Positions 1-64,000 of a stretch of 64,000 bases of DNA are shown here, piece by piece. The stretch is taken from IMG/VR virus record IMGVR_UViG_3300005613_000006, positions 64,001 through 128,000 of that record; one strand, 5' to 3'. The DNA comes from a virus. The translations under genes were made by a program, and so were the position numbers. The notes beneath the pieces were generated by a model. The model was not told where the DNA came from. It did not search any database and saw only the letters and a program-made list of their open reading frames with translations. Each line of letters begins with the position of its first letter. Within the stretch, counting starts at the first letter, position 1.

Positions 1-158
1 AGTGGCCACAATAAAGCGAACTGTATTGTACGACATAGAAAAAACCAGAAGTCTCTACGGTCTGGACTATACTTCCACAGATTGTAGAGAAACCAGGGCG
101 TTGTTGCTAGGGCTCCGACCGCCCAAATAAATTCCAGTATCATCAGTGCGTAAATCAT
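1..158 (-). CDS. small membrane protein, runs off window start
   Basis: Own translation MIYALMILEFIWAVGALATTPWFLYNLW...; ATG overlaps the stop of 155..361. Confidence 0.6.
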   Translation of the reverse strand, partial: MIYALMILEFIWAVGALATTPWFLYNLWKYSPDRRDFWFFLCRTIQFALLWP

Positions 159-361
159 GGTTTGCGTATCACCTCTTTGAAATTGGGGTCTGGTCCCCAT
201 TTCCAATCCCTGTTACCAGTTTGTGCATTGACAATCCAGTGGCCAGCATTGGCTTTGGCGGCAGATTTCCTTGCGCTTTCGTATCCAGCGTCGAATACCA
301 TTACCCCTATCCAGATTAGGCAAATGACAATCGTTATTGACCCAAAAATTACATCCATCAT
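155..361 (-). CDS. small membrane protein
   Basis: N-terminal hydrophobic helix; 4-bp overlaps with neighbours. Confidence 0.7.
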   Translation of the reverse strand: MMDVIFGSITIVICLIWIGVMVFDAGYESARKSAAKANAGHWIVNAQTGNRDWKWGPDPNFKEVIRKP

Positions 362-882
362 TTCTTGAACTCCTGGCGAATCGCCTTCATTTCATCTGTA
401 TAGTCCTGCCATCCATAGTAGGCACTGATGAAATCTTGAAGCAAAGTAGAAAGAACAATACACTCACCGGGCGCTACCATGAGGCCAACGCGGGTCAGCT
501 TCTTGTCTCGCTGCGAACTGACGTTCAACGCCATCTTGTCGTCCAACTTCTTCAAGCTGACGGTGACGTTGCCCTTGTCGTTCTTGTGGAACAGTTTGCC
601 CTCGTTCTTGTGACGACGTAGGGCAAGCAGTAGTTCGGACACGTCTGGGATACCCAGTTTCACCGTGACACTTTGGCCGGTGCTGTTGTCCTGACCCGCC
701 CAGTCGAACGAGGCATTGTCGTTGGCATCCACGCCAGTCTGGTTGGCCATTTCCAAGAACAACATTGGCTCTGGAAACTTGCCTTCACGACGGGCTTTAA
801 CTACGAACTGAAACTTGGCGGCAGCGCCCTTCTCGTCTTTCTTTGGTTTGTAAATTCGGAACTCTTTCATTTGTCTCTCCAA
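358..882 (-). CDS. putative Whirly/PC4-like ssDNA-binding protein
   Basis: FRIYKP...GAAAKF start and repeated beta-beta-beta-helix pattern; next to SSAP. Confidence 0.4.
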   Translation of the reverse strand: MERQMKEFRIYKPKKDEKGAAAKFQFVVKARREGKFPEPMLFLEMANQTGVDANDNASFDWAGQDNSTGQSVTVKLGIPDVSELLLALRRHKNEGKLFHKNDKGNVTVSLKKLDDKMALNVSSQRDKKLTRVGLMVAPGECIVLSTLLQDFISAYYGWQDYTDEMKAIRQEFKK

Positions 883-1832
883 TTCGATTTGTATTCACCA
901 ACATCCTTTGGAACAGGGTACTTACCCCGTTGAATGTTGTTGAGATATTGCAGCATCTTCTGGGCTGTTGCCCGTGATACGGCCTCAATAGCCTCGTACT
1001 TGTTGTCTCCAAGGTTAATCACTTCCATGACGTTCATGTTCTTGCGACCGCAGATAATGTCGATAGCTTGAATCTGTTCATCACTGATGGGTTCCGAGGG
1101 TGCCCATCCTTCCTCAAACGGATTGTCCTTCTCTGCAATCTCGCTGTCTTCCTCCGCTGTGATTGTGTTGGTGAGGTCCAACAGCTTGCGGTAGATACGC
1201 CCTGCGGCCCTGGTTGCCGCTGTAGCAGATTGGTGCTTACAGTAGGGAGCATCGGTGTTTTCTTTGTTCACGTCGGCAATGTCTTCCAGATGGATAGTTT
1301 GACCTACCGCCGGGTGAGTGTCATTGGTAACTTGAACATCCACACTAACAACAACCGTAGCTGTGCCCAGGTTGTCTTTGGTGGGTGGGTCGTGGTCTGG
1401 AATGCGTGTGTCTACAATGGGGCCAATCAATAACCCTACCAGTCGATGACATCCAACGCATGTAGGACACCCATCTGTAAGTTCACTTTCGCGAAACTGA
1501 CGCATGACATAATCTTGCCATTCCTCCGACCCGAAAGCTGGTACTATTTCTGGAACCGGAATCTCGCCATCCTCATCAGGGTCCGTTGAAACAATGTGAG
1601 CGTCCTCTTCCTCGGCGGCGCTGAACATGTCGTCCGTTGCCTCGTCAGTCATTTCGGGGACAGCTTCGGCTTCCGCTGCCACGGCAGCCAGTTCCTCTTC
1701 CAAGCCCATCAGCAAAGCTACCAAGGGTTTCTTTGTCTGTCCCAGCACTTCCTCGTCTACAATCTTGTGCTTCTCACGAAGAATCTCGCGGATTTCGTCA
1801 ATGCCAGTTTGTTCATAACCAGTCTTAGCCAT
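867..1832 (-). CDS. putative single-strand annealing protein (Rad52/Sak-like)
   Basis: IADV...SATAATRAAGRIYRKLL...TAEE motif; acidic N-terminus. Confidence 0.55.
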   Translation of the reverse strand: MAKTGYEQTGIDEIREILREKHKIVDEEVLGQTKKPLVALLMGLEEELAAVAAEAEAVPEMTDEATDDMFSAAEEEDAHIVSTDPDEDGEIPVPEIVPAFGSEEWQDYVMRQFRESELTDGCPTCVGCHRLVGLLIGPIVDTRIPDHDPPTKDNLGTATVVVSVDVQVTNDTHPAVGQTIHLEDIADVNKENTDAPYCKHQSATAATRAAGRIYRKLLDLTNTITAEEDSEIAEKDNPFEEGWAPSEPISDEQIQAIDIICGRKNMNVMEVINLGDNKYEAIEAVSRATAQKMLQYLNNIQRGKYPVPKDVGEYKSNWRDK

Positions 1833-1834
1833 CG

Positions 1835-2617
1835 TTATACCTCAATTTCTATGAGCCGTTTGTTTTTCGCAGGAACTTTCCTGCGTATTTTCTCCAACGC
1901 TTTATGCACAGCCTCAAACACATCCCGTTCTAACTTAGCGGATACGTTCTTGTGTAAGTGCTTCACACGAATGATACACATTTTGTGCGCCAGCACAAGA
2001 CCCGTTTTCTGCAAGTCGGACTTGATGTTCTTCTTGAGTTTCTCTTCACCCCAGATGGGCAAGAAGTGGGCCGGGCCATCAATCTCAATGACTGTCCTCA
2101 ACTCAGGAATGAAAAGGTCGAGTTGCAACTTGGGGTTTGGGATAATATCATCCCTATGGAAATATACAGTAAAACCCGCGTCTGTCAAGTTATCTCGCAG
2201 GCTTTTCTCCAATTTTGAGCCTTCTTTTGAGGTTCTCCGAACCCCCTCTGCTGCCGCCGCGCGAAGCGCTTCTTGCTCGGCCTTGCTCATTTTGTCCCAC
2301 TGTTTTCTGGCGACCTCACTACGAGACCGCAACTTTTCTTCATCAGACTCGGCCCAGTCCTTCGCCACGCCCTCAGATATGCGAATCTTGGTCTCAGAAG
2401 ACCGCTCAGAACCGGCTGTAGGGTGCCTAGCGCGTCCAGATTTTAATGCCGACGCCTGTGCGGCACTCTTATCCCTCAGTTCTACGCCGTCTTTAATGAG
2501 AGCCCGTCTGACGGCATTTGGATAAGTTCCCAGTTCGCGGGCAATGTCGGCAATCGACCGTTCTTTGGTGACGTATTGCTTGAACCGCCACTTTTCTGTC
2601 TTGAGTTTGTTAGCCAC
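1835..2617 (-). CDS. HTH + Vsr/DUF559-like PD-(D/E)XK endonuclease
   Basis: SIADIARELGTYPNAVRRAL HTH; LDLFIPELRTVIEIDGPAHF nuclease motif. Confidence 0.7.
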   Translation of the reverse strand: MANKLKTEKWRFKQYVTKERSIADIARELGTYPNAVRRALIKDGVELRDKSAAQASALKSGRARHPTAGSERSSETKIRISEGVAKDWAESDEEKLRSRSEVARKQWDKMSKAEQEALRAAAAEGVRRTSKEGSKLEKSLRDNLTDAGFTVYFHRDDIIPNPKLQLDLFIPELRTVIEIDGPAHFLPIWGEEKLKKNIKSDLQKTGLVLAHKMCIIRVKHLHKNVSAKLERDVFEAVHKALEKIRRKVPAKNKRLIEIEV

Positions 2618-3554
2618 GGATATGCTCCCTCCACCAATCGACAGTCATGCTCAAACCTTGGTTCAACGATACTTCGTTGAGGAAACCAAAGCCTGCCCTG
2701 GCTTTCTGAATGTTCAGACAACGCCGTGGTTGACCGTCTGGTTTACTTTTGTCATAGATGATGTTGTACTGATTGCATCTCATCCCTAATGTAGAACAGA
2801 TACGCTCAGCCAAGTTGTGAATGAATATCTCTTCGCCGGAACCAATGTTCACCGGCTCTGCGCCGTTATAGTTTTCCATTGCTAAACGAATGGCGCGGGC
2901 ACACTCTCCAACGTAGAGGAATTCCCTGCTGACTTTCCCGGTTCCCCATAGTTTGATGATGCCATCGGTTTCACAGGCTACTGCTGCCTTGTTGATAATG
3001 GCTGGAATTACATGGGAAGTGTACGGATGGAAGTTGTCATTTGGTCCATACATATTTGTAGGAATCAACGTGATGCAGTTGAACCCATACTGTTCTCTGT
3101 ATCCCTGCCCCATGAGCATCAGAGATTTCTTGGCGATGCCATACGGCGCATTAGTTTCTTCGGGGAATCCATCCCAGAGTTCCTCTTCCACAAACGGAAT
3201 AGTTTTGGGAACCTTGGGATAGGCACATACTGTTCCTATGTTGATGAACTTCTCGCACTTCCACTTGCGGGCGGTCTCCATAACATTGAGGCCCATCTGC
3301 ATATTCTCGTAGAAGAACCGTCCTGGGTTGTCTTGGTTGGCCCCGATGCCACCGACCGCTGCTGCCAAGTGAATTACCACTCTGGGTTTCTCGGCGTAGA
3401 ACATGAACTTCACGGACTCTTTGTTGAGCAAGTCACACTGACCGTGAGTCAGCGCAATGACATTCTTGTATTTGCGACACGCCAGTTCTTCTTGCAGGGC
3501 CGTACCCAGAAAACCATGTCCACCTGTTATCAATATCCTGCTATCTTTGTTCAT
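2610..3554 (-). CDS. fcl: GDP-L-fucose synthase
   Basis: ITGGHGFLG Rossmann motif, LAAAVGGIGAN, YGIAK, PDGQPRRCL. Confidence 0.93.
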   Translation of the reverse strand: MNKDSRILITGGHGFLGTALQEELACRKYKNVIALTHGQCDLLNKESVKFMFYAEKPRVVIHLAAAVGGIGANQDNPGRFFYENMQMGLNVMETARKWKCEKFINIGTVCAYPKVPKTIPFVEEELWDGFPEETNAPYGIAKKSLMLMGQGYREQYGFNCITLIPTNMYGPNDNFHPYTSHVIPAIINKAAVACETDGIIKLWGTGKVSREFLYVGECARAIRLAMENYNGAEPVNIGSGEEIFIHNLAERICSTLGMRCNQYNIIYDKSKPDGQPRRCLNIQKARAGFGFLNEVSLNQGLSMTVDWWREHIRG

Positions 3555-4029
3555 TACACTCTCTCCCTATTACATCAATGAATTGCAATACTGAACAATC
3601 TTCCACTACATGAGAAACTTTGACGTTGAAGCACTGGCTAATGACCTTTTGGTGTTGTTCGCACCTCGCTATCAGCGTCAAGTTCTCATGCGTAAAGACA
3701 TCCTCAAAAATTCCCCACACTCTCTGCGGTCCCCTCATCCACTCCATATCCCACACGTAGAAGAACTTCATTTGGGGGCCAGGAAAGTCTACCAATTTGA
3801 TGGCGGTTGCAATCGACGTAGCAATGGTTGGCCCCGTTTGACACCACGCCTCGGCCATCTGCATGATGGTGAAGTTGGGCATCATACATTGTCGGTGCAT
3901 GTTATCGTAGAAAACAATGATGTCGGTGTCGTGGTGTGTCACCACATAATCATTGATGCTGGTGCCAAGTTGGAGTGCCATTTGTCCTGCGCCCAAATTG
4001 TCTACTAGTATGTTGATGTTTCTAAACAT
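3541..4029 (-). CDS. hypothetical protein (glycan cluster)
   Basis: ORF coupled to neighbours; FFYVWDMEW motif. Confidence 0.7.
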   Translation of the reverse strand: MFRNINILVDNLGAGQMALQLGTSINDYVVTHHDTDIIVFYDNMHRQCMMPNFTIMQMAEAWCQTGPTIATSIATAIKLVDFPGPQMKFFYVWDMEWMRGPQRVWGIFEDVFTHENLTLIARCEQHQKVISQCFNVKVSHVVEDCSVLQFIDVIGRECNEQR

Positions 4030-4837
4030 GGCATTCCTCCCATTGAAGGTCTATTTCTTGGTGACAGCTAGTTACCTCTAGGTCTTTTACTGTCTTGTCT
4101 AAACTAAGCCGGTCACCCCCCAAAAACCTTCGGTTCATTTCCGCCGCCTTGTACTCTTCCTTGTTGCCCACCTTGTTTGGAAATAGGCTTTGTACGCGAT
4201 TGACGGCGGCATTGACGAAAACACTTATCGGGGGACACAACATCAATGGCTCAACGCTGGAAACAAAGGCTTGTAGTTGAGCCTCTAGTTGATTCGGCTG
4301 TGTGAACTGCGCCTTTTCCAACAAGCACAGGATTTCATCGCGGCGGAATATGTGGGCGTCTACCGATAACGGATAATTGTAGTTCGTGTATGGGTCGCAT
4401 GTATTCCTGTTCCAAAGTAGGAACGGCCCTGCGTCTTGAAAGTTGGGCTGGCGAATACTGCGGTGTGACTGGTATTGCCATGCGGTGTTACGCCCTAATC
4501 TCAACGACAAACATGATGCTTTTGGATGTGCAACCATTGCTTTTTTGACATGTTCATGGTTGAATCCTGGCTTGCGCCACATGATTTGGTCGTCTACAAG
4601 AAAACAAAACAATGGACCACAGTTTCGCACAGCTTCCATTACATCGAATTTCAGCTTGGTTTCTTCTTGAAAGTGGGCTCCATCCAGATGCGTGTAGGCT
4701 TGGGCGTAGTCGGCATCGGACGCGCGATACAAAATCAGCGGCTCATTGAATATCCCCTCGCCATTGATATGCAATGACTGCAATAGGAGGTCCAGTTGTG
4801 CCGCACGGTCTTTCGAGAAAACGATTGCGTCTATCAT
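4022..4837 (-). CDS. GT-A-fold glycosyltransferase-like protein
   Basis: IVFSKDRAAQLDLLLQSL start, FLVDD (DxD-like). Confidence 0.6.
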   Translation of the reverse strand: MIDAIVFSKDRAAQLDLLLQSLHINGEGIFNEPLILYRASDADYAQAYTHLDGAHFQEETKLKFDVMEAVRNCGPLFCFLVDDQIMWRKPGFNHEHVKKAMVAHPKASCLSLRLGRNTAWQYQSHRSIRQPNFQDAGPFLLWNRNTCDPYTNYNYPLSVDAHIFRRDEILCLLEKAQFTQPNQLEAQLQAFVSSVEPLMLCPPISVFVNAAVNRVQSLFPNKVGNKEEYKAAEMNRRFLGGDRLSLDKTVKDLEVTSCHQEIDLQWEECHV

Positions 4838-5574
4838 TTGAACACGGTCTCCAAAATGTGCTTAACGAGAATGGTGTATGTTGCCTTTTCCATTGCTGGA
4901 TAGTGGGCGTCAACCCACTCTTGACATTCTTCGGGCTCCTGTAGACAGTGAGACACCATACCATACAAGTCTTCCAAGTCTCCCTCTTCTACCCGAGGTA
5001 TCTCCAATTCTTCCGCCACTTCCTTTCGGTCGGTCAGACAGAACGCTTTGCAGTTAATGGCCCTCATCCCCTCTACTATATTTGTCACAAAGGCTATCTT
5101 GGTTGATGAATATGCCTGACAGTGTTCCTCAGTTTGAACGAAGCCCACGTATTGTGGAATAGGCCATGTCCACGGCCCGAAAATCTTCAAGTTGAACTTA
5201 CCCACGGGCCACGCGAGAGACATTACCATAGGATTGGGAGACCCAATGTAGACAACATCTGATTCCATGTGTGGGTTAGGGTCTACATGGTGGAATGTAA
5301 TGTCATCTACCACGTTGGGCAACTCCATTTCTTCTCCATCGAGTATCCATATATTCTGGTCCACCTGGACCATTGTGTGCATATCTGGACGCGCCTCAAT
5401 ACACTTCTCCATCGCACGGTCGGCCTTGGTGGTTAGGATGAATACATCGGGGTTGATTTCATCAAATATGTCGAAGGCTGGTGTATTCTGCCACAAGAAA
5501 GTCTCATGCCCCAGCTTCTCGAACGCCACTGCTAATCCCATTATGTCGGGATGGTGTTTACACAGTATCTTCAT
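4834..5574 (-). CDS. GT-B-like protein (CgeB/glycosyltransferase-like)
   Basis: Probable start MKILCK at 5574; DVVYIG, YSSTKI motifs. Confidence 0.5.
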   Translation of the reverse strand: MKILCKHHPDIMGLAVAFEKLGHETFLWQNTPAFDIFDEINPDVFILTTKADRAMEKCIEARPDMHTMVQVDQNIWILDGEEMELPNVVDDITFHHVDPNPHMESDVVYIGSPNPMVMSLAWPVGKFNLKIFGPWTWPIPQYVGFVQTEEHCQAYSSTKIAFVTNIVEGMRAINCKAFCLTDRKEVAEELEIPRVEEGDLEDLYGMVSHCLQEPEECQEWVDAHYPAMEKATYTILVKHILETVFK

Positions 5575-5956
5575 CCTCATCCTCCCAGAGTTCAAAATTC
5601 CACGACCCATCTGGCGCGACCACCTTGCATGATTGAACGATGGTAGTAGTGCGAGTGCCTCCGTCGTCCAGTTTTTGGAATTCCATGTGCATACCCTTGC
5701 CAATGTGTCCAATTTTCAAACAAGAACCGCCCCATGTACAACCATTGAATCGTCTTTCGACTTCTTCCAAGTAGGTAGTTCCATTGCGAACTCGCACAAT
5801 GCCATTTGTTGGGTCTACGAAGGTAATTTCGTACACGTTGTTAAGTGTTTCGGCGTATAGCTTTGTGCCTTCCTCGAACTTGCACGTGTCAACGCAACCC
5901 TTTTCAGCTTTGGAATTTAGCTGTGCTTGTAGTTTCTTGTCAATATGGTCGCTCAT
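5558..5956 (-). CDS. hypothetical protein
   Basis: ORF tiling between neighbours. Confidence 0.7.
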   Translation of the reverse strand: MSDHIDKKLQAQLNSKAEKGCVDTCKFEEGTKLYAETLNNVYEITFVDPTNGIVRVRNGTTYLEEVERRFNGCTWGGSCLKIGHIGKGMHMEFQKLDDGGTRTTTIVQSCKVVAPDGSWNFELWEDEDEDTV

Positions 5957-6696
5957 ATCATCCTCGCCTGCTCAAGTTCTTTGGGGGTATCCACTTCTGC
6001 AATCCGCATGTGCTGCGGCTCTATTGCGGAGAAGACTCCTCCTCTATTGATGACGTTGTTTAACACTTCGTACCCAAACCATTTCTCTGTTTCGGTATTG
6101 AAGACAGATGTTTCAAACAGGCGTAGTTCTTCGTCAATCAGGTAGACCATCTGGCCCCATTTAGTATCGAGACCATAGGACAGATTGGTGACTACACCTT
6201 CGTGCGTCTGTACTCCAACCTCTTCTGCCTTAAAGTGGTTCTTGGAATCCACCAGCAGGGCTGATGGACCAGTGGCCAATGTGCGAATCGCGTTGGCATT
6301 GAACACTAAATCTCCGTACACTATCAACACGCGCGGCGAGATAGTCGCTTGCATAGCCAGTTGTAAACTATATGCCACATTGGTGTCTTCGTAAAACGGG
6401 TTGGTGATGAAACGAACCGGCATAATGCCGCGAAATTGTTTCCTCACCTTGTCTCCCTGGAACCCAATAACAACAACGATTTCAGCTTGTGGATACTCTG
6501 CCCACAGCATTTTCAGTTGGCGTTCCAGTATTGTTATGCCCCGGTTTAATGACAGCAGAGCCTTGGGGCCAAGCGACTTCATGCGCTTGCCTACGCTCGC
6601 TGCCGGAATTATGATAGTTAAGGCGTCGTTATTGCTTGAACTTGGGGCTACCCTCTTCGTAGAGGTAATGTGTCGTGAAGCACTATTGTTGCCCAT
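5953..6696 (-). CDS. sugar/choline-phosphate nucleotidyltransferase (LicC-like)
   Basis: IIIPAASVGKRMKSLGPKALL, VYGDLVF, EVDTPKEL. Confidence 0.8.
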   Translation of the reverse strand: MGNNSASRHITSTKRVAPSSSNNDALTIIIPAASVGKRMKSLGPKALLSLNRGITILERQLKMLWAEYPQAEIVVVIGFQGDKVRKQFRGIMPVRFITNPFYEDTNVAYSLQLAMQATISPRVLIVYGDLVFNANAIRTLATGPSALLVDSKNHFKAEEVGVQTHEGVVTNLSYGLDTKWGQMVYLIDEELRLFETSVFNTETEKWFGYEVLNNVINRGGVFSAIEPQHMRIAEVDTPKELEQARMI

Positions 6697-7492
6697 GTCT
6701 CTCCCTTAGTTTTCGTTGCACAGTTTGCCAGTCTTCTCTCCAGCGGGCTTCCTTTACGGTGTCAGTTGCGTTGAAGCCTGTCACGGTGTAGACTTGCAAC
6801 GCTTCTGGAATATGGATAGCTGCATAGCGTTCGGTAATCCGCAGCCACAAGTCCCAATCTTCACACGTTCGTAAATCCTCATCATATACTCCAACTTCAT
6901 CCAAAGCCTTCTTGCTGATAAGCGGTGAGTTGGAAATGATGTTCTCTCTCTCAAGTTTCGAGCGATGAAACGGCTGGCGAAATTCGTGCATTATGACGCC
7001 AGTGTGCAGATTGTTAATCAGTACATCGCTGTATACCATGCCAATACGGTCGGTATCTTTAACCCACTGGTCGATGGATTTCTGTAGTTTGCCGGGGAGC
7101 CATTCATCGTCAGCATCGAGGACGCCGTATACGTCAGTCATGTTCCAGCCAAACTTGATGCCGATATTGCGAGCCGCCGAAGGCCCGGTCGGCTGCTCAT
7201 TGCGGAAGAGGTATACTGGCCGATTGTCTACCAGTCCACCCAAGACGTTCTCCAACGGAGTCTCTATATATTCCTCAAAGAGTTCACAGACACGCTCATG
7301 TGAGTTGTCTTCGGAGCCATCGTCTATGACGCACACAATCAAGTGGTCAAACTCTTGCTGTGTGGCACTTTGAATGGCTTGTTGTACGAAGTCGGCGTGG
7401 TTATGGCATGGGATTACCACGCACACAATCGGTTCTAGCGGCTTGGCATCGTCGGGACGATTTCCTCGACCGGCTTTATTAGATACTGACAT
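6683..7492 (-). CDS. GT2 family glycosyltransferase
   Basis: VVIPCHN, IDDGSED, GPSAARN, LDADD, EDWDLWLR. Confidence 0.92.
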   Translation of the reverse strand: MSVSNKAGRGNRPDDAKPLEPIVCVVIPCHNHADFVQQAIQSATQQEFDHLIVCVIDDGSEDNSHERVCELFEEYIETPLENVLGGLVDNRPVYLFRNEQPTGPSAARNIGIKFGWNMTDVYGVLDADDEWLPGKLQKSIDQWVKDTDRIGMVYSDVLINNLHTGVIMHEFRQPFHRSKLERENIISNSPLISKKALDEVGVYDEDLRTCEDWDLWLRITERYAAIHIPEALQVYTVTGFNATDTVKEARWREDWQTVQRKLRERHGQQ

Positions 7493-8244
7493 TCTTGTTT
7501 CTCCGCTACTTTCTCAATCTTTTCAATGGCGTTTGTGTCGTCAATGCTCCCACGAACCAACTTCACGGTATTTCGCTGTAGAACAAAACCGTTGCCGTCG
7601 TCTAATCCTTTCAATACCAAGAAGCGCTGGAGTTGGTCATTCAGGAAGCTGTCAATGCAATACAGGAAGTTGTCGGGCGGCTCGTAGCCTGCGTAGAACA
7701 GGGCGAAGTATGTCGTCTTTGACTTTTGGGTAGCCAAGTCGATGTACTGCAAGTGCCCCTTCTTTTTACCCATGATAACTTCAAACTGCCAGGGTATTTC
7801 CAACGTGTTTGCCCAGTGGAAAAAATCGCTGGGGCGAATGTGTGGGTACGTCAGGAATATGATGCGATTTGGTTTTACTCTACCTCTCTTTAATGCTTCA
7901 ACTGTGCGAAGGGCATCGTCCAGAGTTTCATCTAAGCCAATAACAACCACAGCATCACACCGAAACGTGACTTCCTTACGGACTGCCACAGCACACTGGT
8001 CGAAATCAAGCAACTGTTTGTCGGTTGCCCACTTCTGAGGTCGGCAGTAGACGCACACACGTCCAGGCAACGTGTTGTATGTACGACCGTTCACGTCGGT
8101 TATCTCTTTGATTTTCGCGCCCTGGTCACGATAACGCTCCAGCACACGCATCTGACAGCCAACCTGTTTCTCGTCTTCCCAATCGACAAAAACACACTCA
8201 CTACAGATTGTCTCTACTTGTTCTTGTTCGTATTTTGCACTCAT
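7435..8244 (-). CDS. hypothetical protein, Cys-rich N-terminus, degenerate GT-A-like
   Basis: CSECVF...GC...CVYCR; operon tiling. Confidence 0.65.
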   Translation of the reverse strand: MSAKYEQEQVETICSECVFVDWEDEKQVGCQMRVLERYRDQGAKIKEITDVNGRTYNTLPGRVCVYCRPQKWATDKQLLDFDQCAVAVRKEVTFRCDAVVVIGLDETLDDALRTVEALKRGRVKPNRIIFLTYPHIRPSDFFHWANTLEIPWQFEVIMGKKKGHLQYIDLATQKSKTTYFALFYAGYEPPDNFLYCIDSFLNDQLQRFLVLKGLDDGNGFVLQRNTVKLVRGSIDDTNAIEKIEKVAEKQECQYLIKPVEEIVPTMPSR

Positions 8245-8720
8245 GGTCTTTTAGCCTCCACGATGAAATGGTATCCTGTGACACGCTTTTTGATGATAGT
8301 CAATCCCATTGTCGCAAGAAAATTTGATAGACCCAAAGCTGTCAGCGTTATCTTCTTGACAAACTGTGGATTATCGGCGGCGTGTCCGTGCAAATGCGCG
8401 TTGGCTTGATGCACGTCAATCGCATAGGTTGTGAAACCCTTGCAGACCTCATACAAGTCGGTGCCTCCGATAATAAGTGTGCCACCGTGGCGCAGTTTGG
8501 CAACCCAGTGTGACAGTACATCCATCACAATATCTGCTGGCAGATAATCAATCACGTCGTTGGCAACGATTTCTGTGGCCTCGGCGTCGTCCACCCACGC
8601 ACTAAGTTTGAATGTTGGGTCACCAATCTTGAGTTCGTCCGTTTCCTCGGTAGCAAATGGACTGACATTTAGGTAACCGCTTCGCGGTTCCTCTTCTGTG
8701 TACAACAGGTTTATTCTCAT
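8241..8720 (-). CDS. class I SAM methyltransferase-like protein
   Basis: MRINL start; EIVANDVIDYL...KLRHGGTLII. Confidence 0.6.
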   Translation of the reverse strand: MRINLLYTEEEPRSGYLNVSPFATEETDELKIGDPTFKLSAWVDDAEATEIVANDVIDYLPADIVMDVLSHWVAKLRHGGTLIIGGTDLYEVCKGFTTYAIDVHQANAHLHGHAADNPQFVKKITLTALGLSNFLATMGLTIIKKRVTGYHFIVEAKRP

Positions 8721-9727
8721 AGCGTCACCGCCTTCCTGAATATCTCGTCCCACTTATGTGTGAATCTTTCTAGCGAGAACTTCTCTTCTACAGTTCTACG
8801 TCCTGCCTCCCCAATCTCACGCGCCATAGTTGGGTTGTCCAACAGGGTTTGTGTGTACGCGCGCAACTCTTGAAGGTCGTTCGACACGAATCCATTGACT
8901 CCATGCTCAATCACAATCTCAGGAATGAGACACGTCGCCGTGGACACTACCGGAGTACCACACGCCATCGCTTCCAGAATAACAGTAGGAAGGGAGGACA
9001 CGGTTGTTGTGTTGAGGTAGACCGAGGCGGTGTTGTAGGCTTCAATCAGGGCCTCGACCGACTCAGCCGGTTCGGACAATCCTGGTGTACCGCCCAAAAC
9101 CTTGACTGGAATTATCGAGCCCTTGCCGGTAACTTGCTCCCAGATACGGTAGCCACAGCACCAATCCCTATTTATCCAGTCGTTACACACCGACAAAACT
9201 ACCTTTTCACGCTCCATATCCAGCGGTCGGAACATTTCCAGGTCAAGACCAGTGTGGTTCACTTCGCCGTGGTCGTCTGGGAAGCCCCAGGCTTGGCGAC
9301 CGTACTCGCTCACGAACACGTCAATGTCGCCACTCATTTCCCTGGCTTGCGCCTTCTGGACCTCAGTGTATTCCGGCATGGGCAGTGTATGTTCCATACT
9401 GATAAGTGGCACCTTCAATAGGTTGGATAACGCCTGCCCATACTGGAATTGTCCTACTTTGTTTTGTGATAGTATCACGTCAATGTCAACCCAGTGTGGA
9501 ATCTGGTCGTCGCCCATGCGCGAATCAAGCAGCATGTAGTTGGGTGGCACCGGAGCGTAGTCTTTGTTCCAGTCCTTAATCCCTTCTGCTCTCCACGCAT
9601 AGAAGTTGTGACCACACTGACACATCATGGTTTCGTAGCGCTCATGCGTCGGAAACGTCAGGATGTTCAAGGGTTCATCTTCGCCGCGCGTGGCGTAGCG
9701 AAGGAGTGTGTGTATTTGACTTGGCAT
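8717..9727 (-). CDS. GT4 family glycosyltransferase
   Basis: LEAMACGTPVVST, IEHGVNGFV. Confidence 0.9.
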   Translation of the reverse strand: MPSQIHTLLRYATRGEDEPLNILTFPTHERYETMMCQCGHNFYAWRAEGIKDWNKDYAPVPPNYMLLDSRMGDDQIPHWVDIDVILSQNKVGQFQYGQALSNLLKVPLISMEHTLPMPEYTEVQKAQAREMSGDIDVFVSEYGRQAWGFPDDHGEVNHTGLDLEMFRPLDMEREKVVLSVCNDWINRDWCCGYRIWEQVTGKGSIIPVKVLGGTPGLSEPAESVEALIEAYNTASVYLNTTTVSSLPTVILEAMACGTPVVSTATCLIPEIVIEHGVNGFVSNDLQELRAYTQTLLDNPTMAREIGEAGRRTVEEKFSLERFTHKWDEIFRKAVTL

Positions 9728-10063
9728 TCAATCTTCCTTCCTGTGAATCTGCAACATACGACCATCTTGCAAAGCAATTTCTCCTGGTCTCTTTCCATGC
9801 CCACAACAACTTCCCCTCATATCAATGCCTGCGGCTTGTAGCGCGGCTACTATTGGGGCAACACATGCGTCGATTTGTGCAAATTTCCATTTTTCTTTTC
9901 CGGTACAACTTAGGTCGGCGGGAATCTTGACGTATACACCAACGGGCTGTTTTCCACATCGCTTACACGGGCGAACACCGGCTGTTTCACCTGTGTCTAC
10001 CCAGACCCATTGTGAACCATTCCACACAATTTCATGTCCGTGTGATTCGCTAGTTGCTGTCAT
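9728..10063 (-). CDS. hypothetical Cys-rich protein
   Basis: CKRC; IDACVAPIVAALQAAGI...SCCGH. Confidence 0.7.
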   Translation of the reverse strand: MTATSESHGHEIVWNGSQWVWVDTGETAGVRPCKRCGKQPVGVYVKIPADLSCTGKEKWKFAQIDACVAPIVAALQAAGIDMRGSCCGHGKRPGEIALQDGRMLQIHRKED

Positions 10064-10542
10064 TGAAAATCTGCTTTTAATATCCTCTTGGCCGCTTCTC
10101 TATCCATCATTGCAAGGCTCAAATCTACGTTATGTTCTTCCCAGCCGTAAAAGCCAGCACGTCGCGGTTCGCCTATCCCAAATACTTTTTGAACAGCGGC
10201 TTCACTGACAATACCGTGGTCTCTAGCCAGTAGGATTTCCCTTCGAGTCTGCTCATCCATTTGGTCACACCCCCAGAGGCGCATCTCTTCCATTGCCTCG
10301 GGGCTAACGAACAAGTCGTTTAACTTTGAGGTATCTGGTTGGGGCAGCTTGGCAGTACGCTCAAGAATCTCTCGTAGCTCTTGCTTAGATAGAGTCCGAC
10401 AATCACATAGGAGACCTGGGCCAGGATTGGGGTTCCACCCATCATCAGTCACAACCACCTTCGGTGTTTCTTCGGCCTTGACCAGCGCTGCCGGTGCAAG
10501 CAGGGCAGCCACACAGGCTTTGAGAAAGTTACGTCTTTGCAT
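10060..10542 (-). CDS. Tat-signal protein with putative capsid-derived segments
   Basis: MQRRNFLK + hydrophobic core + VKA cleavage site; KLNDLFVSPEAMEE...AGFYGW. Confidence 0.65.
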   Translation of the reverse strand: MQRRNFLKACVAALLAPAALVKAEETPKVVVTDDGWNPNPGPGLLCDCRTLSKQELREILERTAKLPQPDTSKLNDLFVSPEAMEEMRLWGCDQMDEQTRREILLARDHGIVSEAAVQKVFGIGEPRRAGFYGWEEHNVDLSLAMMDREAAKRILKADFQ

Positions 10543-11134
10543 GGTCTTTGTCCTTCAAAAAGTCTAACGGAAACTCAGGACAAGCCATAGGCGGAAGCCG
10601 TTGAATGTCAAACCCTTTTGTGTCCTCAACAAACTGCATGTAGTCTGCTACATATCTATCAGCGGCTTTCTGGTCCACAATCTCAATCTCCGAAGTAACC
10701 TCTACCGGAAAGTCTACCATTCGGTGGTACGGCGCGCGGCGTCCAAGTTCCCAAAGTTCTTCCCTCTCCATCTGTTCGACTGTCTTCCACTGATGGTGAG
10801 CAAGCATGTCTGAAAATTCACCATCGGGCACTATACATTTGTCAATGTCCTCCTCTTTGAAGACGGCGTTAGGGCGATAGTCTTGATATACGCGCTCACA
10901 CTCTTCCAAAAACGCTTTCAGTCCCTCGTTGGCATGGTTTGTTGCCTCGATATTCTTCTCGAAACTCTTTCTCAGCAGACTCATAGCCCGCTCAACACCC
11001 TCCCACCGTGGTTCTTTGACGTTATCCAGCACAAAATCAACTGGTGGTTCAGGCTTTGCAGTCACGGTCTTGACCAACGCTAGCGGAGCCAGCAGGGCAG
11101 CCGCCGCAGCCTTTAGGAAACCTCTTCGTTCCAT
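10529..11134 (-). CDS. Tat-signal protein with putative capsid-derived segments
   Basis: MERRGFLK + AAAAALLAPLAL; RWEGVERAMSLLRKSF, PEFPLDFL. Confidence 0.65.
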   Translation of the reverse strand: MERRGFLKAAAAALLAPLALVKTVTAKPEPPVDFVLDNVKEPRWEGVERAMSLLRKSFEKNIEATNHANEGLKAFLEECERVYQDYRPNAVFKEEDIDKCIVPDGEFSDMLAHHQWKTVEQMEREELWELGRRAPYHRMVDFPVEVTSEIEIVDQKAADRYVADYMQFVEDTKGFDIQRLPPMACPEFPLDFLKDKDHAKT

Positions 11135-12378
11135 TTGTCTATTCCTTCGATGCTGTGTTGTTGAGTTACGTCTACCAGTCTCCCCTTGCCAGACCAGTAT
11201 TGATAATATGGTCCTTTACTCCCCAGTTCTCCCTCAAGGGCTTCCTTCATTTGCTCGCCCACCGCTTGATAGGAGAAGTCATAAGCGCGGTCAATACCAA
11301 TGTCAGCCCTTTGTTTTCTTTTATCCTCCTGCTCGAACGCTTCACGCATGGCTCTCTGCAATCCGCGAATGCTGATGCTTTCCCAATTCTCGTTTCCTTG
11401 GAAAAGGTCGGGCATGATGTTGTCGGCGGTCATACCGAAACAGGGCTCTGTGTGTGTGGGAACCAACCACCCGCCCAAACCGCCACCCTTTTCTCCAGCG
11501 GGTCGGTAGATGAATTCGCTCATGCCTCCAACTTGAGAACAGATTGGAGTCTTTCCCATTGCCATAGCGTCAAACGCTGGGATACACCAGCTTTCACCAT
11601 AGGACGGCATCACGAAGCAGTCACACGTATTGTGTAGCATCATCATCTTCTGTTCGTCAAACCGTTGCGTGATGATGATTTCGCCAAGGAAATCATCCTC
11701 GTTGGGATACAGCTTCAACTCTCGTTTGATTTGGACACAGATTTCCTGCACATGTTTGTCGCACTCGCCAGCGGGCATACCGCTTAGATTAGCCTTAATC
11801 ACTAGCGTAACAGGCTCCGACTTACGGAATTCTAAATGATAGGCTTTCAGCAGAGCGGCCAAGTTCTTGCGCCTCGTCACTTCGCCAATCGTGTAGAACA
11901 CAAACTTGCCGCGAAGTTGTGGTATCTTGATTTTCTCGTAGTGACGAGCATACTTGCTTGGGTCACATGGAACTGGCATCACACGCATTGGTCTTTGAAC
12001 ATAACTGTTGGTCGAAGCGCGTAGCATTTGTTCATTGCATACCCATGCTTCATCCATCAAGTTCAATCGCTCGGCCCAGAAGGCGTTGCGGAAGTGGCTG
12101 GTTTCACTATGGAACAACCCGATATTCTTATCAAAGTGTCCACAGTAATCCATCATGTGTGGCAGTATATGTTGAATCACAACATCACAGCCTTCATCAC
12201 TCTGGGCTTCCAGTTCTACGATACGCTCTGGCACTTCAACCTCGGCGTCGTTCAACTTGATTGGTCGAGGCACAACCTCAACGCCTGCGGCATCCAGTGC
12301 GAGGATGTAGTTTTCAGCCGCGTGACTCCATCCGGTGCCATCTCGATAAACACCCAAAAATAAAACTTTATTTGACAT
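11113..12378 (-). CDS. GT4 family glycosyltransferase
   Basis: RKNLAALLKAY, FVMPSYGESWCIPAFDAMAMGK. Confidence 0.9.
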   Translation of the reverse strand: MSNKVLFLGVYRDGTGWSHAAENYILALDAAGVEVVPRPIKLNDAEVEVPERIVELEAQSDEGCDVVIQHILPHMMDYCGHFDKNIGLFHSETSHFRNAFWAERLNLMDEAWVCNEQMLRASTNSYVQRPMRVMPVPCDPSKYARHYEKIKIPQLRGKFVFYTIGEVTRRKNLAALLKAYHLEFRKSEPVTLVIKANLSGMPAGECDKHVQEICVQIKRELKLYPNEDDFLGEIIITQRFDEQKMMMLHNTCDCFVMPSYGESWCIPAFDAMAMGKTPICSQVGGMSEFIYRPAGEKGGGLGGWLVPTHTEPCFGMTADNIMPDLFQGNENWESISIRGLQRAMREAFEQEDKRKQRADIGIDRAYDFSYQAVGEQMKEALEGELGSKGPYYQYWSGKGRLVDVTQQHSIEGIDKWNEEVS

Positions 12379-12919
12379 GTTGAGTTACCTTCTTGCACAA
12401 TGCGACGAATTCATCATGTGTTAGATTCCATTTCATCGTCTGGATTGATTTGTATATCCAATGGATGTTATTTTTAGTGTAGCCTTTAGAAGAGTCGATG
12501 CGGTCTAATGACGCCAAGTTGTCTTTTTTGTTATCTCTTTTTGTTACACCCTTGGGTAGCGTTAAGCATAAGCCAGTATATGGACAAACGCCACCTTGTT
12601 TTATCCACTGTTTCCATAAGTCTTTTGGCATCACTTTGACAGCAATATCTCGCTTATTGGCATTTCGTTGGACACGATTAAAGTATGCGCCATATATCCC
12701 TTCGTGTCCAGAAAATCCAGATGCGTTTTTACCGCGAGATAGACAACCACAGCTTCGTGTTTTGTTGCCAGTTAAGTGATACTTCTTAACTTCTGTAGTA
12801 TTGCCACATTCACATTGACATAACCACCATTCGTGTCGCTTGCGTGTTTTTGCTATTTTGATTGCTGTTAATAGACCAAACTTCTGACCAGCAATGTCTT
12901 TCCAATTCTTGTGTCTCAT
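12368..12919 (-). CDS. free-standing HNH-like homing endonuclease (SLDRID type)
   Basis: GQKFGLLT...CQCECG...SCGC; SLDRIDSSKGYTKNNIHW; AT-rich. Confidence 0.8.
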   Translation of the reverse strand: MRHKNWKDIAGQKFGLLTAIKIAKTRKRHEWWLCQCECGNTTEVKKYHLTGNKTRSCGCLSRGKNASGFSGHEGIYGAYFNRVQRNANKRDIAVKVMPKDLWKQWIKQGGVCPYTGLCLTLPKGVTKRDNKKDNLASLDRIDSSKGYTKNNIHWIYKSIQTMKWNLTHDEFVALCKKVTQHVK

Positions 12920-12953
12920 TGTACTTCTCCGTGTTGATGTAATGTACCCAATA

Positions 12954-12967
12954 TATTATACACCAAA
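12954..12967 (-). promoter_or_regulatory. conserved promoter-like motif TTTGGTGTATAATA
   Basis: Exact motif about 35 nt upstream of endonuclease ATG. Confidence 0.75.
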
Positions 12968-12983
12968 CTACGGACTGGGGACA

Positions 12984-13406
12984 TTATTTGAGAACCTCAA
13001 GAACCTCATCCATGTTGATGCAAATATGGTCACACATTTTGACCATCAACTCTGGTTCACCATTGTCCAAAAGTAGGATGGTGAACTTGCCAGCCCCGGC
13101 TCCCCAACCCAGTTCAAGCGAAGCCGACCGACCAAACGGCTGTACCGCCACGATAGTGTCGCACCATTCCAGCGCGTCCATGTCTCGCGCGAAACCGAAT
13201 TCTGCAAGGTGGTGCGTCAATTTGTCCCGATACTGTTCCGGTGTCCACGACTGCCAGTCTGGGTCAATTTGTGACCAATGAAATCCGCTGTCGCCTTGAC
13301 GTGGATGGCGGAAATCGTATACATCATGCCCAGCGTTGTGAAGTAGTCGCACTACTTCGGGTTGGCGTTCATTGCGCCATGAACTTGCTACGTAAATCTT
13401 ACTCAT
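12984..13406 (-). CDS. nucleoside 2-deoxyribosyltransferase-like protein
   Basis: KIYVASSW, DMDALEWCD, SASLELGW. Confidence 0.7.
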   Translation of the reverse strand: MSKIYVASSWRNERQPEVVRLLHNAGHDVYDFRHPRQGDSGFHWSQIDPDWQSWTPEQYRDKLTHHLAEFGFARDMDALEWCDTIVAVQPFGRSASLELGWGAGAGKFTILLLDNGEPELMVKMCDHICINMDEVLEVLK

Positions 13407-13407
13407 G

Positions 13408-13833
13408 TTACACCTGTGCGTGAAATGGGTCTAGCCCTTGGTCTCGTAAAATGGCACAGCCTTGCATGAGCGGGGCGGGCACATGTTCCCACCTGTACCA
13501 ATCCCAATACTCACACTTGTCTTTCTCCATCACTTTCGGTTCTCCCTCTATGTAATCACAAACATAGAAGAGAACTACGTAATGTTTTCCTTCGTCGTAA
13601 AAGCGGGTGTTGGTCATCGCCCAAAACTTAGGATGAGTAACCTTTATATCTTCCCCGGCCTCTTCGCGTAGCTCTCGAATGGCTGTCTCGGCAGGGTCTT
13701 CCCACATTTCCAAGTGGCCTCCAGCAAAGGCGTGAGTCCCTGGCGCATGGTCCCCTTTACGTTTGTGCATCAGCACACTACTATCCGAATGACGACGAAC
13801 CACACACGCAACTCCAACTAATGGCCTATCCAT
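13408..13833 (-). CDS. Nudix hydrolase (NUDT15/MutT-like)
   Basis: GGHLEMWEDPAETAIRELREEAG Nudix box. Confidence 0.9.
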   Translation of the reverse strand: MDRPLVGVACVVRRHSDSSVLMHKRKGDHAPGTHAFAGGHLEMWEDPAETAIRELREEAGEDIKVTHPKFWAMTNTRFYDEGKHYVVLFYVCDYIEGEPKVMEKDKCEYWDWYRWEHVPAPLMQGCAILRDQGLDPFHAQV

Positions 13834-15571
13834 TACTTGCTTCCTTTTTGTTAGCGATGAACAACGGCTTCGACATTGCCAGTCTTGCTGTCCTTCTTTC
13901 TTCCCACTTCGTATCCAACTGATTGTAATGTATCATCTTGTGAACAGCATCTTCCGCAGTGAACGGAAGATAGTGGTTCTTGTTTGCCAACAGACTACCC
14001 TCGTTGAACTTGGTGTCACCAGTATCAGTAATGGCAAAGCCGTAGTTCAAGTCTCGCATCATCTTGAGGGCCGCATAGCTGGTTACCATGTCTGGCCGTC
14101 CCCAAATGTTGGCAAAGCCCCATGTTACCAGTTGCTCGTAGCTAAGCCCCTGTGGTATCTTCAAATCAGGCTGGTGAATGCGAGCGGGCGAGTCCCATGT
14201 CTTGGCTTGGTCGGGCACTTCCAGACTGTCAAAGTATTTTTCCCATACCTTGGCTGTCTTATCCCACGAATAGTGTTTTCGCGCAGCTTTATATGTCTCG
14301 CGACCCCTTTTCAACCTCATTGCTTCTGGCTGGCGCAGAAACTTGGACAACTGGGTTATCAAGTCTCGGTTGTCAGGCACAGCCCGGTACGCATGTGTCT
14401 CAGATTCGCGTGTGACACACAAGGGCTTAATCGGAATGCCCTTGACGTTGCGAAGCACAGACGACATAGCCGAATAATCAACGGCCATGATGGGCACACC
14501 ACAGGCGGCTGCTTCCAACTGGGGCATACCGAAGCCTTCACAGATGGAGTATTGTACATACACGTCCATTACGTTGAGTATGTCGGACAGTTGTTCTTTA
14601 CTCACGCCAGCTTGAGTGCTGGGCAACTCAGCCTTGGGTCTACCGCAGTTGAGACAGGTCGTCCTGGCGTCTTGGAAGAACAGCGGTTGTACATTTCCAC
14701 AGTGGCTACACACATAGGTGAATAGAACTTTGTGGCCAAGGTGTTCCTCTCGCAGCAAACGTGGCATGTCCCAACCTATATCGGGATAGCTCGTATGAAT
14801 GTAGAGAAATGTGCGGTCGGCCAACGCCGGGTTTTCTTCCAGCATGATGCGGAATGAACGAAGCAACTCAGCATACATTTTGCGCTTCTGGTTCCGCATA
14901 ACGGTTCCTACAATCAGCACCTTGTCTTTGAAGGCCATCATGGACTTGTGCTGGGCTTTGTTGCGCACTGGTTTCAGCACATCAAAGTCGGCGGCTGGCG
15001 GCGCAAGGGCAAACACCTTGCCGATTCTAGCGTTTTGAATCTCGGTGTTCCAGGCGGTGCCGGGCACAACAATCTCTTTGCCTTCCAATACATCGCGACC
15101 AAATTCGCTGTAAGCACACAAGGCATCGGCGTTGCGGTAGCTGTATACCCAACGGTCGGGCAGCGGCGCAGAGTCAACTGTGGGCATGATTACCCACTTG
15201 TAGAAGTCTCGGAACGGAGAATGCTCTGCAAACTCCATCATCCACCAATCGCGTATGTCCCACACCACGTCTGGTCGGAAGTCCAAACAGGTTTCCTCGA
15301 ACTTCCAGCATCCGAACTGGTTTAGATTGCTGGCAAGGTAGGTGTCTTCATCGTCGGGCGTGTCGGGCAAGTTACCATAGAACGTCCAGGGGATGCTTAG
15401 CCGTCGCTTGTCATTCCAGTGTCCGTAGCTAGCCAACTCTGCTATCTCGTACTTGCCAGTCTCATGTAGACGAGACAATACCTCTCGGTCGTATACTCCA
15501 TATCCTGTGTTGAGGTAAGCCGCCTCACCGCACCAGAGTATCCTAAGTTTCCTTTTGTTCTTCGTCGTCAT
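13826..15571 (-). CDS. GT4 family glycosyltransferase with Zn-ribbon insert
   Basis: EGFGMPQLEAAACGVP; CSHC...CLNC. Confidence 0.88.
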   Translation of the reverse strand: MTTKNKRKLRILWCGEAAYLNTGYGVYDREVLSRLHETGKYEIAELASYGHWNDKRRLSIPWTFYGNLPDTPDDEDTYLASNLNQFGCWKFEETCLDFRPDVVWDIRDWWMMEFAEHSPFRDFYKWVIMPTVDSAPLPDRWVYSYRNADALCAYSEFGRDVLEGKEIVVPGTAWNTEIQNARIGKVFALAPPAADFDVLKPVRNKAQHKSMMAFKDKVLIVGTVMRNQKRKMYAELLRSFRIMLEENPALADRTFLYIHTSYPDIGWDMPRLLREEHLGHKVLFTYVCSHCGNVQPLFFQDARTTCLNCGRPKAELPSTQAGVSKEQLSDILNVMDVYVQYSICEGFGMPQLEAAACGVPIMAVDYSAMSSVLRNVKGIPIKPLCVTRESETHAYRAVPDNRDLITQLSKFLRQPEAMRLKRGRETYKAARKHYSWDKTAKVWEKYFDSLEVPDQAKTWDSPARIHQPDLKIPQGLSYEQLVTWGFANIWGRPDMVTSYAALKMMRDLNYGFAITDTGDTKFNEGSLLANKNHYLPFTAEDAVHKMIHYNQLDTKWEERRTARLAMSKPLFIANKKEASNG

Positions 15572-15926
15572 CTTCTTTTTTCTTTCTGACTAAAGCAAGT
15601 CCTATATTGCTAGGGAAGTCAAACTTCTCTATCCGAAACACAATCTTGCTGATTGTCTGTCCAGTCTTCTTGTCTTCGTAGATGTTGTTCCGCGCAGACG
15701 AGTCGTTGACGATAAGCACGTCGCCTTTGTGACAGTATTGCACAATGACCTCTGCCGCGCTGTCCCATATCTCAAAGTCCAGAAAGTTGACCTTAGATTT
15801 ACCCTTGAATCTGCGTTGTACCGCCAAGGTGAATCGTGCGACACATGTATCGTCACCATCATCCTTCTCGATTCTACGCAGGGCTGGGTCTGCGGTAAAG
15901 CGTCCTATAAATGTGCAGTTGTTCAT
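15543..15926 (-). CDS. ssb: single-stranded DNA-binding protein
   Basis: MNNCTFIGRFTADP...FTLAV...KGD. Confidence 0.85.
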   Translation of the reverse strand: MNNCTFIGRFTADPALRRIEKDDGDDTCVARFTLAVQRRFKGKSKVNFLDFEIWDSAAEVIVQYCHKGDVLIVNDSSARNNIYEDKKTGQTISKIVFRIEKFDFPSNIGLALVRKKKEDDDEEQKET

Positions 15927-16456
15927 TACGACATGTCTCCCTGACAGACCCTACATACTATGTTATAACCCACCAATACTCCATATTGGTCTGCCGCTTG
16001 CAAGAGACCGTCAGAAAAACCATTCTGATATGCTTGTTGAATCAATGCTTTCAACGCCTTCTCTTTCTCTAACATCTCTGGCGTTTCTTCATCGCCCCCA
16101 TCTATGCCCCTTAAAAGTGTGCCTTCATCTACCTCAGTATCATCAATGAAGTATTTCAACAACGTCGCGTTGTATTGTAGATATGAGCAACAAAAGATGG
16201 TATCACAAATTATGCAGGACTTTCGTGCATAAGGTGGACATTCAATGTCGAAACCGTCGCGCAACTCTTCTCCATGCCAAGCCTGTATGGATATACCCTC
16301 GGGAGTTAGCTGGTAGTCCCGTCTAAATCCATTGCTGCGCGGCTCTAAGAGGCGCGGCGGATAGTAGAATGAACACCCAGCCTGTGTGAGTTTCCCATAG
16401 ACATAGTAATCATGGTCTTGTAGGAGTTGCTGTGCTGCTTTGTGGTAGTCTTGCAT
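15926..16456 (-). CDS. hypothetical protein
   Basis: ORF coupled to ssb. Confidence 0.65.
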   Translation of the reverse strand: MQDYHKAAQQLLQDHDYYVYGKLTQAGCSFYYPPRLLEPRSNGFRRDYQLTPEGISIQAWHGEELRDGFDIECPPYARKSCIICDTIFCCSYLQYNATLLKYFIDDTEVDEGTLLRGIDGGDEETPEMLEKEKALKALIQQAYQNGFSDGLLQAADQYGVLVGYNIVCRVCQGDMS

Positions 16457-16492
16457 ATCTTATAGTACCAGCCAATCCAGCCAAATATAAAG

Positions 16493-18214
16493 CTAAATCT
16501 GCCAAACTTTCTCGATAATCGAGGAGTCACTTGAGTTGCTTCGCTTTACTTGTATGAGGACTGTATTGCCCTGATACAGAAGACTTTGTGCCATCTTCCA
16601 CTTATCGGGGAAACACACAAGGTCGTCCAAAGCACAGGTGTTGTCTTCGGCGGTTATAAACGCCATCGCTTGCCCAGGAGTCTTGCCGCGTTTGGTGAAG
16701 ACCTTCTTCACATTCGTAATCTCCACGGCCACCAGCATATAGTCGGCCTTGGCCCCCTCGGCTATTTCCTTGCATGTGTGATTTGCTTTACTCGCATCCA
16801 TGCATCCATCTACCCTACTGTACGTAATCCCTGCACCCAGATAGCGTTCTTCGTCAAACGCGATTTCGTCTGGCGGGTCTTCCAGTGAGTTTGGAGGACA
16901 CTGCAACAGATTGCGAATACTTAGCACCACGTCTACCCGCTTGGCCGTATGACAACCGCCGCCTTCCTTTTTAGTGCGGGCACAGTCAGTCAGCGCATGA
17001 GCAAGACTAGGCCAATGTTGTATTGCCGTATCTCCGTTCTGATAGTCTTCTACCATCCAAGGATACTGCCGTTGCACAACCCAATCGCGTTCCTTATCTG
17101 TCAACTGGCTCCATCGCGCTATCTCAAACTTCATGCGACGGCGCGGAACACCTAAGAAGTCTATTGCTCCCGCCGCAATAAGGGCGACGTTAACAGTCGA
17201 AGGAATCTTATCCGAGAAGTACATCAGGTAGTCTTCCCAGGTCCAATCCTTGACGTTCTTTCGCAGAATAAGTTCTGCCTCTTTGACGTGGCGATGCAGC
17301 CTATTCAGCGCCGCTTCACCCACCTGTTTGATGTTGGAGAGGCCAAAGCGCAACTGGTCGTCAACAATATGAAACTCTTCCTGACGAGTTCGCAAGTCTG
17401 GTGTGCAGATGTTGATACCAGTTTGTCTGGCGTCAGAAACCAGTTCCTTAATCTCGGCAAACTTGTCTTGTTTCCAAGCAGAGCCGCGTAGATATGAACA
17501 GTAAAACTGTAGAGGCATGTGGGCCTTGCAGTATGCTGACCAGTATGCACCCTCGCCATAGCAAACGGCGTGAGACTTGTTGAAGCTGTATCGCTGTGAC
17601 TCTCGAATCCACCCAAAGATTTCCTCGGCTTGTTCTGGATTGACGATGCCGGTCGCTTTGCAGCCGTCAATGAAACCCCCTTGCACCTTGGCCATAACGT
17701 CGGCTTTCTTCTTGCCGATGGCTTTTCTCAACACGTCAGCCTCTTGCTCATTAAAACCAGCCAGCGCCACGGATATTTTCATGGCCTGTTCTTGGTACGT
17801 TAGTACCCCATAGGTCTTGTTCAGCAATGGCTCTAGTGATGGATGGAGATACTCGACCTCTTCCAACAGATTCTTGCGGTCGGCGTATCGTTGGGTCATG
17901 GACTTGGGTGGGTCTCCACTCATAGCACGAAGACAACCGGGGCGCAGCAGAGCTACGAGAGCCCCGAGGTCTTCCAACGAGGTCGGCTGCACCTTCTTTG
18001 CCCAGATTTTGCCCAAGTGTCCTTCCAACTGGAAGATACCCTTAGTCTGACCTGATGCGAATAGTTGCCATGTGCGGGGGCAATCAAAGGGAATCTGGAA
18101 AATGTCCACGTCACACAGGGGTAACCTGGGGATTGCCTCGTATACTTGCATGTCGGGGGCTTCGGGGTCCACTATATTGAACGCACACCCACAATCAAAA
18201 TGTACTTTACCCAT
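16493..18214 (-). CDS. dnaE: DNA polymerase III alpha, C-terminal part
   Basis: KGIFQLE, ALLRPG, TYQEQ, YSFNKSHA, FGLSNIK, OB-fold MAFITAED. Confidence 0.92.
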   Translation of the reverse strand: MGKVHFDCGCAFNIVDPEAPDMQVYEAIPRLPLCDVDIFQIPFDCPRTWQLFASGQTKGIFQLEGHLGKIWAKKVQPTSLEDLGALVALLRPGCLRAMSGDPPKSMTQRYADRKNLLEEVEYLHPSLEPLLNKTYGVLTYQEQAMKISVALAGFNEQEADVLRKAIGKKKADVMAKVQGGFIDGCKATGIVNPEQAEEIFGWIRESQRYSFNKSHAVCYGEGAYWSAYCKAHMPLQFYCSYLRGSAWKQDKFAEIKELVSDARQTGINICTPDLRTRQEEFHIVDDQLRFGLSNIKQVGEAALNRLHRHVKEAELILRKNVKDWTWEDYLMYFSDKIPSTVNVALIAAGAIDFLGVPRRRMKFEIARWSQLTDKERDWVVQRQYPWMVEDYQNGDTAIQHWPSLAHALTDCARTKKEGGGCHTAKRVDVVLSIRNLLQCPPNSLEDPPDEIAFDEERYLGAGITYSRVDGCMDASKANHTCKEIAEGAKADYMLVAVEITNVKKVFTKRGKTPGQAMAFITAEDNTCALDDLVCFPDKWKMAQSLLYQGNTVLIQVKRSNSSDSSIIEKVWQI

Positions 18215-18884
18215 TTTTGAAACAGTCTTTCATTTCCATCCTACGGCGACCCGTAGTCTCATTCAAATCAGTCAAAGAGCGACACGCATTCAACAGCCGT
18301 ATCGCTATTCTTGCAGTCCATTTTGCATCAAACAACGCATCATGTGCGTTTTCCAAAACCTTCTTGTCTACTCCCATGTACTCCAAAATCGTTGGCAGCT
18401 TGATGTTCTTTATCTCTGGGTTGTTGTGAAACCACATCCACATTTCGTCTTGTACGTCGATGGCGAAGGCCGGGTTGAACAGGTTGGCCTCTTCTCTCTT
18501 GGCATCCCACTGTCCGTATTGCTGACAATACCGGCTCGTAATAATGCTGTCAAACCGTCTGATACCATAGCCTCCTCCAATGGGATAGGTAAACGAGTTG
18601 TCTCCCTTTCCCATACAGTGGCGTCGAACAAATGCCACAAACGAGGGCCAGACTACTTTCATTTCCGGCGCGGCCTCCAACCTTTCCATCGTAAACTTGT
18701 TGACCTTCAACGCCCCTGGCTCTACGGCGTCGAAATCTTCTGGCTTGCAATCACATACGAACTCATCCTTGATTTTCAAGTTGTAGCGGTTAACCGCAAC
18801 GGCCCCAATCTGGCAAATTTCACAGCTATGTGGGTTCTTGGCCACGGTCTCGTAGTCGTATATGATGTAGTGTCTATAGTCCAT
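18207..18884 (-). CDS. DEDDh 3'-5' exonuclease (epsilon-like)
   Basis: IYDYET, RRFD, AHDALFD. Confidence 0.88.
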   Translation of the reverse strand: MDYRHYIIYDYETVAKNPHSCEICQIGAVAVNRYNLKIKDEFVCDCKPEDFDAVEPGALKVNKFTMERLEAAPEMKVVWPSFVAFVRRHCMGKGDNSFTYPIGGGYGIRRFDSIITSRYCQQYGQWDAKREEANLFNPAFAIDVQDEMWMWFHNNPEIKNIKLPTILEYMGVDKKVLENAHDALFDAKWTARIAIRLLNACRSLTDLNETTGRRRMEMKDCFKNG

Positions 18885-19941
18885 GCTGTACCTTCGGTAT
18901 CTTGAGCTTGGGTATGTTTCCGTTCACCACTATGTCGGTGACGATTTCTTCTAGTGTTTCGCGTTTGAAGTATGTGTAGGGGATTTCAATGTAGGTGATG
19001 CCGTGTTCTTTGCAGTATGCGCGTTTGCGACGGTCGTGTTCTATTGTTTCGGCAAACTTGTGAGCCCAGCCCCATTCACATCTGTAGTGTTGCGAACCAT
19101 TGGCTGCTATCATTAGATTGTGGTCTGGAAGATAGAAGTCGGGACGCAACTTCCTTCCGCCAATACCTCGCAAGTCATCTGATATGCCTCGATTGTGTAT
19201 GTGGTTAGTTTTTAATTTTGTTAGCACTTGTAGAATCACATATTCTGCTGCACTACTTAGGCATCCACATGATTTGACTTTGCCGTTCGCAATTCTACTA
19301 AAGTATATTGGTCCTATTTCGTTGCCGCACTCACATTGCGCCCACACACTACAACTATTATTACCAGACTTGACTTTTGTAATAGTTAACAAAGAGTGTA
19401 TATCTCCAATCTCTGGGTCTTGACAGTGCCCACATGATTTTGTTCCGTTGGGTCTGGTTATGTTGTTCAACGAAGCCAGAAAAATTGTTCCACAACGCGG
19501 GCATTCAAATTCAGTTTTTGTGTTGGCCTTAATATATTGTCCAACCAAACGAATACCAGCCGCCAATGCCCTGGCTTCTGCTTCTTCTTGTGTTAGCTTG
19601 TCGGGGCCTTTTAGTAATAAGCACCCACAAGACTTTGTGTTGCGAGATGCTATAGACTCCAATGTGCAAGGAAAAATTGTTCCACAGTATGGACATTCAA
19701 ATTCAGTTTGTGTGTAGTTGTTAATATATTGTCCAACCAAACGAACACCAACGGTTAGTGCTTTAGCTTCTGCTTCTTTCTGTGTGTGGTTCAGTGAACG
19801 TCCAACAAGATTTAATTTATTCAATTTGTTCTTCACCGAACTGCGACTTCGCCCCAACTTATTCATACAATACTCAACGCCATGTTGTAAATAATTTGAG
19901 TACAAAAAGTCTACTTCTGCCTGTGTCCATTCTCTTGCCAT
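18874..19941 (-). CDS. Zn-ribbon-repeat PD-(D/E)XK (DUF559-like) endonuclease
   Basis: Two RLVGQYI...TEFECPxCGTIF repeats; PDFYLPDHNLMI...GSQHY; AT-rich. Confidence 0.75.
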   Translation of the reverse strand: MAREWTQAEVDFLYSNYLQHGVEYCMNKLGRSRSSVKNKLNKLNLVGRSLNHTQKEAEAKALTVGVRLVGQYINNYTQTEFECPYCGTIFPCTLESIASRNTKSCGCLLLKGPDKLTQEEAEARALAAGIRLVGQYIKANTKTEFECPRCGTIFLASLNNITRPNGTKSCGHCQDPEIGDIHSLLTITKVKSGNNSCSVWAQCECGNEIGPIYFSRIANGKVKSCGCLSSAAEYVILQVLTKLKTNHIHNRGISDDLRGIGGRKLRPDFYLPDHNLMIAANGSQHYRCEWGWAHKFAETIEHDRRKRAYCKEHGITYIEIPYTYFKRETLEEIVTDIVVNGNIPKLKIPKVQHGL

Positions 19942-21908
19942 TAGAAGTGCCCCGTCTTGAGTAACTGCAAAGCCCCTCGAACCTTATCCAACATGGCAAT
20001 TCCAAGTATATCAAACTTCACCATGCCGATTTGTTCAAGGTCATTCATTTCCATCCCCGCGATAATCTCTCCCGTGGTCTTGTCGAAAACCATCGGACAA
20101 ACTTCATTGAGCGGTTCTGGTGAGATAACAACACCCGCCGCATGTTTGCTTTGTGAGCGCTTCGTTCCTTCCATCCTAATTGCCTGGGCAAAGTGTGGGG
20201 CCAACGGCCCTTGCAGATTGCCTTCGCTATCCAGGTACGCCCACTGCTTGAGTTCCTCATCGTTGTTCTCCAAGGCCCATTGGATAATAGATGCATCGCC
20301 GTCGCCGCCAGCTTCTTCGTCAGCCTTTCTCATCGCCTGTAACTGGTCCGAAATTTCTGCCTCGTCTGGAATGAACATCGTAATCCGATTCATTTCATCG
20401 AAGCCACATGCGTTGTGGGCTCGCAGCACGTCTTTCAACGCACCGCGCCCCTGCATACGTGTAAATGTAAGCATCTGTGCTACGCGGTCGCGTCCATAGC
20501 GGTCCCGTATGTATTCGATTATGTCGCCCCTGTGCTTAATCTCAAAGTCCATATCAACATCAGGCAACGAGGTCCACTCCGGTGTGTTGCGCCCGGCGTT
20601 GTAGAACCGTTCAAACAATAGGTCGAACTCGATGGGGTTTGGATGGGTGACGCTCAACAGATATAGCACAATCGTACCGGCAGCAGACCCACGACCCGCG
20701 CCAACTAGCCAACCCTGACTCTTGGCGTATGCCACTATGTCTTCCACAATCAGGAAGTAGTCGCTCAATGTGCTTTCACCCAGCTTGGTTTCCGACAACA
20801 CCTTAAACTCTTTCTTAAAGCGGTCGCCGTAATCCTTCTTGGTAAACTCGCTGTTGGCAATATGTCTCTCAATCTCCGGTTGTCGTTTCCTCCATCCCTC
20901 TCTACATTTTTCTTTCAAGTAATCGTTGGAAGACTCTCCATTAGGAGTTGGAAAACATGGAATGGCAGGGTGTCGCGTAATGTCGTAGACTTCGCACATG
21001 TCGGCAATGTCAAGCGTGGTCTTTAGCTCTGCCTCAGTGTGGCCTACGTCTATCATATCCTGGTAAGTAGGAATGTGGTAGTTGTTGCTGCGGAAGAATG
21101 ACCCTAGAGAAATATCCTCGTTTTGGATGCGTTGTTTGGTTACCTCGCGGAAGGTAATGTCCAGCTTGTTGCAGAGTAACACTCGCTGGTCTTCGGCGTC
21201 TTCGCGACGTGCGTAGTGGGCGTCGGGGACAGCAGCACAGGGAATACCGGCGTGACTACTAATGTGGCGCAAGCAGTCGGCCAGGACAATGAGAGCGGGC
21301 ATGTTCTTGCGGTCAATCAGAGGAACCTCAAGATAGAAGTTGCCTTTGCCAAACATGGATTCAAAGCGCTGGGCCACAGCGATACCGGCGCTATCCCAGT
21401 TGGGATTCAGATGGTTCTTGGCCATGTTGACACCGTGGGCCGAGGCAACCATCTTCATATCTGGAAAGATAACGCTAGCCATATCGCTGCCCATGTGACC
21501 ACTGAGACCAATGACGTTGCCATCAAGGAATTGGTCCAGAGTTTCCATATCCAGTCGTGGCTTGTAATAGAAGTTCTCAGGTTTGTTGGCTTCGCTAGTG
21601 AGTTCGATAAGCCTGCGCCAACCCTCGATGTTTTTGGCCAACAGAACAAGATGGGTCAGATATTTATTGCTCCGAAGATGTGGTTCTTCGTGGCATACGT
21701 AGAACTCGCAACCGATGATAGGTTTGAGGTTGCGCTTCTTCATGGCACCCAAGAAGGCAATCGCGCCAGCCAAACTGCCGTGGTCAGTCATAGCAGAGCC
21801 GGGAAGATTTGCTTCCACGCAACGCTTAGCTATGTCTTTGGGCTTGCTGAGGCCATCGAGTAATGAGTAGTGCGAATGACAATGGAGAGGAAAATATGTG
21901 TTTTTCAT
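19941..21908 (-). CDS. dnaE: DNA polymerase III alpha, N-terminal part (PHP + palm)
   Basis: HCHSHYSLLDG, TDHG, GRGSAAG, PDVDMDF, KHAAGVVI, KFDILG. Confidence 0.93.
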   Translation of the reverse strand: MKNTYFPLHCHSHYSLLDGLSKPKDIAKRCVEANLPGSAMTDHGSLAGAIAFLGAMKKRNLKPIIGCEFYVCHEEPHLRSNKYLTHLVLLAKNIEGWRRLIELTSEANKPENFYYKPRLDMETLDQFLDGNVIGLSGHMGSDMASVIFPDMKMVASAHGVNMAKNHLNPNWDSAGIAVAQRFESMFGKGNFYLEVPLIDRKNMPALIVLADCLRHISSHAGIPCAAVPDAHYARREDAEDQRVLLCNKLDITFREVTKQRIQNEDISLGSFFRSNNYHIPTYQDMIDVGHTEAELKTTLDIADMCEVYDITRHPAIPCFPTPNGESSNDYLKEKCREGWRKRQPEIERHIANSEFTKKDYGDRFKKEFKVLSETKLGESTLSDYFLIVEDIVAYAKSQGWLVGAGRGSAAGTIVLYLLSVTHPNPIEFDLLFERFYNAGRNTPEWTSLPDVDMDFEIKHRGDIIEYIRDRYGRDRVAQMLTFTRMQGRGALKDVLRAHNACGFDEMNRITMFIPDEAEISDQLQAMRKADEEAGGDGDASIIQWALENNDEELKQWAYLDSEGNLQGPLAPHFAQAIRMEGTKRSQSKHAAGVVISPEPLNEVCPMVFDKTTGEIIAGMEMNDLEQIGMVKFDILGIAMLDKVRGALQLLKTGHF

Positions 21909-21909
21909 T

Positions 21910-22611
21910 CTATTTATCCTTGGAATTATATACTACGACAGCCCGGCATAATTCTAACAATCTATCTAGTGATAGGTCCATTTTCATTTTGTTTACATCT
22001 TTATGAACCCACCACACATTGTCTTTTGTGTAGCCCCCGCAACTGTCAATCCGGTCTAGTGAGGCACTATTGTATAACACTATTGACAAGCCTGAAATAG
22101 CACACGCACCTTCTTGTTTCAACCATAATTCCCATAAAAACTTAGCGTCTAAATCAAACGTAAATTTCTTTTTTCTTGCACGACATCGTATATCTGCCAC
22201 CAAAGAGCCGTTAATGTCACAATATCCAGTCCAGCGGTGATTCTTTTTTCGTTTACGATAACACCCACAGCTTTTAGCACGCCCACTTTTCAAACGAGAG
22301 GTTGGCACTGTTGAAGTATTATCACATTGACATCGACATAACCAATTGATGCTTCCGTTGGCTGTTTTACCTACGGGTTTTATTGTGGTAAGTAAACCAA
22401 ATTGCATTCCTGGTTCTATTTGCCCTCGTAAATCTTGCTTGGGAATACCATGATGTTCAAGGTAGTCATATACCAACCGTACACTACAACCAACTTCGTC
22501 GGCAATGATATATGGAGATTTTTTGAGTTGAGTATATTGCTTCGACAGAAATTCTTTTGTTAATATGTCTTGATATACTGGGCTGAAACGGCCATTTTCT
22601 AATCGTGACAT
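21910..22611 (-). CDS. free-standing HNH-like homing endonuclease (SLDRID type)
   Basis: GMQFGLLT...CRCQC; SLDRIDSCGGYTKDNVWWVHK. Confidence 0.8.
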   Translation of the reverse strand: MSRLENGRFSPVYQDILTKEFLSKQYTQLKKSPYIIADEVGCSVRLVYDYLEHHGIPKQDLRGQIEPGMQFGLLTTIKPVGKTANGSINWLCRCQCDNTSTVPTSRLKSGRAKSCGCYRKRKKNHRWTGYCDINGSLVADIRCRARKKKFTFDLDAKFLWELWLKQEGACAISGLSIVLYNSASLDRIDSCGGYTKDNVWWVHKDVNKMKMDLSLDRLLELCRAVVVYNSKDK

Positions 22612-22651
22612 GTTTGTTCTCCGTTAAATGTAAGGAAGTTATCCACTACAT

Positions 22652-22665
22652 TATTATACACCAAA
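22652..22665 (-). promoter_or_regulatory. motif TTTGGTGTATAATA
   Basis: Exact copy upstream of endonuclease. Confidence 0.75.
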
Positions 22666-22690
22666 CATGTTTAGATTGTAGAAATAGTGA

Positions 22691-23134
22691 CTATGGACAT
22701 GCAGGGGGAAATACGTGTTCATCTAGTTTCTCCAAAGTCTCATGCATCCACGACTCATCAAATGTGAAGGAAAGCTGACTTTTACCCCGTTGTGCTGCGG
22801 GTACTGTACTAGCATTCCTCATTATGTGGTTCAACAAGTCGCGTGTGAATTTCACCAAATTCTGATTGTACTCAACCTCGTTTGCGGGAGGTTTGTCAAC
22901 CATGTTCAAATCTTCGGCCACTTGCTGACAGCGAGCGGCGAGGTCCACCAGAGCATTCGTCCCCCCAATCTGGCGGCGCATCAAGTCGGTTGTCGAGACT
23001 TCTGGCCAAAAAGCCTCTAGCCCCTCTTCTAATATAGCCCGCGCGGCGTAAAAGTCAAGTACGACGGCGGGATTTTGCCATTCTAACCTTCGGATTTTTA
23101 GTTGGTCGCGTTGCTGTTCGGCAAATTGTCTCAT
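22691..23134 (-). CDS. hypothetical protein
   Basis: ORF tiling. Confidence 0.65.
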   Translation of the reverse strand: MRQFAEQQRDQLKIRRLEWQNPAVVLDFYAARAILEEGLEAFWPEVSTTDLMRRQIGGTNALVDLAARCQQVAEDLNMVDKPPANEVEYNQNLVKFTRDLLNHIMRNASTVPAAQRGKSQLSFTFDESWMHETLEKLDEHVFPPACP

Positions 23135-23460
23135 ACTATCAACTCCAATTTCTGCAAGAGACCTTCCACTTCTTTCCTATTCCCTTTTTGATGAGCCTGC
23201 ACCAACGCCATACACAGATAGCGCAGCTTCCACAAGTCGTTGACAATCATGTGCATTGCGTTGCCAGAGATAACGTGGTCAGGTCCCTTAATCTCTTGAT
23301 TGATAGCCACAAGAGTGTCCAAATCCATAATGCGACGATTGAACGTCAGCTTCGGAGTGGCTGGTCCTGGTTCTGGTTTTGGCTTGTCGCTTGGTGGCGG
23401 CGTTGGCGCTTTAGCACCCATTAGAATGCTCCCATTATTATCGTATCTGGTCTGGTACAA
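23131..23460 (-). CDS. hypothetical protein
   Basis: ORF tiling; Pro-rich linker. Confidence 0.6.
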   Translation of the reverse strand: MYQTRYDNNGSILMGAKAPTPPPSDKPKPEPGPATPKLTFNRRIMDLDTLVAINQEIKGPDHVISGNAMHMIVNDLWKLRYLCMALVQAHQKGNRKEVEGLLQKLELIV

Positions 23461-23936
23461 ACCACACCAAGAGACATGTTTCCATAGTTGTGTACTTCCA
23501 ACTGTTTGTTCTCTGGTATCAACGTAAGAAAGGAACTGACCTTAGTGCAATCGAGATAAACAGCCAAATGCTTCTTCCCAACCGGGAGTGAACCGGCTAA
23601 CTCATTAACGAAGAAGTTGTACAACTCTTGGTCTGGGTCGAGGTCCATCATATCGTGCACAGTCACATGGGAACTCATCGCCGTTACGTAGCGATAAAGT
23701 TCATCACTACCAAAAGCATCATCCCAAGCATCAGTTCCGATAGCAACGTCGGTGATTCTATGCGTCCCATTTCTTCTCGCTACAGTCTTGCACAACGCAG
23801 ATAGGCGTGGGGTAAATTGTCCACACTTTGCCTCGTCGTCATACACCATTATGTTGCGATGCGTTCCAGATGCCAGTATGGTGTGCCACTGGTCACAGAA
23901 AATCTTGCGAACAAAGGATTTGTTGAAGAGTTCCAA
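23421..23936 (-). CDS. putative diverged fragment/paralogue of a major capsid protein
   Basis: TTG start after GAGGT; SFVRKI...WHTILA...RNIMVYD...GQFTPRL; shares segments with 10060 and 10529 ORFs. Confidence 0.5.
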   Translation of the reverse strand: MELFNKSFVRKIFCDQWHTILASGTHRNIMVYDDEAKCGQFTPRLSALCKTVARRNGTHRITDVAIGTDAWDDAFGSDELYRYVTAMSSHVTVHDMMDLDPDQELYNFFVNELAGSLPVGKKHLAVYLDCTKVSSFLTLIPENKQLEVHNYGNMSLGVVCTRPDTIIMGAF

Positions 23937-23951
23937 ACCACGACCTCATTT

Positions 23952-24974
23952 CTAACTCCCTGGATTTTGGTAATGCCCAATCTCGAACCCTGGATGGGTG
24001 TCTTCTTCCATTACCTTATCTATTCCTTGCGTCAACAACTTCTGATGTAAGTAGGAACAGATGGTGTGAGGTTGCCCAGTTCTGTTATTCAACTTGGTTG
24101 GGCTATATGCTTTCTTTCCGTAATAACACACGCGGTTGCAGAACCACCTATCGGTACGTTTCAGTGCAGGCCGCATCATGTTAGCAATAATGTCGAATCG
24201 TTTGTGCAACATGTCCAACGTGTACTTGCGGTCTTCTTCACTAAAAGCCATTGTGAAGGGACCACCATCCCTGACAAAGTGGATGGTCATTAACGTCTGC
24301 ATGTCTGGATACATGGTCTCAGCGGCATAGTTGTACATGAGCAACTGTGGGTCTTTGGTTAACTTCCAGAAGTCTTTTCTTTCTCCTGTCGCCCAGTCTT
24401 TCCGTTGACCACTCTTCCAGTCAATGATTTCGTAACGATGGTCGTCAAGTTTGGTAACAAGGTCAATCGTGCCCTTGATACATAGCTGCCCGTCTAGTGT
24501 TTTTCCGTTTGGCAAAGCAAAGTTGTAGTATGCCCACGGTTCTTCAATCGGTATGTTGAAGTGTGGCTCGGCAGCTATTACGTGAAGGTTGCGAGGGTCG
24601 AACATTTCCTCTCGGACAACATTTCCAACCCACTCTGTACAATCTCTTTTGTCGCGAGGATACCATTTGTGGGGCGACTTACCCACGTAATGGTCGTATG
24701 CTTTATCTATGAGGTACTGTACGTAACTAGCTCCGTACATGTACTCATGGTCCACTTTCATAGTTCCAAAAGTGTCATCCTTGAACGACTTTGTGCCCTT
24801 CTGATGGCACAACTTGGCATTCGCTAAACACTCGAATACCTTGTGAACTATCGTTCCCATTTCAGCCCTTTTGCCAGTCACAGCCGGTAATCCCAACACA
24901 TAGGTCAGGAAATACTGCATCTGGCAAATGCTGAACCCATTGTAGCTTGAGCTACGAAAGTAAGGTATTATCAT
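23952..24974 (-). CDS. Cas4-like PD-(D/E)XK exonuclease
   Basis: GTIVH, KGTIDL, IIDWKSG, QLLMY; N-terminal C plus C-terminal CxxxC...C. Confidence 0.82.
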   Translation of the reverse strand: MIIPYFRSSSYNGFSICQMQYFLTYVLGLPAVTGKRAEMGTIVHKVFECLANAKLCHQKGTKSFKDDTFGTMKVDHEYMYGASYVQYLIDKAYDHYVGKSPHKWYPRDKRDCTEWVGNVVREEMFDPRNLHVIAAEPHFNIPIEEPWAYYNFALPNGKTLDGQLCIKGTIDLVTKLDDHRYEIIDWKSGQRKDWATGERKDFWKLTKDPQLLMYNYAAETMYPDMQTLMTIHFVRDGGPFTMAFSEEDRKYTLDMLHKRFDIIANMMRPALKRTDRWFCNRVCYYGKKAYSPTKLNNRTGQPHTICSYLHQKLLTQGIDKVMEEDTHPGFEIGHYQNPGS

Positions 24975-25846
24975 TTGGTTGCCACATTAAGGGACTCTTC
25001 TCCTACTGTTACGAAACCCCACTCTTCTAGCTTCTCCGCAACTGCGCGGTTCTGCTCTGGGATGCTCATTTCGCGATTGTCAATCACGGCATCGAAGTCT
25101 TCAAGTGGAAAATCGTCCAAAGCGGTCTCACTCTCATGTTCATCCTCGCCCGCCATCGGTGCCCGCAAGAATCGAATCATCTTGCCACCGGCAGCTTGAA
25201 TACCCACAACCTCGTTGGGGAATCGGCAGTCTGTCACCACGGCCAAGGCTGGCATGGTCTTGCGAATCTCGCGAATCAGCGAGTCAACCCAACAGTTTCC
25301 ATACAGGCGACGGCATACATTGGTGCCAAACATTTGCATGACTTGTCGGGCGGTCATAAAGCCCGGCTCATGGTAAGTGAGAACAAAGTTCTCGTCGGTG
25401 TACGTATTGGGCACTTCTTCGACAAGGTGGTTGATTTCATGGGTCACGTCGTTGAACAAATACTCGTTCGTCATAACCCCAGGAAAATCTTCCCATCTGA
25501 TTTTGGTTAGGCTGTCCTTGTCCTCATTGCGACCGTAACACTGTGGATAGGTCAACCCCAACACATTGATGAGGAATTGCTTCAACGCATCAGCATTGCT
25601 GTACAACCGCAGGGCAAAGCCGATAGACTCGTTAAGCCACGCCTTCGTCTTCTCACTCTCGGGGTTAATCATGGCTTCTTGGAGCCCATGTTCCTCATCA
25701 TAGGCCGGTACTTCCAACTCACCCTTGGTGTTAATCTTCATCCACTCGATGAGGTCGAGGGACTTCATTACGTTACCCAGAATGAAGTTCGCAGAAGTAT
25801 TCTTTCCCGACATTTTTTTGCCGGAAAATCCTAATATTTGAGTCAT
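24971..25846 (-). CDS. deoxynucleoside monophosphate kinase
   Basis: GFSGKKMSGKNT, RQVMQMFGT, TDCRFPNE, HESET. Confidence 0.88.
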   Translation of the reverse strand: MTQILGFSGKKMSGKNTSANFILGNVMKSLDLIEWMKINTKGELEVPAYDEEHGLQEAMINPESEKTKAWLNESIGFALRLYSNADALKQFLINVLGLTYPQCYGRNEDKDSLTKIRWEDFPGVMTNEYLFNDVTHEINHLVEEVPNTYTDENFVLTYHEPGFMTARQVMQMFGTNVCRRLYGNCWVDSLIREIRKTMPALAVVTDCRFPNEVVGIQAAGGKMIRFLRAPMAGEDEHESETALDDFPLEDFDAVIDNREMSIPEQNRAVAEKLEEWGFVTVGEESLNVATK

Positions 25847-26658
25847 TACATCATCTCCTCAAAAATTTTCTTTTTACGGTTTAGAGACCAACATTTACCA
25901 TCATACAATAGATGATATATTTCTAAGATTTTTTTACGACTACATACATACCACACATGCCAACTATTACTTTTGATTATATTTCCATATTGCTGCATAC
26001 TACAGTAGTTTCTAAGTTTGTCTAATGTTAAATATTGTTTTGCAACAATGTGCCACTTATAGTCTCGGCAAAAATACTTACCTCTGGTTCTTGTGTATGT
26101 GGCCACACATCCATCTCCATCAAACACACCTAATAAAAAATATTTCCTGAACCGTTTTGGTATTGTGGGTATCGTTGTTAAATATGTTTTTCTTGGTTTA
26201 ATACCCACATTAACTAATGCAGTTATCATGTGTTTGGAATCTATGGTAAACCAGCATGAATGATATTTACTACTCACTTGTTTTTTTATAATGGGTAAAT
26301 TGCCACCAAGTTCTAAATTGATAAAATCCAAAACACATTTATCTTTTTGAGATAAGCCAATGGTTAGTCTATATTTACCATCTTTCAGATAGATATTTCC
26401 ATCTGCAAAAATAAAGCCAACTATATATGCCTTGTTTGGTGTATCTATGGTATCAAAGTAGTGATGATTAAATGTATATTTATACTTGCGTTGATACTGG
26501 CCCTTGGGTTTATGAAGTAATGGAATATGGTGTAACTTAGCAAGATATTCTACTTGTTTAACCGTTAAATTTAGGTTGGTTGCTATGTCTTGTCGGAAAT
26601 CATGCTGGGCGCGGTCCACGATGTACTGGATTTGTTGTTCTGAAAATTTGTGATGCAT
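25846..26658 (-). CDS. free-standing LAGLIDADG endonuclease
   Basis: YIVGFIFADG and FLLGVFDGDG; start MHHK after AGGAG; very AT-rich. Confidence 0.88.
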   Translation of the reverse strand: MHHKFSEQQIQYIVDRAQHDFRQDIATNLNLTVKQVEYLAKLHHIPLLHKPKGQYQRKYKYTFNHHYFDTIDTPNKAYIVGFIFADGNIYLKDGKYRLTIGLSQKDKCVLDFINLELGGNLPIIKKQVSSKYHSCWFTIDSKHMITALVNVGIKPRKTYLTTIPTIPKRFRKYFLLGVFDGDGCVATYTRTRGKYFCRDYKWHIVAKQYLTLDKLRNYCSMQQYGNIIKSNSWHVWYVCSRKKILEIYHLLYDGKCWSLNRKKKIFEEMM

Positions 26659-26690
26659 AATATGTCTCCTGGAATAAGTTTGCCACATAG

Positions 26691-26704
26691 TATTATACAC
26701 CAAA
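26691..26704 (-). promoter_or_regulatory. motif TTTGGTGTATAATA
   Basis: Exact copy upstream of endonuclease. Confidence 0.75.
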
Positions 26705-26707
26705 ATC

Positions 26708-27820
26708 CTACTTTATACTCCTCACAAAATCGTGTAATGGCCCTACGTCCATTGCTCCTGTGTCTTTAGCTGGTAGCTCAGGAATGAATAGCTCGTATTG
26801 CCGATGTAGTTTTTCTTGCCAATCTTTCTTGGCTTTTTGGCCCGCTTCGTCGTTATCCGCGAGTATGATAATAGAAAGGTACGACCCGAGGCGGCGTAGC
26901 GCCACCAGTTGTTCCTCTGTTAATTCCGTTCCAAAAACCGCCAACGCATAATGGATTCCAGCCATTTCTAACTTCCACACGTCGCCCGGCCCCTCCACTA
27001 GAATGATGGTGCCTTCTTGGAAAATATGCTGCTTGGCAAACCAAGTATTGTAGAGATAGTGACTGCGATTGAAGCCATCGTTGTTCTTCCACTTTCCAGC
27101 GTTGATGATTCCTGCAATGTCAGTGGGACACGGTTCATCCGGCATGTGATACAAGTTGCACTTGGGGCACTTGTCAAACATGGTGCGGGCGGTGAAGCCG
27201 ATGATTTTGGTGTACAAATCATCATAGATGGGCACGACGATTCTTTTACTCTTGTAATGAAATCCCACATCGTACTTATCCAAAACCTCTTTCGAGTACC
27301 CTCTGTTCACATAGTATGGGGCTGGTATGTCCAGGCCCTCTCGTATTTTTACCCTGTCCCATTCGGTGTCAACCGGCGTCGGTGCCAGTCTCAGCTTATT
27401 CATCAAGGTCGTTTGTTTGCGTCGTTCGACTTCCGCATCTTCTGGGCGAGGAACATCCAACAGGCTATCATATCCCAGAAATGTCGCCACCCAGTCAATC
27501 GCTTCGGTCCACGGTATCTCTTGGCCACGCTGCCTCGACAACACGCCCCACACGAACCCGAATAGCGTTTTCTTCCACTTCTTCTCACAGTGGTGTGTCC
27601 TACATTTCCAGTGCCCACGCACTTCATCCCCATCTGGATACAAGTTCCAAGCCGTGGGGTTGTCTCCTCCATGTACAGGACACGGCCCACACACGAAACG
27701 ACGAGACTTGCTGTACTCTACACCTAACTCAAACAACAACTCTTCGATGTTGTCACAAGCTATGTTAGCGAGTTCATTCAGCCTCGGGTAATCCCTGTAC
27801 TTCTCCAGGGGGAGTTTCAT
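26708..27820 (-). CDS. dnaG: DNA primase (DnaG-like)
   Basis: CPVH...C zinc finger, GFTAR, LVEGPGD, DNDEAG TOPRIM. Confidence 0.88.
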   Translation of the reverse strand: MKLPLEKYRDYPRLNELANIACDNIEELLFELGVEYSKSRRFVCGPCPVHGGDNPTAWNLYPDGDEVRGHWKCRTHHCEKKWKKTLFGFVWGVLSRQRGQEIPWTEAIDWVATFLGYDSLLDVPRPEDAEVERRKQTTLMNKLRLAPTPVDTEWDRVKIREGLDIPAPYYVNRGYSKEVLDKYDVGFHYKSKRIVVPIYDDLYTKIIGFTARTMFDKCPKCNLYHMPDEPCPTDIAGIINAGKWKNNDGFNRSHYLYNTWFAKQHIFQEGTIILVEGPGDVWKLEMAGIHYALAVFGTELTEEQLVALRRLGSYLSIIILADNDEAGQKAKKDWQEKLHRQYELFIPELPAKDTGAMDVGPLHDFVRSIK

Positions 27821-29300
27821 TGTCATCATCCTTTGGTGGTTCAAACGGAACGTCTTGGGAGTCGTCTACTGCTCTCTGTTGAGCTAATCGTTTCAAGTTG
27901 CTGCGTGTGTCTCCCTCGTATACCTTCCCGAATTTCCCCTCAAAGAAAATGTTGATGTAGTCCCCACGTTGCATTCCTCCTCCATGTCGGGCTTTAACCA
28001 CAACCATCTTGCGATTGCCGTGGTGTAATCCCATGTCGGCAATCTCTTCATCGCTCTTGCATTTGAAAATGGCACAGTTGGTTACCAACCACAAGAGTCG
28101 GTCGCTGCCAGCAATCACTCCAGAATGTTCACCGTCGATACCATCACGGTTCAGTTGTGTGAATGCTCCAATGGAAATGTCGTGACGTACCGCAAAGTTG
28201 TGCAACGCGGTAATCATAAATCCAAGTTGTTGGTATTCGGCAAGGTTACCGTGTAGCTTCATGCCATCCATCAGTTTCAGATAATCATAGATGATAACGC
28301 ACGGTAGGCGGTTACCGTCTTCGTCAAAACCCACGTTCTTCTTAATCCACCGTCGCATAACGGCAATCGAGTCCTCAAAGCTGCGGCCAGATATATTCAG
28401 GTAGTGATATGGAATGTTTTCCAAGTCCTCCTGTGCTTCTCTGACCTTCTGTCTCTTTGAATCGCTGAAAGAATACTTGCCGGTCTCCACTTCATTGATG
28501 GTAACACGACCACCACTCCCGTAGACCAGATTGGGAATAAGGCGCGCCCAATGGTCTTCATCGGCCATTTCCGTATCCAGTTGTAGGACTGGAATACCCA
28601 GTTTCTTCGCAATGTGCAAAGCGATGTTGTCAGCCACCATCGTTTTGCCCACTCCCATTCGAGCCCCTATAAGGGATACTGTCTTACGTCGCCAACCCCC
28701 ACCAATAGCTGCATCGTACAATGGAAAGCCGGTACTGATGCCAACCATTTCGACCGGATGCGCTTCTATGTGGTCGAGAAAGTCATTCAGACCGTCGCTA
28801 ATTGGGTGTGGGTCTCGACTATCCACGTCCTGCAACAACAGCGTGAAGTCCAGCACGGCGTTCTCCGCAATCCCGATAATCTCTTCGATAGGTTCGCGGC
28901 CACTTATTTCCTCAAGGCTAATGCCAGCCTGTCGAAGTTGTTCGTGCATCAGGCGAGCAACGTGCAACTTGCGAATCTGCCCAGCCCACACCCTTACATT
29001 CTCCACATTGATTACGTTCTCGGCAAACAGGCCACGCAAGTGACGCTGTTCCTCTGGTTTCTCGAATAGGCTTGTGTATCCCAGATGCTCCGCTGCCGAT
29101 ATGACAGACGCAGCATCTATCGTTGACAAGTTCTTCTCTTCGTATAGGTATTTGAAACAGTTGTACAACGCCTGATTGGTTGTATCTGTAAACGTGTCTG
29201 CCTGTAGGAAATCAGCCACGTCTAAATAAGCATCTTCACCACAGTGGAAAAGACCGCTGAGTACAGCGAATTCCGACTTCAAATCCGTCAACCTATTCAT
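27774..29300 (-). CDS. dnaB: replicative DNA helicase (DnaB-like)
   Basis: GARMGVGKT, IIYDYLKL, TQLNR, VKARHG. Confidence 0.92.
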   Translation of the reverse strand: MNRLTDLKSEFAVLSGLFHCGEDAYLDVADFLQADTFTDTTNQALYNCFKYLYEEKNLSTIDAASVISAAEHLGYTSLFEKPEEQRHLRGLFAENVINVENVRVWAGQIRKLHVARLMHEQLRQAGISLEEISGREPIEEIIGIAENAVLDFTLLLQDVDSRDPHPISDGLNDFLDHIEAHPVEMVGISTGFPLYDAAIGGGWRRKTVSLIGARMGVGKTMVADNIALHIAKKLGIPVLQLDTEMADEDHWARLIPNLVYGSGGRVTINEVETGKYSFSDSKRQKVREAQEDLENIPYHYLNISGRSFEDSIAVMRRWIKKNVGFDEDGNRLPCVIIYDYLKLMDGMKLHGNLAEYQQLGFMITALHNFAVRHDISIGAFTQLNRDGIDGEHSGVIAGSDRLLWLVTNCAIFKCKSDEEIADMGLHHGNRKMVVVKARHGGGMQRGDYINIFFEGKFGKVYEGDTRSNLKRLAQQRAVDDSQDVPFEPPKDDDNETPPGEVQGLPEAE

Positions 29301-29303
29301 CCA

Positions 29304-30062
29304 CTAATCCCTTCCAGCTTTGCCACCCTTCGCGCAACAATCGTTACACTTATACCTGTTGTACTCAGGATTGCGGTTGTATCCTGTTGCCAATGAGGCG
29401 GCGATTTTCTCTTTCTTTCCACACCCTTTACAGGTTACACTAACTTTCTTGCTGGTGTCGGGCGCTTCGCTATCGCTGCTACGGCCCGTTGCCACCTGGA
29501 CGCCTAGTGGTTTACCCTTCTCGTCGTGAGTATGTTTTGTCACGTCTTGACGAGAGAACGCACGGCGGTCGTCCTTAAATTTGTTCTTCCGCTTCCCTTG
29601 CTTGGGCTTGCGGAACGGCTCTCGTTTGCACTTCTCTCCTAGTTCTTCATTGCTTCCCTTGAGTGCATCGTTGGTGCCATCGCCCTTGGTCCTAACAACA
29701 CAATCCGCAAACTCTTCGGGAATCTCTTCTTCCTCTACTTCGTTCCCTGGTTCCAAGTCCTCTTCATCATATTCAATGTCGTGTATCAGTTGAATACCGT
29801 GTGCCGCATTAGACCCTTCTTCCTCTTCCTCTTCTTCTTCCGGCTGTCGCAACTCGGGCGGTAGCTGCATTCCTGGCAATCCATCGGCGGCAACAGGCGT
29901 CGGCTGGATTGGTAACTCAATGTCTATATCCATGTCGGCCAACAACTGCGCCTCTGTCTTCGGTGGCGACAGTGGCTTTCCTGTAATCGCCGTATACACC
30001 TTGCAGACTGCCTCCCAGTCCTGCTGTTCTACAGCTATCTTTAACACATCTGGTAGTTTCAT
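29304..30062 (-). CDS. hypothetical protein, acidic tract and C-terminal Zn ribbon
   Basis: Poly-E; CKGC...CNDC. Confidence 0.7.
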   Translation of the reverse strand: MKLPDVLKIAVEQQDWEAVCKVYTAITGKPLSPPKTEAQLLADMDIDIELPIQPTPVAADGLPGMQLPPELRQPEEEEEEEEGSNAAHGIQLIHDIEYDEEDLEPGNEVEEEEIPEEFADCVVRTKGDGTNDALKGSNEELGEKCKREPFRKPKQGKRKNKFKDDRRAFSRQDVTKHTHDEKGKPLGVQVATGRSSDSEAPDTSKKVSVTCKGCGKKEKIAASLATGYNRNPEYNRYKCNDCCAKGGKAGRD

Positions 30063-30568
30063 GTTCTCGCTCCCTTCGCTCTCTGCAACGCTATGAATGA
30101 TTCGGACAACGAACGTAGCTGCTGTGGGACAAACGACAAAAGGTCAAGCCGTAGTCGCGTGTCCATTAGTGCTTGTTGAAACTTCATCGCTACGTCGTCG
30201 CCCTTGATTGCTGCTGCTCTCTTGTGTTCTTTGGACATAAACTGACTGTACTGTTCTACGGTGCTTGCAACACAAAAGTCAATGGATTCCTTGCACCAGT
30301 TGAGCCGGGCGGTCAGTCTGCCAATTTCTAATTGTATGTGGAGAGCGGATTGGTTGAGGATGGCCGAGGCTTCCCCGCACTCTTCTTGGTTTAGCTTACG
30401 TATTTGGGCAGGCGTCATGTTAATGAAGCGCTCTACCTCGTTCTGAACCGAAGGGTATCCCAACCCAACTTTTCGATGGTACTCGGTGAAAATTTCATCA
30501 AGCTCCTTCAACCTCTGTTCCACCTTCGACCGATTCTTCTCCCTCGATTCGTCGCTGCCACTCATCAT
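30059..30568 (-). CDS. helical protein, possible recombination mediator
   Basis: All-alpha pattern; between RecA and helicase. Confidence 0.55.
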   Translation of the reverse strand: MMSGSDESREKNRSKVEQRLKELDEIFTEYHRKVGLGYPSVQNEVERFINMTPAQIRKLNQEECGEASAILNQSALHIQLEIGRLTARLNWCKESIDFCVASTVEQYSQFMSKEHKRAAAIKGDDVAMKFQQALMDTRLRLDLLSFVPQQLRSLSESFIALQRAKGART

Positions 30569-30935
30569 CGTCCTCCGTATATGGAAGGTGTACTATCTCT
30601 ATGTTGTTGGCCTCGCACCACGCCACTTTGCGGCGGTCATTGGCCTGGGCTCGCTTGAATTCAGCTATGGTGTGATGGAAGTGGGCAACAAACTCAGTGT
30701 GTTGTCTTCCCTGTACTTCAATCACCAATTCTCTCAGCGGTAGATAGAAGTCTATCGTCAGGTTCTCACTTGGCAGCGGAACCTCTTCCAAGATTCGCTG
30801 TGTCGGATACAGGCTTCGCAGCAACTCGCGGCATCGCAAGTGCAACTCTGAACGAGGCCGCTTGTCGTTGAAGTCCACCTGATGGCCAGATGGTGGCCAG
30901 TTGTGGGTGTAGCCGTTCTTATCAGTTACTTTCAC
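30498..30935 (-). CDS. small PD-(D/E)XK (DUF559-like) endonuclease
   Basis: IDFYLPLRELVIEVQGRQH. Confidence 0.75.
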   Translation of the reverse strand: MKVTDKNGYTHNWPPSGHQVDFNDKRPRSELHLRCRELLRSLYPTQRILEEVPLPSENLTIDFYLPLRELVIEVQGRQHTEFVAHFHHTIAEFKRAQANDRRKVAWCEANNIEIVHLPYTEDDDEWQRRIEGEESVEGGTEVEGA

Positions 30936-31321
30936 TGTATCACCTTCACAAAGACTTTCAACCCTTCTTTCTTGGCAAAGTTAATCATGGCCTTGGTGCC
31001 TTTCGACTTCCCGTCCCAAACTGCTACGAGTGCGTCAGCGTGTTTCTCCATCTTCCAGTTGCGTTGCATACCGGCCTTGGCATTGTAGGCACCATAACTG
31101 TTGTACTTGACTAGAGCGCCGGGAACACTAATGTCTTCCCAATCGGCAGGAAACTCTGCAACCGAAACTCCAATCTCTGCGGCATAATCTTCACCCAGAC
31201 TATCCACCCCCCTGGCTTTGCCAGACACAACCTCGGTGAACTCAAACTGTGACTCCACACACGCGGCCTTGACCACTTCGTAGTCCGTAATCCCACGGCT
31301 ACCAGCGATAATCACTTTCAT
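30932..31321 (-). CDS. SLOG/YspA-like (DUF2493) protein
   Basis: MKVIIAGSR, VSGKARGVD, AGMQRN, WDGKSKGT. Confidence 0.85.
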   Translation of the reverse strand: MKVIIAGSRGITDYEVVKAACVESQFEFTEVVSGKARGVDSLGEDYAAEIGVSVAEFPADWEDISVPGALVKYNSYGAYNAKAGMQRNWKMEKHADALVAVWDGKSKGTKAMINFAKKEGLKVFVKVIQ

Positions 31322-31323
31322 GG

Positions 31324-33420
31324 CTACGCCCCCATCATCTGATGCAAAGCATCTTCTAAGTGTTTGAACTCTTCGGGATTCTCACGAAGCCGGTTGGTCA
31401 GGTTCTCTTTGCCCTGTACCTGATAGGGCCTCAGACTATCCTTGTCCTCAAAATCTAGGTCCAAAACGTCTGCCATGAAGTTCAACCTGAACCATGCGCC
31501 ACGTTGTTCGATGAATCCAAAGTCAATTCCAATGTCCACAATCTCCTGCAATTCGTCAATACCAATTCCATACCGGATAATCGACGTGGTTTTCTGCCCA
31601 GGAGCAGCGTTCAAAGCCGTGGACGTGGTAATCCAGTCTACCGTTTGTCCGATAACCGGCCCTTCTTCTCCACCCTCATGGATGAACTTGAAACTCTTGC
31701 ATTCAAGCCCAACATCACAAGCATACTGAATCTTGCGGCCACCGCTGGCAATCTTCCACTTGCCCATGCCGCTGACGTTGGAAATGAAATGTTGGATTCC
31801 CACAAGGATTATGTCATTGATTGGAATAACATTGCTCAAACGCTTGCAGAACTTGGCCATGAGGATTGCTCCACTTGCCCGGTCCATTTCTCCTAATTCC
31901 AATTCCATTTCCTTGTCGGTTGCCAACTGCGAAATCGAATCAATGACAATCACAGCACCAGGGACATTGTGTATGGTATGTTCTGCCGCCGTAAGGAACT
32001 CTCTAGCAGTAAGGATGCGAGTCTTGCCATTCTCGTCCTTGTAGGACCGCACGATGTTTAGTTTATCCAGGTCGAGACCCTTAATACCCCTCAAGTCCCG
32101 CGTCTTTATTCTTCCTTCTACATTCAAAAAGTAGGTAGGTCTGCCTACTGCTTGTGCCTTTGCCAATATGTGTAGGGAGGTAACCGTGTTGTGTGTAATT
32201 ACATGATTATCAGTTATGTATAGATGGTCTGGATGGTCAACTTGAATACATACTGCCTTTTTTTTGCCCAGATATGTAACCTTTACTATTTTGCGAGTAA
32301 TATCACTTTTTTTTCTGCGTTTGCATCGTTTTAATTTTTCAGGATGACGAAATAAAACACTAGTATCATTGATTCTAATGTGGCATCTATAAGACTGAAA
32401 TTGTTTTCCGTTACAAGTAGTGTGACGAAGCACAATCTTACATAATCCTCCTATAGATTGTATAAGCTGCTTGAAATCATTGGCCAAGTTTTCTGATGCA
32501 GTTGTTAGAGAACAGTGACCTCTCTTACTTATTGTGCCATCTGTATCCATCAATCCCTGTATAAGTGCCACTCTTACATTATATGAATTGTATAGATACG
32601 ATTTTGGAATAAACTTCTTATGAGAATTACAGCCCAACAATGCTAATCCGTCTAACTTATCTGCATAAATGTTGCGTTGTCCATTACAACGTAAATCATA
32701 ATCTTTTACTGAATTAGCCTGTAGTTTGAGGAAGAATCCTGGCTCCAATTCAGCTTCAAAGTTTTTCAGCACTGCGTTATTGGTATTGGTAAAAGTGATG
32801 TTTCTTCTGGTTATTCCGCCATCACCCAATAGTAGTCCTAACAAATATGGAGATATTGGAATGTGTTGCGAGTGATAACATGTATAATCTGGTAACGGTA
32901 CTTGCCACTTGGGTCTATCGCTGTAAAACAAATCATCCATGAAATCTGACAGTTGCAGGACTTCATATTCATGTCGTTGTTGTGCCTTAACCTTCCACAA
33001 GTGTTCGTTACATGACCGCACCACATCGCCATTATCAAACTCAATTTCATATATTGGTTTGACTCCCTGTGGAAAAATCCTTGTCACTTGCGCGCTGCTA
33101 CTATCTGGTGTGCATACTACATCACCGGCTTTAATATCCCCAATGCGTTTAGGCCCATTGGGTGTATGGATAATAGAATCTATGTCTTGGCATTTACCAC
33201 ACTTGGGGTCTCCCGCAATCGTTACTACGCTGCCGCCTGGAATACCTCCCCCAAGCACCAAGTCTAGTTTAGGGCTAACGTGTACGAGGTCGTGCTGTGC
33301 ATCTTCCAGTTGTGCCCCGGTGATAAACGCCCCTGCTCCCAACTTCTTGATTAAGTCCTGACTAGTTTGTGGTCTCTTTGGTTTCTCTTTGCTCTCTTGT
33401 TTCTTCTTGGCCATGTTCAA
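31324..33420 (-). CDS. recA: RecA/UvsX recombinase containing an intein
   Basis: LDLVLGGGIPGG, P-loop GDPKCGK|T, VIDSI, SGGRKI, RGAWF. Confidence 0.9.
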   Translation of the reverse strand: MNMAKKKQESKEKPKRPQTSQDLIKKLGAGAFITGAQLEDAQHDLVHVSPKLDLVLGGGIPGGSVVTIAGDPKCGKCQDIDSIIHTPNGPKRIGDIKAGDVVCTPDSSSAQVTRIFPQGVKPIYEIEFDNGDVVRSCNEHLWKVKAQQRHEYEVLQLSDFMDDLFYSDRPKWQVPLPDYTCYHSQHIPISPYLLGLLLGDGGITRRNITFTNTNNAVLKNFEAELEPGFFLKLQANSVKDYDLRCNGQRNIYADKLDGLALLGCNSHKKFIPKSYLYNSYNVRVALIQGLMDTDGTISKRGHCSLTTASENLANDFKQLIQSIGGLCKIVLRHTTCNGKQFQSYRCHIRINDTSVLFRHPEKLKRCKRRKKSDITRKIVKVTYLGKKKAVCIQVDHPDHLYITDNHVITHNTVTSLHILAKAQAVGRPTYFLNVEGRIKTRDLRGIKGLDLDKLNIVRSYKDENGKTRILTAREFLTAAEHTIHNVPGAVIVIDSISQLATDKEMELELGEMDRASGAILMAKFCKRLSNVIPINDIILVGIQHFISNVSGMGKWKIASGGRKIQYACDVGLECKSFKFIHEGGEEGPVIGQTVDWITTSTALNAAPGQKTTSIIRYGIGIDELQEIVDIGIDFGFIEQRGAWFRLNFMADVLDLDFEDKDSLRPYQVQGKENLTNRLRENPEEFKHLEDALHQMMGA
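32188..33192 (-). mobile_element. intein with LAGLIDADG endonuclease (335 aa)
   Basis: Starts CQDIDS, ends ITHN before Thr; LLGLLLGDG and IQGLMDTDG; AT-rich. Confidence 0.92.
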
Positions 33421-33877
33421 TCTCTCTCAATTTACCAAATAGTGATTGACCGCGCGGCTTTGAAGGTTTACGCGGTTCTGATGTTGTTGAAACTGTCTCC
33501 ACAGCTTCCGCCAAAGCCTGTTTGTTTAGGGCGTCTATCTCCTTCTTCTTACGTTGTATAACTGGTTCGATGATGAACGTCGCACGGAACGACCGCATAC
33601 GTTTGCAACGCTTGTCCTTGAGTGCCGCGACCACGGCTTCCGCCCCATACTTGTTGATGAGAGCATTGACCGGCTTCGATTGCTGCGAGAAGAATCGAGC
33701 CCACTTCTTGTCGGCCTTCCAAAACTCGGGAGGAAGGGTCTGCTTGTTTTGGTGTGCGATAAGGGCGCAGAGTTGTTCTATGCAGTATTGTGCTGCTGTG
33801 ATATAGCGTGGACTACCATCGTCATTCGTGCCATACTGTGAGGGCCACCTACTTTTTTCAGTTTGATTTTTGCCCAT
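33362..33877 (-). CDS. hypothetical protein
   Basis: ORF tiling. Confidence 0.7.
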   Translation of the reverse strand: MGKNQTEKSRWPSQYGTNDDGSPRYITAAQYCIEQLCALIAHQNKQTLPPEFWKADKKWARFFSQQSKPVNALINKYGAEAVVAALKDKRCKRMRSFRATFIIEPVIQRKKKEIDALNKQALAEAVETVSTTSEPRKPSKPRGQSLFGKLREIEHGQEETREQRETKETTN

Positions 33878-34004
33878 AGTGTTCTACTACTTTGCAACAC
33901 CAATCTAAGAAATTATCCTGATGTAGGTCTGACTTCATTGCGTTAATGTCTTTATGTACCCATTGTACATTGCCAGAAACATATCCTTGTGTGTTGTCTA
34001 TTCT
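33858..34004 (-). pseudogene. 3' remnant of an SLDRID-type endonuclease
   Basis: Own translation RIDNTQGYVSGNVQWVHKDINAMKSDL...; no start codon. Confidence 0.8.
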
Positions 34005-34260
34005 AGAATGGAAAATAGCTGTGTCCAACCGTAAGATAACTGGTAATTTGTCGGGGATATATCAAGGGCTCGCCCTTGCCGGTCAACAGCATCGTGCTGA
34101 CCCCACCATCCCTAGCAAACCGACAACCAATCTCAAAGTTGCGCCAGTTTATCTCTGGCGAAGCGGGCGCGTTCTGCGCCGTCATTTTGGATACACAAAA
34201 AGGGCAGGCTGCATCACAAGCAGCCGTGCCCACAACAACGCTGAACGTCCCAATTTTCAT
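34003..34260 (-). pseudogene. truncated radical SAM gene
   Basis: CDAACPFC motif, LLTGKGEP; stops after about 85 aa. Confidence 0.8.
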
Positions 34261-34469
34261 GGTGTTACGCACTCCGTAACTAGATTCAACCGATTGATTG
34301 CTCCACAGGCTGGACAAACAATAGTAGGATGGTCTACCACTGGAATTCTTTTCTTGAACACATGCGGGCAGTTGCCACACCAGATAGTTAGTTTGGGGCC
34401 ACAGAACATATTTAGGGTCCAACTCATGCTCATGCCCTCAAAACGTCGTGGCTCAACTACTGTTGGCAT
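34257..34469 (-). CDS. small Zn-ribbon protein
   Basis: CGNC...CPAC. Confidence 0.7.
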   Translation of the reverse strand: MPTVVEPRRFEGMSMSWTLNMFCGPKLTIWCGNCPHVFKKRIPVVDHPTIVCPACGAINRLNLVTECVTP

Positions 34470-34768
34470 TAGTCTTCCTCTTCTACAACTGCGATAATCG
34501 CGGTAAACATGACAAGGTGTACGTCCTCGCCATCAATGTGCAACTTCGTTGTTGAGTAGGGCTGGAAGATAACCACGTCGCCTTTCTTGACTGGAATTAC
34601 GTAGTGTTCGGGATGAGGGTGGCCGTGTTTCAGCCCAGGCCCCACTTCCAAAACTCTTCCCTTCTTCAACTTATCCGCCACCTTATCCGGCAGATAGATT
34701 CCACCCTTGCTCTTTACCTCTTTGATGGGCTCGATTACGACCCACTCTCCTATTGGATTCAGTTTTAT
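34469..34768 (-). CDS. groES: co-chaperonin GroES, apparent ATA start
   Basis: In-frame extension IKLNPIGEWVVIEP...SKGGIYLPD, GRVLEVGPG, VKKGDVV. Confidence 0.85.
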   Translation of the reverse strand: MKLNPIGEWVVIEPIKEVKSKGGIYLPDKVADKLKKGRVLEVGPGLKHGHPHPEHYVIPVKKGDVVIFQPYSTTKLHIDGEDVHLVMFTAIIAVVEEED

Positions 34769-35442
34769 TACTCTATCTCTCCTATGTTATCAAAAACAAC
34801 TGGAATGAGAAGCCGCATTTCCTTGAGCAGCGGTTTCATTACCTCTCGAATCTGCGGGTGGGCGGCGTGTGCTGTGCGTAGGTTGAATACGTGCCGCCAC
34901 TCCCGCAAGTTGTATGTCGCCACGATTTCAGTCTTGAGACTGTTGGGTAAGACGCTACGAGCCTCTTGTGCTGCCCACTTGAAATGTTTGCGAAGGGTAT
35001 GATACCAATGCTCAGCATCTAGCATTGCGATTATCCAAGCTGCGCCTGGGGTATTGGCATCGGCGTGAACACCCCCGCCCTCATAGGTTCCTGGGGCTAT
35101 ATCCAGCCACAGCGGCTTGATGAACTTGATATGCTCACCACCGTAGTCACAATAGCGGGTAGACTCCTGTGAGTACGCTGCCAACCTGTGTCGCACAAGT
35201 TCGTGACTTATGCCTCGGTCAATAACAAAGCGAACGCTCACACTCTCATGCTCAAGAACACTATGGTGTCCTCGCGCAATAATCTTCCGCACAAATTCAC
35301 GGGCGGAATCGTTGGTGATTGCTGCCTCACTCTTGTAACAGGTACGACCGGCTGCTTCAATGCGTTTGAGCATGTCCACGCCGGTCATTCCCTGCTTATG
35401 CAACGGAGTCAGAATCTCACAGCTAGGTAGTACGACTTCCAT
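34768..35442 (-). CDS. thyX: flavin-dependent thymidylate synthase
   Basis: GHHSVLEH, HELVRHRLAAYSQESTRY, EARSVLP. Confidence 0.95.
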   Translation of the reverse strand: MEVVLPSCEILTPLHKQGMTGVDMLKRIEAAGRTCYKSEAAITNDSAREFVRKIIARGHHSVLEHESVSVRFVIDRGISHELVRHRLAAYSQESTRYCDYGGEHIKFIKPLWLDIAPGTYEGGGVHADANTPGAAWIIAMLDAEHWYHTLRKHFKWAAQEARSVLPNSLKTEIVATYNLREWRHVFNLRTAHAAHPQIREVMKPLLKEMRLLIPVVFDNIGEIE

Positions 35443-35638
35443 GCTTTGCCTTCCACTTCTTATCTAGGGCTGCTAGTTTAGCGTCAAGGTCTGCCTTAGC
35501 CCGTTTCTTTTCGTTCCATTGGTGCCCACAAGTTAGACAATAGTAGTCGTTAAGGCGTCGAATGTCACCCCGACGATGGGTGCGCCTTTTATTACAGCGA
35601 GGACACCTGGGATGAAATCTAGGAGTAGGTGGCATCAT
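35423..35638 (-). CDS. small Zn-finger protein
   Basis: CPRC...CLTC. Confidence 0.6.
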   Translation of the reverse strand: MMPPTPRFHPRCPRCNKRRTHRRGDIRRLNDYYCLTCGHQWNEKKRAKADLDAKLAALDKKWKAKHGSRTT

Positions 35639-37533
35639 TAGTAGATTCCCTTCGGCTTCGCCGTTTCCTTCGCATTGTCCCACAGCATTCTCGGGCCAAT
35701 CACGAAGTCGTTAACACGTTCCTTCTCCCACTGGAAGAGACTACGAATATCGTCGGTTTCATCGTCATAAAGTAGGAACCAGGGCTGGGCTACCGCAGCA
35801 TCGCCATCGCGGGCAGCGACCGCCAGTGAACCAGCGGGACCAAACGACAATATGCCTTGGTTGTACAGGCTTTTGCCGGGTGGCAGTCGTAGTTTACGCT
35901 GCAACTCTTCACCCTCCAACACGTAGATTTGGTTGGGTGTCTGGGTTGCTGCCCACTTCAAGCTGGCTGGGTCTGCGGCCACGCCGCCCACACCAGGAAG
36001 GACACGGCTTTCGCCACGAAAGATGCCGGTGTCGTCGCCCCAGACTCCATGCTTGTCACTGGTTACAGCAACCGACATGTTCTGGGCCGTCCACTTCTGT
36101 CCTTCAAACCGTTCGTAAACCTTTGGCTTGATTCCGCCTATGGATGTAGCGACGATAACATCACCGATATTATCAGCCACCAATATGCTGTCACTGCCAC
36201 CGCCAATACCAACGTCAACCGGATGTACCAGCGTAGTTTGCTTTTCCAAGAGGACATTTTGTTTACCTGCCTCGTTTATGCGGATTATTTTCCCGCCGTT
36301 ACGGGGCAAGGCAACTACGAGTCCGTTGTCACGGTGCAACGCAATGCCGGTGGGCGCACTTGATACGCTAATCCACCCCAAAATCCTACCATGTTCATTC
36401 ACTTGGTAGACCTTGCCGGTCTCACCACTATCGCTGTCGCCAGTCGCAACGTACAAGACAAACGCTGGCGTTTGCTCTTTGTTGCCGGGTGGCTGTGCGC
36501 CAAGCTGGGGCTGCGTACCAGGGCCAGGAGTAGGTCCAATGCCTAAACCGTTGGGGCCAGGGCCGGTAGCTGGAGTTCCAGGGCCACCAGGACCGGGACC
36601 GCCTGGACCTGGGGCAGCGCCTTTCGCGGCGGGACCATCGACTGGTGCGCCGGGAGTATTACCTTCGCCAGGGGGAGGACCAGGGCCAGCACCAGGACCG
36701 AGACCTAGCACATCGCCAGGAGGGCCTTCTTCTGGAGCCGTTGGCCCTGATTCCTCGCCCTTGCCAGGACCGGGGGCAGACCCGATTGCCTTACCCCCGG
36801 CCTCGGCCTTCTCACCATCACCGCACTCACACCCTTCACCGACAGAGGCATCAGGACCGGGACTTGAAGAACCTTCAATGACGATATGTCTGCCCGGCCC
36901 CAATACCTTTGTTCCATCTGGACGTGTCACAGTTGTGGGTGTCCCATTACGAAGGACGATTGTATGGTTGTCTTTTTGAATGACAGTCGTAGTACCATCG
37001 CGTAGAATGATTCCACTGCCATCGGTTCCTCTGGGTATGATAGTGGTGTCTTCTTGTTCACTATATGTGTGAATCAATCGCTTTGGAATGACAGTTACAT
37101 CATTCGGCTTGACATACCTGTTCCACTTAACTGAATTTGGTTCATTCAGTATGTATCGCTTCGTTTTCATGTCTAGGCTTAACGGATAGACATATTGTGA
37201 ATACCCATCTTCCCAGATAGCCCCAGACACAGGCTTGAAGAGTGGTCTACGATGCCCGTCACCATCTAAGTAGAGGCCAGCGAAACGCTGACGCACGATG
37301 GCATCCCAATCGCCCTCAAAGATGAGCATATCGCCCTTGTATCCGTACAGACTACCAACTTTTTCACCCCTCACATTGGTGATTTTGAAGTTGTAGGCTT
37401 TCTGGGGGGTCTTGGTGACGTGAATTGTAAGTTGCTTACCCATTTGGGTGACGCGGGCCACGTCCCAATCCGCCGCCAACGCGGCAGATACCAACAAAAG
37501 GACCGCGATTGCGGCCAAAAGTGCCTTTTTCAT
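35638..37533 (-). CDS. secreted protein: signal peptide, Gly/Pro-rich linker, C-terminal beta-propeller-like domain
   Basis: MKKALLAAIAVLLLVSAALA; GPG repeats; PTGIAL/PVDVGI blade-like repeats. Confidence 0.75.
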   Translation of the reverse strand: MKKALLAAIAVLLLVSAALAADWDVARVTQMGKQLTIHVTKTPQKAYNFKITNVRGEKVGSLYGYKGDMLIFEGDWDAIVRQRFAGLYLDGDGHRRPLFKPVSGAIWEDGYSQYVYPLSLDMKTKRYILNEPNSVKWNRYVKPNDVTVIPKRLIHTYSEQEDTTIIPRGTDGSGIILRDGTTTVIQKDNHTIVLRNGTPTTVTRPDGTKVLGPGRHIVIEGSSSPGPDASVGEGCECGDGEKAEAGGKAIGSAPGPGKGEESGPTAPEEGPPGDVLGLGPGAGPGPPPGEGNTPGAPVDGPAAKGAAPGPGGPGPGGPGTPATGPGPNGLGIGPTPGPGTQPQLGAQPPGNKEQTPAFVLYVATGDSDSGETGKVYQVNEHGRILGWISVSSAPTGIALHRDNGLVVALPRNGGKIIRINEAGKQNVLLEKQTTLVHPVDVGIGGGSDSILVADNIGDVIVATSIGGIKPKVYERFEGQKWTAQNMSVAVTSDKHGVWGDDTGIFRGESRVLPGVGGVAADPASLKWAATQTPNQIYVLEGEELQRKLRLPPGKSLYNQGILSFGPAGSLAVAARDGDAAVAQPWFLLYDDETDDIRSLFQWEKERVNDFVIGPRMLWDNAKETAKPKGIY

Positions 37534-37570
37534 GGTATTTCCTCGGCTAGGTATGTGTAAACGCTACTGT

Positions 37571-37598
37571 AATATAGCGTGTCGGCGGGGTTTGTCAA
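37571..37598 (-). promoter_or_regulatory. sigma-70-like promoter TTGACA-N16-TATATT
   Basis: Upstream of 37533 start. Confidence 0.6.
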
Positions 37599-38053
37599 GG
37601 TTGAATCGGGGGATTTTGAAAGAACCAAGGAGGTTCGGCTTCGTCCACCGGAATGATGGCATCCCGCTCCATAAGTAGCTCAGGAGTTTTGTACCATCGC
37701 TTGAGTATTGAATCCCCTATTTGAACTCCAGCCACTAAGTAGTGTTTGTTCTTAGAGCCCACTGCACAGTCACGCCGAATTCCCCGCGCGAAGTAGTAGC
37801 CTGGGGCATCGGGCGGCAAGGGCACAATATGCGACCTAAACCGCAGTTCCATTCCTACTATTCCTAAACCACTCTCCCCAAGATAATGACCGAGGCGTAT
37901 CCAAGCGCTAGGCTCGTCCACGCCCGGTCTTTCATCGTCCTGGTATACCTTTGTGCCGTCCGACAAAGTGGCTATCCAGATGGCCTTTTCCTCTAAGAAG
38001 TCATCTGGTTTTGTACATAGGTTATTGGACGGGTTTATCTGGGTCCATGACAT
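37595..38053 (-). CDS. hypothetical protein
   Basis: Probable start MSWTQI. Confidence 0.7.
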   Translation of the reverse strand: MSWTQINPSNNLCTKPDDFLEEKAIWIATLSDGTKVYQDDERPGVDEPSAWIRLGHYLGESGLGIVGMELRFRSHIVPLPPDAPGYYFARGIRRDCAVGSKNKHYLVAGVQIGDSILKRWYKTPELLMERDAIIPVDEAEPPWFFQNPPIQP

Positions 38054-38402
38054 GGAGTCGGTCCTTGTTGCCTTTGATGTAGTTGGTGCGAGACATGCGC
38101 TTCTCACGATTGGCGTCAGCCATTTCGCTTGCGCCCGGCGTCATCATCACGGCTCGCTTCTTGTCGTCGCGAGCAAACATCTTGCCGGTTCTATCTCTCT
38201 TGACCTTCTGCAACTTCTCTTTCCGGTCCTCGATGCTATCATCGGGGTCTGGAAGTGGCGGCAGTTCCTCAATGAACGCCTGGACTGTTTTCTCGCCAAC
38301 ACCCTTGGCGTTCATTTCCTTGGCGATTTCTTCCGCCGACATGGTGAGATAGTGATTCTCGATGAAAAACTTCTCTGGTTCGCTAAGTTCTCTCTTAGAC
38401 AT
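38022..38402 (-). CDS. hypothetical HTH-like protein
   Basis: MSAEEIAKEM. Confidence 0.65.
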   Translation of the reverse strand: MSKRELSEPEKFFIENHYLTMSAEEIAKEMNAKGVGEKTVQAFIEELPPLPDPDDSIEDRKEKLQKVKRDRTGKMFARDDKKRAVMMTPGASEMADANREKRMSRTNYIKGNKDRLHVMDPDKPVQ

Positions 38403-38928
38403 TTCTTACCTCTCTTTCCGCGTTAAGCAGATATGCCTTGTTTCTTGAACGCAGGAAGTTCAAGTAGTATTTGAAGCACAACTCGGTCACTCTACGATAT
38501 TTCCAGGCAGACTGTCCTGCATGTCTAGCATACTTGTGGTTTTGGCCTTCTGTGTATATGCCCCACGGGTCATAGAGTTCGCCCTTGGTACTCATCTTGA
38601 TGTAGTAGGCGACCACTCTTTCTCGGGGCTTTGGCTTGATTCTGACCTCTCGGCTGCGAGGAGGCTGTTGCTCATGGATGATGCGCTTCATAGCAATACA
38701 GTCGGGGTTGTCTACCAACTGTTTGATTTTAGGATTGCTGTCCTTGATTTTTACGGGAACAGTGATATTGGCCATGTTTCCCTGTTCATTACGTAGGCCA
38801 CCAGCCGCGTAACCGATTTCTTCGGTGTCGGACTCTGGCACAACAAATCCAGGCGCTTGTGGGGCATCGCCATCTTTGGGGCGGTGAATAGCGTTGAGCG
38901 CTTCTTCTCTCTTACTCATAAGGTTCAT
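38395..38928 (-). CDS. hypothetical protein
   Basis: ORF tiling. Confidence 0.7.
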   Translation of the reverse strand: MNLMSKREEALNAIHRPKDGDAPQAPGFVVPESDTEEIGYAAGGLRNEQGNMANITVPVKIKDSNPKIKQLVDNPDCIAMKRIIHEQQPPRSREVRIKPKPRERVVAYYIKMSTKGELYDPWGIYTEGQNHKYARHAGQSAWKYRRVTELCFKYYLNFLRSRNKAYLLNAEREVRNV

Positions 38929-39295
38929 CTCCCTTGACTGTTTTCAGTAGTATCTTTTGCACAAGCGTACCATCTTCCAGAGTCTCCATTTCTAACTCTT
39001 GGTTGACGATGGATGTGCAGTCGGTTTGCCCTAGATGGAACTTGCCCTGTAACTCGGTGATGTAAGACTTGTCTCCGCAGTGGGGACACTCGGCCACAAC
39101 CTCAGATTTGATTTTCATTTCTGGGCGTGTAATCCAGAGTTCAGCTAGCGGGGCGTTGCAGTTGGAGCAATACACGAAAACATCACCGCCGTCATACACA
39201 TAGATAGACTCGGCATCTACTTGGTCGGCTAGTCGCTGCTGGTCGGTGTCTCGGTGGACGATGATTCGTCGCTTTTTTGGTCTTCCTGTGTCCAT
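38912..39295 (-). CDS. Zn-ribbon protein
   Basis: CSNC...CPHC. Confidence 0.7.
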   Translation of the reverse strand: MDTGRPKKRRIIVHRDTDQQRLADQVDAESIYVYDGGDVFVYCSNCNAPLAELWITRPEMKIKSEVVAECPHCGDKSYITELQGKFHLGQTDCTSIVNQELEMETLEDGTLVQKILLKTVKGDEPYE

Positions 39296-39486
39296 GCTTT
39301 TTCAATCGCTTTCAGCCTCTTCTTCAAGTCGGCAATGCACTCTTCTTCTGTCTCTCCCACAACCTTCAAAATGAACCTATCGTGATGCACGGCTCTTGGA
39401 TGCCATGTTCCATCTGGGTTCTGTTTGTTCACGACAGCGTTGAGAACCACGACAGCTTGGTGTGGTATTTGTCCTTCGCTAGCCAT
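39229..39486 (-). CDS. hypothetical protein
   Basis: Probable start MASEGQ. Confidence 0.6.
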   Translation of the reverse strand: MASEGQIPHQAVVVLNAVVNKQNPDGTWHPRAVHHDRFILKVVGETEEECIADLKKRLKAIEKAWTQEDQKSDESSSTETPTSSD

Positions 39487-39886
39487 CTTTGTCTCCTGTT
39501 TCCATGTAGTTCTTCTGTTGCTCTTGGTCCATCTGGGCAACCTTTTCGGTGGGTTCGGTCTGTCCTGGCCATTCCTTCTTTTCCGGCTTCTCCCTCTCAT
39601 CACGCCTCATGCCGCCTGGGAGTTCGTGTTTGACCTGTTTGGCGGTCCTTTGTTGCCGTGCAAGTTCCTGCATTTCATCCTTCGACATGCGGGATGCGTT
39701 CTTGTCTGCCAACGCCCCTAAAGTGGTCGTCCCACCACTGACTTGAATCAGCATAGGAGCCCCAATCACGCGATGCCATGTTTCACTGCCACATTCAGGG
39801 CATTTCTCGGTCGGCTCAGCGTGAATCGACTGAAATTCTTCCTCTTCGTGCTTACAATCGTCACAACTATACTGATAAATAGGCAT
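39479..39886 (-). CDS. FmdB-family zinc-ribbon protein
   Basis: MPIYQYSCDDC...CPECG. Confidence 0.85.
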   Translation of the reverse strand: MPIYQYSCDDCKHEEEEFQSIHAEPTEKCPECGSETWHRVIGAPMLIQVSGGTTTLGALADKNASRMSKDEMQELARQQRTAKQVKHELPGGMRRDEREKPEKKEWPGQTEPTEKVAQMDQEQQKNYMETGDKDG

Positions 39887-40604
39887 TCACCATCTCCTTT
39901 TTTCTATCAAGGAACACATGTGAACCTTGATACATATACTGCAAACATTTTCTGACCTGAATATTTCCATGTATACACAATACATAGGCATTAGATGGCT
40001 TTTGTAATTTTACAGATGTTCCAAGGGCGTTTTGTATGGTATCTAACACCATATATGTACCAACAAATTGCAATTTGGCATTTTTGGTTTTAGGGTTGAG
40101 ATAGAATGAACCATCGCCATCAAAATAACCCCTAATAACATGCCGTATTAAATCTAGCGACACATTGGGAAATGTCAACACAAGACTTTTGCGTGGAACA
40201 CATCCCAATTTAATCAAATCATCACACATCTTAGTAGAATAGTGAGTGCTAGATACTGTATTGTGAATATGAGATAAATTGATTTTTACTATCGAATCTA
40301 TTGCGGAATGCCATTTGACTATATGGTTATAATCTTTTTTGTGTAATCGAATTTGTACCTTTGGACTTTGGCTAATAGACACACAACCATCGGCCATAAT
40401 AAACCCTAACCAGTATGCTTTGAATTCGCTGTCTATATCTGCAAAGAAATCGTGATTGAATTTCAACCTTTGTGATTGGATGCCGTGATTTTTTAACTTA
40501 CGATGTATAGTATTTCTACTAACGCAAAATTTGGATGCAATACTGGTGATAGTATACCCTTGTTGTATCAATGTGACCACTTTTTGTATATCAATATCAA
40601 TCAT
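39867..40604 (-). CDS. free-standing LAGLIDADG endonuclease
   Basis: YWLGFIMADG and VIRGYFDGDG; HTH N-terminus; AT-rich. Confidence 0.88.
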   Translation of the reverse strand: MIDIDIQKVVTLIQQGYTITSIASKFCVSRNTIHRKLKNHGIQSQRLKFNHDFFADIDSEFKAYWLGFIMADGCVSISQSPKVQIRLHKKDYNHIVKWHSAIDSIVKINLSHIHNTVSSTHYSTKMCDDLIKLGCVPRKSLVLTFPNVSLDLIRHVIRGYFDGDGSFYLNPKTKNAKLQFVGTYMVLDTIQNALGTSVKLQKPSNAYVLCIHGNIQVRKCLQYMYQGSHVFLDRKKEMVNAYLSV

Positions 40605-40635
40605 AATAATACTCCTACGCACAATTTGGCTATTA

Positions 40636-40649
40636 TATTATACACCAAA
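40636..40649 (-). promoter_or_regulatory. motif TTTGGTGTATAATA
   Basis: Exact copy inside hairpin upstream of endonuclease. Confidence 0.75.
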
Positions 40650-40690
40650 ATGTGCATAGATAACTATTTATAATTGCGCCTTTTACCCAT

Positions 40691-40727
40691 AAAAAACTGG
40701 TCCGTACACTATTATACAGACCAGTTT
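40691..40727 (-). terminator. intrinsic terminator
   Basis: AAACTGGTCTGTATA-ATAG-TGTACGGACCAGTTTTTT after 40737 stop. Confidence 0.7.
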
Positions 40728-40736
40728 GCGTGAAAA

Positions 40737-41423
40737 TCAAGTCAATTTTCGGTCACTTATGATATAAGCGACGTAGGTTTCCCATTCGGGTGGAATCTCC
40801 ATCTGATTCAAACCCAATACGATTTCCTGGTACGACGGCTGCTTGGGCCGCTTGTAGAACACCGTTCGTCCATTCACTTCCTTGCGAAGTTGCATATCCG
40901 CCTGTTCGGGGGTTCGGTTATCCTTCACACGGTTGCATTTGACGCAAGCACAAACGATGTTTTTCCAGTTGGTCGGGGTGTCTTGACCCTGCCCCTGCCA
41001 CATTGAACGAGGTACAACGTGGTCGATGGTCAAATTAGCGCGAGTGGGCTTCTTGCCACAGTATTGACAAGTATGGTTGTCTCTACGGTAGACGTTGACC
41101 TTGCTGAACATAATCTTACGGAAGGCCCGAGAAACGTGGTTGCGGTTGGCAATCACAGCAGGAATGGGCCATTCGTTGCCACGACCGTCACGGGCCGAGA
41201 AGTCGTAGTATTCAACCACTTCGGCTGGTCGCAAGTAGCCTTGGCCGTTGCAGTACGCACAGTTTGATATGTGGGCAGCAACACGAATAATCCCAGTACC
41301 TTCGCAGTGTTCACATTTCGTGTTATAAAGAGTCTTCTTAAAACCCTTCTTCCACGATACCGTGTTCAAAGGTATTCGGTCATCGTTCAAAACCAGTGTT
41401 TTGGTTCCTATTGGTACTGGCAT
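40737..41423 (-). CDS. HNH endonuclease (McrA/HNH_5-like)
   Basis: RDNHTCQYCG, TIDHVVP, NIVCACVKCNRVK. Confidence 0.88.
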   Translation of the reverse strand: MPVPIGTKTLVLNDDRIPLNTVSWKKGFKKTLYNTKCEHCEGTGIIRVAAHISNCAYCNGQGYLRPAEVVEYYDFSARDGRGNEWPIPAVIANRNHVSRAFRKIMFSKVNVYRRDNHTCQYCGKKPTRANLTIDHVVPRSMWQGQGQDTPTNWKNIVCACVKCNRVKDNRTPEQADMQLRKEVNGRTVFYKRPKQPSYQEIVLGLNQMEIPPEWETYVAYIISDRKLT

Positions 41424-41438
41424 GTAACTGTCCTTTCA

Positions 41439-43913
41439 CTACAAGCATTTGGACCATCCACAGGCAAGGCACTTTTTGCAGCCTTCCTCACGTATCAGGG
41501 GTTCCGCCCCACATGTTTCACATGGTTCTCCCACATCCTCAGTCCCGTCTGGTATGTACTTCTTGAGAGTACGGGCCATAGCTCTGGCAAAGCTATTCAT
41601 TTCTGTGTTCTCTCCTACTTTCTCCAACTGCTTCACAACAAAGTACATTTCTGCGCCATGTCGTAGTGCCGTGGAGGTCAATCGTGTAATCACTTCTTCC
41701 TGCGTGTTCATCATCGCCGTAATCGGTGAAAACTCCACGTCAGTACCTTCAAAAGAGACAGTATAGAAGTTCTTACGACGGCGTACAATAGTTCCACGTT
41801 TGACATTGCTGTTGATGTGTCCATTTCTGAGGGCAAATACCTCGTATGGGTCGCCCCCGTACAGCCCAACCAAGACGAGATAAGGCTCATGTTTGACTTT
41901 AACGTGATAGACTTCACAAGGGAGTTCCCGAGGGCGCTTCGGGGCCACTGTATGTATTATACCCCCTGATTTCGATTTGTCAAGCGACTTAATTACATTT
42001 TCTCTAGCCCCATCCCGATAGACAGTAATCCCCTTGCAACCAGCTTTCCACGCAGCGAGGTAGATGTTACCCACCTGGGTAGGGGTGGCGTTGGAGGGGA
42101 GATTGACAGTAGAGGAAATGGAATGGTCGATATGACGCTGCATCAGCGCTTGCATGGCGATGCGTTGTTTCCAGGGAACGTCATGCGCCTCATGTCCAGC
42201 CCACGGTGACTTGCTGAAATCTTTCTCGCCGGTCACGTCCCTCCATATACGAGCGGTCGGATGGATAGATTCAAACTCCATCCAATGGTCACCACTATCA
42301 TCTACAAAGTCTGTTCGGAAACCTTCGTCGCCAGGATTCCCCTTCTTTCTTCGCATGAATTGTATCGCCATAATCGGCTCACCCGCTGCGCTGCATCGAG
42401 CCTCAATCGCGCAGGAACCAGTGGGTGATTGGGTGAGGTTAGCAATGTTGCGTCGTCCGTAGCGCCCCATGCGGTTGTATATGGCCTCGCCTTTAATCAC
42501 ACGACCATCTTCAAGGTCAACTTCCTCTTCCTTAAAGCGGAGCAGGAATGGGTGGTCCTTTTCTTTGGCCCACTGCCACACAGGAAATGCCCCAAGGTCT
42601 TTTGCCATCTCTGTTGATGACCAGTATGAGGCGAACTTGAGTGTCCGATACGCTCGTTCTGTGAAGGTCAACGCCTCTCTACTATTGAAACCTATGCCCA
42701 GAGCGGCAAGCGTGTCGGCTAGACCTACTAAGCCCAAGCCTGTTCGTCGCCCATTGTAACACATGGCCTCAATGTGTTCCCAAAGTTCAAGTTCTGCTCG
42801 CTTGATATGGTCAGGCTCAGGGTCATCTTTGATTTTCTGAATAATGCGTCGGATGCACTCCAACTCCAAATCAATGATGTCGTCTAACAATCGTTGTGCC
42901 AAAATGGCATCGTCGTAGAATGCAGCCCAATCGAATCTCGCATTGTCTGTGAAAGGGTCAATAATGTAGGAGAGCAGACGCAGTATCAACAGCCGACAAG
43001 AATCGCCAGCCGGAAGCGGTAGTTCGCTACATGGGTTCGTTGCTACCGTTTTGAATTCATCCTCACAATAGCAGTCAGCGGGACTCTCTCGAATGACGGT
43101 ATCCCAAAACAAAAGCCCCGGCTCCGCGTGTGCATGTGCGTTATTGATAATGTCTTTCCAAACAACGCGGGCCGGGACTCTGTTCTTAATCACAGGTTGG
43201 TTGCCCTCGACGGGCCACTGTTGGGTGTAATCCTTGTTGTTGACGACCGCTTTCATAAATTGGTCCGTCAGACGAACAGATAGATTTGCTCCCGTAACCT
43301 GTGTTTTGTCTGTTTTGCAGCGAGCAAAGTCCACTACGTCGGGATGATTGACGTGTAGCGACAACATGAGTGCGCCACGTCTTCCATCCTGTCCGACCTC
43401 TCGTATGCTATGAGAGAATCGACCGGCGAAGCATACTGGACCTGTGCTGGTGCGCGAGGAGTTGCGAGTTGGAGCCGTATTGGGTCTCAACTCTGAAATA
43501 TCTGTGCCGCAGCCGCCTCTTCGCTTACTGATTTGCGTGATTTGCTGGTCAGTATAGTGGATGCCTCCGTAACTATCCAAAGGCGGGTCTATGGCGTAGC
43601 AATTCGATAGCGTGACGAACTGTTGAGTGTTTCCAATACCATACATACACCCGCCCTGTGGAATGATGCGCTTGAAGCCATCAAGTAAGTCGAAGATTTG
43701 GTCTTCGGTCAGGGCGTTATCACCATATTTCTTACGTTCGACGCGAGCAAATTCCTTTGCCATGCGTCGGTGCATATCGGTCGGTGTGAGTTCTAGGATT
43801 CGTTTCTTTTCGTCGCGTAGGGCATATTTGTCTACCCAAACTTGTGCCGCTAGGTCATTGCCGTCGAAGTATTTAATGGAGGCATCAAGAGCTTTTTTGT
43901 AGCTGTGAGCCAT
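41439..43913 (-). CDS. nrdJ: ribonucleotide reductase, class II (B12-dependent)
   Basis: TLSNC, RRGALM, NPCSE, PTGS, KGITVYRDG, C-terminal CKKCLACGWSKC; no beta subunit nearby. Confidence 0.85.
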   Translation of the reverse strand: MAHSYKKALDASIKYFDGNDLAAQVWVDKYALRDEKKRILELTPTDMHRRMAKEFARVERKKYGDNALTEDQIFDLLDGFKRIIPQGGCMYGIGNTQQFVTLSNCYAIDPPLDSYGGIHYTDQQITQISKRRGGCGTDISELRPNTAPTRNSSRTSTGPVCFAGRFSHSIREVGQDGRRGALMLSLHVNHPDVVDFARCKTDKTQVTGANLSVRLTDQFMKAVVNNKDYTQQWPVEGNQPVIKNRVPARVVWKDIINNAHAHAEPGLLFWDTVIRESPADCYCEDEFKTVATNPCSELPLPAGDSCRLLILRLLSYIIDPFTDNARFDWAAFYDDAILAQRLLDDIIDLELECIRRIIQKIKDDPEPDHIKRAELELWEHIEAMCYNGRRTGLGLVGLADTLAALGIGFNSREALTFTERAYRTLKFASYWSSTEMAKDLGAFPVWQWAKEKDHPFLLRFKEEEVDLEDGRVIKGEAIYNRMGRYGRRNIANLTQSPTGSCAIEARCSAAGEPIMAIQFMRRKKGNPGDEGFRTDFVDDSGDHWMEFESIHPTARIWRDVTGEKDFSKSPWAGHEAHDVPWKQRIAMQALMQRHIDHSISSTVNLPSNATPTQVGNIYLAAWKAGCKGITVYRDGARENVIKSLDKSKSGGIIHTVAPKRPRELPCEVYHVKVKHEPYLVLVGLYGGDPYEVFALRNGHINSNVKRGTIVRRRKNFYTVSFEGTDVEFSPITAMMNTQEEVITRLTSTALRHGAEMYFVVKQLEKVGENTEMNSFARAMARTLKKYIPDGTEDVGEPCETCGAEPLIREEGCKKCLACGWSKCL

Positions 43914-44166
43914 CTGTCTTTTTCTTCCGTTGCAAAGTCTTTTTCTTCGTGTTGTTTTTCTTTCTGCGCCTTCGCAGCGGTGGCAATGAATTCTTGAAGA
44001 ACCAACCAGCTAGCGATGAAGGCTTGTGAGTTTTGTAGCGCTTCCTACGCCCTGTTGGGTTACCCGCGCCATCCCTTTCGCAAATGTCCAGTTCATACAT
44101 CGGGATGAAGATTTCCTCTTCTTCCGGTGCTTCTTGCTCAACGTCGAGTTTGAGTTCTTCGGTCAT
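43885..44166 (-). CDS. hypothetical protein with basic tail
   Basis: Probable start MTEELK. Confidence 0.6.
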   Translation of the reverse strand: MTEELKLDVEQEAPEEEEIFIPMYELDICERDGAGNPTGRRKRYKTHKPSSLAGWFFKNSLPPLRRRRKKNNTKKKTLQRKKKTDGSQLQKSS

Positions 44167-44690
44167 TTCCTGTGTTCCCGTATGGTTAGTTGGTGTGACA
44201 TAAGCCACGCAAGCACTTCAAAGTTCAGCTTGCGAGTCTCGTTCTCTGTCATTGATGCCTTATCTACGTCGTGTATGACTTCCACGATTCCCACTTGCCA
44301 CAACTTGCTCAGACATGGCACACATGGTTTGATGGTAACGTAAGCAATGCCACCTTCTGGGCGGTGTTCACAGTTGAGAATAGCATTCTCTTCGCCGTGA
44401 ATCATAAACGGATATTTCTCGTCGCGCATATTGGGCAACATCGAGTCATCAATAGCGCGGGGAAAACTGTTGTATCCGATACCCAAAATTTGATGGTTTG
44501 GATTGGTGATAACGCAGCCACACTGCGTTTGTGCGTCCATACTACGCTTCTTTACGACGTGTGCTATTTCCATCATCACGTCGTCCCAAGATGGGCGCTC
44601 AACTGGCTGAATCTTCCCCCCATCTTTCCATTTCTGGATGTGATTCAGCACTCTCAGACTTGGCTTCTGCAATAACTCTTTCCAATTCAT
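44163..44690 (-). CDS. dCMP deaminase
   Basis: GYN, HGEENAI, PCVPC. Confidence 0.9.
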   Translation of the reverse strand: MNWKELLQKPSLRVLNHIQKWKDGGKIQPVERPSWDDVMMEIAHVVKKRSMDAQTQCGCVITNPNHQILGIGYNSFPRAIDDSMLPNMRDEKYPFMIHGEENAILNCEHRPEGGIAYVTIKPCVPCLSKLWQVGIVEVIHDVDKASMTENETRKLNFEVLAWLMSHQLTIREHRK

Positions 44691-44874
44691 CTGTTTCCTT
44701 CCTTACGTTCTTTTCCACGCATCTGCAAAATACCACCTTGTCTCCTGTGACTGGGTGATTGAAGGTTTGATAACCTTTGCCATAGCAGTGCTTGCAATTT
44801 TCCTTGGCATAAAAAACAATCAGTTGAGGGTCATTACGTAAGTCCCTCAACCGATTTGCGTACTCTTTGCTCAT
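44599..44874 (-). CDS. small Zn-finger protein
   Basis: CKHCYGKG...CRC. Confidence 0.6.
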   Translation of the reverse strand: MSKEYANRLRDLRNDPQLIVFYAKENCKHCYGKGYQTFNHPVTGDKVVFCRCVEKNVRKETDELERVIAEAKSESAESHPEMERWGEDSAS

Positions 44875-44899
44875 TTTCTCGTCCTCTTTCTTATCCAGA

Positions 44900-45298
44900 C
44901 TACTCTTCTTCGTCGTCGTCCAGTCCCTCAATCTCAATCTCTGGATGCTCCGCTGCCTCTTCCAGAGAGTCGATAACTTCATCCACCCTGCGCTGTTGCA
45001 GGTTGGTTTCAATGGCCTCGTCGGTCTCTGGAGCCTCCGCTATTTCTGGCTCTTGCTGTTCATCGTCGTCGTCGTCAAACACAAGGGGATTCTTGTGGAG
45101 TTCAAGCAAGTCTCTTTGGACGCCCTTCACCACACGCTTGTCTTTGAAGTACAGATTGGCATATCCATCGGCACATATCCCTACTTTGTCTACCCGATGT
45201 AGTTCTCCAAAGCCGAAAAACTGGTTGCGAACTATGCCGTCTGGACAGTCTACGTCCAGATACATATTCGCCATGAATCTTACTCTTCCATTGCTCAT
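44900..45298 (-). CDS. hypothetical acidic protein
   Basis: ORF tiling. Confidence 0.65.
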   Translation of the reverse strand: MSNGRVRFMANMYLDVDCPDGIVRNQFFGFGELHRVDKVGICADGYANLYFKDKRVVKGVQRDLLELHKNPLVFDDDDDEQQEPEIAEAPETDEAIETNLQQRRVDEVIDSLEEAAEHPEIEIEGLDDDEEE

Positions 45299-45588
45299 TT
45301 TGGTCTCCCTTTACCGCAGCCTCCACAGCCAGCTTTTGCTGGGGGAGCGCCCGGCGGTTGCATAGTTTCTACGAGGTCTTTACTTAGATTGTGAACAACC
45401 CCGCGTATATGTCCTACGTTGTCGGGGAATTCAATGTCAACGGTTGTTGCTGATGGGGTGATGGCTTTGACAGGATAGCTTTGGCCGAATTCAATATGAT
45501 ATTGATTCTCGCGAGTGCGCATCTTGCCCTTGTCTAGGTATGTCTCAATGGTAAACAGGACAAACTGTTGAACAAACCGAACATTCAT
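45295..45588 (-). CDS. hypothetical protein
   Basis: C-terminal GCGGCG. Confidence 0.65.
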   Translation of the reverse strand: MNVRFVQQFVLFTIETYLDKGKMRTRENQYHIEFGQSYPVKAITPSATTVDIEFPDNVGHIRGVVHNLSKDLVETMQPPGAPPAKAGCGGCGKGRPK

Positions 45589-46250
45589 TGTCGAACCGCC
45601 AAGTAGTTGTTGGTGTGCCTGTGTTTGGTATAGTCTGTCAACGGTGGACCAAACTTGCCTCCCTTATGCATCATACCAAGTTCAAAGCCATGCTCCTCAA
45701 GCAACTGTTGAATCATTTCCCATGTGTATCCGCTGTCCTCTGAGGTATATCCGTACTCAAACTGAATCACGTCGATGTTGCGTTTGAGAAGCTGAAAGGT
45801 AGCCCCCTGCATTACTGGGTATTCATATCCCTCTACATCAATCTTCAAGAAATGTATGTGGTTAATGTTGTTGTTAATGCAGTAGGCGTCAATAGTAGTC
45901 ATTGGAACTTCGACTGTTCCATTCTTGACTATTTTGGGGGCGGTCTTCTGTCGTGGATTGAGGCAGCTTGTGCCAAAGAAACGCTTCTTAGTTCCCAGGA
46001 TATACAAGGTGCGCTTTCCTGGTACGTCTAAGACACCCACGTTGTTGGTGGTAACATTGACCTTTGCAGCGAACGTCTTCTCCAACTGTGGATAGGTGTG
46101 AGGAGAAGGCTCGAACGCATGTACGGTCACCGCTGGAAAATTTTGTGTGACCTTAGCCGACCATTCACCGATACAAGCCCCGACATCAAACACAGTTTGA
46201 CCGGGGCGAATGTACTTCTCAATGGCCATGACTTCAAACGGGTCGTTCAT
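45585..46250 (-). CDS. FkbM family methyltransferase
   Basis: FDVGACIG, AFEP, LKIDVEGYE; the longer ORF-track start lies inside tRNA-Leu. Confidence 0.9.
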   Translation of the reverse strand: MNDPFEVMAIEKYIRPGQTVFDVGACIGEWSAKVTQNFPAVTVHAFEPSPHTYPQLEKTFAAKVNVTTNNVGVLDVPGKRTLYILGTKKRFFGTSCLNPRQKTAPKIVKNGTVEVPMTTIDAYCINNNINHIHFLKIDVEGYEYPVMQGATFQLLKRNIDVIQFEYGYTSEDSGYTWEMIQQLLEEHGFELGMMHKGGKFGPPLTDYTKHRHTNNYLAVRQ

Positions 46251-46264
46251 CACAACTCCCTCAG

Positions 46265-46346
46265 TAGCCGCCGCGAGAGTCGAACTCGCACGCCTCGAAG
46301 GCACCACTTTTTGAGAGTGGCGTGTATACCATTTCACCAGACGGCC
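46265..46346 (-). tRNA. tRNA-Leu(CAA)
   Basis: Cloverleaf with long variable arm; CCACT-CTCAAAA-AGTGG. Confidence 0.9.
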
Positions 46347-46349
46347 ATG

Positions 46350-46363
46350 TTTGGTGTATAATA
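46350..46363 (+). promoter_or_regulatory. motif TTTGGTGTATAATA
   Basis: Plus-strand copy upstream of HNH 46406. Confidence 0.75.
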
Positions 46364-46405
46364 AAGGTAGACAAGTTCATTGAACCACACCAAGGAGTCT
46401 ACCCC

Positions 46406-46918
46406 ATGTCTCGCAAACGAAATTGGACTGACCAACAACTACGCCAAGCGGTTGGTGTATCACATTCTGTTGCACAAGTTCTATCTGCTTTGGGCTTACA
46501 AGCCAACGGCGGAAACTACAAGTCGTTCTATCATCATTGTAATAGACTGGGCCTTGACTATAATCACTTTACAGGACAAGGACATTTGAAGGGCCGAACT
46601 CACCATTGGAAACCTCGCATTCCGTTACAGGAGGTTATGGTTGCCGACTCTTCATATCGCAATTTAACCAGTCTCAAAAAACGAATAGTTGAAAGCGGTT
46701 TGATAGATTACGTGTGTTCTGAATGTGGACAGGAACCGATATGGAATAACAAGCCTCTGGTGTTAATACTAGACCACATCAATGGCATCAACAACGACCA
46801 TCGACTTGAAAACCTGCGATTTCTATGTCCAAATTGTAATGCTCAACAACCAACTTTTGCTGGTCGCAACAAAGGCAAAGCATCCCCACGGGGAATCGAA
46901 CCCCGGTCACTAGTCTGA
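46406..46918 (+). CDS. HNH endonuclease, antisense within tRNA array
   Basis: LDHINGINNDHRLENLRFLCPNC; AAGGAG RBS. Confidence 0.88.
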   Translation: MSRKRNWTDQQLRQAVGVSHSVAQVLSALGLQANGGNYKSFYHHCNRLGLDYNHFTGQGHLKGRTHHWKPRIPLQEVMVADSSYRNLTSLKKRIVESGLIDYVCSECGQEPIWNNKPLVLILDHINGINNDHRLENLRFLCPNCNAQQPTFAGRNKGKASPRGIEPRSLV

Positions 46919-46952
46919 GAAACTAGTATCCTAGCCGCTAGAAGATGGGGAC
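46881..46952 (-). tRNA. tRNA-Glu(CTC)
   Basis: CTAGT-TTCTCAG-ACTAG; GGTTCGATTCC. Confidence 0.88.
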
Positions 46953-46954
46953 GT

Positions 46955-47080
46955 AAAAAAAGCGGCAGTATGCTTCAACCATGTGGGAAGCGCGCGAACT
47001 AACCAACTGCCGCTTTACGGTGCTTTTCGGTTCACTCGCCTAAACGAGCCGGAAAAGCCACTGTCAAAACTGGTTAGTCC
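46955..47080 (-). other. structured spacer: long hairpin plus terminator-like hairpin
   Basis: AAAGCGGCAGT/ACTGCCGCTTTTTTT; GGACTAACCAGTT/AGTTGGTTAGTTC. Confidence 0.5.
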
Positions 47081-47085
47081 CAGAG

Positions 47086-47155
47086 TAGCGATGGAGGAAA
47101 TCGAATCCTCTTGGTGTCCGTATGAAAGACACTGAGTTACCAAACACACATCGCT
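47086..47155 (-). tRNA. tRNA-Met or Ile2 (CAT), compact D-arm
   Basis: AGCGATG/CATCGCT acceptor; TGTCT-TTCATAC-GGACA. Confidence 0.7.
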
Positions 47156-47156
47156 A

Positions 47157-47231
47157 TGGTCGCGCGACAGGTTTCGACGCTGTATCGCCGGTCTAATCAG
47201 GACCAGAGTGTTGCCATTACACCACGCGCGC
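47157..47231 (-). tRNA. degenerate tRNA-like gene, anticodon ambiguous
   Basis: Good D-arm, enlarged anticodon arm (CTGATTA loop), mismatched T-stem, ends ACCA. Confidence 0.5.
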
Positions 47232-47387
47232 TTTTACAACACCGTCTTTAATCAGACGTTGCATATGAACGCTATTGCCTTTTGGGTAATCACAAGCAAT
47301 ACAACGATACCTCATGCCTCCACGTAGGGCTGGATGAAAATATCGGCATTGTGGTGGATGGCCACAAGGTAATAGTTTATCGTTCAT
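47217..47387 (-). CDS. small Cys-rich protein
   Basis: GGAGG RBS before MNDKLLPCGH. Confidence 0.5.
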   Translation of the reverse strand: MNDKLLPCGHPPQCRYFHPALRGGMRYRCIACDYPKGNSVHMQRLIKDGVVKARVV

Positions 47388-47423
47388 AGAGTCCTCCATA
47401 CGGAATCGAACTGTTTATACCTT

Positions 47424-47437
47424 TTTGGTGTATAATA
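47424..47437 (+). promoter_or_regulatory. motif TTTGGTGTATAATA
   Basis: Plus-strand copy; faces HNH 47532 across tRNA-Thr. Confidence 0.7.
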
Positions 47438-47457
47438 AAATACGGCTCGATTCAAAG

Positions 47458-47525
47458 AGCCTCACCGGGGAATCGAACCCCGTTATCTCGGGTACAAACC
47501 GAAACTTAGACCCATCTAGCAAGGC
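47458..47525 (-). tRNA. tRNA-Thr(TGT), short D-arm
   Basis: TTCGG-TTTGTAC-CCGAG; canonical T-arm; 68 nt. Confidence 0.8.
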
Positions 47526-47531
47526 AAAGTT

Positions 47532-48029
47532 ATGTATCAATGTTTACACTGCGGCAAAGACACCAACAATCCTAAGTTTTGTTCAAGGTCATGTTCTGTT
47601 TCTTACAATAACAAAACCACAAAGCGAAAACATTCCCAACAACAATGTCCTAATTGTTCAAAATCAATTGAAAGCAGGGCCACCTATTGTTCTATGCAAT
47701 GTTGTCACGAACATAAGCGCAAATTGCGTTTTCGAGAGATAGAAAAAGTTCAAGCAGTTAATGTGCGAGACCCAAGACGTTGGGCCAAACTTTATCTATT
47801 CCACATTTATGGAGACAGATGCCAAATTTGCGGCATTGAAACTTGGCAAAGCAAACCAATCATTAAAATCTTAGACCATATTGATGGCAATGCTGACAAC
47901 TGGAAGCTGTCTAATCTTCGTTTGGTCTGCTCAAACTGTGACTCGCAACTGCCAACTTATAAGTCCAAAAATAGAGGCAACGGAAGACATCTCAGGCGTC
48001 AACGCTATGCCGAAGGCCAAAGTTACTAA
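47532..48029 (+). CDS. HNH endonuclease, antisense within tRNA array
   Basis: NPKFCSRSC; LDHIDGNADNWKLSNLRLVCSNC. Confidence 0.88.
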   Translation: MYQCLHCGKDTNNPKFCSRSCSVSYNNKTTKRKHSQQQCPNCSKSIESRATYCSMQCCHEHKRKLRFREIEKVQAVNVRDPRRWAKLYLFHIYGDRCQICGIETWQSKPIIKILDHIDGNADNWKLSNLRLVCSNCDSQLPTYKSKNRGNGRHLRRQRYAEGQSY

Positions 48030-48095
48030 AGCAAAACAAATACGGGATGCAAAATCTCCGAGAACGCATTCGCGGAGGGCCGCGTCCGTACCTCT

Positions 48096-48123
48096 ATTAT
48101 ACACCGAAAATCGGTCTCGTCAA
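48096..48123 (-). promoter_or_regulatory. promoter TTGACG-N16-TATAAT (CGGTGTATAAT variant)
   Basis: Heads the 46.2-47.5 kb tRNA group. Confidence 0.65.
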
Positions 48124-48125
48124 CC

Positions 48126-48794
48126 TCACCAGTCACATTTTAACGTGAAAAGATAATTCAACAGGTGAGACTTGGCGAGGTCGCCGGGCTCCATCCGGTT
48201 GTCAGAACGGTTCGGCATGAGGTCGTAGCCGCAGCCCAGGTTAAACGAAGCTGCCACGGCGGTCGAACACACCGGGTACACGTCGTTTATTTCCTTGGGC
48301 CTGTCGTCAATCGCCTCGTCGGTCACATACCACAGTCGAGCCCCCAAAAGGTGGTGCTTTGCTAACCACCACAAGCGGGACCAACCGTAGGGAAGGCCAG
48401 TCATTTTTCTCATGCAGTTGGTGACAGCCTTGGGGTTCAAGTGCATCGGCAGTTTGACTACCGAGTATGAATCCTCCAGGTGTACCAGCTTCAACACGTT
48501 GGTAGACGGCAAAGGACGATAAATGTCAATCTGTTCATCGTACTTCTCAACCTGTCTACTAAGGTTGCTGATGCGGCCTCCGCAACTTCCCTCACGAAAT
48601 TCAATACACTCCAAAATGGGGGGTTCGTCGCTGCCGTTGTGCCACGATGCCATAGCGGCATGGCTGTAACGGCTTCCACTGAATCGTTGGATGAGGCCCG
48701 AAATTATTCCCGTTCCTCGAAAAATCATCACGTCGGCTTCTTGAATTAAGTCGCGACCGATTGTCTTGTATGGAAGCATAACAGGTTCTATCAT
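48126..48794 (-). CDS. permuted papain-like (YiiX/NlpC-P60) amidase
   Basis: YSHAAM...GLPYG...VCSTAVA. Confidence 0.75.
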   Translation of the reverse strand: MIEPVMLPYKTIGRDLIQEADVMIFRGTGIISGLIQRFSGSRYSHAAMASWHNGSDEPPILECIEFREGSCGGRISNLSRQVEKYDEQIDIYRPLPSTNVLKLVHLEDSYSVVKLPMHLNPKAVTNCMRKMTGLPYGWSRLWWLAKHHLLGARLWYVTDEAIDDRPKEINDVYPVCSTAVAASFNLGCGYDLMPNRSDNRMEPGDLAKSHLLNYLFTLKCDW

Positions 48795-48796
48795 AG

Positions 48797-49147
48797 CTAA
48801 GCCTCCCCATGATGTCTGCGGTCAATTCTATCCATAGTGTTACCCATGCGCTCCATCGTTTCAGCCAACTTTTCTTGAGTGTGCGAAATTGATTGCACAG
48901 CCTCCAAGATTTCTTTCTGGGTTGATACCCATGAACGTGGCACATACCAAATGGGTGTACCGTCAGCGTCGTATTTGTTGTGCATTTCGTGCATCTTTAC
49001 ACACAATAGTTCTATGTTCTGGAGCTTAACCTTTTCGGCCATAGTTTCAGGATTGGCTTTCTTCAAGATGAACTCTATGAGCCACTTGATAATTTCTACC
49101 AATCCCAACACGACAGCCACTACGGCCCCGATTTCAAAAATGCCCAT
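48797..49147 (-). CDS. membrane protein (holin-like?)
   Basis: One N-terminal TM helix plus coiled coil. Confidence 0.55.
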   Translation of the reverse strand: MGIFEIGAVVAVVLGLVEIIKWLIEFILKKANPETMAEKVKLQNIELLCVKMHEMHNKYDADGTPIWYVPRSWVSTQKEILEAVQSISHTQEKLAETMERMGNTMDRIDRRHHGEA

Positions 49148-49163
49148 AGTTTCCCTCTTAGTG

Positions 49164-49204
49164 AAAAAGGGGTCGGCCACCGGCTAAACCGATAACGCGA
49201 CCCC
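49164..49204 (-). terminator. intrinsic terminator
   Basis: GGGGTCG...CGACCCC-TTTTT after 49232 stop. Confidence 0.7.
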
Positions 49205-49231
49205 AGATTGTACAATTCGTACCGCGAACGC

Positions 49232-49783
49232 TTAGCCAGTCTTCGCTTCGTACTCAAGAGATTCAGGCAACTTACCTGTCCAGAGTTCTACGAGTTGACC
49301 AGGAACCGCTCTTGTTGGAATGACTGGACCAGCCGCGTTGTCGTCACCAAATTGGTCTTCCGTTTCCTTTGGTACGTCATAGGTTGGTACGCCAGTGGCA
49401 TAGTCCCACGAAAGGATATGCACAGTCCAACGGCTGTTAAGGAAGTGGATGCTTTGACGTTGGCCAAAGTCGCTGCCGCCGCTCTTGAGAACGCGCGTTG
49501 CAACTCCACCCGCGAGGGTCTCAGCCACTCTACGAATCATCCATTCTTCTGGATTCATACGTGCCCAGATGCCAGCAGTGATAACCTTCTGGTTGCCGAG
49601 TACAGCACTCTCAACTGGACGGGGTTGCTCTCTGCGGCCAGCGCCTAGAATCTGAGCGCCGGGGGCGTTGGTAACGGCATTGGCTGGTTGCCCAATAGAT
49701 GGGGTAGTGTTTACGTTGCCGCCACCCAAAACGGTTCCACCATTGTTTCGTGGACCACCGCTTGTAACTGGTTGTGTAGACAT
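49232..49783 (-). CDS. hypothetical protein, possibly virion-associated
   Basis: Gly/Thr/Ala-rich; own promoter motif and terminator. Confidence 0.7.
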   Translation of the reverse strand: MSTQPVTSGGPRNNGGTVLGGGNVNTTPSIGQPANAVTNAPGAQILGAGRREQPRPVESAVLGNQKVITAGIWARMNPEEWMIRRVAETLAGGVATRVLKSGGSDFGQRQSIHFLNSRWTVHILSWDYATGVPTYDVPKETEDQFGDDNAAGPVIPTRAVPGQLVELWTGKLPESLEYEAKTG

Positions 49784-49859
49784 TGCTTTTTCTTTCTTAA
49801 TGGCTACAAAACGAGTTCCTTTATTGTTCCTACCACTTTTATCCTAAGTCCTTCTACAG

Positions 49860-49873
49860 TATTATACACCAAC
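49860..49873 (-). promoter_or_regulatory. motif GTTGGTGTATAATA formed by last codons of sigma gene
   Basis: GTT GGT GTA TAA = V-G-V-stop. Confidence 0.65.
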
Positions 49874-50377
49874 ATCCACTTCTCGTAGCTCTTTCAGGGC
49901 TTTATTTATGATATATTGGATGCCCGGTGCGGTATAGCCGTACATGTCAGCTATTTCCTGCAAAGTGTGGTTGGATATGTAGCGGTCTCGCAGTATTTGG
50001 CGAGGCATTTCATCCAGGTATTCCAGCAGTTCTTCCACCAATATGGCATTCTGAACCGCAGAATCGTCAGCGGGTATGTCGCCACGTAAAGGCCCTGCTT
50101 GAATACGGTCGCCGTACTTAGCTCGCGCGGCGTTGTTGCATTCCCATTTGACAAATTTGAACAGAGAGGTAGTGAATTTTCGTTTGAAGCTGGGATTATG
50201 TGATTGAAGGGCTCGCCATAAGGCGTCTAGCCCGCATTGCTTGAGTTCATCGGAGGATAGGCTTGCCATATAATTGGTACATGCCGCGTGAATAATCTTC
50301 TGGTTATCTATGTTGTCTAGCGCTTCTTGAAACTCCTCATCTGTTATATGTCTCTTTCTACTCTTCCTCTTCTTCAT
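49862..50377 (-). CDS. sigma-70 family RNA polymerase sigma factor
   Basis: Region 2 ALWRAL...KFTTSL; region 4 TLQEIADMYG. Confidence 0.8.
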   Translation of the reverse strand: MKKRKSRKRHITDEEFQEALDNIDNQKIIHAACTNYMASLSSDELKQCGLDALWRALQSHNPSFKRKFTTSLFKFVKWECNNAARAKYGDRIQAGPLRGDIPADDSAVQNAILVEELLEYLDEMPRQILRDRYISNHTLQEIADMYGYTAPGIQYIINKALKELREVDVGV

Positions 50378-51059
50378 AGTCTACCTTTAACATCTTGATA
50401 GTCTCGAACCCCTCATCGCCAAGCACGGCGTCCATGAGGCCCCATTCGACCGCCTCCCGCGCGGTCAAGTACACGTCGTCTTTGTATGCAATCTGCTTCT
50501 CAATCTCAGCCCGTATTTTCTCCTCAGTCCAGTTTTGAAACTTCTTGCCAGCCTTACACTTCTCCACGTATATGTCTATCATACGTGGATTCGCTACGTT
50601 CTTGTAGAAGTCCACCCCACTGAACACAGTCTTGACATTACCACTATCTCCATACTCACCATCGTGCATCATAAAATAGGAAGTGGGCATAATAACCCGG
50701 TACTTCGCCGCTTGGGGAATGATGCTCGACATAGAGCGGGCGTGGGCGTAAGACAAGGTGGACACGTTGGCCAGCTTCGGGTCGGCATTGCTATGCTCGA
50801 TGGCGTCGTAGATGCCCATTGCATAGTCCCAAGAGCCACCACAAGTGATAAGGTGGACTAGGATGGGTTCTTTGCTGATGCTGTTGAGTATTTGTAGGTT
50901 GATAAGAAACTGTCGCGTGGTGTCCCAGTCAATCATCAGCGTTTCTTCGCTAGGCGAAATGAAGATTTCTCTCGTATCCAATATGAAGCCAAAGTTGTGG
51001 GCATCATAAATCATTTCAGAGCGTTGACTTATTGTGCGACGTTTTACAGTAGCGGGCAT
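50358..51059 (-). CDS. ClpP-like protease
   Basis: TCGG, ARSMSS, MMHDG, YLTAREAVEWGLMD. Confidence 0.85.
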   Translation of the reverse strand: MPATVKRRTISQRSEMIYDAHNFGFILDTREIFISPSEETLMIDWDTTRQFLINLQILNSISKEPILVHLITCGGSWDYAMGIYDAIEHSNADPKLANVSTLSYAHARSMSSIIPQAAKYRVIMPTSYFMMHDGEYGDSGNVKTVFSGVDFYKNVANPRMIDIYVEKCKAGKKFQNWTEEKIRAEIEKQIAYKDDVYLTAREAVEWGLMDAVLGDEGFETIKMLKVDYEEEEE

Positions 51060-51622
51060 TATTCATTACCTCTTGGTATCGAATGTTGTTTTAACCTCTC
51101 TATCCATTGTAAAAAATCTTTATATGATTGTTTTCTTTTGGCAAAATTACATTGATGACAACACGGAACACAATTATCAATTTGATAGCCCAACGCATTA
51201 TCTTTTCTATCAATGCCATTAACAATGATATTTCCATTCAATTTACCATTATTAGAACCTTTGGGAAAAATTGTTTGGGGTTGAATACCACAATAATGAC
51301 AACAAGATTGAGTCAGACGCTTAAATTCTGACAGAGATAACTGAAATGATAAATGTCTATTTTGTGCCCCTCGTTGATAAGCATTGTAATACGCATTATA
51401 TGCTGCAACTCCAACATCTTTGAGATTAGCTTCTCTCGCTCTATCTCTTTGTAAACAACCACAGCTTTGAGTATTGTTTCGTGTTAAAGAAGTGCCACGT
51501 ACAATAACTTTATTTCCACAGTCGCATCGACATTTCCACATTGCATTTCTTTTTTGAACACCTATATATTCAATCACAATTAAGCGACCAAAAGTTTGTC
51601 CAAGTAAATTTTTTACAGACAT
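51059..51622 (-). CDS. free-standing HNH-like homing endonuclease
   Basis: GQTFGRL...CRCDCG; NGIDRKDNALGYQIDNCVPCC; AT-rich. Confidence 0.82.
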   Translation of the reverse strand: MSVKNLLGQTFGRLIVIEYIGVQKRNAMWKCRCDCGNKVIVRGTSLTRNNTQSCGCLQRDRAREANLKDVGVAAYNAYYNAYQRGAQNRHLSFQLSLSEFKRLTQSCCHYCGIQPQTIFPKGSNNGKLNGNIIVNGIDRKDNALGYQIDNCVPCCHQCNFAKRKQSYKDFLQWIERLKQHSIPRGNE

Positions 51623-51662
51623 ATTACAACCTCTTGTTTGAATTAGATTGCATCATATATTA

Positions 51663-51676
51663 TATTATACACCAAA
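51663..51676 (-). promoter_or_regulatory. motif TTTGGTGTATAATA
   Basis: Exact copy in hairpin loop upstream of endonuclease. Confidence 0.75.
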
Positions 51677-51695
51677 AGAAGATTTATGATGCACC

Positions 51696-52307
51696 TTATT
51701 CAGAACTCAATACCTGACCTCCTACAAGCTGTTGTGCAGCCTCAAATACGCGAAGCTGTTCCATGAATTGGGGGTAGTCTGACTGCTTTTTGGCTGTAAC
51801 GATACTGATATTGCCATTCGGCAGCACATAAATTCCCCAGTAGTCGGCAGTACGAGATAAGTCCTTACATGCTTCCAAGGCCCTGGACACTACGTCAGCA
51901 TCAAAGACGATGAGTTTGTTGACGTAGTGCTTTTGGTCGGAGTCAATAAGGATTTCTTCTATGTGCTTGCGCACTGTCGCAACATCAAAAAGTCCTGAGC
52001 GTGGAAATCCTATTCTCATACGATACCGGGTAAACACTTCAAGTGTTTCTACCCCAGGCACCGTATCTATAAGCCGCTCTGTCTCTTCCGTTATGTCAAA
52101 GTTGGTATGTAGTACCCAAAAGTCGAAGCGATTGGATGCCTTGTTGTGTTCGTTTAGCATTAGGAAACCGAAGGGCGTGTGAACCATAGGCCCCCCAGTT
52201 TTGATGTAATCGTCGTCGTTATCGTGGAAGGGTAGCTTGTCGTATTGATTTATCTCTTCGGGGCTTATTGGGTCGTGCCACGGCTCCCATACAAATTGCT
52301 TTCTCAT
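51696..52307 (-). CDS. hypothetical protein
   Basis: ORF tiling. Confidence 0.7.
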   Translation of the reverse strand: MRKQFVWEPWHDPISPEEINQYDKLPFHDNDDDYIKTGGPMVHTPFGFLMLNEHNKASNRFDFWVLHTNFDITEETERLIDTVPGVETLEVFTRYRMRIGFPRSGLFDVATVRKHIEEILIDSDQKHYVNKLIVFDADVVSRALEACKDLSRTADYWGIYVLPNGNISIVTAKKQSDYPQFMEQLRVFEAAQQLVGGQVLSSE

Positions 52308-52681
52308 TGGTCAAAAACCTCACTAGGTTTGATGTATGAGGTACGGGCTTCTTTCATTTGTTGTCTAGTGTGAGCGCAATGTGTCAGCACATGCTGTGTT
52401 AACGCTCTGCGGTCATGTTCCATGCCAAATCGACGCACGGCGTCGGTGACGTGTAAATCTAAGGCACCGGCAGAAACAGCCGCCAACAACCCACCCATTA
52501 CATCAGTGACAACGTGTGGAGATTCATTGACGGGCCAATCCACTTCTACATGAACATCATTTCTCTCATCCACACTGAAAGTAACACTGTATGGATAGCT
52601 TGAGCTAGAATGCAAGTGTTTCTCTAAACACCCTGAAATGCTCTTTTCTAATTCGCTTTTGAGCGAGTCGAAGTTCTTCAT
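52304..52681 (-). CDS. hypothetical protein
   Basis: ORF tiling. Confidence 0.6.
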   Translation of the reverse strand: MKNFDSLKSELEKSISGCLEKHLHSSSSYPYSVTFSVDERNDVHVEVDWPVNESPHVVTDVMGGLLAAVSAGALDLHVTDAVRRFGMEHDRRALTQHVLTHCAHTRQQMKEARTSYIKPSEVFDQ

Positions 52682-53000
52682 AGCTAAACCATTGAATGCC
52701 TTTTCTCAGTCTCACAGTTTGTGGTATGGTGGCCTTGAAGACCAGCACGATTTCACGCCCTTCCGGCAGGGACATATCATAAAATCGCACCGGCCCAATA
52801 GTTATCCAGTTAAGGTCAGCCATGATATACCGACCGGCCAACTCGACGCAGGCCCCATACGCGGTTGTCTCGTTATCTATGTATCGTTCTGGAAGGCCCA
52901 ATATATTCTCTTCCTCGATGAATGCAAACCGCATTTTTTCCTGGTCGAGGGGGTCCACCGACATAATCATCAGATTAACGGCTACTTGAAATGTTTCCAT
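52605..53000 (-). CDS. hypothetical protein
   Basis: ORF tiling. Confidence 0.6.
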   Translation of the reverse strand: METFQVAVNLMIMSVDPLDQEKMRFAFIEEENILGLPERYIDNETTAYGACVELAGRYIMADLNWITIGPVRFYDMSLPEGREIVLVFKATIPQTVRLRKGIQWFSYEELRLAQKRIRKEHFRVFRETLAF

Positions 53001-53479
53001 ACCAATTCCCTAAGTTTCTTGGGGGATATGTCATCAATACGCACGAATGCTCTTGGTAGTATTACGTCACGTTGGAATAGTAGGATAGTGGCATTGCCGT
53101 CGCCGCCCTTCTCTATCGTGCGAAGAGGAGGGGTCTCATCTACAAACCTGCGGAGTTCTTCCACAGGTGTGAGCCAGACCGAATCCTGTAGTACATGACA
53201 CCAAAAATCAGCCCGAGTGATGCTAAGACCACTTGGCCGATTGCTTTTGGGGTTCCATGTTTCTATTGCAATGTTACCCGAACGGGTTGCGTACAAGTCA
53301 TATTTGACTTCCGTAGTGAATACCAGTGGCGCGGTGACGGTTTCAATATCATAGTATCGTCGCACGTCTTTGTCTTTGGGGTCAACCTTGTCGCAACCCC
53401 AACCACACGCTTTGTACAATTCAACTACTCTATCTTCCCCATTATCTCCGTTCGCTCTGTCACGTACAAATTTGCTCAT
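52982..53479 (-). CDS. PD-(D/E)XK nuclease-like protein
   Basis: YDI...TEVKYD...GNIAIE. Confidence 0.65.
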   Translation of the reverse strand: MSKFVRDRANGDNGEDRVVELYKACGWGCDKVDPKDKDVRRYYDIETVTAPLVFTTEVKYDLYATRSGNIAIETWNPKSNRPSGLSITRADFWCHVLQDSVWLTPVEELRRFVDETPPLRTIEKGGDGNATILLFQRDVILPRAFVRIDDISPKKLRELVWKHFK

Positions 53480-54083
53480 TGACTGCAACCCGTATTTTTT
53501 CGAGTCCATTTTTGATGCAATGATGCACAGCTTGACGGCTGATACCCAGTTGGGCAGCAATGTCCGTTTGAGACACGCCTTCAAGGTAATGCCACTCCAA
53601 ACACTGGCGCTGATGGTCTGTCAATGTGCTGACATCCAAGCACTCACGGGCTTGTTCCATCACTTCACGCATACGCTCTTGTTCTTTGTGTCGAGCGTCT
53701 TCCGTGACTTCGTACAACTGCATTCGTCCGTCACCACGGTTTTGTAGGTTCAATGATATTGGTGGGTCTTTCGACTGCTGCTTGTTCCACGTAGCTATCC
53801 AACGGTGAATAGCCCATGAAGCACACTGCTTCAAGTATCCACGATGGTTGCCTCGCCCGTCCCAACGAGTCGTGCCCTCCATGAGACAGTGCATAACGTG
53901 AGCGATAGCGTCTTCGTCACGCAGCATGATGCGAGCAACAGGACCAGCGACCAACGTACCAATACATTGCTTAGCAATGCTTTCGTACTCTTCCAAACTC
54001 AGCATCTTTGCTTCAAGTTCGGGGCTAGTCTCCAAGTAGTTGTTTTCCCTCTTGTGAACATGAATGTCGTAGAGGTTAACCAT
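53460..54083 (-). CDS. sigma-70 family RNA polymerase sigma factor
   Basis: PISLN; LTDHQRQCL...SQTDIAAQLGISRQAV. Confidence 0.8.
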   Translation of the reverse strand: MVNLYDIHVHKRENNYLETSPELEAKMLSLEEYESIAKQCIGTLVAGPVARIMLRDEDAIAHVMHCLMEGTTRWDGRGNHRGYLKQCASWAIHRWIATWNKQQSKDPPISLNLQNRGDGRMQLYEVTEDARHKEQERMREVMEQARECLDVSTLTDHQRQCLEWHYLEGVSQTDIAAQLGISRQAVHHCIKNGLEKIRVAVNEQICT

Positions 54084-54189
54084 AGCAATCTCCCAATCAA
54101 TGTGTCTCCAAAAATAACAAACCACTGATTCGTCCAGGCTGGCTCAGTGGGAAGCCTTTATGGGAGCTATCGCCGCTGGCGTAGCTCAG

Positions 54190-54261
54190 TAGCCCATCAG
54201 GGTTCCGCCCCCCGTCTAACGGTTCCGAAGACCGTTGTGCTGTCTATCACACTCATGGGCC
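54190..54261 (-). tRNA. tRNA-Arg(TCG), atypical T-loop
   Basis: ACGGT-CTTCGGA-ACCGT; T-loop GGCGGAA. Confidence 0.75.
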
Positions 54262-54372
54262 TTAATGCAACAGGTCAATCTTACCCTTGCCTAACACTTG
54301 TTTCAGGCTGGCAGTTTTACCTGGACGATAGAGCGCAGCCGGTTTGTTGTTGTCCAAATGTTCTCCTAAGCG

Positions 54373-54458
54373 TGGGGTGGGAACGGCAGTCTCGCACTGC
54401 TATCTGTGGCGTTTTCGTTTTCTCGAACCGCTCTCGCTACGCGGAACCTCACCCACCC
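54373..54458 (-). ncRNA. tRNA-like structured element
   Basis: GGGTGGG/CCCACCC stem, GCAG-TGCGAGA-CTGC arm, no clear anticodon arm. Confidence 0.35.
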
Positions 54459-54461
54459 AAG

Positions 54462-54533
54462 CAGGCCATCGAGGTTACGCTCCCCGTCTAAACGCTTAGA
54501 AGGCGCTTGTGCTGTCTATCACACTCATGGCCC
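54462..54533 (-). tRNA. tRNA-Arg(TCT), atypical T-loop
   Basis: AGCGC-CTTCTAA-GCGTT; T-loop AGCGTAA. Confidence 0.75.
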
Positions 54534-54554
54534 GAATTACTCGAACCTGGGAAA

Positions 54555-54568
54555 AATGGTGTATAATA
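54555..54568 (+). promoter_or_regulatory. motif AATGGTGTATAATA
   Basis: Plus-strand copy upstream of HNH 54607. Confidence 0.72.
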
Positions 54569-54606
54569 TACTGAGGTTCCATTCTTTCAACAGTAGGAGA
54601 TTACCG

Positions 54607-55056
54607 ATGAAATGCCTAAATTGCCTCAAGGAAACACCAAATCCCAAGTTTTGTTCTCGTAGTTGCGCCGCTACCTACAACAATCGTAAACACCCAAAGC
54701 GCAAACCCGAGCATAAATGTACTATTTGTGGCGAACGCATAACCGCTGGTCGCTCACGATGCTCCCAACATCGTATTGGTCGTGACATGACCCTAGCGGA
54801 AGCAATCTACACCCAACATCATCGCAGCAGTGCCTTTGCGTTGGTACGTTCCAGAGCTAGAAAAGTTGCCCTGCAACTCGGTCGTACTACCTGTCAACAC
54901 TGCGGTTACAATTTACATGTTGAAGTTTGTCATCGTAAACCTATTGCAGACTTTCCAGAGGACACATTATTGAGTGTTGTCAATCATCCTGACAATCTAA
55001 TAGTTCTGTGTCCAAATCACCATTGGGAGTTTGACAACGGTTTATTACAACTGTAG
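54607..55056 (+). CDS. HNH endonuclease, antisense within tRNA array
   Basis: AGGAG RBS; NPKFCSRSC; EVCH...NLIVLCPNHHWEFD. Confidence 0.88.
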   Translation: MKCLNCLKETPNPKFCSRSCAATYNNRKHPKRKPEHKCTICGERITAGRSRCSQHRIGRDMTLAEAIYTQHHRSSAFALVRSRARKVALQLGRTTCQHCGYNLHVEVCHRKPIADFPEDTLLSVVNHPDNLIVLCPNHHWEFDNGLLQL

Positions 55057-55127
55057 TAGCCCTTGGGGGAATCGAACCCAACCCATCCAGGTTTCGTAGA
55101 CCCGGTGCTAAATCCATTAGAAAGGCT
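55057..55127 (-). tRNA. tRNA-Arg(ACG)
   Basis: CGGGT-CTACGAA-ACCTG; short D-arm. Confidence 0.8.
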
Positions 55128-55197
55128 ATAGTAAATCAGAATGTTTTCGTAGAAAATGGCGACTAGGTTCGGAAAGACGGCGTATGTTGCACCAGCA

Positions 55198-55262
55198 TTC
55201 TAGGCGGGGAATTGAACCCCGAACAATTCTTTTATAGAGAACATGTAGTCTTATCCAGGCAT
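55198..55262 (-). pseudogene. degenerate tRNA (intact T-arm, ATA-centred loop)
   Basis: CGGGG-TTCAATT-CCCCG; GTTCT-CTATAAA-AGAAT; poor acceptor stem. Confidence 0.4.
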
Positions 55263-55269
55263 TCGCCAG

Positions 55270-55342
55270 TGGTACATCGAGGAGTCGAACCTACGCACAA
55301 CTGCCTTATCAGGGCGGTTCGCACAACCGGCGCGCATGTACC
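55270..55342 (-). tRNA. tRNA-Ile(GAT)
   Basis: Loop CTGATAA; GGTACAT/ATGTACC acceptor. Confidence 0.8.
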
Positions 55343-55454
55343 ATAGTACGCACAACAGGTTGCACGTACTGTATAATAAATAGTGCCTATCACAAGTTCT
55401 CGGCAAAATCCGCGAGTGACTGGAGGTTTAGTATAGCGACAGTATTTCATGTAC

Positions 55455-56010
55455 TCCATCTGTGAACACGGTAGTGAACCGCTTCACCCGCTTTGTCCCT
55501 GTTGTTGGGCGCTACCCCTCGCAACAGCACGACACTAGAGTGACACCTGTTCTGGGGTTCTCTCAGTGTAGTTGCAAGCTACCCTTGAGTCACTCCACAC
55601 AATCCTGCCACCCTCGGGCGGTAGCCGGTCTGTGTCCCTTTCGGGTTGGCGGTCTCGCCTTTCGGCTTGACCCGTAGACACTTCCAGTTGTCACACCCGC
55701 ATTTTAGGGGTTACCCCCATTTCCCGAGACTTGTTTATCTATTGCATAAATAGTCTGTAATCCGGTACTTCTGATAAATACGGAAAATCCACTATTCCTT
55801 CCAGTAGTATTCCATGAAAGGCCATGACTCTTACGTTCCGGCTACTCGGGCATTTCGTGGCACCCATACCACTTATCACCCACGCTACACGTTCCGTTGC
55901 CTGGGGTGTAACCCAGCCGTCAGAAACACGCTCTCGCATATTGGTCGGCAAGCCGACCGCCGTTCGCCCCGGTTAGGCAGAACAGTTTGAAAACCCTGCG
56001 ACAAAGGGTT
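55455..56010 (-). ncRNA. large structured ncRNA, GOLLD/ROOL-like candidate
   Basis: No credible ORF; more than 10 hairpins, several with GNRA loops; inside tRNA array. Confidence 0.6.
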
Positions 56011-56013
56011 TAG

Positions 56014-56084
56014 AGACAGCAGGGGGAATCGAACCCTCAAGTTACGGTGTTGCAGACCGCACGCCCGCCATGAGCATCACTGTC
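56014..56084 (-). tRNA. tRNA-Cys(GCA)
   Basis: GCGGT-CTGCAAC-ACCGT; U73. Confidence 0.85.
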
Positions 56085-56113
56085 TTATTCTTTCAGGCAG
56101 CTTTGCTGCCCAG

Positions 56114-56184
56114 TACGGGTACTCGGAATTGCACCGAGACCAACAGCTTGGAAGGCTGTCGTGCTGCTATTACACCACACCCGC
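56114..56184 (-). tRNA. tRNA-Gly(TCC)
   Basis: ACAGC-CTTCCAA-GCTGT. Confidence 0.88.
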
Positions 56185-56190
56185 ATATTG

Positions 56191-56287
56191 CCTACTTTCC
56201 AAGACCTAACACTGGATAAGGGTATTTCACCTTACCCAGGGTTTGCCCGAACATGCGTCGCTTATGTACCTTAGCGTAGAAAGTAAG
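56191..56287 (-). ncRNA. small structured RNA candidate
   Basis: Terminal stem CTTACTTTCT/GGAAAGTAGG; inner CTGGGTAAGG/CCTTATCCAG. Confidence 0.4.
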
Positions 56288-56289
56288 AG

Positions 56290-56361
56290 TGGCTCCCTTC
56301 GGACTTGAACCGAAACCTAACGCCTTAAGAGGGCGCAATGCTACATTGACACCAGAGAGCC
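56290..56361 (-). tRNA. tRNA-Lys(CTT)
   Basis: GCGCC-CTCTTAA-GGCGT. Confidence 0.88.
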
Positions 56362-56808
56362 TTTGATTTTACATAAATGTTTTTTGTATACCTTTACCAA
56401 TCCAGCGTGGACTTTACGATGACAGTTAGCACAAATAACTGCGCACTTTCTGATTTCATCAAACACCTTGGGGCTTTTGTTGCGTGTCATTCGAGACACG
56501 CTTTGTTCCTTTTTGGTACTGTCTAGGTGATGAAAGTCTAAACATACAGGCTCGTTCTCACCACATAAACAACAAGTATTATCTTGTTTGATGTCGTTGA
56601 TTCGCTGCACAAACTTTTGCCGTTGTTTAGCAGCCCGAAGCGATGCTCTCTTGTCTTGTTTTTCCAAACGCTGATAAGAAGCGATAGCACCTTGCTTGGC
56701 ACAAATTTTACAGTACGAATGTCGGCCATCTTTGGTCGAGGCATTTTTATAGAATTCCGTTAAGGGCTTGGTTGCCCCACATTTGCGGCATTGTTTTGAT
56801 GTTGTCAT
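56341..56808 (-). CDS. HNH endonuclease within tRNA array
   Basis: CRKCGATKPLTEFYK; LDFHHLD...CAVICANCHRKVH; last codons run into tRNA-Lys. Confidence 0.85.
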   Translation of the reverse strand: MTTSKQCRKCGATKPLTEFYKNASTKDGRHSYCKICAKQGAIASYQRLEKQDKRASLRAAKQRQKFVQRINDIKQDNTCCLCGENEPVCLDFHHLDSTKKEQSVSRMTRNKSPKVFDEIRKCAVICANCHRKVHAGLVKVYKKHLCKIKGSLVSM

Positions 56809-56830
56809 AGTAGAATCTTCTTTCTACTAT

Positions 56831-56844
56831 AATTATACACCAAA
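56831..56844 (-). promoter_or_regulatory. motif TTTGGTGTATAATT
   Basis: Upstream of HNH 56808. Confidence 0.72.
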
Positions 56845-56873
56845 AATGTTAAAAGCCTCAACAAAATTCTAAG

Positions 56874-56946
56874 TGGACCCACTCGGAGTCGAACCGAGAT
56901 ACCTTGATTAAAAGTCAAGAATGTTAACCATTGACATTATAGGTCC
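56874..56946 (-). tRNA. tRNA-Lys(TTT)
   Basis: CTTGA-CTTTTAA-TCAAG. Confidence 0.9.
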
Positions 56947-56947
56947 G

Positions 56948-57020
56948 AGGCGGGTACAGGAGTCGAGCCTGTGGCTCAGGGTTATGAACCCTGCATGTTT
57001 ACTACCTACACTAACCCGCT
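56948..57020 (-). tRNA. initiator-type tRNA-fMet(CAT)
   Basis: CAGGG-TTCATAA-CCCTG (3 G-C pairs), 1:72 mismatch. Confidence 0.82.
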
Positions 57021-57025
57021 TCAAG

Positions 57026-57098
57026 TAGGTCGTCAGGGAGTCGAACCCCGCCCTTGAAACCTTATAAGAGTTTCTGGCACCACCGATGCCCACGACCC
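57026..57098 (-). tRNA. tRNA-Ile(TAT)
   Basis: AAACT-CTTATAA-GGTTT; canonical T-arm. Confidence 0.8.
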
Positions 57099-57100
57099 AT

Positions 57101-57359
57101 ACGCACACGCTAAACTCTACGTCCCAATGGATTACGAACGCAAAACCGTGTGCGTCGATGGCATTCGCCATCCAAAGAGTCCTGACTGGTTCGCCTTCTG
57201 TGTTTATCCCTTGCAGCAACCCATAGGTGTCGCTTCAACTGCAAGGCCCAGTATCTCTCACCGTACATCTCAGGGCTGTTGCCAACCACGTTCGTCAGCT
57301 TACACCCAGGCTTTCGAGGCCCCCATCGGAAGACTACGGACTGCCGTTTTCTGGACTCA
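57101..57359 (-). ncRNA. ~260-nt structured RNA candidate
   Basis: GAGTCC/GGACTC, CCTTGCAG/CTGCAAGG, GATGGC/GCCATC, ACGCACACG/CGTGTGCGT stems. Confidence 0.5.
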
Positions 57360-57360
57360 G

Positions 57361-57428
57361 TGGAGCGACGGGGACTCGAACCCCGCCTCCGACCGTGCAA
57401 AGGTCAGGTCTAGCCCTCTAGCCACCCC
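57361..57428 (-). tRNA. tRNA-Ala(TGC), short D-arm
   Basis: G3-U70; TGACC-TTTGCAC-GGTCG; 68 nt. Confidence 0.82.
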
Positions 57429-57449
57429 TTTTTGCTCGTCGTACAAGGT

Positions 57450-57477
57450 ATTATACACCGGGAATTCGGTTTGTCAA
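57450..57477 (-). promoter_or_regulatory. promoter TTGACA-N16-TATAAT (CGGTGTATAAT variant) heading main tRNA array
   Basis: Consensus hexamers about 20 nt upstream of tRNA-Ala. Confidence 0.8.
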
Positions 57478-58103
57478 CCAACTTTTTGAAGATTTTCATG
57501 GACAAACCAAGCATCCCAGCCAACTTCCCTCATCCAGGTGTATCCCTTATCCCTCAGAAAAGTGGTAATATCCTCCAAATACTTGCGGTCTCGCCCCTCA
57601 TGGCAGTTGTGTTCCACGGTGATAATTCCAAACACCCAGGTCCAGTCGTAGGATTTCAGAATGTCTAGCTCCGAGCCCTCTGTGTCGATGGACAGGTAGT
57701 TAACGTAGGAAGGAGCGCCGTGTTCGGCCAGGAGGTCATGTAACGTGACGCACGGAATCTCCACTTCCCTCCCAAACTGCTGTCTTTCTTTCTGATACGG
57801 CTGGTCGAGGTCAACAAACTCTGAAATGGTGGAGCAAACACCACCAGAAAAATCAACCTCGGTGAACTTCACGGTTCCGTTGTGGGTCCACACAGCCCGC
57901 TTGTCCCTCTTGCATGTACGCCCGAACTTGTCGTATTGTTCGTCGTTTATCAACGGGTCCACGCAAATTCCTTGCCACCCCGCCTCGTCTAACAAAAACG
58001 AGTTGCTGAAATGCTCCGCATGGCTTGCGCCGACCTCCACATAGAAGCCCTCGTTCCCTACTTTCTCCAACACGAACTTGTCCTGTCCTAACTGACTAGG
58101 CAT
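57474..58103 (-). CDS. FkbM family methyltransferase
   Basis: SQLGQD, YVEVGA, LSIDTEGSE, ITVEHN. Confidence 0.88.
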   Translation of the reverse strand: MPSQLGQDKFVLEKVGNEGFYVEVGASHAEHFSNSFLLDEAGWQGICVDPLINDEQYDKFGRTCKRDKRAVWTHNGTVKFTEVDFSGGVCSTISEFVDLDQPYQKERQQFGREVEIPCVTLHDLLAEHGAPSYVNYLSIDTEGSELDILKSYDWTWVFGIITVEHNCHEGRDRKYLEDITTFLRDKGYTWMREVGWDAWFVHENLQKVG

Positions 58104-58719
58104 AACCCTTCTCCTTTAACCAAGGTCCAAAGGTGTCTTCAATCTGTTCTATCAACTTAGGGCTTAGAACTTCCTTGTAGTACCCAGGCACTCGCTTGGT
58201 GAAGTGTTGATGATGCAGCAAGTTCGTACTGTCATAGGTCGCGCTTGAATACTTGGAATGTTCCATGTCTTGCACAGCCCTCGCTATTGCCTGCGGTTCA
58301 CACCACAAGCCCATAACTTCGGCAATACTTTCAATCAACGAAACAGGCTCTCCTATCAGAAGTCGATACTCAAACTCGAACGTAGACAGGGGCCTGTAGT
58401 ATTCGTATCCCTCAACAGCGCTGTGTAATGCCCCTATTACATTGCTGGCGTTTACCCACTTCTTGAGCATGAGCGAGGCCGCAACGTCCCTCAAGTCGCG
58501 ATAGCAAGTAAAAATGACCGAACCCTCTACCAACTTAGGGGTCTTGTCATGCACCTTGATTACAGCCGCCTCAAAGTTTGCGCGCCAATCTGCCTGGAAA
58601 CTGGTGACGTATCCAACATGCACTGGGTCATAATGCTGCTCTGTCAACAGCCTCACGACGTTGTACAACCAAGTGCTGCCGCTTCGCGACATGCCAGCAC
58701 ATAGATACATTGGTTTCAT
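58096..58719 (-). CDS. sulfotransferase-like protein
   Basis: GMSRSGSTWL, KVH, YRDLRDVAAS. Confidence 0.8.
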   Translation of the reverse strand: MKPMYLCAGMSRSGSTWLYNVVRLLTEQHYDPVHVGYVTSFQADWRANFEAAVIKVHDKTPKLVEGSVIFTCYRDLRDVAASLMLKKWVNASNVIGALHSAVEGYEYYRPLSTFEFEYRLLIGEPVSLIESIAEVMGLWCEPQAIARAVQDMEHSKYSSATYDSTNLLHHQHFTKRVPGYYKEVLSPKLIEQIEDTFGPWLKEKGYA

Positions 58720-58722
58720 AAG

Positions 58723-58795
58723 TACCCCGAGCAGGACTCGAACCTGCGGTCTTCGGATTAGGAATCCGCTGCGTTATCCTCTACGCCACCGGGGC
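58723..58795 (-). tRNA. tRNA-Arg(CCT)
   Basis: Loop TTCCTAA; canonical D and T arms. Confidence 0.9.
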
Positions 58796-59033
58796 GTTGG
58801 TTTTTCAGAAGTTCTTTCATCTGTCTGTCTGCTTCCAGAGACATAACAAGGTCTACCGCGCTCTGGTAGATTTCATCTCCATACGTCTTACGAAGTATGT
58901 CATGCAAAATTCCACCGGCCTTGCCGAGAAATTCGGCATGAGTCCACATACTGGTCCCGCCGTTGTTGTCGATAACATGCGTCTTAGTTACCGTCAGCGT
59001 TCCGTGTTTCGTGTGCCAAATCTGTGGTTTCAT
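58758..59033 (-). CDS. hypothetical protein (3' end overlaps tRNA-Arg)
   Basis: ORF tiling. Confidence 0.55.
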   Translation of the reverse strand: MKPQIWHTKHGTLTVTKTHVIDNNGGTSMWTHAEFLGKAGGILHDILRKTYGDEIYQSAVDLVMSLEADRQMKELLKNQRPGGVEDNAADS

Positions 59034-59868
59034 TTTGCAACATCCTGAGAATGTGGTTATACGTTGCTTCTAGTGTGAAGTATTCCGGCCACACTTCTCT
59101 CACCCTCTCTTGCTTGCGAGCAATGTCGGCGCTGGTATGACTCCTCAATATGTCAGGCAGCCTGTCAATATCATCTATGTGACATTGAACACTGAACTCG
59201 CACCAATTCAAAACGTCAGCGTAAGGAAGCCATAACACATCGTAGATGTAAACTGGTATAGCTCCGTAGGCCAGTGCCTCGCATATACGAAATGAAGTTC
59301 TTCCATATCCGCGTGGGCACAGCGCGAAAATACACTTGCCCATTCTGTGCAAGGGGTCATGCTTAGTATCTTTGATGGAGAAATCTGAGAGCCCCTTCAA
59401 CGCCTCGTTCATGCGCCCCCGAACACCAGTCCGGTTGTTAGGAGGGTTTTTGATATGTCCAGCAAAGTAAGCAAATACATCTCGGTCTCCTTTAACCGGG
59501 ACGGTAACGATGTTGTACGTCAGAGGAATCGGTATATCCCCTTTGCCACCAGCTCCAAAAACCAACAAGTTTTCTGGGGGCTCCTCATACAAACCATCAT
59601 CGGCTTGTACTATAGTGAACGATGGTTCTGTGACCTGTTCGTTCATAAACTTTTGAAGTTCTCGACTGTACTCCTTGTTGGACCCAGGCCCAATGCCATA
59701 CTTGCAGTACACATGTGTCCAAAAGATTGGTAAGTAGTGACGCCGAATGTTGTCGGGCGGATTGTTCAGCCATCGCTCGTAGAAATAGTCTTCTATCTTT
59801 GGACCCACCTTTGGGTATCCTCGACACATACGAGACAATTCACGAAATCTGCCCAATGTATCAATCAT
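58984..59868 (-). CDS. exostosin-like GT47 glycosyltransferase
   Basis: FALCPRGYGRTSFRICEALAYGAIPVYI. Confidence 0.85.
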   Translation of the reverse strand: MIDTLGRFRELSRMCRGYPKVGPKIEDYFYERWLNNPPDNIRRHYLPIFWTHVYCKYGIGPGSNKEYSRELQKFMNEQVTEPSFTIVQADDGLYEEPPENLLVFGAGGKGDIPIPLTYNIVTVPVKGDRDVFAYFAGHIKNPPNNRTGVRGRMNEALKGLSDFSIKDTKHDPLHRMGKCIFALCPRGYGRTSFRICEALAYGAIPVYIYDVLWLPYADVLNWCEFSVQCHIDDIDRLPDILRSHTSADIARKQERVREVWPEYFTLEATYNHILRMLQNETTDLAHETRNADGN

Positions 59869-59905
59869 AGTAATCTCCTATAGCCGGGATTCTGTGGTAG
59901 CTACG

Positions 59906-60124
59906 CTACCGCTCAACATTTATCTTAGCACCTACCCGAGCATCATCGGCCTGTTCATCGCCTAGCTCTGTTTGGCTTGCACCCTCGGTAGTGCAGTCGG
60001 ATGCTGGATGGCGTAACAAGAACATTTCTTTAGCAGCTTCTTCGTCGTACCCCCCTCCGAAACAATCGTCAAAAGAGTCTTCCAACATGTCAGCAAGTTT
60101 ACATCTTGATAATGCCATCAGCAT
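59906..60124 (-). CDS. hypothetical protein
   Basis: GGAGG RBS. Confidence 0.5.
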   Translation of the reverse strand: MLMALSRCKLADMLEDSFDDCFGGGYDEEAAKEMFLLRHPASDCTTEGASQTELGDEQADDARVGAKINVER

Positions 60125-60190
60125 CCTCCTACCTTAAACAGTGGTGTCCTGAGCTTCCTGTAGGGCTACGCCCCACCGTTGAGCCAGAGA

Positions 60191-60499
60191 TTATCTGCGT
60201 GGTTGTGCCTGTTGTCTGTACTGCCACTTCCACCATCGCGCTCTCGCATACGGTCTCCAAACTGGTGGCGCGTATGGATAGCGTGGTACTACCTGTGGTG
60301 GCACCGGCCCAGGCTGGTAGAGCCAGGGTCGAATCCACGGACGGTATGGGTATGGGGCCACGTATGGCTGCGCGTATGGCTGGCCGTAGTATGGTCCCGG
60401 CTGTGGGCCTTGCGGAGCCTGTGGCTCTTGTGCGTCAACAACGCCACATAGCCCAATGCAAAGCAGCACGGCTGCTACGATTGCTAGAATGTTTTTCAT
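60191..60499 (-). CDS. secreted Pro/Tyr/Trp/Arg-rich protein
   Basis: Signal peptide ending VDA; QPY/PYRPW repeats. Confidence 0.65.
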   Translation of the reverse strand: MKNILAIVAAVLLCIGLCGVVDAQEPQAPQGPQPGPYYGQPYAQPYVAPYPYRPWIRPWLYQPGPVPPQVVPRYPYAPPVWRPYARARWWKWQYRQQAQPRR

Positions 60500-60711
60500 G
60501 GGTTCTTACTCCGTTCAAACTGTGTAATACAATCTTCTATTGTCGGTCCTATAAAGCTACGCACTTCTGCGCATTGATATGTGCCATCTGGTCGCCTAAT
60601 AGGTTTAGGCAGATTGCGCCAGATGCGCAACATCATATCGTTTCCTTGGGTCGGTGGGTCGTAGAAGATTCCCCACGACCATCCTTTTGGTACTTGTATC
60701 TTGATACTCAT
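60496..60711 (-). CDS. hypothetical protein
   Basis: ATG 2 nt after tRNA-Leu discriminator. Confidence 0.55.
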   Translation of the reverse strand: MSIKIQVPKGWSWGIFYDPPTQGNDMMLRIWRNLPKPIRRPDGTYQCAEVRSFIGPTIEDCITQFERSKNP

Positions 60712-60713
60712 AG

Positions 60714-60797
<84 letters not shown>

Positions 60798-60799
60798 AT

Positions 60800-61414
60800 T
60801 CACTTCGCTCTAACTAGATTGTCAATATCTCCATGTTTCCCAGGCAAAATGTAGATTACACCACGACGCCTACCAATAGCTTTGTCGTTATAATAGTGTG
60901 TGAAATTTTCTCCATAAATACCAACAACACTATCTCTGATATAGTGCCAATCTAAGCGACACTGCTTTTGTGCGCGAGGACATCTGTGTGCATCAAAGCC
61001 AAATCCACGGTATGGATTATGTATATCGTGTATTACTATAACTGAGTTGTCTTCTTTGTGCTTAGCAATCACATCTAGTTCATCTAACAAGGGCCAATCT
61101 GTTCGGTCGTGTGCGTCCAAGTAAAACAAAACAGGACGCTGGGTCTTCTCGTCAGACAAGATTTGCCCCAAAACAAATTGAGATGAGCCATGTTCAGCAT
61201 TGATGTTTTTATGGCCAAGGTCGTTGAAAAACTTTTGGGCCTCACAAAAATATCCCCTGTGCTTTTCAATGGTACACACCACAGGAACCATCTTTGCTAA
61301 GGCAACTGCGGTATGTCCTTTATCAGTTCCAGTTTCAACAATAGTTTGAATATCGAACTGGCAAACTAGCTTTTCAATGCTGTATCCTATGTGTGTGTCA
61401 TCTTCAAATGCCAT
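60800..61414 (-). CDS. class I SAM methyltransferase
   Basis: IVETGTDKG, FYLDAH, VIHD. Confidence 0.8.
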   Translation of the reverse strand: MAFEDDTHIGYSIEKLVCQFDIQTIVETGTDKGHTAVALAKMVPVVCTIEKHRGYFCEAQKFFNDLGHKNINAEHGSSQFVLGQILSDEKTQRPVLFYLDAHDRTDWPLLDELDVIAKHKEDNSVIVIHDIHNPYRGFGFDAHRCPRAQKQCRLDWHYIRDSVVGIYGENFTHYYNDKAIGRRRGVIYILPGKHGDIDNLVRAK

Positions 61415-61607
61415 TTTGCGGCCCTTCTTTGATTGTATAATTAGAGATTTTTGTACACGAAATAAACTCGCGAACTTGTTCTAGTGTGAGTTGGTAGTCT
61501 TTGTTGTCGAGTCTTATTGATGTATTGACGCAATGAGGACACCTACACTGACATGCTGAACACACCTCAAACTTCATGTTGGGAATAACGCACATTGCAA
61601 TCTCCAA
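61404..61607 (-). pseudogene. truncated radical SAM-like ORF
   Basis: EVCSACQCRCPHC motif, only 67 aa. Confidence 0.55.
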
Positions 61608-61611
61608 TCAG

Positions 61612-61686
61612 TGGGCCATACTGGATTTGAACCAGCGACTTCCGCGATGTCAACGCGACACTCTAACCGGACTGAGTTAACGGCCC
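61612..61686 (-). tRNA. tRNA-Val(GAC)
   Basis: TCGCG-TTGACAT-CGCGG; canonical arms. Confidence 0.92.
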
Positions 61687-62489
61687 TACTGTACCCCTAA
61701 TATACTCTTACACCATTCTTTCCCGAAATGTGACCGGCAGAAGGCTCTCAGATTAGCCCCGTCTGGGCTCTGTCGCAGCCGTCCGAGCGTTTCTTTGGCA
61801 AATGAGGGGTTAATTACCTTGGAGCCCTGCGCTTTTAATAGAAGGGCTCTGGCGCGTTCACAGTGCCAGCGTATAAAAGTGGTCAACTCGGGGTCTTTAC
61901 CCCCCTCTAGCTGGGTAAGGACCAGAGCATAGTTGGTGAACTGAACCATCTTCTCAAGGTCGTGCCCGTAGCTCCGGTCGCCTCGTCGTAGCAATCCCTT
62001 CTCTTCCAGGTCAAGTATCGCAGCCACTCCGTTGGTGTACGACACCCATTCATCCAACACATACAGAGGCTCGTTGTTCCAATACTGCGTCTGTTGTCTA
62101 AGGTACAGGTTGTATCCATTCCCTCGTAGTGAAGCCGGAACCTTTCCAGCTATCTGATTCAGTGTCATCTGAGGATGCGTCAACACACAAAGACGACCCT
62201 TCAAAACGTAGAGACAGGCTTTGCCTTGGAAATACTGCCTCCATTTACTGTTCAATCCATGTGTTGTTTCGTGTGTCCAGGTAATCTGGTCGCTGTCGGT
62301 ATAGATATGCCCGCGCGGCATCCGACTCTCTACGTCCCCAAGGACGGCCCCGAGATTCTCCGAAACTTTCCGGCTCGGTTCTATATTATACCAGCCCGTT
62401 TGCTTTTGTCCAGTGGCTCCTACGAAAATAAAGCCAAGTAGAACTAGGAGCAACAATGCTCCAAGATAGGTTGTACGGCGTTCTCCCAT
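61686..62489 (-). CDS. secreted/membrane-anchored HExxH metallopeptidase-like protein
   Basis: N-terminal hydrophobic helix; HETTH...LDEW. Confidence 0.6.
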   Translation of the reverse strand: MGERRTTYLGALLLLVLLGFIFVGATGQKQTGWYNIEPSRKVSENLGAVLGDVESRMPRGHIYTDSDQITWTHETTHGLNSKWRQYFQGKACLYVLKGRLCVLTHPQMTLNQIAGKVPASLRGNGYNLYLRQQTQYWNNEPLYVLDEWVSYTNGVAAILDLEEKGLLRRGDRSYGHDLEKMVQFTNYALVLTQLEGGKDPELTTFIRWHCERARALLLKAQGSKVINPSFAKETLGRLRQSPDGANLRAFCRSHFGKEWCKSILGVQ

Positions 62490-63532
62490 GAAAATGTCTC
62501 CGCTATGTCGATGCCCCGCTCATTGGGGGCAAGTTCTCTCTCCTGCTTTTGCCTATGTAGCTCCCTCATGTGAACTACCAACTGCTCAATCTCGGCCTCT
62601 CCTAGCTCGGCCCAGTTTCCACCACCACCCTTGAAGAATACTCCATCGAACGCTTCTTCTTTGTTGGGGGTATCTATACATCGACATACAGAGTCATCAA
62701 TGAAATCCATGTGTGCTGTGTTGAACGTGGCGATAGCATTCTTGCCACACGCCAGCATTTCCAGCAACTCCAAGTTCCAACCTTCGGCGCGAGCGGGCCA
62801 CACGCCCACATCAGCCTCTCGCATCTTCTTCGCTATGTCTACCTGTGTGCGTTGGCGTGGGAATATCTGAACCTTGCCAGCCCGGCCCATCTTGGACTTC
62901 ATGTACATGTCTTCCCACTCTGCCGTTTGCTCCTTGGTCAGGAACGGATTGCTGGGAATCATCCACAGTCGCACTCGGTCCTTGGGTTCAAATGCCCTGT
63001 TGAAGGCGTCAATCAGAACGTCGTGTCCCTTCCGAACCTCCCACTTCCCTATATTCAAAAACACCGTGTATGAGTACGGGTTCAATTCTGCCGGGAAGAA
63101 GATGGAGCGGTCCACGCCGAGCCCAGTGGTCACCACCAACGGGCAGTCGTCGCCAAGTTCGTTGCATACCGTATCAAACGCCCAGTTAGAACACACGAAC
63201 AACACATCCTGGTTACGTAGATGATGCTTCTCTTCATCGGTGAACTGGTCTAGCTCAAAGATGGGGAAGACACATCGCTTGCCAGTCCCACAGTGGTGGG
63301 CGAGGTCGTGCTGATGCCAGATTCTCAGGCTGTTGCCCTCGGGATAGAACGGTCGGTCCAAGCAGCGTTGCACCAGGGCAACGTCCTCTTGTGGGGGGTC
63401 AGTCTTGATACCATGAAAGACCGGCAAGTAAGACGGCTTCTTACCAGCCTTCACCAGTTGCTTCAAGACGTTCAGTCCAACTATGCCGTAGCCTAGCTGG
63501 TTAATCGGCGCTGTTAGGTTTATCATCGCCAT
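62444..63532 (-). CDS. GT4 family glycosyltransferase
   Basis: GKWEVRKGHD, PARAEGWNLELLEMLACGK. Confidence 0.88.
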   Translation of the reverse strand: MAMINLTAPINQLGYGIVGLNVLKQLVKAGKKPSYLPVFHGIKTDPPQEDVALVQRCLDRPFYPEGNSLRIWHQHDLAHHCGTGKRCVFPIFELDQFTDEEKHHLRNQDVLFVCSNWAFDTVCNELGDDCPLVVTTGLGVDRSIFFPAELNPYSYTVFLNIGKWEVRKGHDVLIDAFNRAFEPKDRVRLWMIPSNPFLTKEQTAEWEDMYMKSKMGRAGKVQIFPRQRTQVDIAKKMREADVGVWPARAEGWNLELLEMLACGKNAIATFNTAHMDFIDDSVCRCIDTPNKEEAFDGVFFKGGGGNWAELGEAEIEQLVVHMRELHRQKQERELAPNERGIDIAETFSWENAVQPILEHCCS

Positions 63533-63836
63533 CCTGCCTTGCCTCCTCTATCCTTTTGCGTGTAAAATCCAACGCCATTCGTTCTGCCAGCGACAAGCCG
63601 ACAACCTCGGCCAGAATCGTGAGTTCTTCTAGCGTACTCTCTGAGTCTAATCCAAAGTCATGCATATCACCCTTGGTTATTGCTTCCTCGCCCTCACCGG
63701 CCTTGGCAGCAAACTTCTTCGGACCCTCAATGACGATACCTTGTTTGATGGCCTTCTTCTTCGCGCCTGGGCCAGTGTAACACTTGCCTTCTTTGCCCCA
63801 GCGCCAGCCACCCTCTCCGCATCTCTGTAATGGCAT
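63501..63836 (-). CDS. hypothetical phage protein
   Basis: GGAGG RBS; GWRWGKEGKCYTG. Confidence 0.7.
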   Translation of the reverse strand: MPLQRCGEGGWRWGKEGKCYTGPGAKKKAIKQGIVIEGPKKFAAKAGEGEEAITKGDMHDFGLDSESTLEELTILAEVVGLSLAERMALDFTRKRIEEARQDGDDKPNSAD

Positions 63837-63837
63837 G

Positions 63838-64000
63838 TTATGCCTCCTCTTGTTTCAGTACGATTCTCTTGATGCCACCCATGTACTCAGCCACTTCGCT
63901 GAAACTACTTGGGCCTGCCAGGATGTATTGGCATCTGCTAAGCAAGTGCATTTCTACAGCGGCATCTTGAACAGGCAAATCATTGTCCGTGCGAAAGTCA
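63838..64000 (-). CDS. C-terminus of a fucosyltransferase-like protein (partial)
   Basis: Own translation ...DAAVEMHLLSRCQYILAGPSSFSEVA... matches the GT11/GT23/O-FucT C-terminal motif. Confidence 0.6.
   Translation of the reverse strand, partial: DFRTDNDLPVQDAAVEMHLLSRCQYILAGPSSFSEVAEYMGGIKRIVLKQEEA

Follow-up and report, generated by a model that had tools for sequence, protein, structure and literature searches.

Two small genes lying in tandem in the genome of a large uncultured lake phage each encode a twin-arginine (Tat)-type signal fused to short pieces of the phage's own virion proteins: the major capsid protein (MCP) in both cases and, in one of them, a probable tail-tube protein as well. 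Both genes are real, and both belong to a widespread and unnamed family of small proteins encoded by phages; the pieces, or beads, that the family carries are old, selected copies of the most conserved morphogenesis motifs of the phage, set in variable order. A sequence-only reading of this DNA had described Tat-type signals joined to shuffled virion-protein pieces, and that structural description is supported and extended here. It also suggested three possible functions: decoys against capsid-sensing immunity, poisons of assembly, or scaffolds directed to the envelope. The same reading knew of no described system like these, and our literature searches likewise found no description of such collage genes or of a phage tatA.

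The DNA analyzed (the window, 64,000 nucleotides) comprises bases 64001-128000 of a 172,878-bp IMG/VR record that was judged complete. The phage, designated G000, has a GC content of 49% and a proteome that is not acidic. A halophilic host was considered as a trivial cause of Tat use and ruled out (median pI about 7, K 6%). A host search over species genomes returned matches only to lake MAG contigs resembling binned phage DNA.

Layout of the locus and its twin-arginine signals

The two genes, P0001 and P0002, are flanked by a Cys-rich ORF and by two glycosyltransferase genes, all on the same strand of the window:

8717..9727, minus strand: glycosyltransferase of the GT1 family (PF00534, E 3.5e-14; phrog_2170)
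9728..10063, minus strand: 111-aa Cys-rich ORF, with an ATGA overlap with the P0001 stop
10060..10542, minus strand: P0001, 160 aa, Tat-type signal followed by two blocks derived from the MCP and colinear with it
10474..10542, minus strand: P0001 signal, aa 1-23, with RRxFLK, a hydrophobic stretch and VKA
10529..11134, minus strand: P0002, 201 aa, Tat-type signal followed by blocks from the MCP and the tail tube, their order permuted
11057..11134, minus strand: P0002 signal, aa 1-26 (TIGR01409, 16.0 bits against a cut-off of 16.7; PF10518, E 0.032)
11113..12378, minus strand: glycosyltransferase of the GT1 family (PF00534, E 7.6e-12; phrog_2170, E 1e-21)

The reading frames are closely interlocked. 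The P0002 stop overlaps the P0001 start by 14 nt, the 3' end of the glycosyltransferase gene at 11113..12378 overlaps the P0002 start by 22 nt, and the glycosyltransferase gene at 8717..9727 is packed just as tightly into this run of genes. Both P0001 and P0002 have an SD-like AAGGA 8-9 nt before their starts. Scanning for promoters and terminators gave sites no more numerous than in shuffled sequence, and searches with the Cys-rich ORF returned no family.

The arrangement recurs on an independent 1-kb metagenome contig (L010), which carries an orthologue of P0002 (P0004), an orthologue of P0001 (P0007) and then the start of the 111-aa ORF, whose N-terminus is kept at the same position. Within the pairs P0001/P0007 and P0002/P0004 the leader and the blocks alone are conserved, and the linkers differ by indels; between P0002 and P0004, the tube block is the sole long conserved stretch besides the signal.

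Tat signals share the consensus S/T-R-R-x-F-L-K near the N-terminus, after which come a hydrophobic stretch, uncharged for about 12-20 residues, then one basic residue and finally a small-x-small site. The leaders of P0001 and P0002 present these elements in turn, with RRxFLK from residue 3, an Ala-rich hydrophobic stretch, a K and a small-x-small site (cleavage sites VKA in P0001 and VTA in P0002, both read by eye). The two proteins had been said to begin with near-identical twin-arginine signals and to differ afterwards. Their first 22-23 residues are indeed 74-77% identical, RRxFLK included, and the remainders are unrelated. The sequence-only reading had further made its proposal depend on conservation of RRxFLK, and the motif is kept both in the orthologues and across the family: among 89 members the RR pair is present in 100%, F in 81%, L/I/F in 96% and K in 54%, and the hydrophobic region has a median length of 16 residues. 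PF10518 scores are 14.6 bits for the P0002 signal and 11.7 bits for that of P0001, against a cut-off of 22.7; the P0001 match is weak (E 0.28) and is accompanied by no TIGR01409 match. One family member from a related phage, G001, scores 17.6 bits with TIGR01409, over the cut-off.

Searches of annotated phage records at the DNA and protein levels found no match for P0001 or P0002, and Pfam, PHROGs and NCBIfam returned weak Tat-signal matches only, with no capsid match. AlphaFold folded neither protein with confidence (pLDDT 43 and 46), the look-alikes of both in the ESM Atlas all fell under a useful score, and a predicted complex of the MCP with mature P0001 scored 0.01, a value that weighs neither for nor against an interaction.

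Virion-protein blocks in P0001 and P0002

The morphogenesis genes of G000 lie outside the window, all of those below upstream of it:

Genome 26841-30233, plus strand: TerL
Genome 30234-32558, plus strand: portal
Genome 32594-34183, plus strand: protease/scaffold gene
Between the protease/scaffold gene and the MCP in our gene list, plus strand: probable decoration protein, 154 aa
Genome 34678-35685, plus strand: MCP (P0005), 335 aa
Genome 40706-41824, plus strand: probable tail tube (P0006), 372 aa, with a 3289-aa ORF coming next

P0005 matches the PHROG annotated as 'major head protein' (phrog_2522, E 2e-5) and the solved gp27 capsid protein (PDB 6wkk, E 7e-8), its nearest solved structure. 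P0006 gave no match in a family search; its language-model likeness to tail-tube clusters (PF18906) and the gene order make it a probable tail-tube protein, an assignment that we offer as a lead.

When the whole genome was searched with each of the two proteins, blocks were found that share 41-72% identity with the MCP and the probable tail-tube protein of G000 itself, at the following window positions:

10219..10329, minus strand: P0001 aa 72-108, from MCP 200-236 (70% identity, E 1.4e-11)
10132..10164, minus strand: P0001 aa 127-137 (RRAGFYGW motif), from MCP 310-320 (10/11 identical)
10955..11041, minus strand: P0002 aa 32-60, resembling MCP 115-143 (41% identity, E 0.01 over all genome ORFs)
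10676..10780, minus strand: P0002 aa 119-153, from about residues 242-276 of P0006, the probable tail-tube source
10556..10597, minus strand: P0002 aa 180-193 (PEFPLDF motif), resembling MCP 62-75 (10/14 identical, E 0.4 alone)

The resemblance of several blocks to an MCP, which the sequence-only reading had pointed out, is a match to the MCP of G000 itself, and the alignment to that protein which it had proposed does find local similarity, most strongly in P0001 aa 72-108. This similarity (E 1.4e-11 to the phage's own MCP) indicates descent from an MCP gene. The P0001 aa 72-108 block is also the one that is common to the whole family.

What each protein retains is partial. P0001 covers residues 200-236 and 310-335 of the 335-aa MCP, colinear with the parent and separated by a deletion of about 73 MCP residues. 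The order in P0002 is permuted, because the MCP 62-75 block comes after the 115-143 block. The earlier description of the pieces as out of native order thus holds for P0002 but not for P0001, which is colinear with an internal deletion. Nor are the pieces all of capsid origin, as had been supposed: MCP blocks are present, but the strongest block of P0002 (aa 124-153), 70% identical to P0006 247-276 across 30 aa (E 1e-8), derives from the probable tail tube. The MCP 62-75 region recurs in a third Tat ORF of the genome, P0008 (E 2e-4). With about 35 residues of the 372-aa P0006, P0002 has no complete tube fold, and the complete HK97 MCP fold (N-arm, E-loop, P domain with spine helix, A domain) is absent from both proteins, which represent fragments of the MCP. 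A further candidate, P0002 aa 70-111 as a TerL block, was rejected; it had matched the terminase of an unrelated contig after seed pre-selection and matches neither the phage's own TerL nor the TerLs of five relatives.

At the nucleotide level, codon positions 1 and 2 of the blocks are 52-80% identical to their sources, and position 3 is 14-47% identical (41% for P0001 aa 72-108 against the MCP, 30% for the P0002 tube block against P0006). With third positions randomised and peptides conserved, the blocks are old copies under purifying selection, not recent ones. The codon-position identities also rule out recent gene conversion, an assembly artefact and a DNA-level function. In a comparison with 63 MCPs, the P0001 block proved closer to that of G000 than to the 62 others, and the other blocks rank near the top.

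Collage genes in G000, its relatives and the wider family

An all-against-all comparison found partial blocks of hallmark proteins in just five ORFs of G000: P0001, P0002, P0003, P0008 and P0009. Two of these are placed as follows:

Window 23421..23936, minus strand: P0003, truncated MCP paralogue, equivalent to about MCP 134-335, no Tat signal
Genome 134435-134851, outside the window: P0008, third ORF with a Tat-like leader

P0008 carries an MCP 68-95 block (54% identity, E 2e-4) and a probable portal block (10/19 identical, E 0.1), and P0009, of 238 aa and without a leader, carries another P0006 block (E 1e-5). Virion-protein blocks are thus found in 3/3 Tat-like ORFs of the genome, against 2 of some 180-250 other ORFs (p about 1e-5).

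Over 170 aa, P0003 shares 36% identity with the C-terminal half of the MCP (E 1e-26); no homologue besides itself was found among 5.8 billion proteins, and no counterpart in five relatives. The sequence-only reading had taken this ORF for the MCP and had matched segments of P0001 and P0002 to it. BLASTP of either protein against P0003 gives nothing significant, and the ORF is an orphan truncated paralogue, the true MCP lying outside the window. The proposed pairs do fall in homologous columns, because P0003 is a diverged MCP paralogue; their divergence is too great for them to be taken as matches.

IMG/VR contains 65 relatives of the MCP, with identities of 55-81%, and five large records among these phages (G001-G005) were examined in full. 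G001, whose MCP is 76% identical, has four Tat-signal ORFs, none orthologous to those of G000. One holds an MCP 256-292 block (E 7e-10) that shares lineage-specific residues with the MCP of G001 itself, another an MCP 76-96 block (E 7e-4), a third a whole decoration-protein-like domain (E 1e-5), and the fourth a weak portal match. Neither Tat-collage genes nor partial hallmark copies were found in G002-G005, of which G004 is complete. Collage genes are therefore patchy in presence and show high turnover among relatives. In both G000 and G001 they sit in sugar or glycosyltransferase operons. As a general rule this neighborhood was rejected; the contigs of other members disagree, and some place the gene among replication genes.

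The breadth of the family became apparent when a profile of P0001 and P0007 was searched against 1.84 billion cluster representatives. The 137 matches consist of 19 full-length MCPs and 118 short proteins. An RR signal is present in 86 of the short proteins and in none of the full-length MCPs (p 6e-10), and most of the short matches that lack it are fragments of real MCPs. Fusions of a Tat signal to capsid fragments, which it had been suggested to look for in relatives, are accordingly present in G001 and in at least 86 clusters. Since that family size, counted at 50% identity, comes from one query, the gap in knowledge is broad and not a single-genome curiosity.

The design common to the family is a Tat signal plus an MCP 204-232 block, to which many members add shuffled tube, tail, portal or TerL motifs. 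Members with a Tat signal range from 64 to 252 aa (median 108), and the smallest consist of leader, linker and MCP 204-232 block. Two or more separate blocks occur in 29 of 89 members, often in permuted order and drawn from five or six source proteins. Apart from several MCP regions, the sources are the tube (16 members), a 1463-aa tail protein (7) and the portal (3), with the TerL Walker-B region (P0104) and the tape measure in one member each. By frequency the MCP is commonest, followed by the tail tube and then the 1463-aa tail protein, and portal and TerL are occasional; these counts are biased towards the MCP, because the query held an MCP block. Column by column, conservation of the MCP block in the Tat proteins equals that in MCPs. 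Position 226 is the exception: 87% of MCPs have a hydrophobic residue there, and the Tat proteins have Q/T/E/K. Such a change would be expected if that face had ceased to pack against the remainder of the capsid fold.

Might these ORFs be decaying leftovers of duplicated structural genes, open by chance and without function? G000 does contain a truncated orphan copy of the MCP (P0003), together with a tube-block ORF lacking a Tat signal (P0009), as decay of this kind would leave behind. Against this stand saturated synonymous sites beneath conserved peptides, orthologues that keep exactly the signal and the blocks, the recurrence of the same design in at least 86 clusters and the exclusive link with the Tat signal, and the relic reading is close to excluded.

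The choice of sources raises another possibility, to which we give a slim chance: that the beads co-assemble into head or tail, and that the proteins are then ejected with the DNA and sent by their Tat signals to the periplasm before any gene expression. The beads come from particle-building proteins, and small proteins with no confident fold would suit passage through the tail. However, the genes are surrounded by non-structural genes and are distant from the morphogenesis module, no cargo domain follows the two addresses, and there would be no sense in packing a TerL bead into a particle.

Export-linked genes, proposed function and known systems

G000 encodes a component of the Tat machinery of its own:

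Genome 152045-152266: TatA/B/E protein, 73 aa (PF02416, 45 bits against a cut-off of 21)

An orthologue is carried by G001. PF02416 was not found in G002-G005, nor in the MAG that holds a 141-kb relative contig without a collage gene. In this small sample, TatA and collage genes occur together in two genomes (G000 and G001) and are both missing from five, of which four are incomplete and one (G004) is complete. G000 and G001, but none of G002-G005, also have two Sec-signal trypsin-like proteases and a membrane-anchored thioredoxin, and a further signal-bearing protein is distributed in the same way.

Relatives of tatA were found on eight other viral contigs, with a small Tat-signal ORF beside or near the gene in five of the eight. 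Those ORFs contain no blocks from their own phage's proteins, and neither do the Tat ORFs of three further unrelated phages (G006-G008 and G011-G015 in all). Phage-driven Tat export would therefore be wider than the collage design, and the collage itself appears, from these comparisons, to be specific to certain large phages rather than general to phage Tat ORFs.

A canonical Tat signal and a phage TatA indicate the periplasm as the destination, and the proteins may act there, either against incoming related phages (superinfection exclusion) or in envelope remodeling together with the secreted proteases and thioredoxin. Tube-like beads, for example, could bind the ejected tape-measure protein or the tail tip. 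The export-linked proteins that G000 and G001 alone share fit such a role, as does the placement of their collage genes in glycosyltransferase or sugar operons. That said, capsid, portal and terminase are never periplasmic during infection, yet MCP beads are the commonest and one member has a TerL Walker-B bead; the sugar-gene setting, moreover, is not general, other members lying among replication genes. We consider a periplasmic site of action quite unlikely.

A cytoplasmic role at the membrane deserves equally little credence as the virion-borne one. Here the RR leader would remain uncleaved or docked on TatBC, and the beads, displayed on the cytoplasmic face, could serve to nucleate the assembly of heads and tails, to regulate it, or to poison it as dominant negatives against co-infecting relatives. 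The motifs are core or interface elements of self-assembling proteins, and portal and MCP beads occur together in P0008, as do MCP and tube beads in P0002. But the genes are absent from most close relatives, a complete genome included, and so are not needed for assembly; a poison would strike the phage's own proteins, which are the closest match, and the phage TatA speaks for real transport.

The reading that we favor, tentatively and with a good deal of doubt, is that the collage proteins are exported molecular mimics that remove a factor which reads conserved virion motifs. It is preferred because it explains both of the co-selected features, the Tat leader and the choice of the least changeable morphogenesis motifs. 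The patchy presence and high turnover of the genes form an arms-race-like pattern, which we count in its favor.

Tat, unlike Sec, moves folded proteins together with their bound partners, and is the sole such route. Hitchhiker export of bound partners has been published for PaoABC (PMC4273604). By the mechanism proposed, collage proteins would be synthesized in the cytoplasm, probably earlier than the late proteins or at the same time, a timing suggested by the position of the genes among non-structural genes. The host Tat machinery, boosted by the phage TatA, would bring them to the membrane and export them. Each bead would present the same local structure as the conserved motif of the native virion protein and would be bound by a reader of that motif, which may be a host protein that senses capsid, tube, portal or terminase, or else the hijacking protein of a competing element. 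Tat would then remove or sequester the bound reader at or across the inner membrane. In this full form, in which the phage makes collages of its own motifs plus TatA so as to evict readers from the cytoplasm ('eviction by hitchhiking'), the proposal is rather unlikely.

Several points weigh against the mimic reading. The sensors known for capsid, portal or terminase work in the cytoplasm and many are large, and to our knowledge nobody has shown that one of them is exported. In the MCP the blocks form core elements of secondary structure and are not obviously surface epitopes. With pLDDT values of 43 and 46, the local structure of the beads is predicted to be kept by the proposal alone. The Tat HMM scores of P0001 and P0002, finally, are just under the curated cut-offs.

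Comparison with known systems shows where the collage proteins part from each. They resemble established Tat substrates, such as PaoABC and the small and large subunits of hydrogenases, in RRxFLK, a moderately hydrophobic stretch, a basic residue and an AxA-like site. Known Tat substrates, however, are cellular enzymes or cofactor proteins, whereas the collage proteins are phage products of 64-252 aa with no enzyme domain, made up of virion pieces and accompanied by a phage TatA. If the export scheme is true, the phage TatA with its diversified Tat substrates would be the first case known to us of a virus taking over the export of folded proteins.

The vertex protein gp24 of phage T4 is likewise MCP-derived within the same phage lineage. 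Paralogues of that type keep the whole fold and build the shell, whereas the collage proteins keep fragments of 10-40 residues that are permuted and mixed with tube, portal and tail pieces. Superinfection-exclusion proteins (Sp and Imm of T4, Llp of T5, Ltp of TP-J34), which carry Sec or lipoprotein signals, are also small accessory proteins of patchy distribution that are directed to the membrane or periplasm; unlike the collage proteins, they are not known to resemble virion proteins.

Anti-defense mimics, such as the DNA mimic Ocr and the sponge proteins, copy DNA or bind signaling nucleotides and act in the cytoplasm. The collage proteins are like them in being small, fast-evolving accessory proteins, and decoys of this class copy a target so as to occupy its reader; we know of none, however, that copies its own phage's virion motifs or carries an export signal.

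A further parallel is offered by the Gol region of T4 gp23, about 30 conserved MCP residues that are read by the Lit protease of prophage e14. In both cases the unit is a short conserved stretch of MCP, and in Gol it is a host defense that reads it. Gol acts inside the full capsid protein and triggers defense, whereas the collage stretch is a free-standing product with an export signal; the MCP family concerned here also differs from that of gp23, its nearest solved structure being gp27 (6wkk). Should the collage proteins prove to be mimics, they would reveal the short segments of capsid, tube, portal and terminase that are read in the cell, and would thereby provide both a ready-made map of phage 'patterns' and a handle with which to fish out the sensors.

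Phage-encoded TatA and other putative envelope-directed genes

The phage encodes its own TatA, which lies outside the window and has an orthologue in G001, the relative whose Tat-signal ORFs also carry virion-protein blocks.

Genome 152045-152266 (L152:14045-14266), minus strand: TatA (PF02416, 45 bits)

No description of a tatA gene in a phage turned up in our literature searches. Small Tat-signal ORFs accompany phage tatA genes in three unrelated, smaller viral contigs.

L154, 9633-10013: small Tat-signal ORF with phage tatA
L155, 9721-10026: the same arrangement
L160, 9723-10016: the same arrangement

In each of these contigs the small ORF stops at, or barely beyond, the first bases of tatA, which suggests that the pair forms a recurrent two-gene unit.

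Several other genes code for proteins with a leader or a membrane anchor, the first three of them outside the window.

L089:2311-3261, minus strand: trypsin-like protease with a Sec-type leader
L152:10107-12293, minus strand: second such protease
L152:1579-2064, minus strand: membrane-anchored thioredoxin
Window 61686-62489, minus strand: 267-aa ORF with a hydrophobic N-terminal leader

Both proteases and the thioredoxin are shared with G001 and absent from all of G002-G005, the relatives lacking such Tat-signal ORFs; this distribution hints that the two phages share a broader set of genes directed to the periplasm. A family search gave no match for the 267-aa ORF; its G001 orthologue lies directly upstream of the tandem Tat-signal ORFs of that phage and contains, by eye, an HExxH-like motif.

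The tRNA cluster and Cys-rich paralogues

Window 46264-61686, minus strand: cluster of 15 tRNA genes
Window 57360-57772: tmRNA call (ARAGORN), within the cluster
Window 12368-12919, minus strand: Cys-rich ORF
Window 21910-22611, minus strand: Cys-rich ORF

The two Cys-rich ORFs belong to a paralogous family of about five Cys-rich members (36% mutual identity) dispersed across the genome. They look HNH-like by eye, and had no match in Pfam.

Copies and an apparent insertion among morphogenesis genes

L090:1078-1794, minus strand, outside the window: 238-aa ORF without any leader
Genome 26841-30233, plus strand, outside the window: TerL, 1130 aa

A 37-aa block in the 238-aa ORF derives from the probable tube protein (43% identity, E 1e-5), and this ORF may be a non-exported collage of copied virion-protein motifs or a collage precursor. 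In the relative G003 (L127-L131), the probable tube gene itself occurs in two full-length copies far apart, at 4703-5833 (plus) and 78619-80052 (minus). The TerL proteins of the relatives (662-729 aa) align only to residues 4-216 and 626-1130 of the phage protein, so about 410 residues are inserted here; the insert looks like an intein or a homing-endonuclease insertion.

Follow-up and report, generated by a model that had tools for sequence, protein, structure and literature searches.

To our knowledge, large structured RNAs without a protein partner are rare, and GOLLD and ROOL are the two phage classes known so far. Both form RNA-only nanocages of unknown function, and ROOL is defined also by a covariation-supported multi-pseudoknot structure and by homo-oligomeric cage assembly. 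Non-tRNA RNAs are likewise present in the tRNA cluster of phage T4, i.e., the stable RNAs C and D (species 1 and 2) of about 120-140 nt, which are co-transcribed with the tRNA cluster and freed by tRNA-processing enzymes.

GOLLD and ROOL are large phage RNAs often located near tRNA islands (bioRxiv 10.1101/2024.12.08.627333). GOLLD is found near or within tRNA arrays and is sometimes covalently linked to tRNAs, its 5' part being less conserved and its 3' part more ornate, while ROOL is an RNA of about 570-580 nt that occurs in phages and prophages, has no associated protein and contains many tetraloop-capped helices; the Rfam profiles of GOLLD and ROOL serve as the field's definition of membership (bioRxiv 10.1101/2024.12.08.627333).

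The candidate RNA considered in this work, about 570 nt long, lies between the tRNA-Cys and tRNA-Ile genes of a 173-kb virus, and in location and length it is ROOL-like. It differs from ROOL in that the covariance model of the latter finds nothing at E<=10, and in being a singleton, present in a phage from a saline metagenome. With GOLLD it shares the position of a large RNA within a tRNA array, and here too the 5' half is simple and the 3' half ornate, although its length of about 570 nt contrasts with the more than 800 nt of GOLLD and no model match was obtained at E<=10. The T4 RNAs C and D are shorter (about 120-140 nt vs. about 570 nt), and the likeness to the candidate would be one of context.

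The window analyzed here is a stretch of 64,000 nucleotides (bases 64001-128000) of a 172,878-bp IMG/VR virus record, which CheckV rates as complete; nearly all genes of this phage are carried by the minus strand, and its tRNAs total about 44. The DnaE-like polymerase of the phage shows at most about 33% identity to anything in GenBank phages, which indicates that the lineage is poorly sampled. Relatives were reached via proteins, the sigma-like gene leading to contigs L002-L005 and the FkbM methyltransferase gene to L006-L011, while the neighbours of HNH gene homologues gave no further relatives and a 210-aa protein of L003 led to the same contig again. Assemblies that contain this phage or its relatives come from the samples ENA ERZ27256772, ERZ27256773 and ERZ27256796, JGI 3300005346, 3300017991 and 3300018080, and SRR30965922. 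The closest relative is L002, a 45-kb Logan contig whose sigma-like gene product is about 80% identical, and which is syntenic with the window phage from the glycosyltransferase genes through the ribonucleotide reductase gene. ORFs of at least 80 aa cover about 92% of the rest of the phage genome, and the longest interval lacking such an ORF on either strand (55057-56340) contains the candidate; an earlier, sequence-only reading of this DNA had described the genome as otherwise gene-dense. The local order, in window coordinates, is as follows:

58103-57474, minus strand: FkbM methyltransferase gene, start of the local order
Next after the FkbM methyltransferase gene, minus strand: tRNA-Ala (ARAGORN)
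57101-57359, minus strand: 260-nt tRNA-free RNA, directly after tRNA-Ala
In order after the 260-nt RNA, minus strand: tRNA-Ile(TAT), tRNA-Met, tRNA-Lys(TTT)
56808-56341, minus strand: HNH gene, after tRNA-Lys(TTT)
Between the HNH gene and tRNA-Cys(GCA), minus strand: tRNA-Lys(CTT), tRNA-Gly(TCC)
56013-56084, minus strand: tRNA-Cys(GCA) (ARAGORN; weak tRNA-clan match only in Rfam)
55445-56012, minus strand: candidate RNA, about 570 nt, no ORF longer than 75 aa and no tRNA
55372-55420, minus strand: 49-nt spacer, 88% identical to L002 9313-9361 (blastn, nhmmer)
55345-55370, minus strand: 10-bp hairpin, pair probability 0.98, directly upstream of tRNA-Ile(GAT)
55269-55342, minus strand: tRNA-Ile(GAT) (ARAGORN; Rfam tRNA score only 18.4 bits)
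About 55130-55268, minus strand: Y-RNA-like element, between tRNA-Ile(GAT) and tRNA-Arg(ACG)
In order after the Y-RNA-like element: tRNA-Arg(ACG), a plus-strand HNH gene, tRNA-Arg(TCT), tRNA-Arg(TCG)
54125-53460, minus strand: sigma-like gene, last in the order

Several features of this array deserve separate mention. The three tRNA-Arg genes on the minus strand, i.e., TCG (54189-54261), TCT (54461-54533), and ACG (55055-55129), are missed by ARAGORN at default settings and found with a relaxed threshold; the last of them is 90% identical to the tRNA-Arg(ACG) called by ARAGORN in L003. On the plus strand, 55292-55356 contains TACGCACAAC or TTCGCACAAC three times, at spacings of 26 and 29 nt; these copies lie partly inside tRNA-Ile(GAT), whose score is weak, and partly just upstream of it. 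A tmRNA called by ARAGORN at 57360-57772 (minus strand, tag GGYYHFSEG) is probably a false call: its tRNA-like part is the tRNA-Ala reused, it overlaps the FkbM methyltransferase ORF, and the Rfam tmRNA model scores only 13.4 bits.

The 5' boundary of the candidate is set by the 3' end of tRNA-Cys(GCA), with a gap of 1 nt. The interval free of tRNA and ORF extends over 55343-56012, its 3' limit being set by tRNA-Ile(GAT), and the part of it that is not common to L002 spans about 55445-56012. The 3' limit given by the sequence-only reading agrees well with this end of the lineage-specific body at about 55445, as homology with L002 resumes at about 55443. All of the stems listed in that reading were present on the minus strand at their positions, one of them with an A.C mismatch:

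55731-56012, minus strand: 5' half, a string of local hairpins, most with pair probability above 0.9
56011-55991, minus strand: stem AAACCCT/AGGGTTT
55958-55943, minus strand: stem GGTCGG-CTTG-CCGACC
55455-55730, minus strand: 3' half, GC-rich and multi-branched, with a GUAA and two GAAA tetraloops
55718-55707, minus strand: stem GGGG-GTAA-CCCC
55673-55652, minus strand: stem GGTC-AA-GCC-GAAA-GGC-GA-GACC
55645-55636, minus strand: stem CCC-GAAA-GGG
55624-55605, minus strand: stem CTACCGCC/GGTGGCAG, with one A.C mismatch
55595/55539, minus strand: stem GAGTGAC/GTCACTC
55582-55568, minus strand: stem GTAG-CTTGCAA-CTAC
55527-55499, minus strand: stem CTGTTG...CAACAG
55487-55474, minus strand: stem GTGAA-GCGG-TTCAC

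Confident hairpins of the 5' half include GGUCGG-CUUG-CCGACC, AUAUGC-GAGA-GCGUGU, and CUGGG-UUACAC-CCCAG. The fold of the 3' half is ambiguous, with competing folds and pair probabilities of 0.6-0.7; in one alternative, 55594-55588 is paired with the downstream spacer. Two internal repeats also occur in the 3' half, CAAsCCGAAAGG with two copies 21 nt apart and GGGTAGCnnnCAACnACA with two copies. Iterons and terminal inverted repeats, as signs of an origin or a mobile element, were sought in the candidate and nothing convincing was found.

The comparison with known RNA families was performed with the 4227 models of Rfam 15. At gathering thresholds nothing was matched on the candidate in the 64-kb window, and the same result was obtained at E<=10 for 4 kb and, with the laxest filters, for the 676-nt segment alone; the ROOL model (RF03087) found nothing at E<=10 in the whole genome, membership in ROOL corresponding to a gathering score of 99.1 bits or, in published work, to cmsearch E<=1e-5. 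The cmscan proposed by the sequence-only reading (GOLLD, ROOL, RNase P, tmRNA, and introns) thus gave no family on the candidate at E<=10. For GOLLD, the universally conserved 3' region was undetected as well. Group I and group II introns were rejected on the grounds of no Rfam match and no interrupted host gene, the flanks being an intact tRNA-Cys and the spacer shared with L002; furthermore, ARAGORN found no split or intron-bearing tRNA with introns of up to 900 nt. RNase P RNA and tmRNA were dismissed since Rfam gave no match on the candidate and ARAGORN called nothing there, and HEARO, omega RNA, and retron ncRNA since no IscB, TnpB or reverse-transcriptase gene lies nearby and no Rfam HEARO match was obtained. 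A by-eye likeness to the group I R element and to the RNase P P4 strands was dropped, as Rfam and the order of elements did not support it. The same kind of search revealed a divergent RNase P-like RNA nearby (59870-60194), which indicates that its sensitivity was adequate. By these searches, the candidate is not a detectable member of GOLLD, ROOL, RNase P RNAs, tmRNAs, group I/II introns or HEARO.

Next to this stands the folding signal. The candidate (573 nt) has a minimum free energy (MFE) of -206.2 kcal/mol, and z is -3.27 relative to 100 dinucleotide shuffles, all of them less stable; the corresponding z values are -2.69 for the 5' half (56012-55731) and -2.49 for the 3' half (55730-55455). 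For the latter, the sense strand reaches -107.3 kcal/mol vs. -91.4 kcal/mol for the antisense, the shuffle z of which is only -1.42. Since shuffles can flatter natural sequence, minus-strand windows of the same genome, with GC regressed out, were used as a second background. Against it, the full-length candidate has a z of only -1.55, which is comparable to windows over tRNA clusters (-1.8 to -2.5), whereas each half (276-282 nt) falls within the lowest 1.0-1.6% of 192 windows for GC-corrected MFE and within the lowest 1.6-5.7% for positional entropy and ensemble diversity. The 5' half ranks in the lowest 1.0% for MFE, and the 3' half in the lowest 1.6% for both MFE and entropy. The minus strand has four GNRA hairpins, a count in the top 4.6% of windows; the plus strand has none. 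Foldability of the candidate appears to exceed chance, the signal being real but moderate.

Other parts of the same array provide a context for these values. The 260-nt RNA at 57101-57359 (minus strand) resembles the candidate in that it lies in the same array, on the same strand and right after a tRNA, and in that it has no Rfam match; it contains neither a tRNA nor an ORF. In L008/L009 this RNA retains about 90% identity, against about 78% for the adjacent methyltransferase gene, and several base pairs of its clearest helices are preserved by changes in both partners (e.g., alignment columns 8/190, 10/187, 126/157, 128/155, and 203/208). The candidate, in contrast, has no homologue in the collections searched, and it shows no similarity to the 260-nt RNA, which on these comparisons is the better supported of the two as a novel structured RNA. 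At 59870-60194 (minus strand), a full-length match to RNaseP_arch (RF00373) of 28.6 bits (E=1e-5), against a gathering score of 84, suggests that a very divergent RNase P-like RNA may be encoded by the phage; no such match was found in L002 3000-10100. The Y-RNA-like element (about 55130-55268, minus strand) shows a weak YrlA match (17 bits, E=7), a GGCGA...TCGCC closing stem and a tRNA-like T-arm, and it is conserved at L002 9575-9660, the window copy carrying a 20-nt insertion. A sub-threshold TROVE/Ro60 match (17 bits) was obtained with a 553-aa ORF at 157.5-158.3 kb of the genome. As judged from conservation, this phage lineage does appear to keep functional non-tRNA RNAs among its tRNAs, and the presence of such conserved RNAs elsewhere in the array raises the prior for the candidate as an RNA.

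The candidate is probably a non-coding RNA. Our preferred, still tentative reading, to which we assign a probability of roughly 45%, is that of a lineage-specific structured RNA of about 570 nt, which would be co-transcribed with the tRNAs and released by tRNA processing, and which would be GOLLD/ROOL-like in context and size without belonging to either class. It keeps one half of the sequence-only reading, i.e., a structured non-coding RNA inside the tRNA array, given that the candidate is ORF-free, stable and co-oriented with the tRNAs of an array in which another non-tRNA RNA, the 260-nt one, does show covariation, and it gives up the other half, i.e., membership in or kinship with GOLLD or ROOL, for which no Rfam match at E<=10 was found.

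For the candidate we infer transcription, processing, stability, and any function along the following lines. Two promoter-like sites are located upstream on the minus strand, at 57477-57450 (consensus TTGACA-16-TATAAT, just upstream of tRNA-Ala) and at 56861-56832. The former is a perfect sigma-70 consensus, which suggests that this part of the array is transcribed by the host RNA polymerase. The scan indicated no terminator-like site on the minus strand between these sites and the candidate, so the latter should be transcribed together with the tRNAs. It would thus be part of a minus-strand polycistronic tRNA precursor, its 5' end would arise from 3' processing of tRNA-Cys, 1 nt upstream, and its 3' end would be formed no further downstream than the RNase P site of tRNA-Ile. 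Once released, the RNA would fold as two domains of about 280 nt with many tetraloop-capped hairpins, and during infection it might serve in trans as a scaffold or decoy, as has been proposed for GOLLD and ROOL, being unrelated to either. We count against this reading the full-length z of -1.55, the competing folds of the 3' half, the GNRA count that lies only in the top 4.6%, the lack of the candidate in L002, and the outcome of the homologue searches, in which the only other copy was an identical one. A bolder form of it, in which the candidate would found a third class of large ornate phage RNA in tRNA arrays, unrelated to the first two and carried as exchangeable cargo, seems to us possible but rather doubtful.

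The main rival explanation holds that the candidate is non-functional filler in a hypervariable cargo slot, i.e., decayed or recently acquired DNA, the spacer transcript of which is degraded after tRNA processing, with stems reflecting G-rich composition and short internal duplications. We regard it as unlikely on balance, yet it has to be taken seriously. At the syntenic position in L002 (7959-9288, between tRNA-Gly(TCC) and the 49-nt spacer) the candidate is absent and different cargo is present, namely a 43-aa Cys-rich ORF and one of 378 aa that matches VWA domains weakly (about 21 bits, below the cut-off); neither blastn nor nhmmer found a trace of the candidate in L002, homology resuming at about 55443-55420. 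Because L002 has other ORFs in the slot, the candidate is dispensable for this phage group, and by the comparison of the two contigs the slot between the tRNA genes carries exchangeable cargo. Even relatives that share about 80% protein identity have very different arrays, and the region is flanked by two small, free-standing HNH genes (155 and 216 aa), HNH-flanked tRNA arrays being subject to quick turnover. Short internal direct repeats and the unremarkable full-length stability relative to the genome also fit filler. The same holds for the homologue searches: nothing was found in GenBank phages (blastn, distant setting), exact and stem-tolerant motif scans of IMG/VR and of GTDB genomes returned nothing or four chance matches without complementary stems, and nhmmer and blastn searches of the phage genome itself and of every relative obtained identified only the 49-nt flank spacer and no paralogue. 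The sole other copy of the candidate, in the ENA contig L006, shows no variation, as this contig is 100% identical across 58103-54126; the contigs L007 and L008/L009 end before the candidate, and the remaining ones are likewise too short to extend to it.

Against filler stand the two halves, which separately fall within the lowest 1-2% of genome windows for MFE and have well-defined ensembles. Moreover, there is no detectable relic of a tRNA, of an HNH gene or of the VWA gene of L002 in the window phage, 570 nt of junk would rarely be retained in a dense phage genome, and the strand bias of the tetraloops fits the direction of transcription.

A distinctly less probable explanation is that the candidate is a cis-acting part of the array, i.e., a long structured spacer carrying signals that serve the flanking tRNAs (promoter, processing or stability). 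Consistent with it are a hairpin with a subsequent T-run right after tRNA-Cys, the 10-bp hairpin before tRNA-Ile, and the 3' flank 55420-55372, which is conserved with L002, looks weakly promoter-like and may be a promoter or processing element. This conserved 49-nt spacer, however, appears from the alignment with L002 to be a shared downstream block, outside the 570-nt lineage-specific body; within the candidate itself, neither a promoter nor a terminator was revealed by the consensus scan, and such signals need far less than 570 nt.

Even less room is left for small proteins, which phages encode in large numbers. The candidate has ORFs of 48-75 aa, and nothing longer than 75 aa on either strand; examples are a 70-aa ORF on the minus strand (55951-55739) and one of 71 aa on the plus strand (55462-55677). 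A three-periodic Markov model trained on the long ORFs of the phage itself gave a negative coding score in all three minus-strand frames of 56012-55440, while the flanking genes scored positive, and no usable Shine-Dalgarno sequence was found before the candidate ORFs. Searches of Pfam and PHROG with these ORFs gave no match. The 71-aa ORF has no homologue among 5.8 billion proteins, and the 70-aa ORF, compared with 1.84 billion representatives, yielded only a tandem-repeat translation artefact (P0124). Gene calls on the identical ENA contig place nothing at the candidate. The sequence-only reading had named a conserved short protein as one finding that would speak against an RNA; none was detected in Pfam and PHROG or, for the two ORFs searched there, in the large collections.

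Readings beyond those discussed here share a slight remainder of the probability. The weakest of all, a divergent member of a known family (ROOL, GOLLD, a group I/II intron, RNase P, tmRNA, HEARO or omega RNA), is suggested by the ROOL- and GOLLD-like size and context and by a few short strings that only by eye resemble the group I R element and RNase P P4, and it is largely refuted by the empty Rfam 15 (E<=10) and explicit ROOL searches, by the success of the same search type with the divergent RNase P-like RNA at E=1e-5, and by the lack of an interrupted host gene or tRNA and of a reverse transcriptase, IscB or TnpB nearby.

The candidate is a singleton, absent from the nearest relative of its phage, and its present value is that of a lead. 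It belongs to a little-sampled phage lineage that seems to pack several unusual RNAs into its tRNA arrays. If the preferred reading is true, the candidate would give a new sequence for structural work and would constitute an independent third example next to GOLLD and ROOL, which would suggest that a large RNA beside phage tRNAs is a recurrent solution to some problem of infection.
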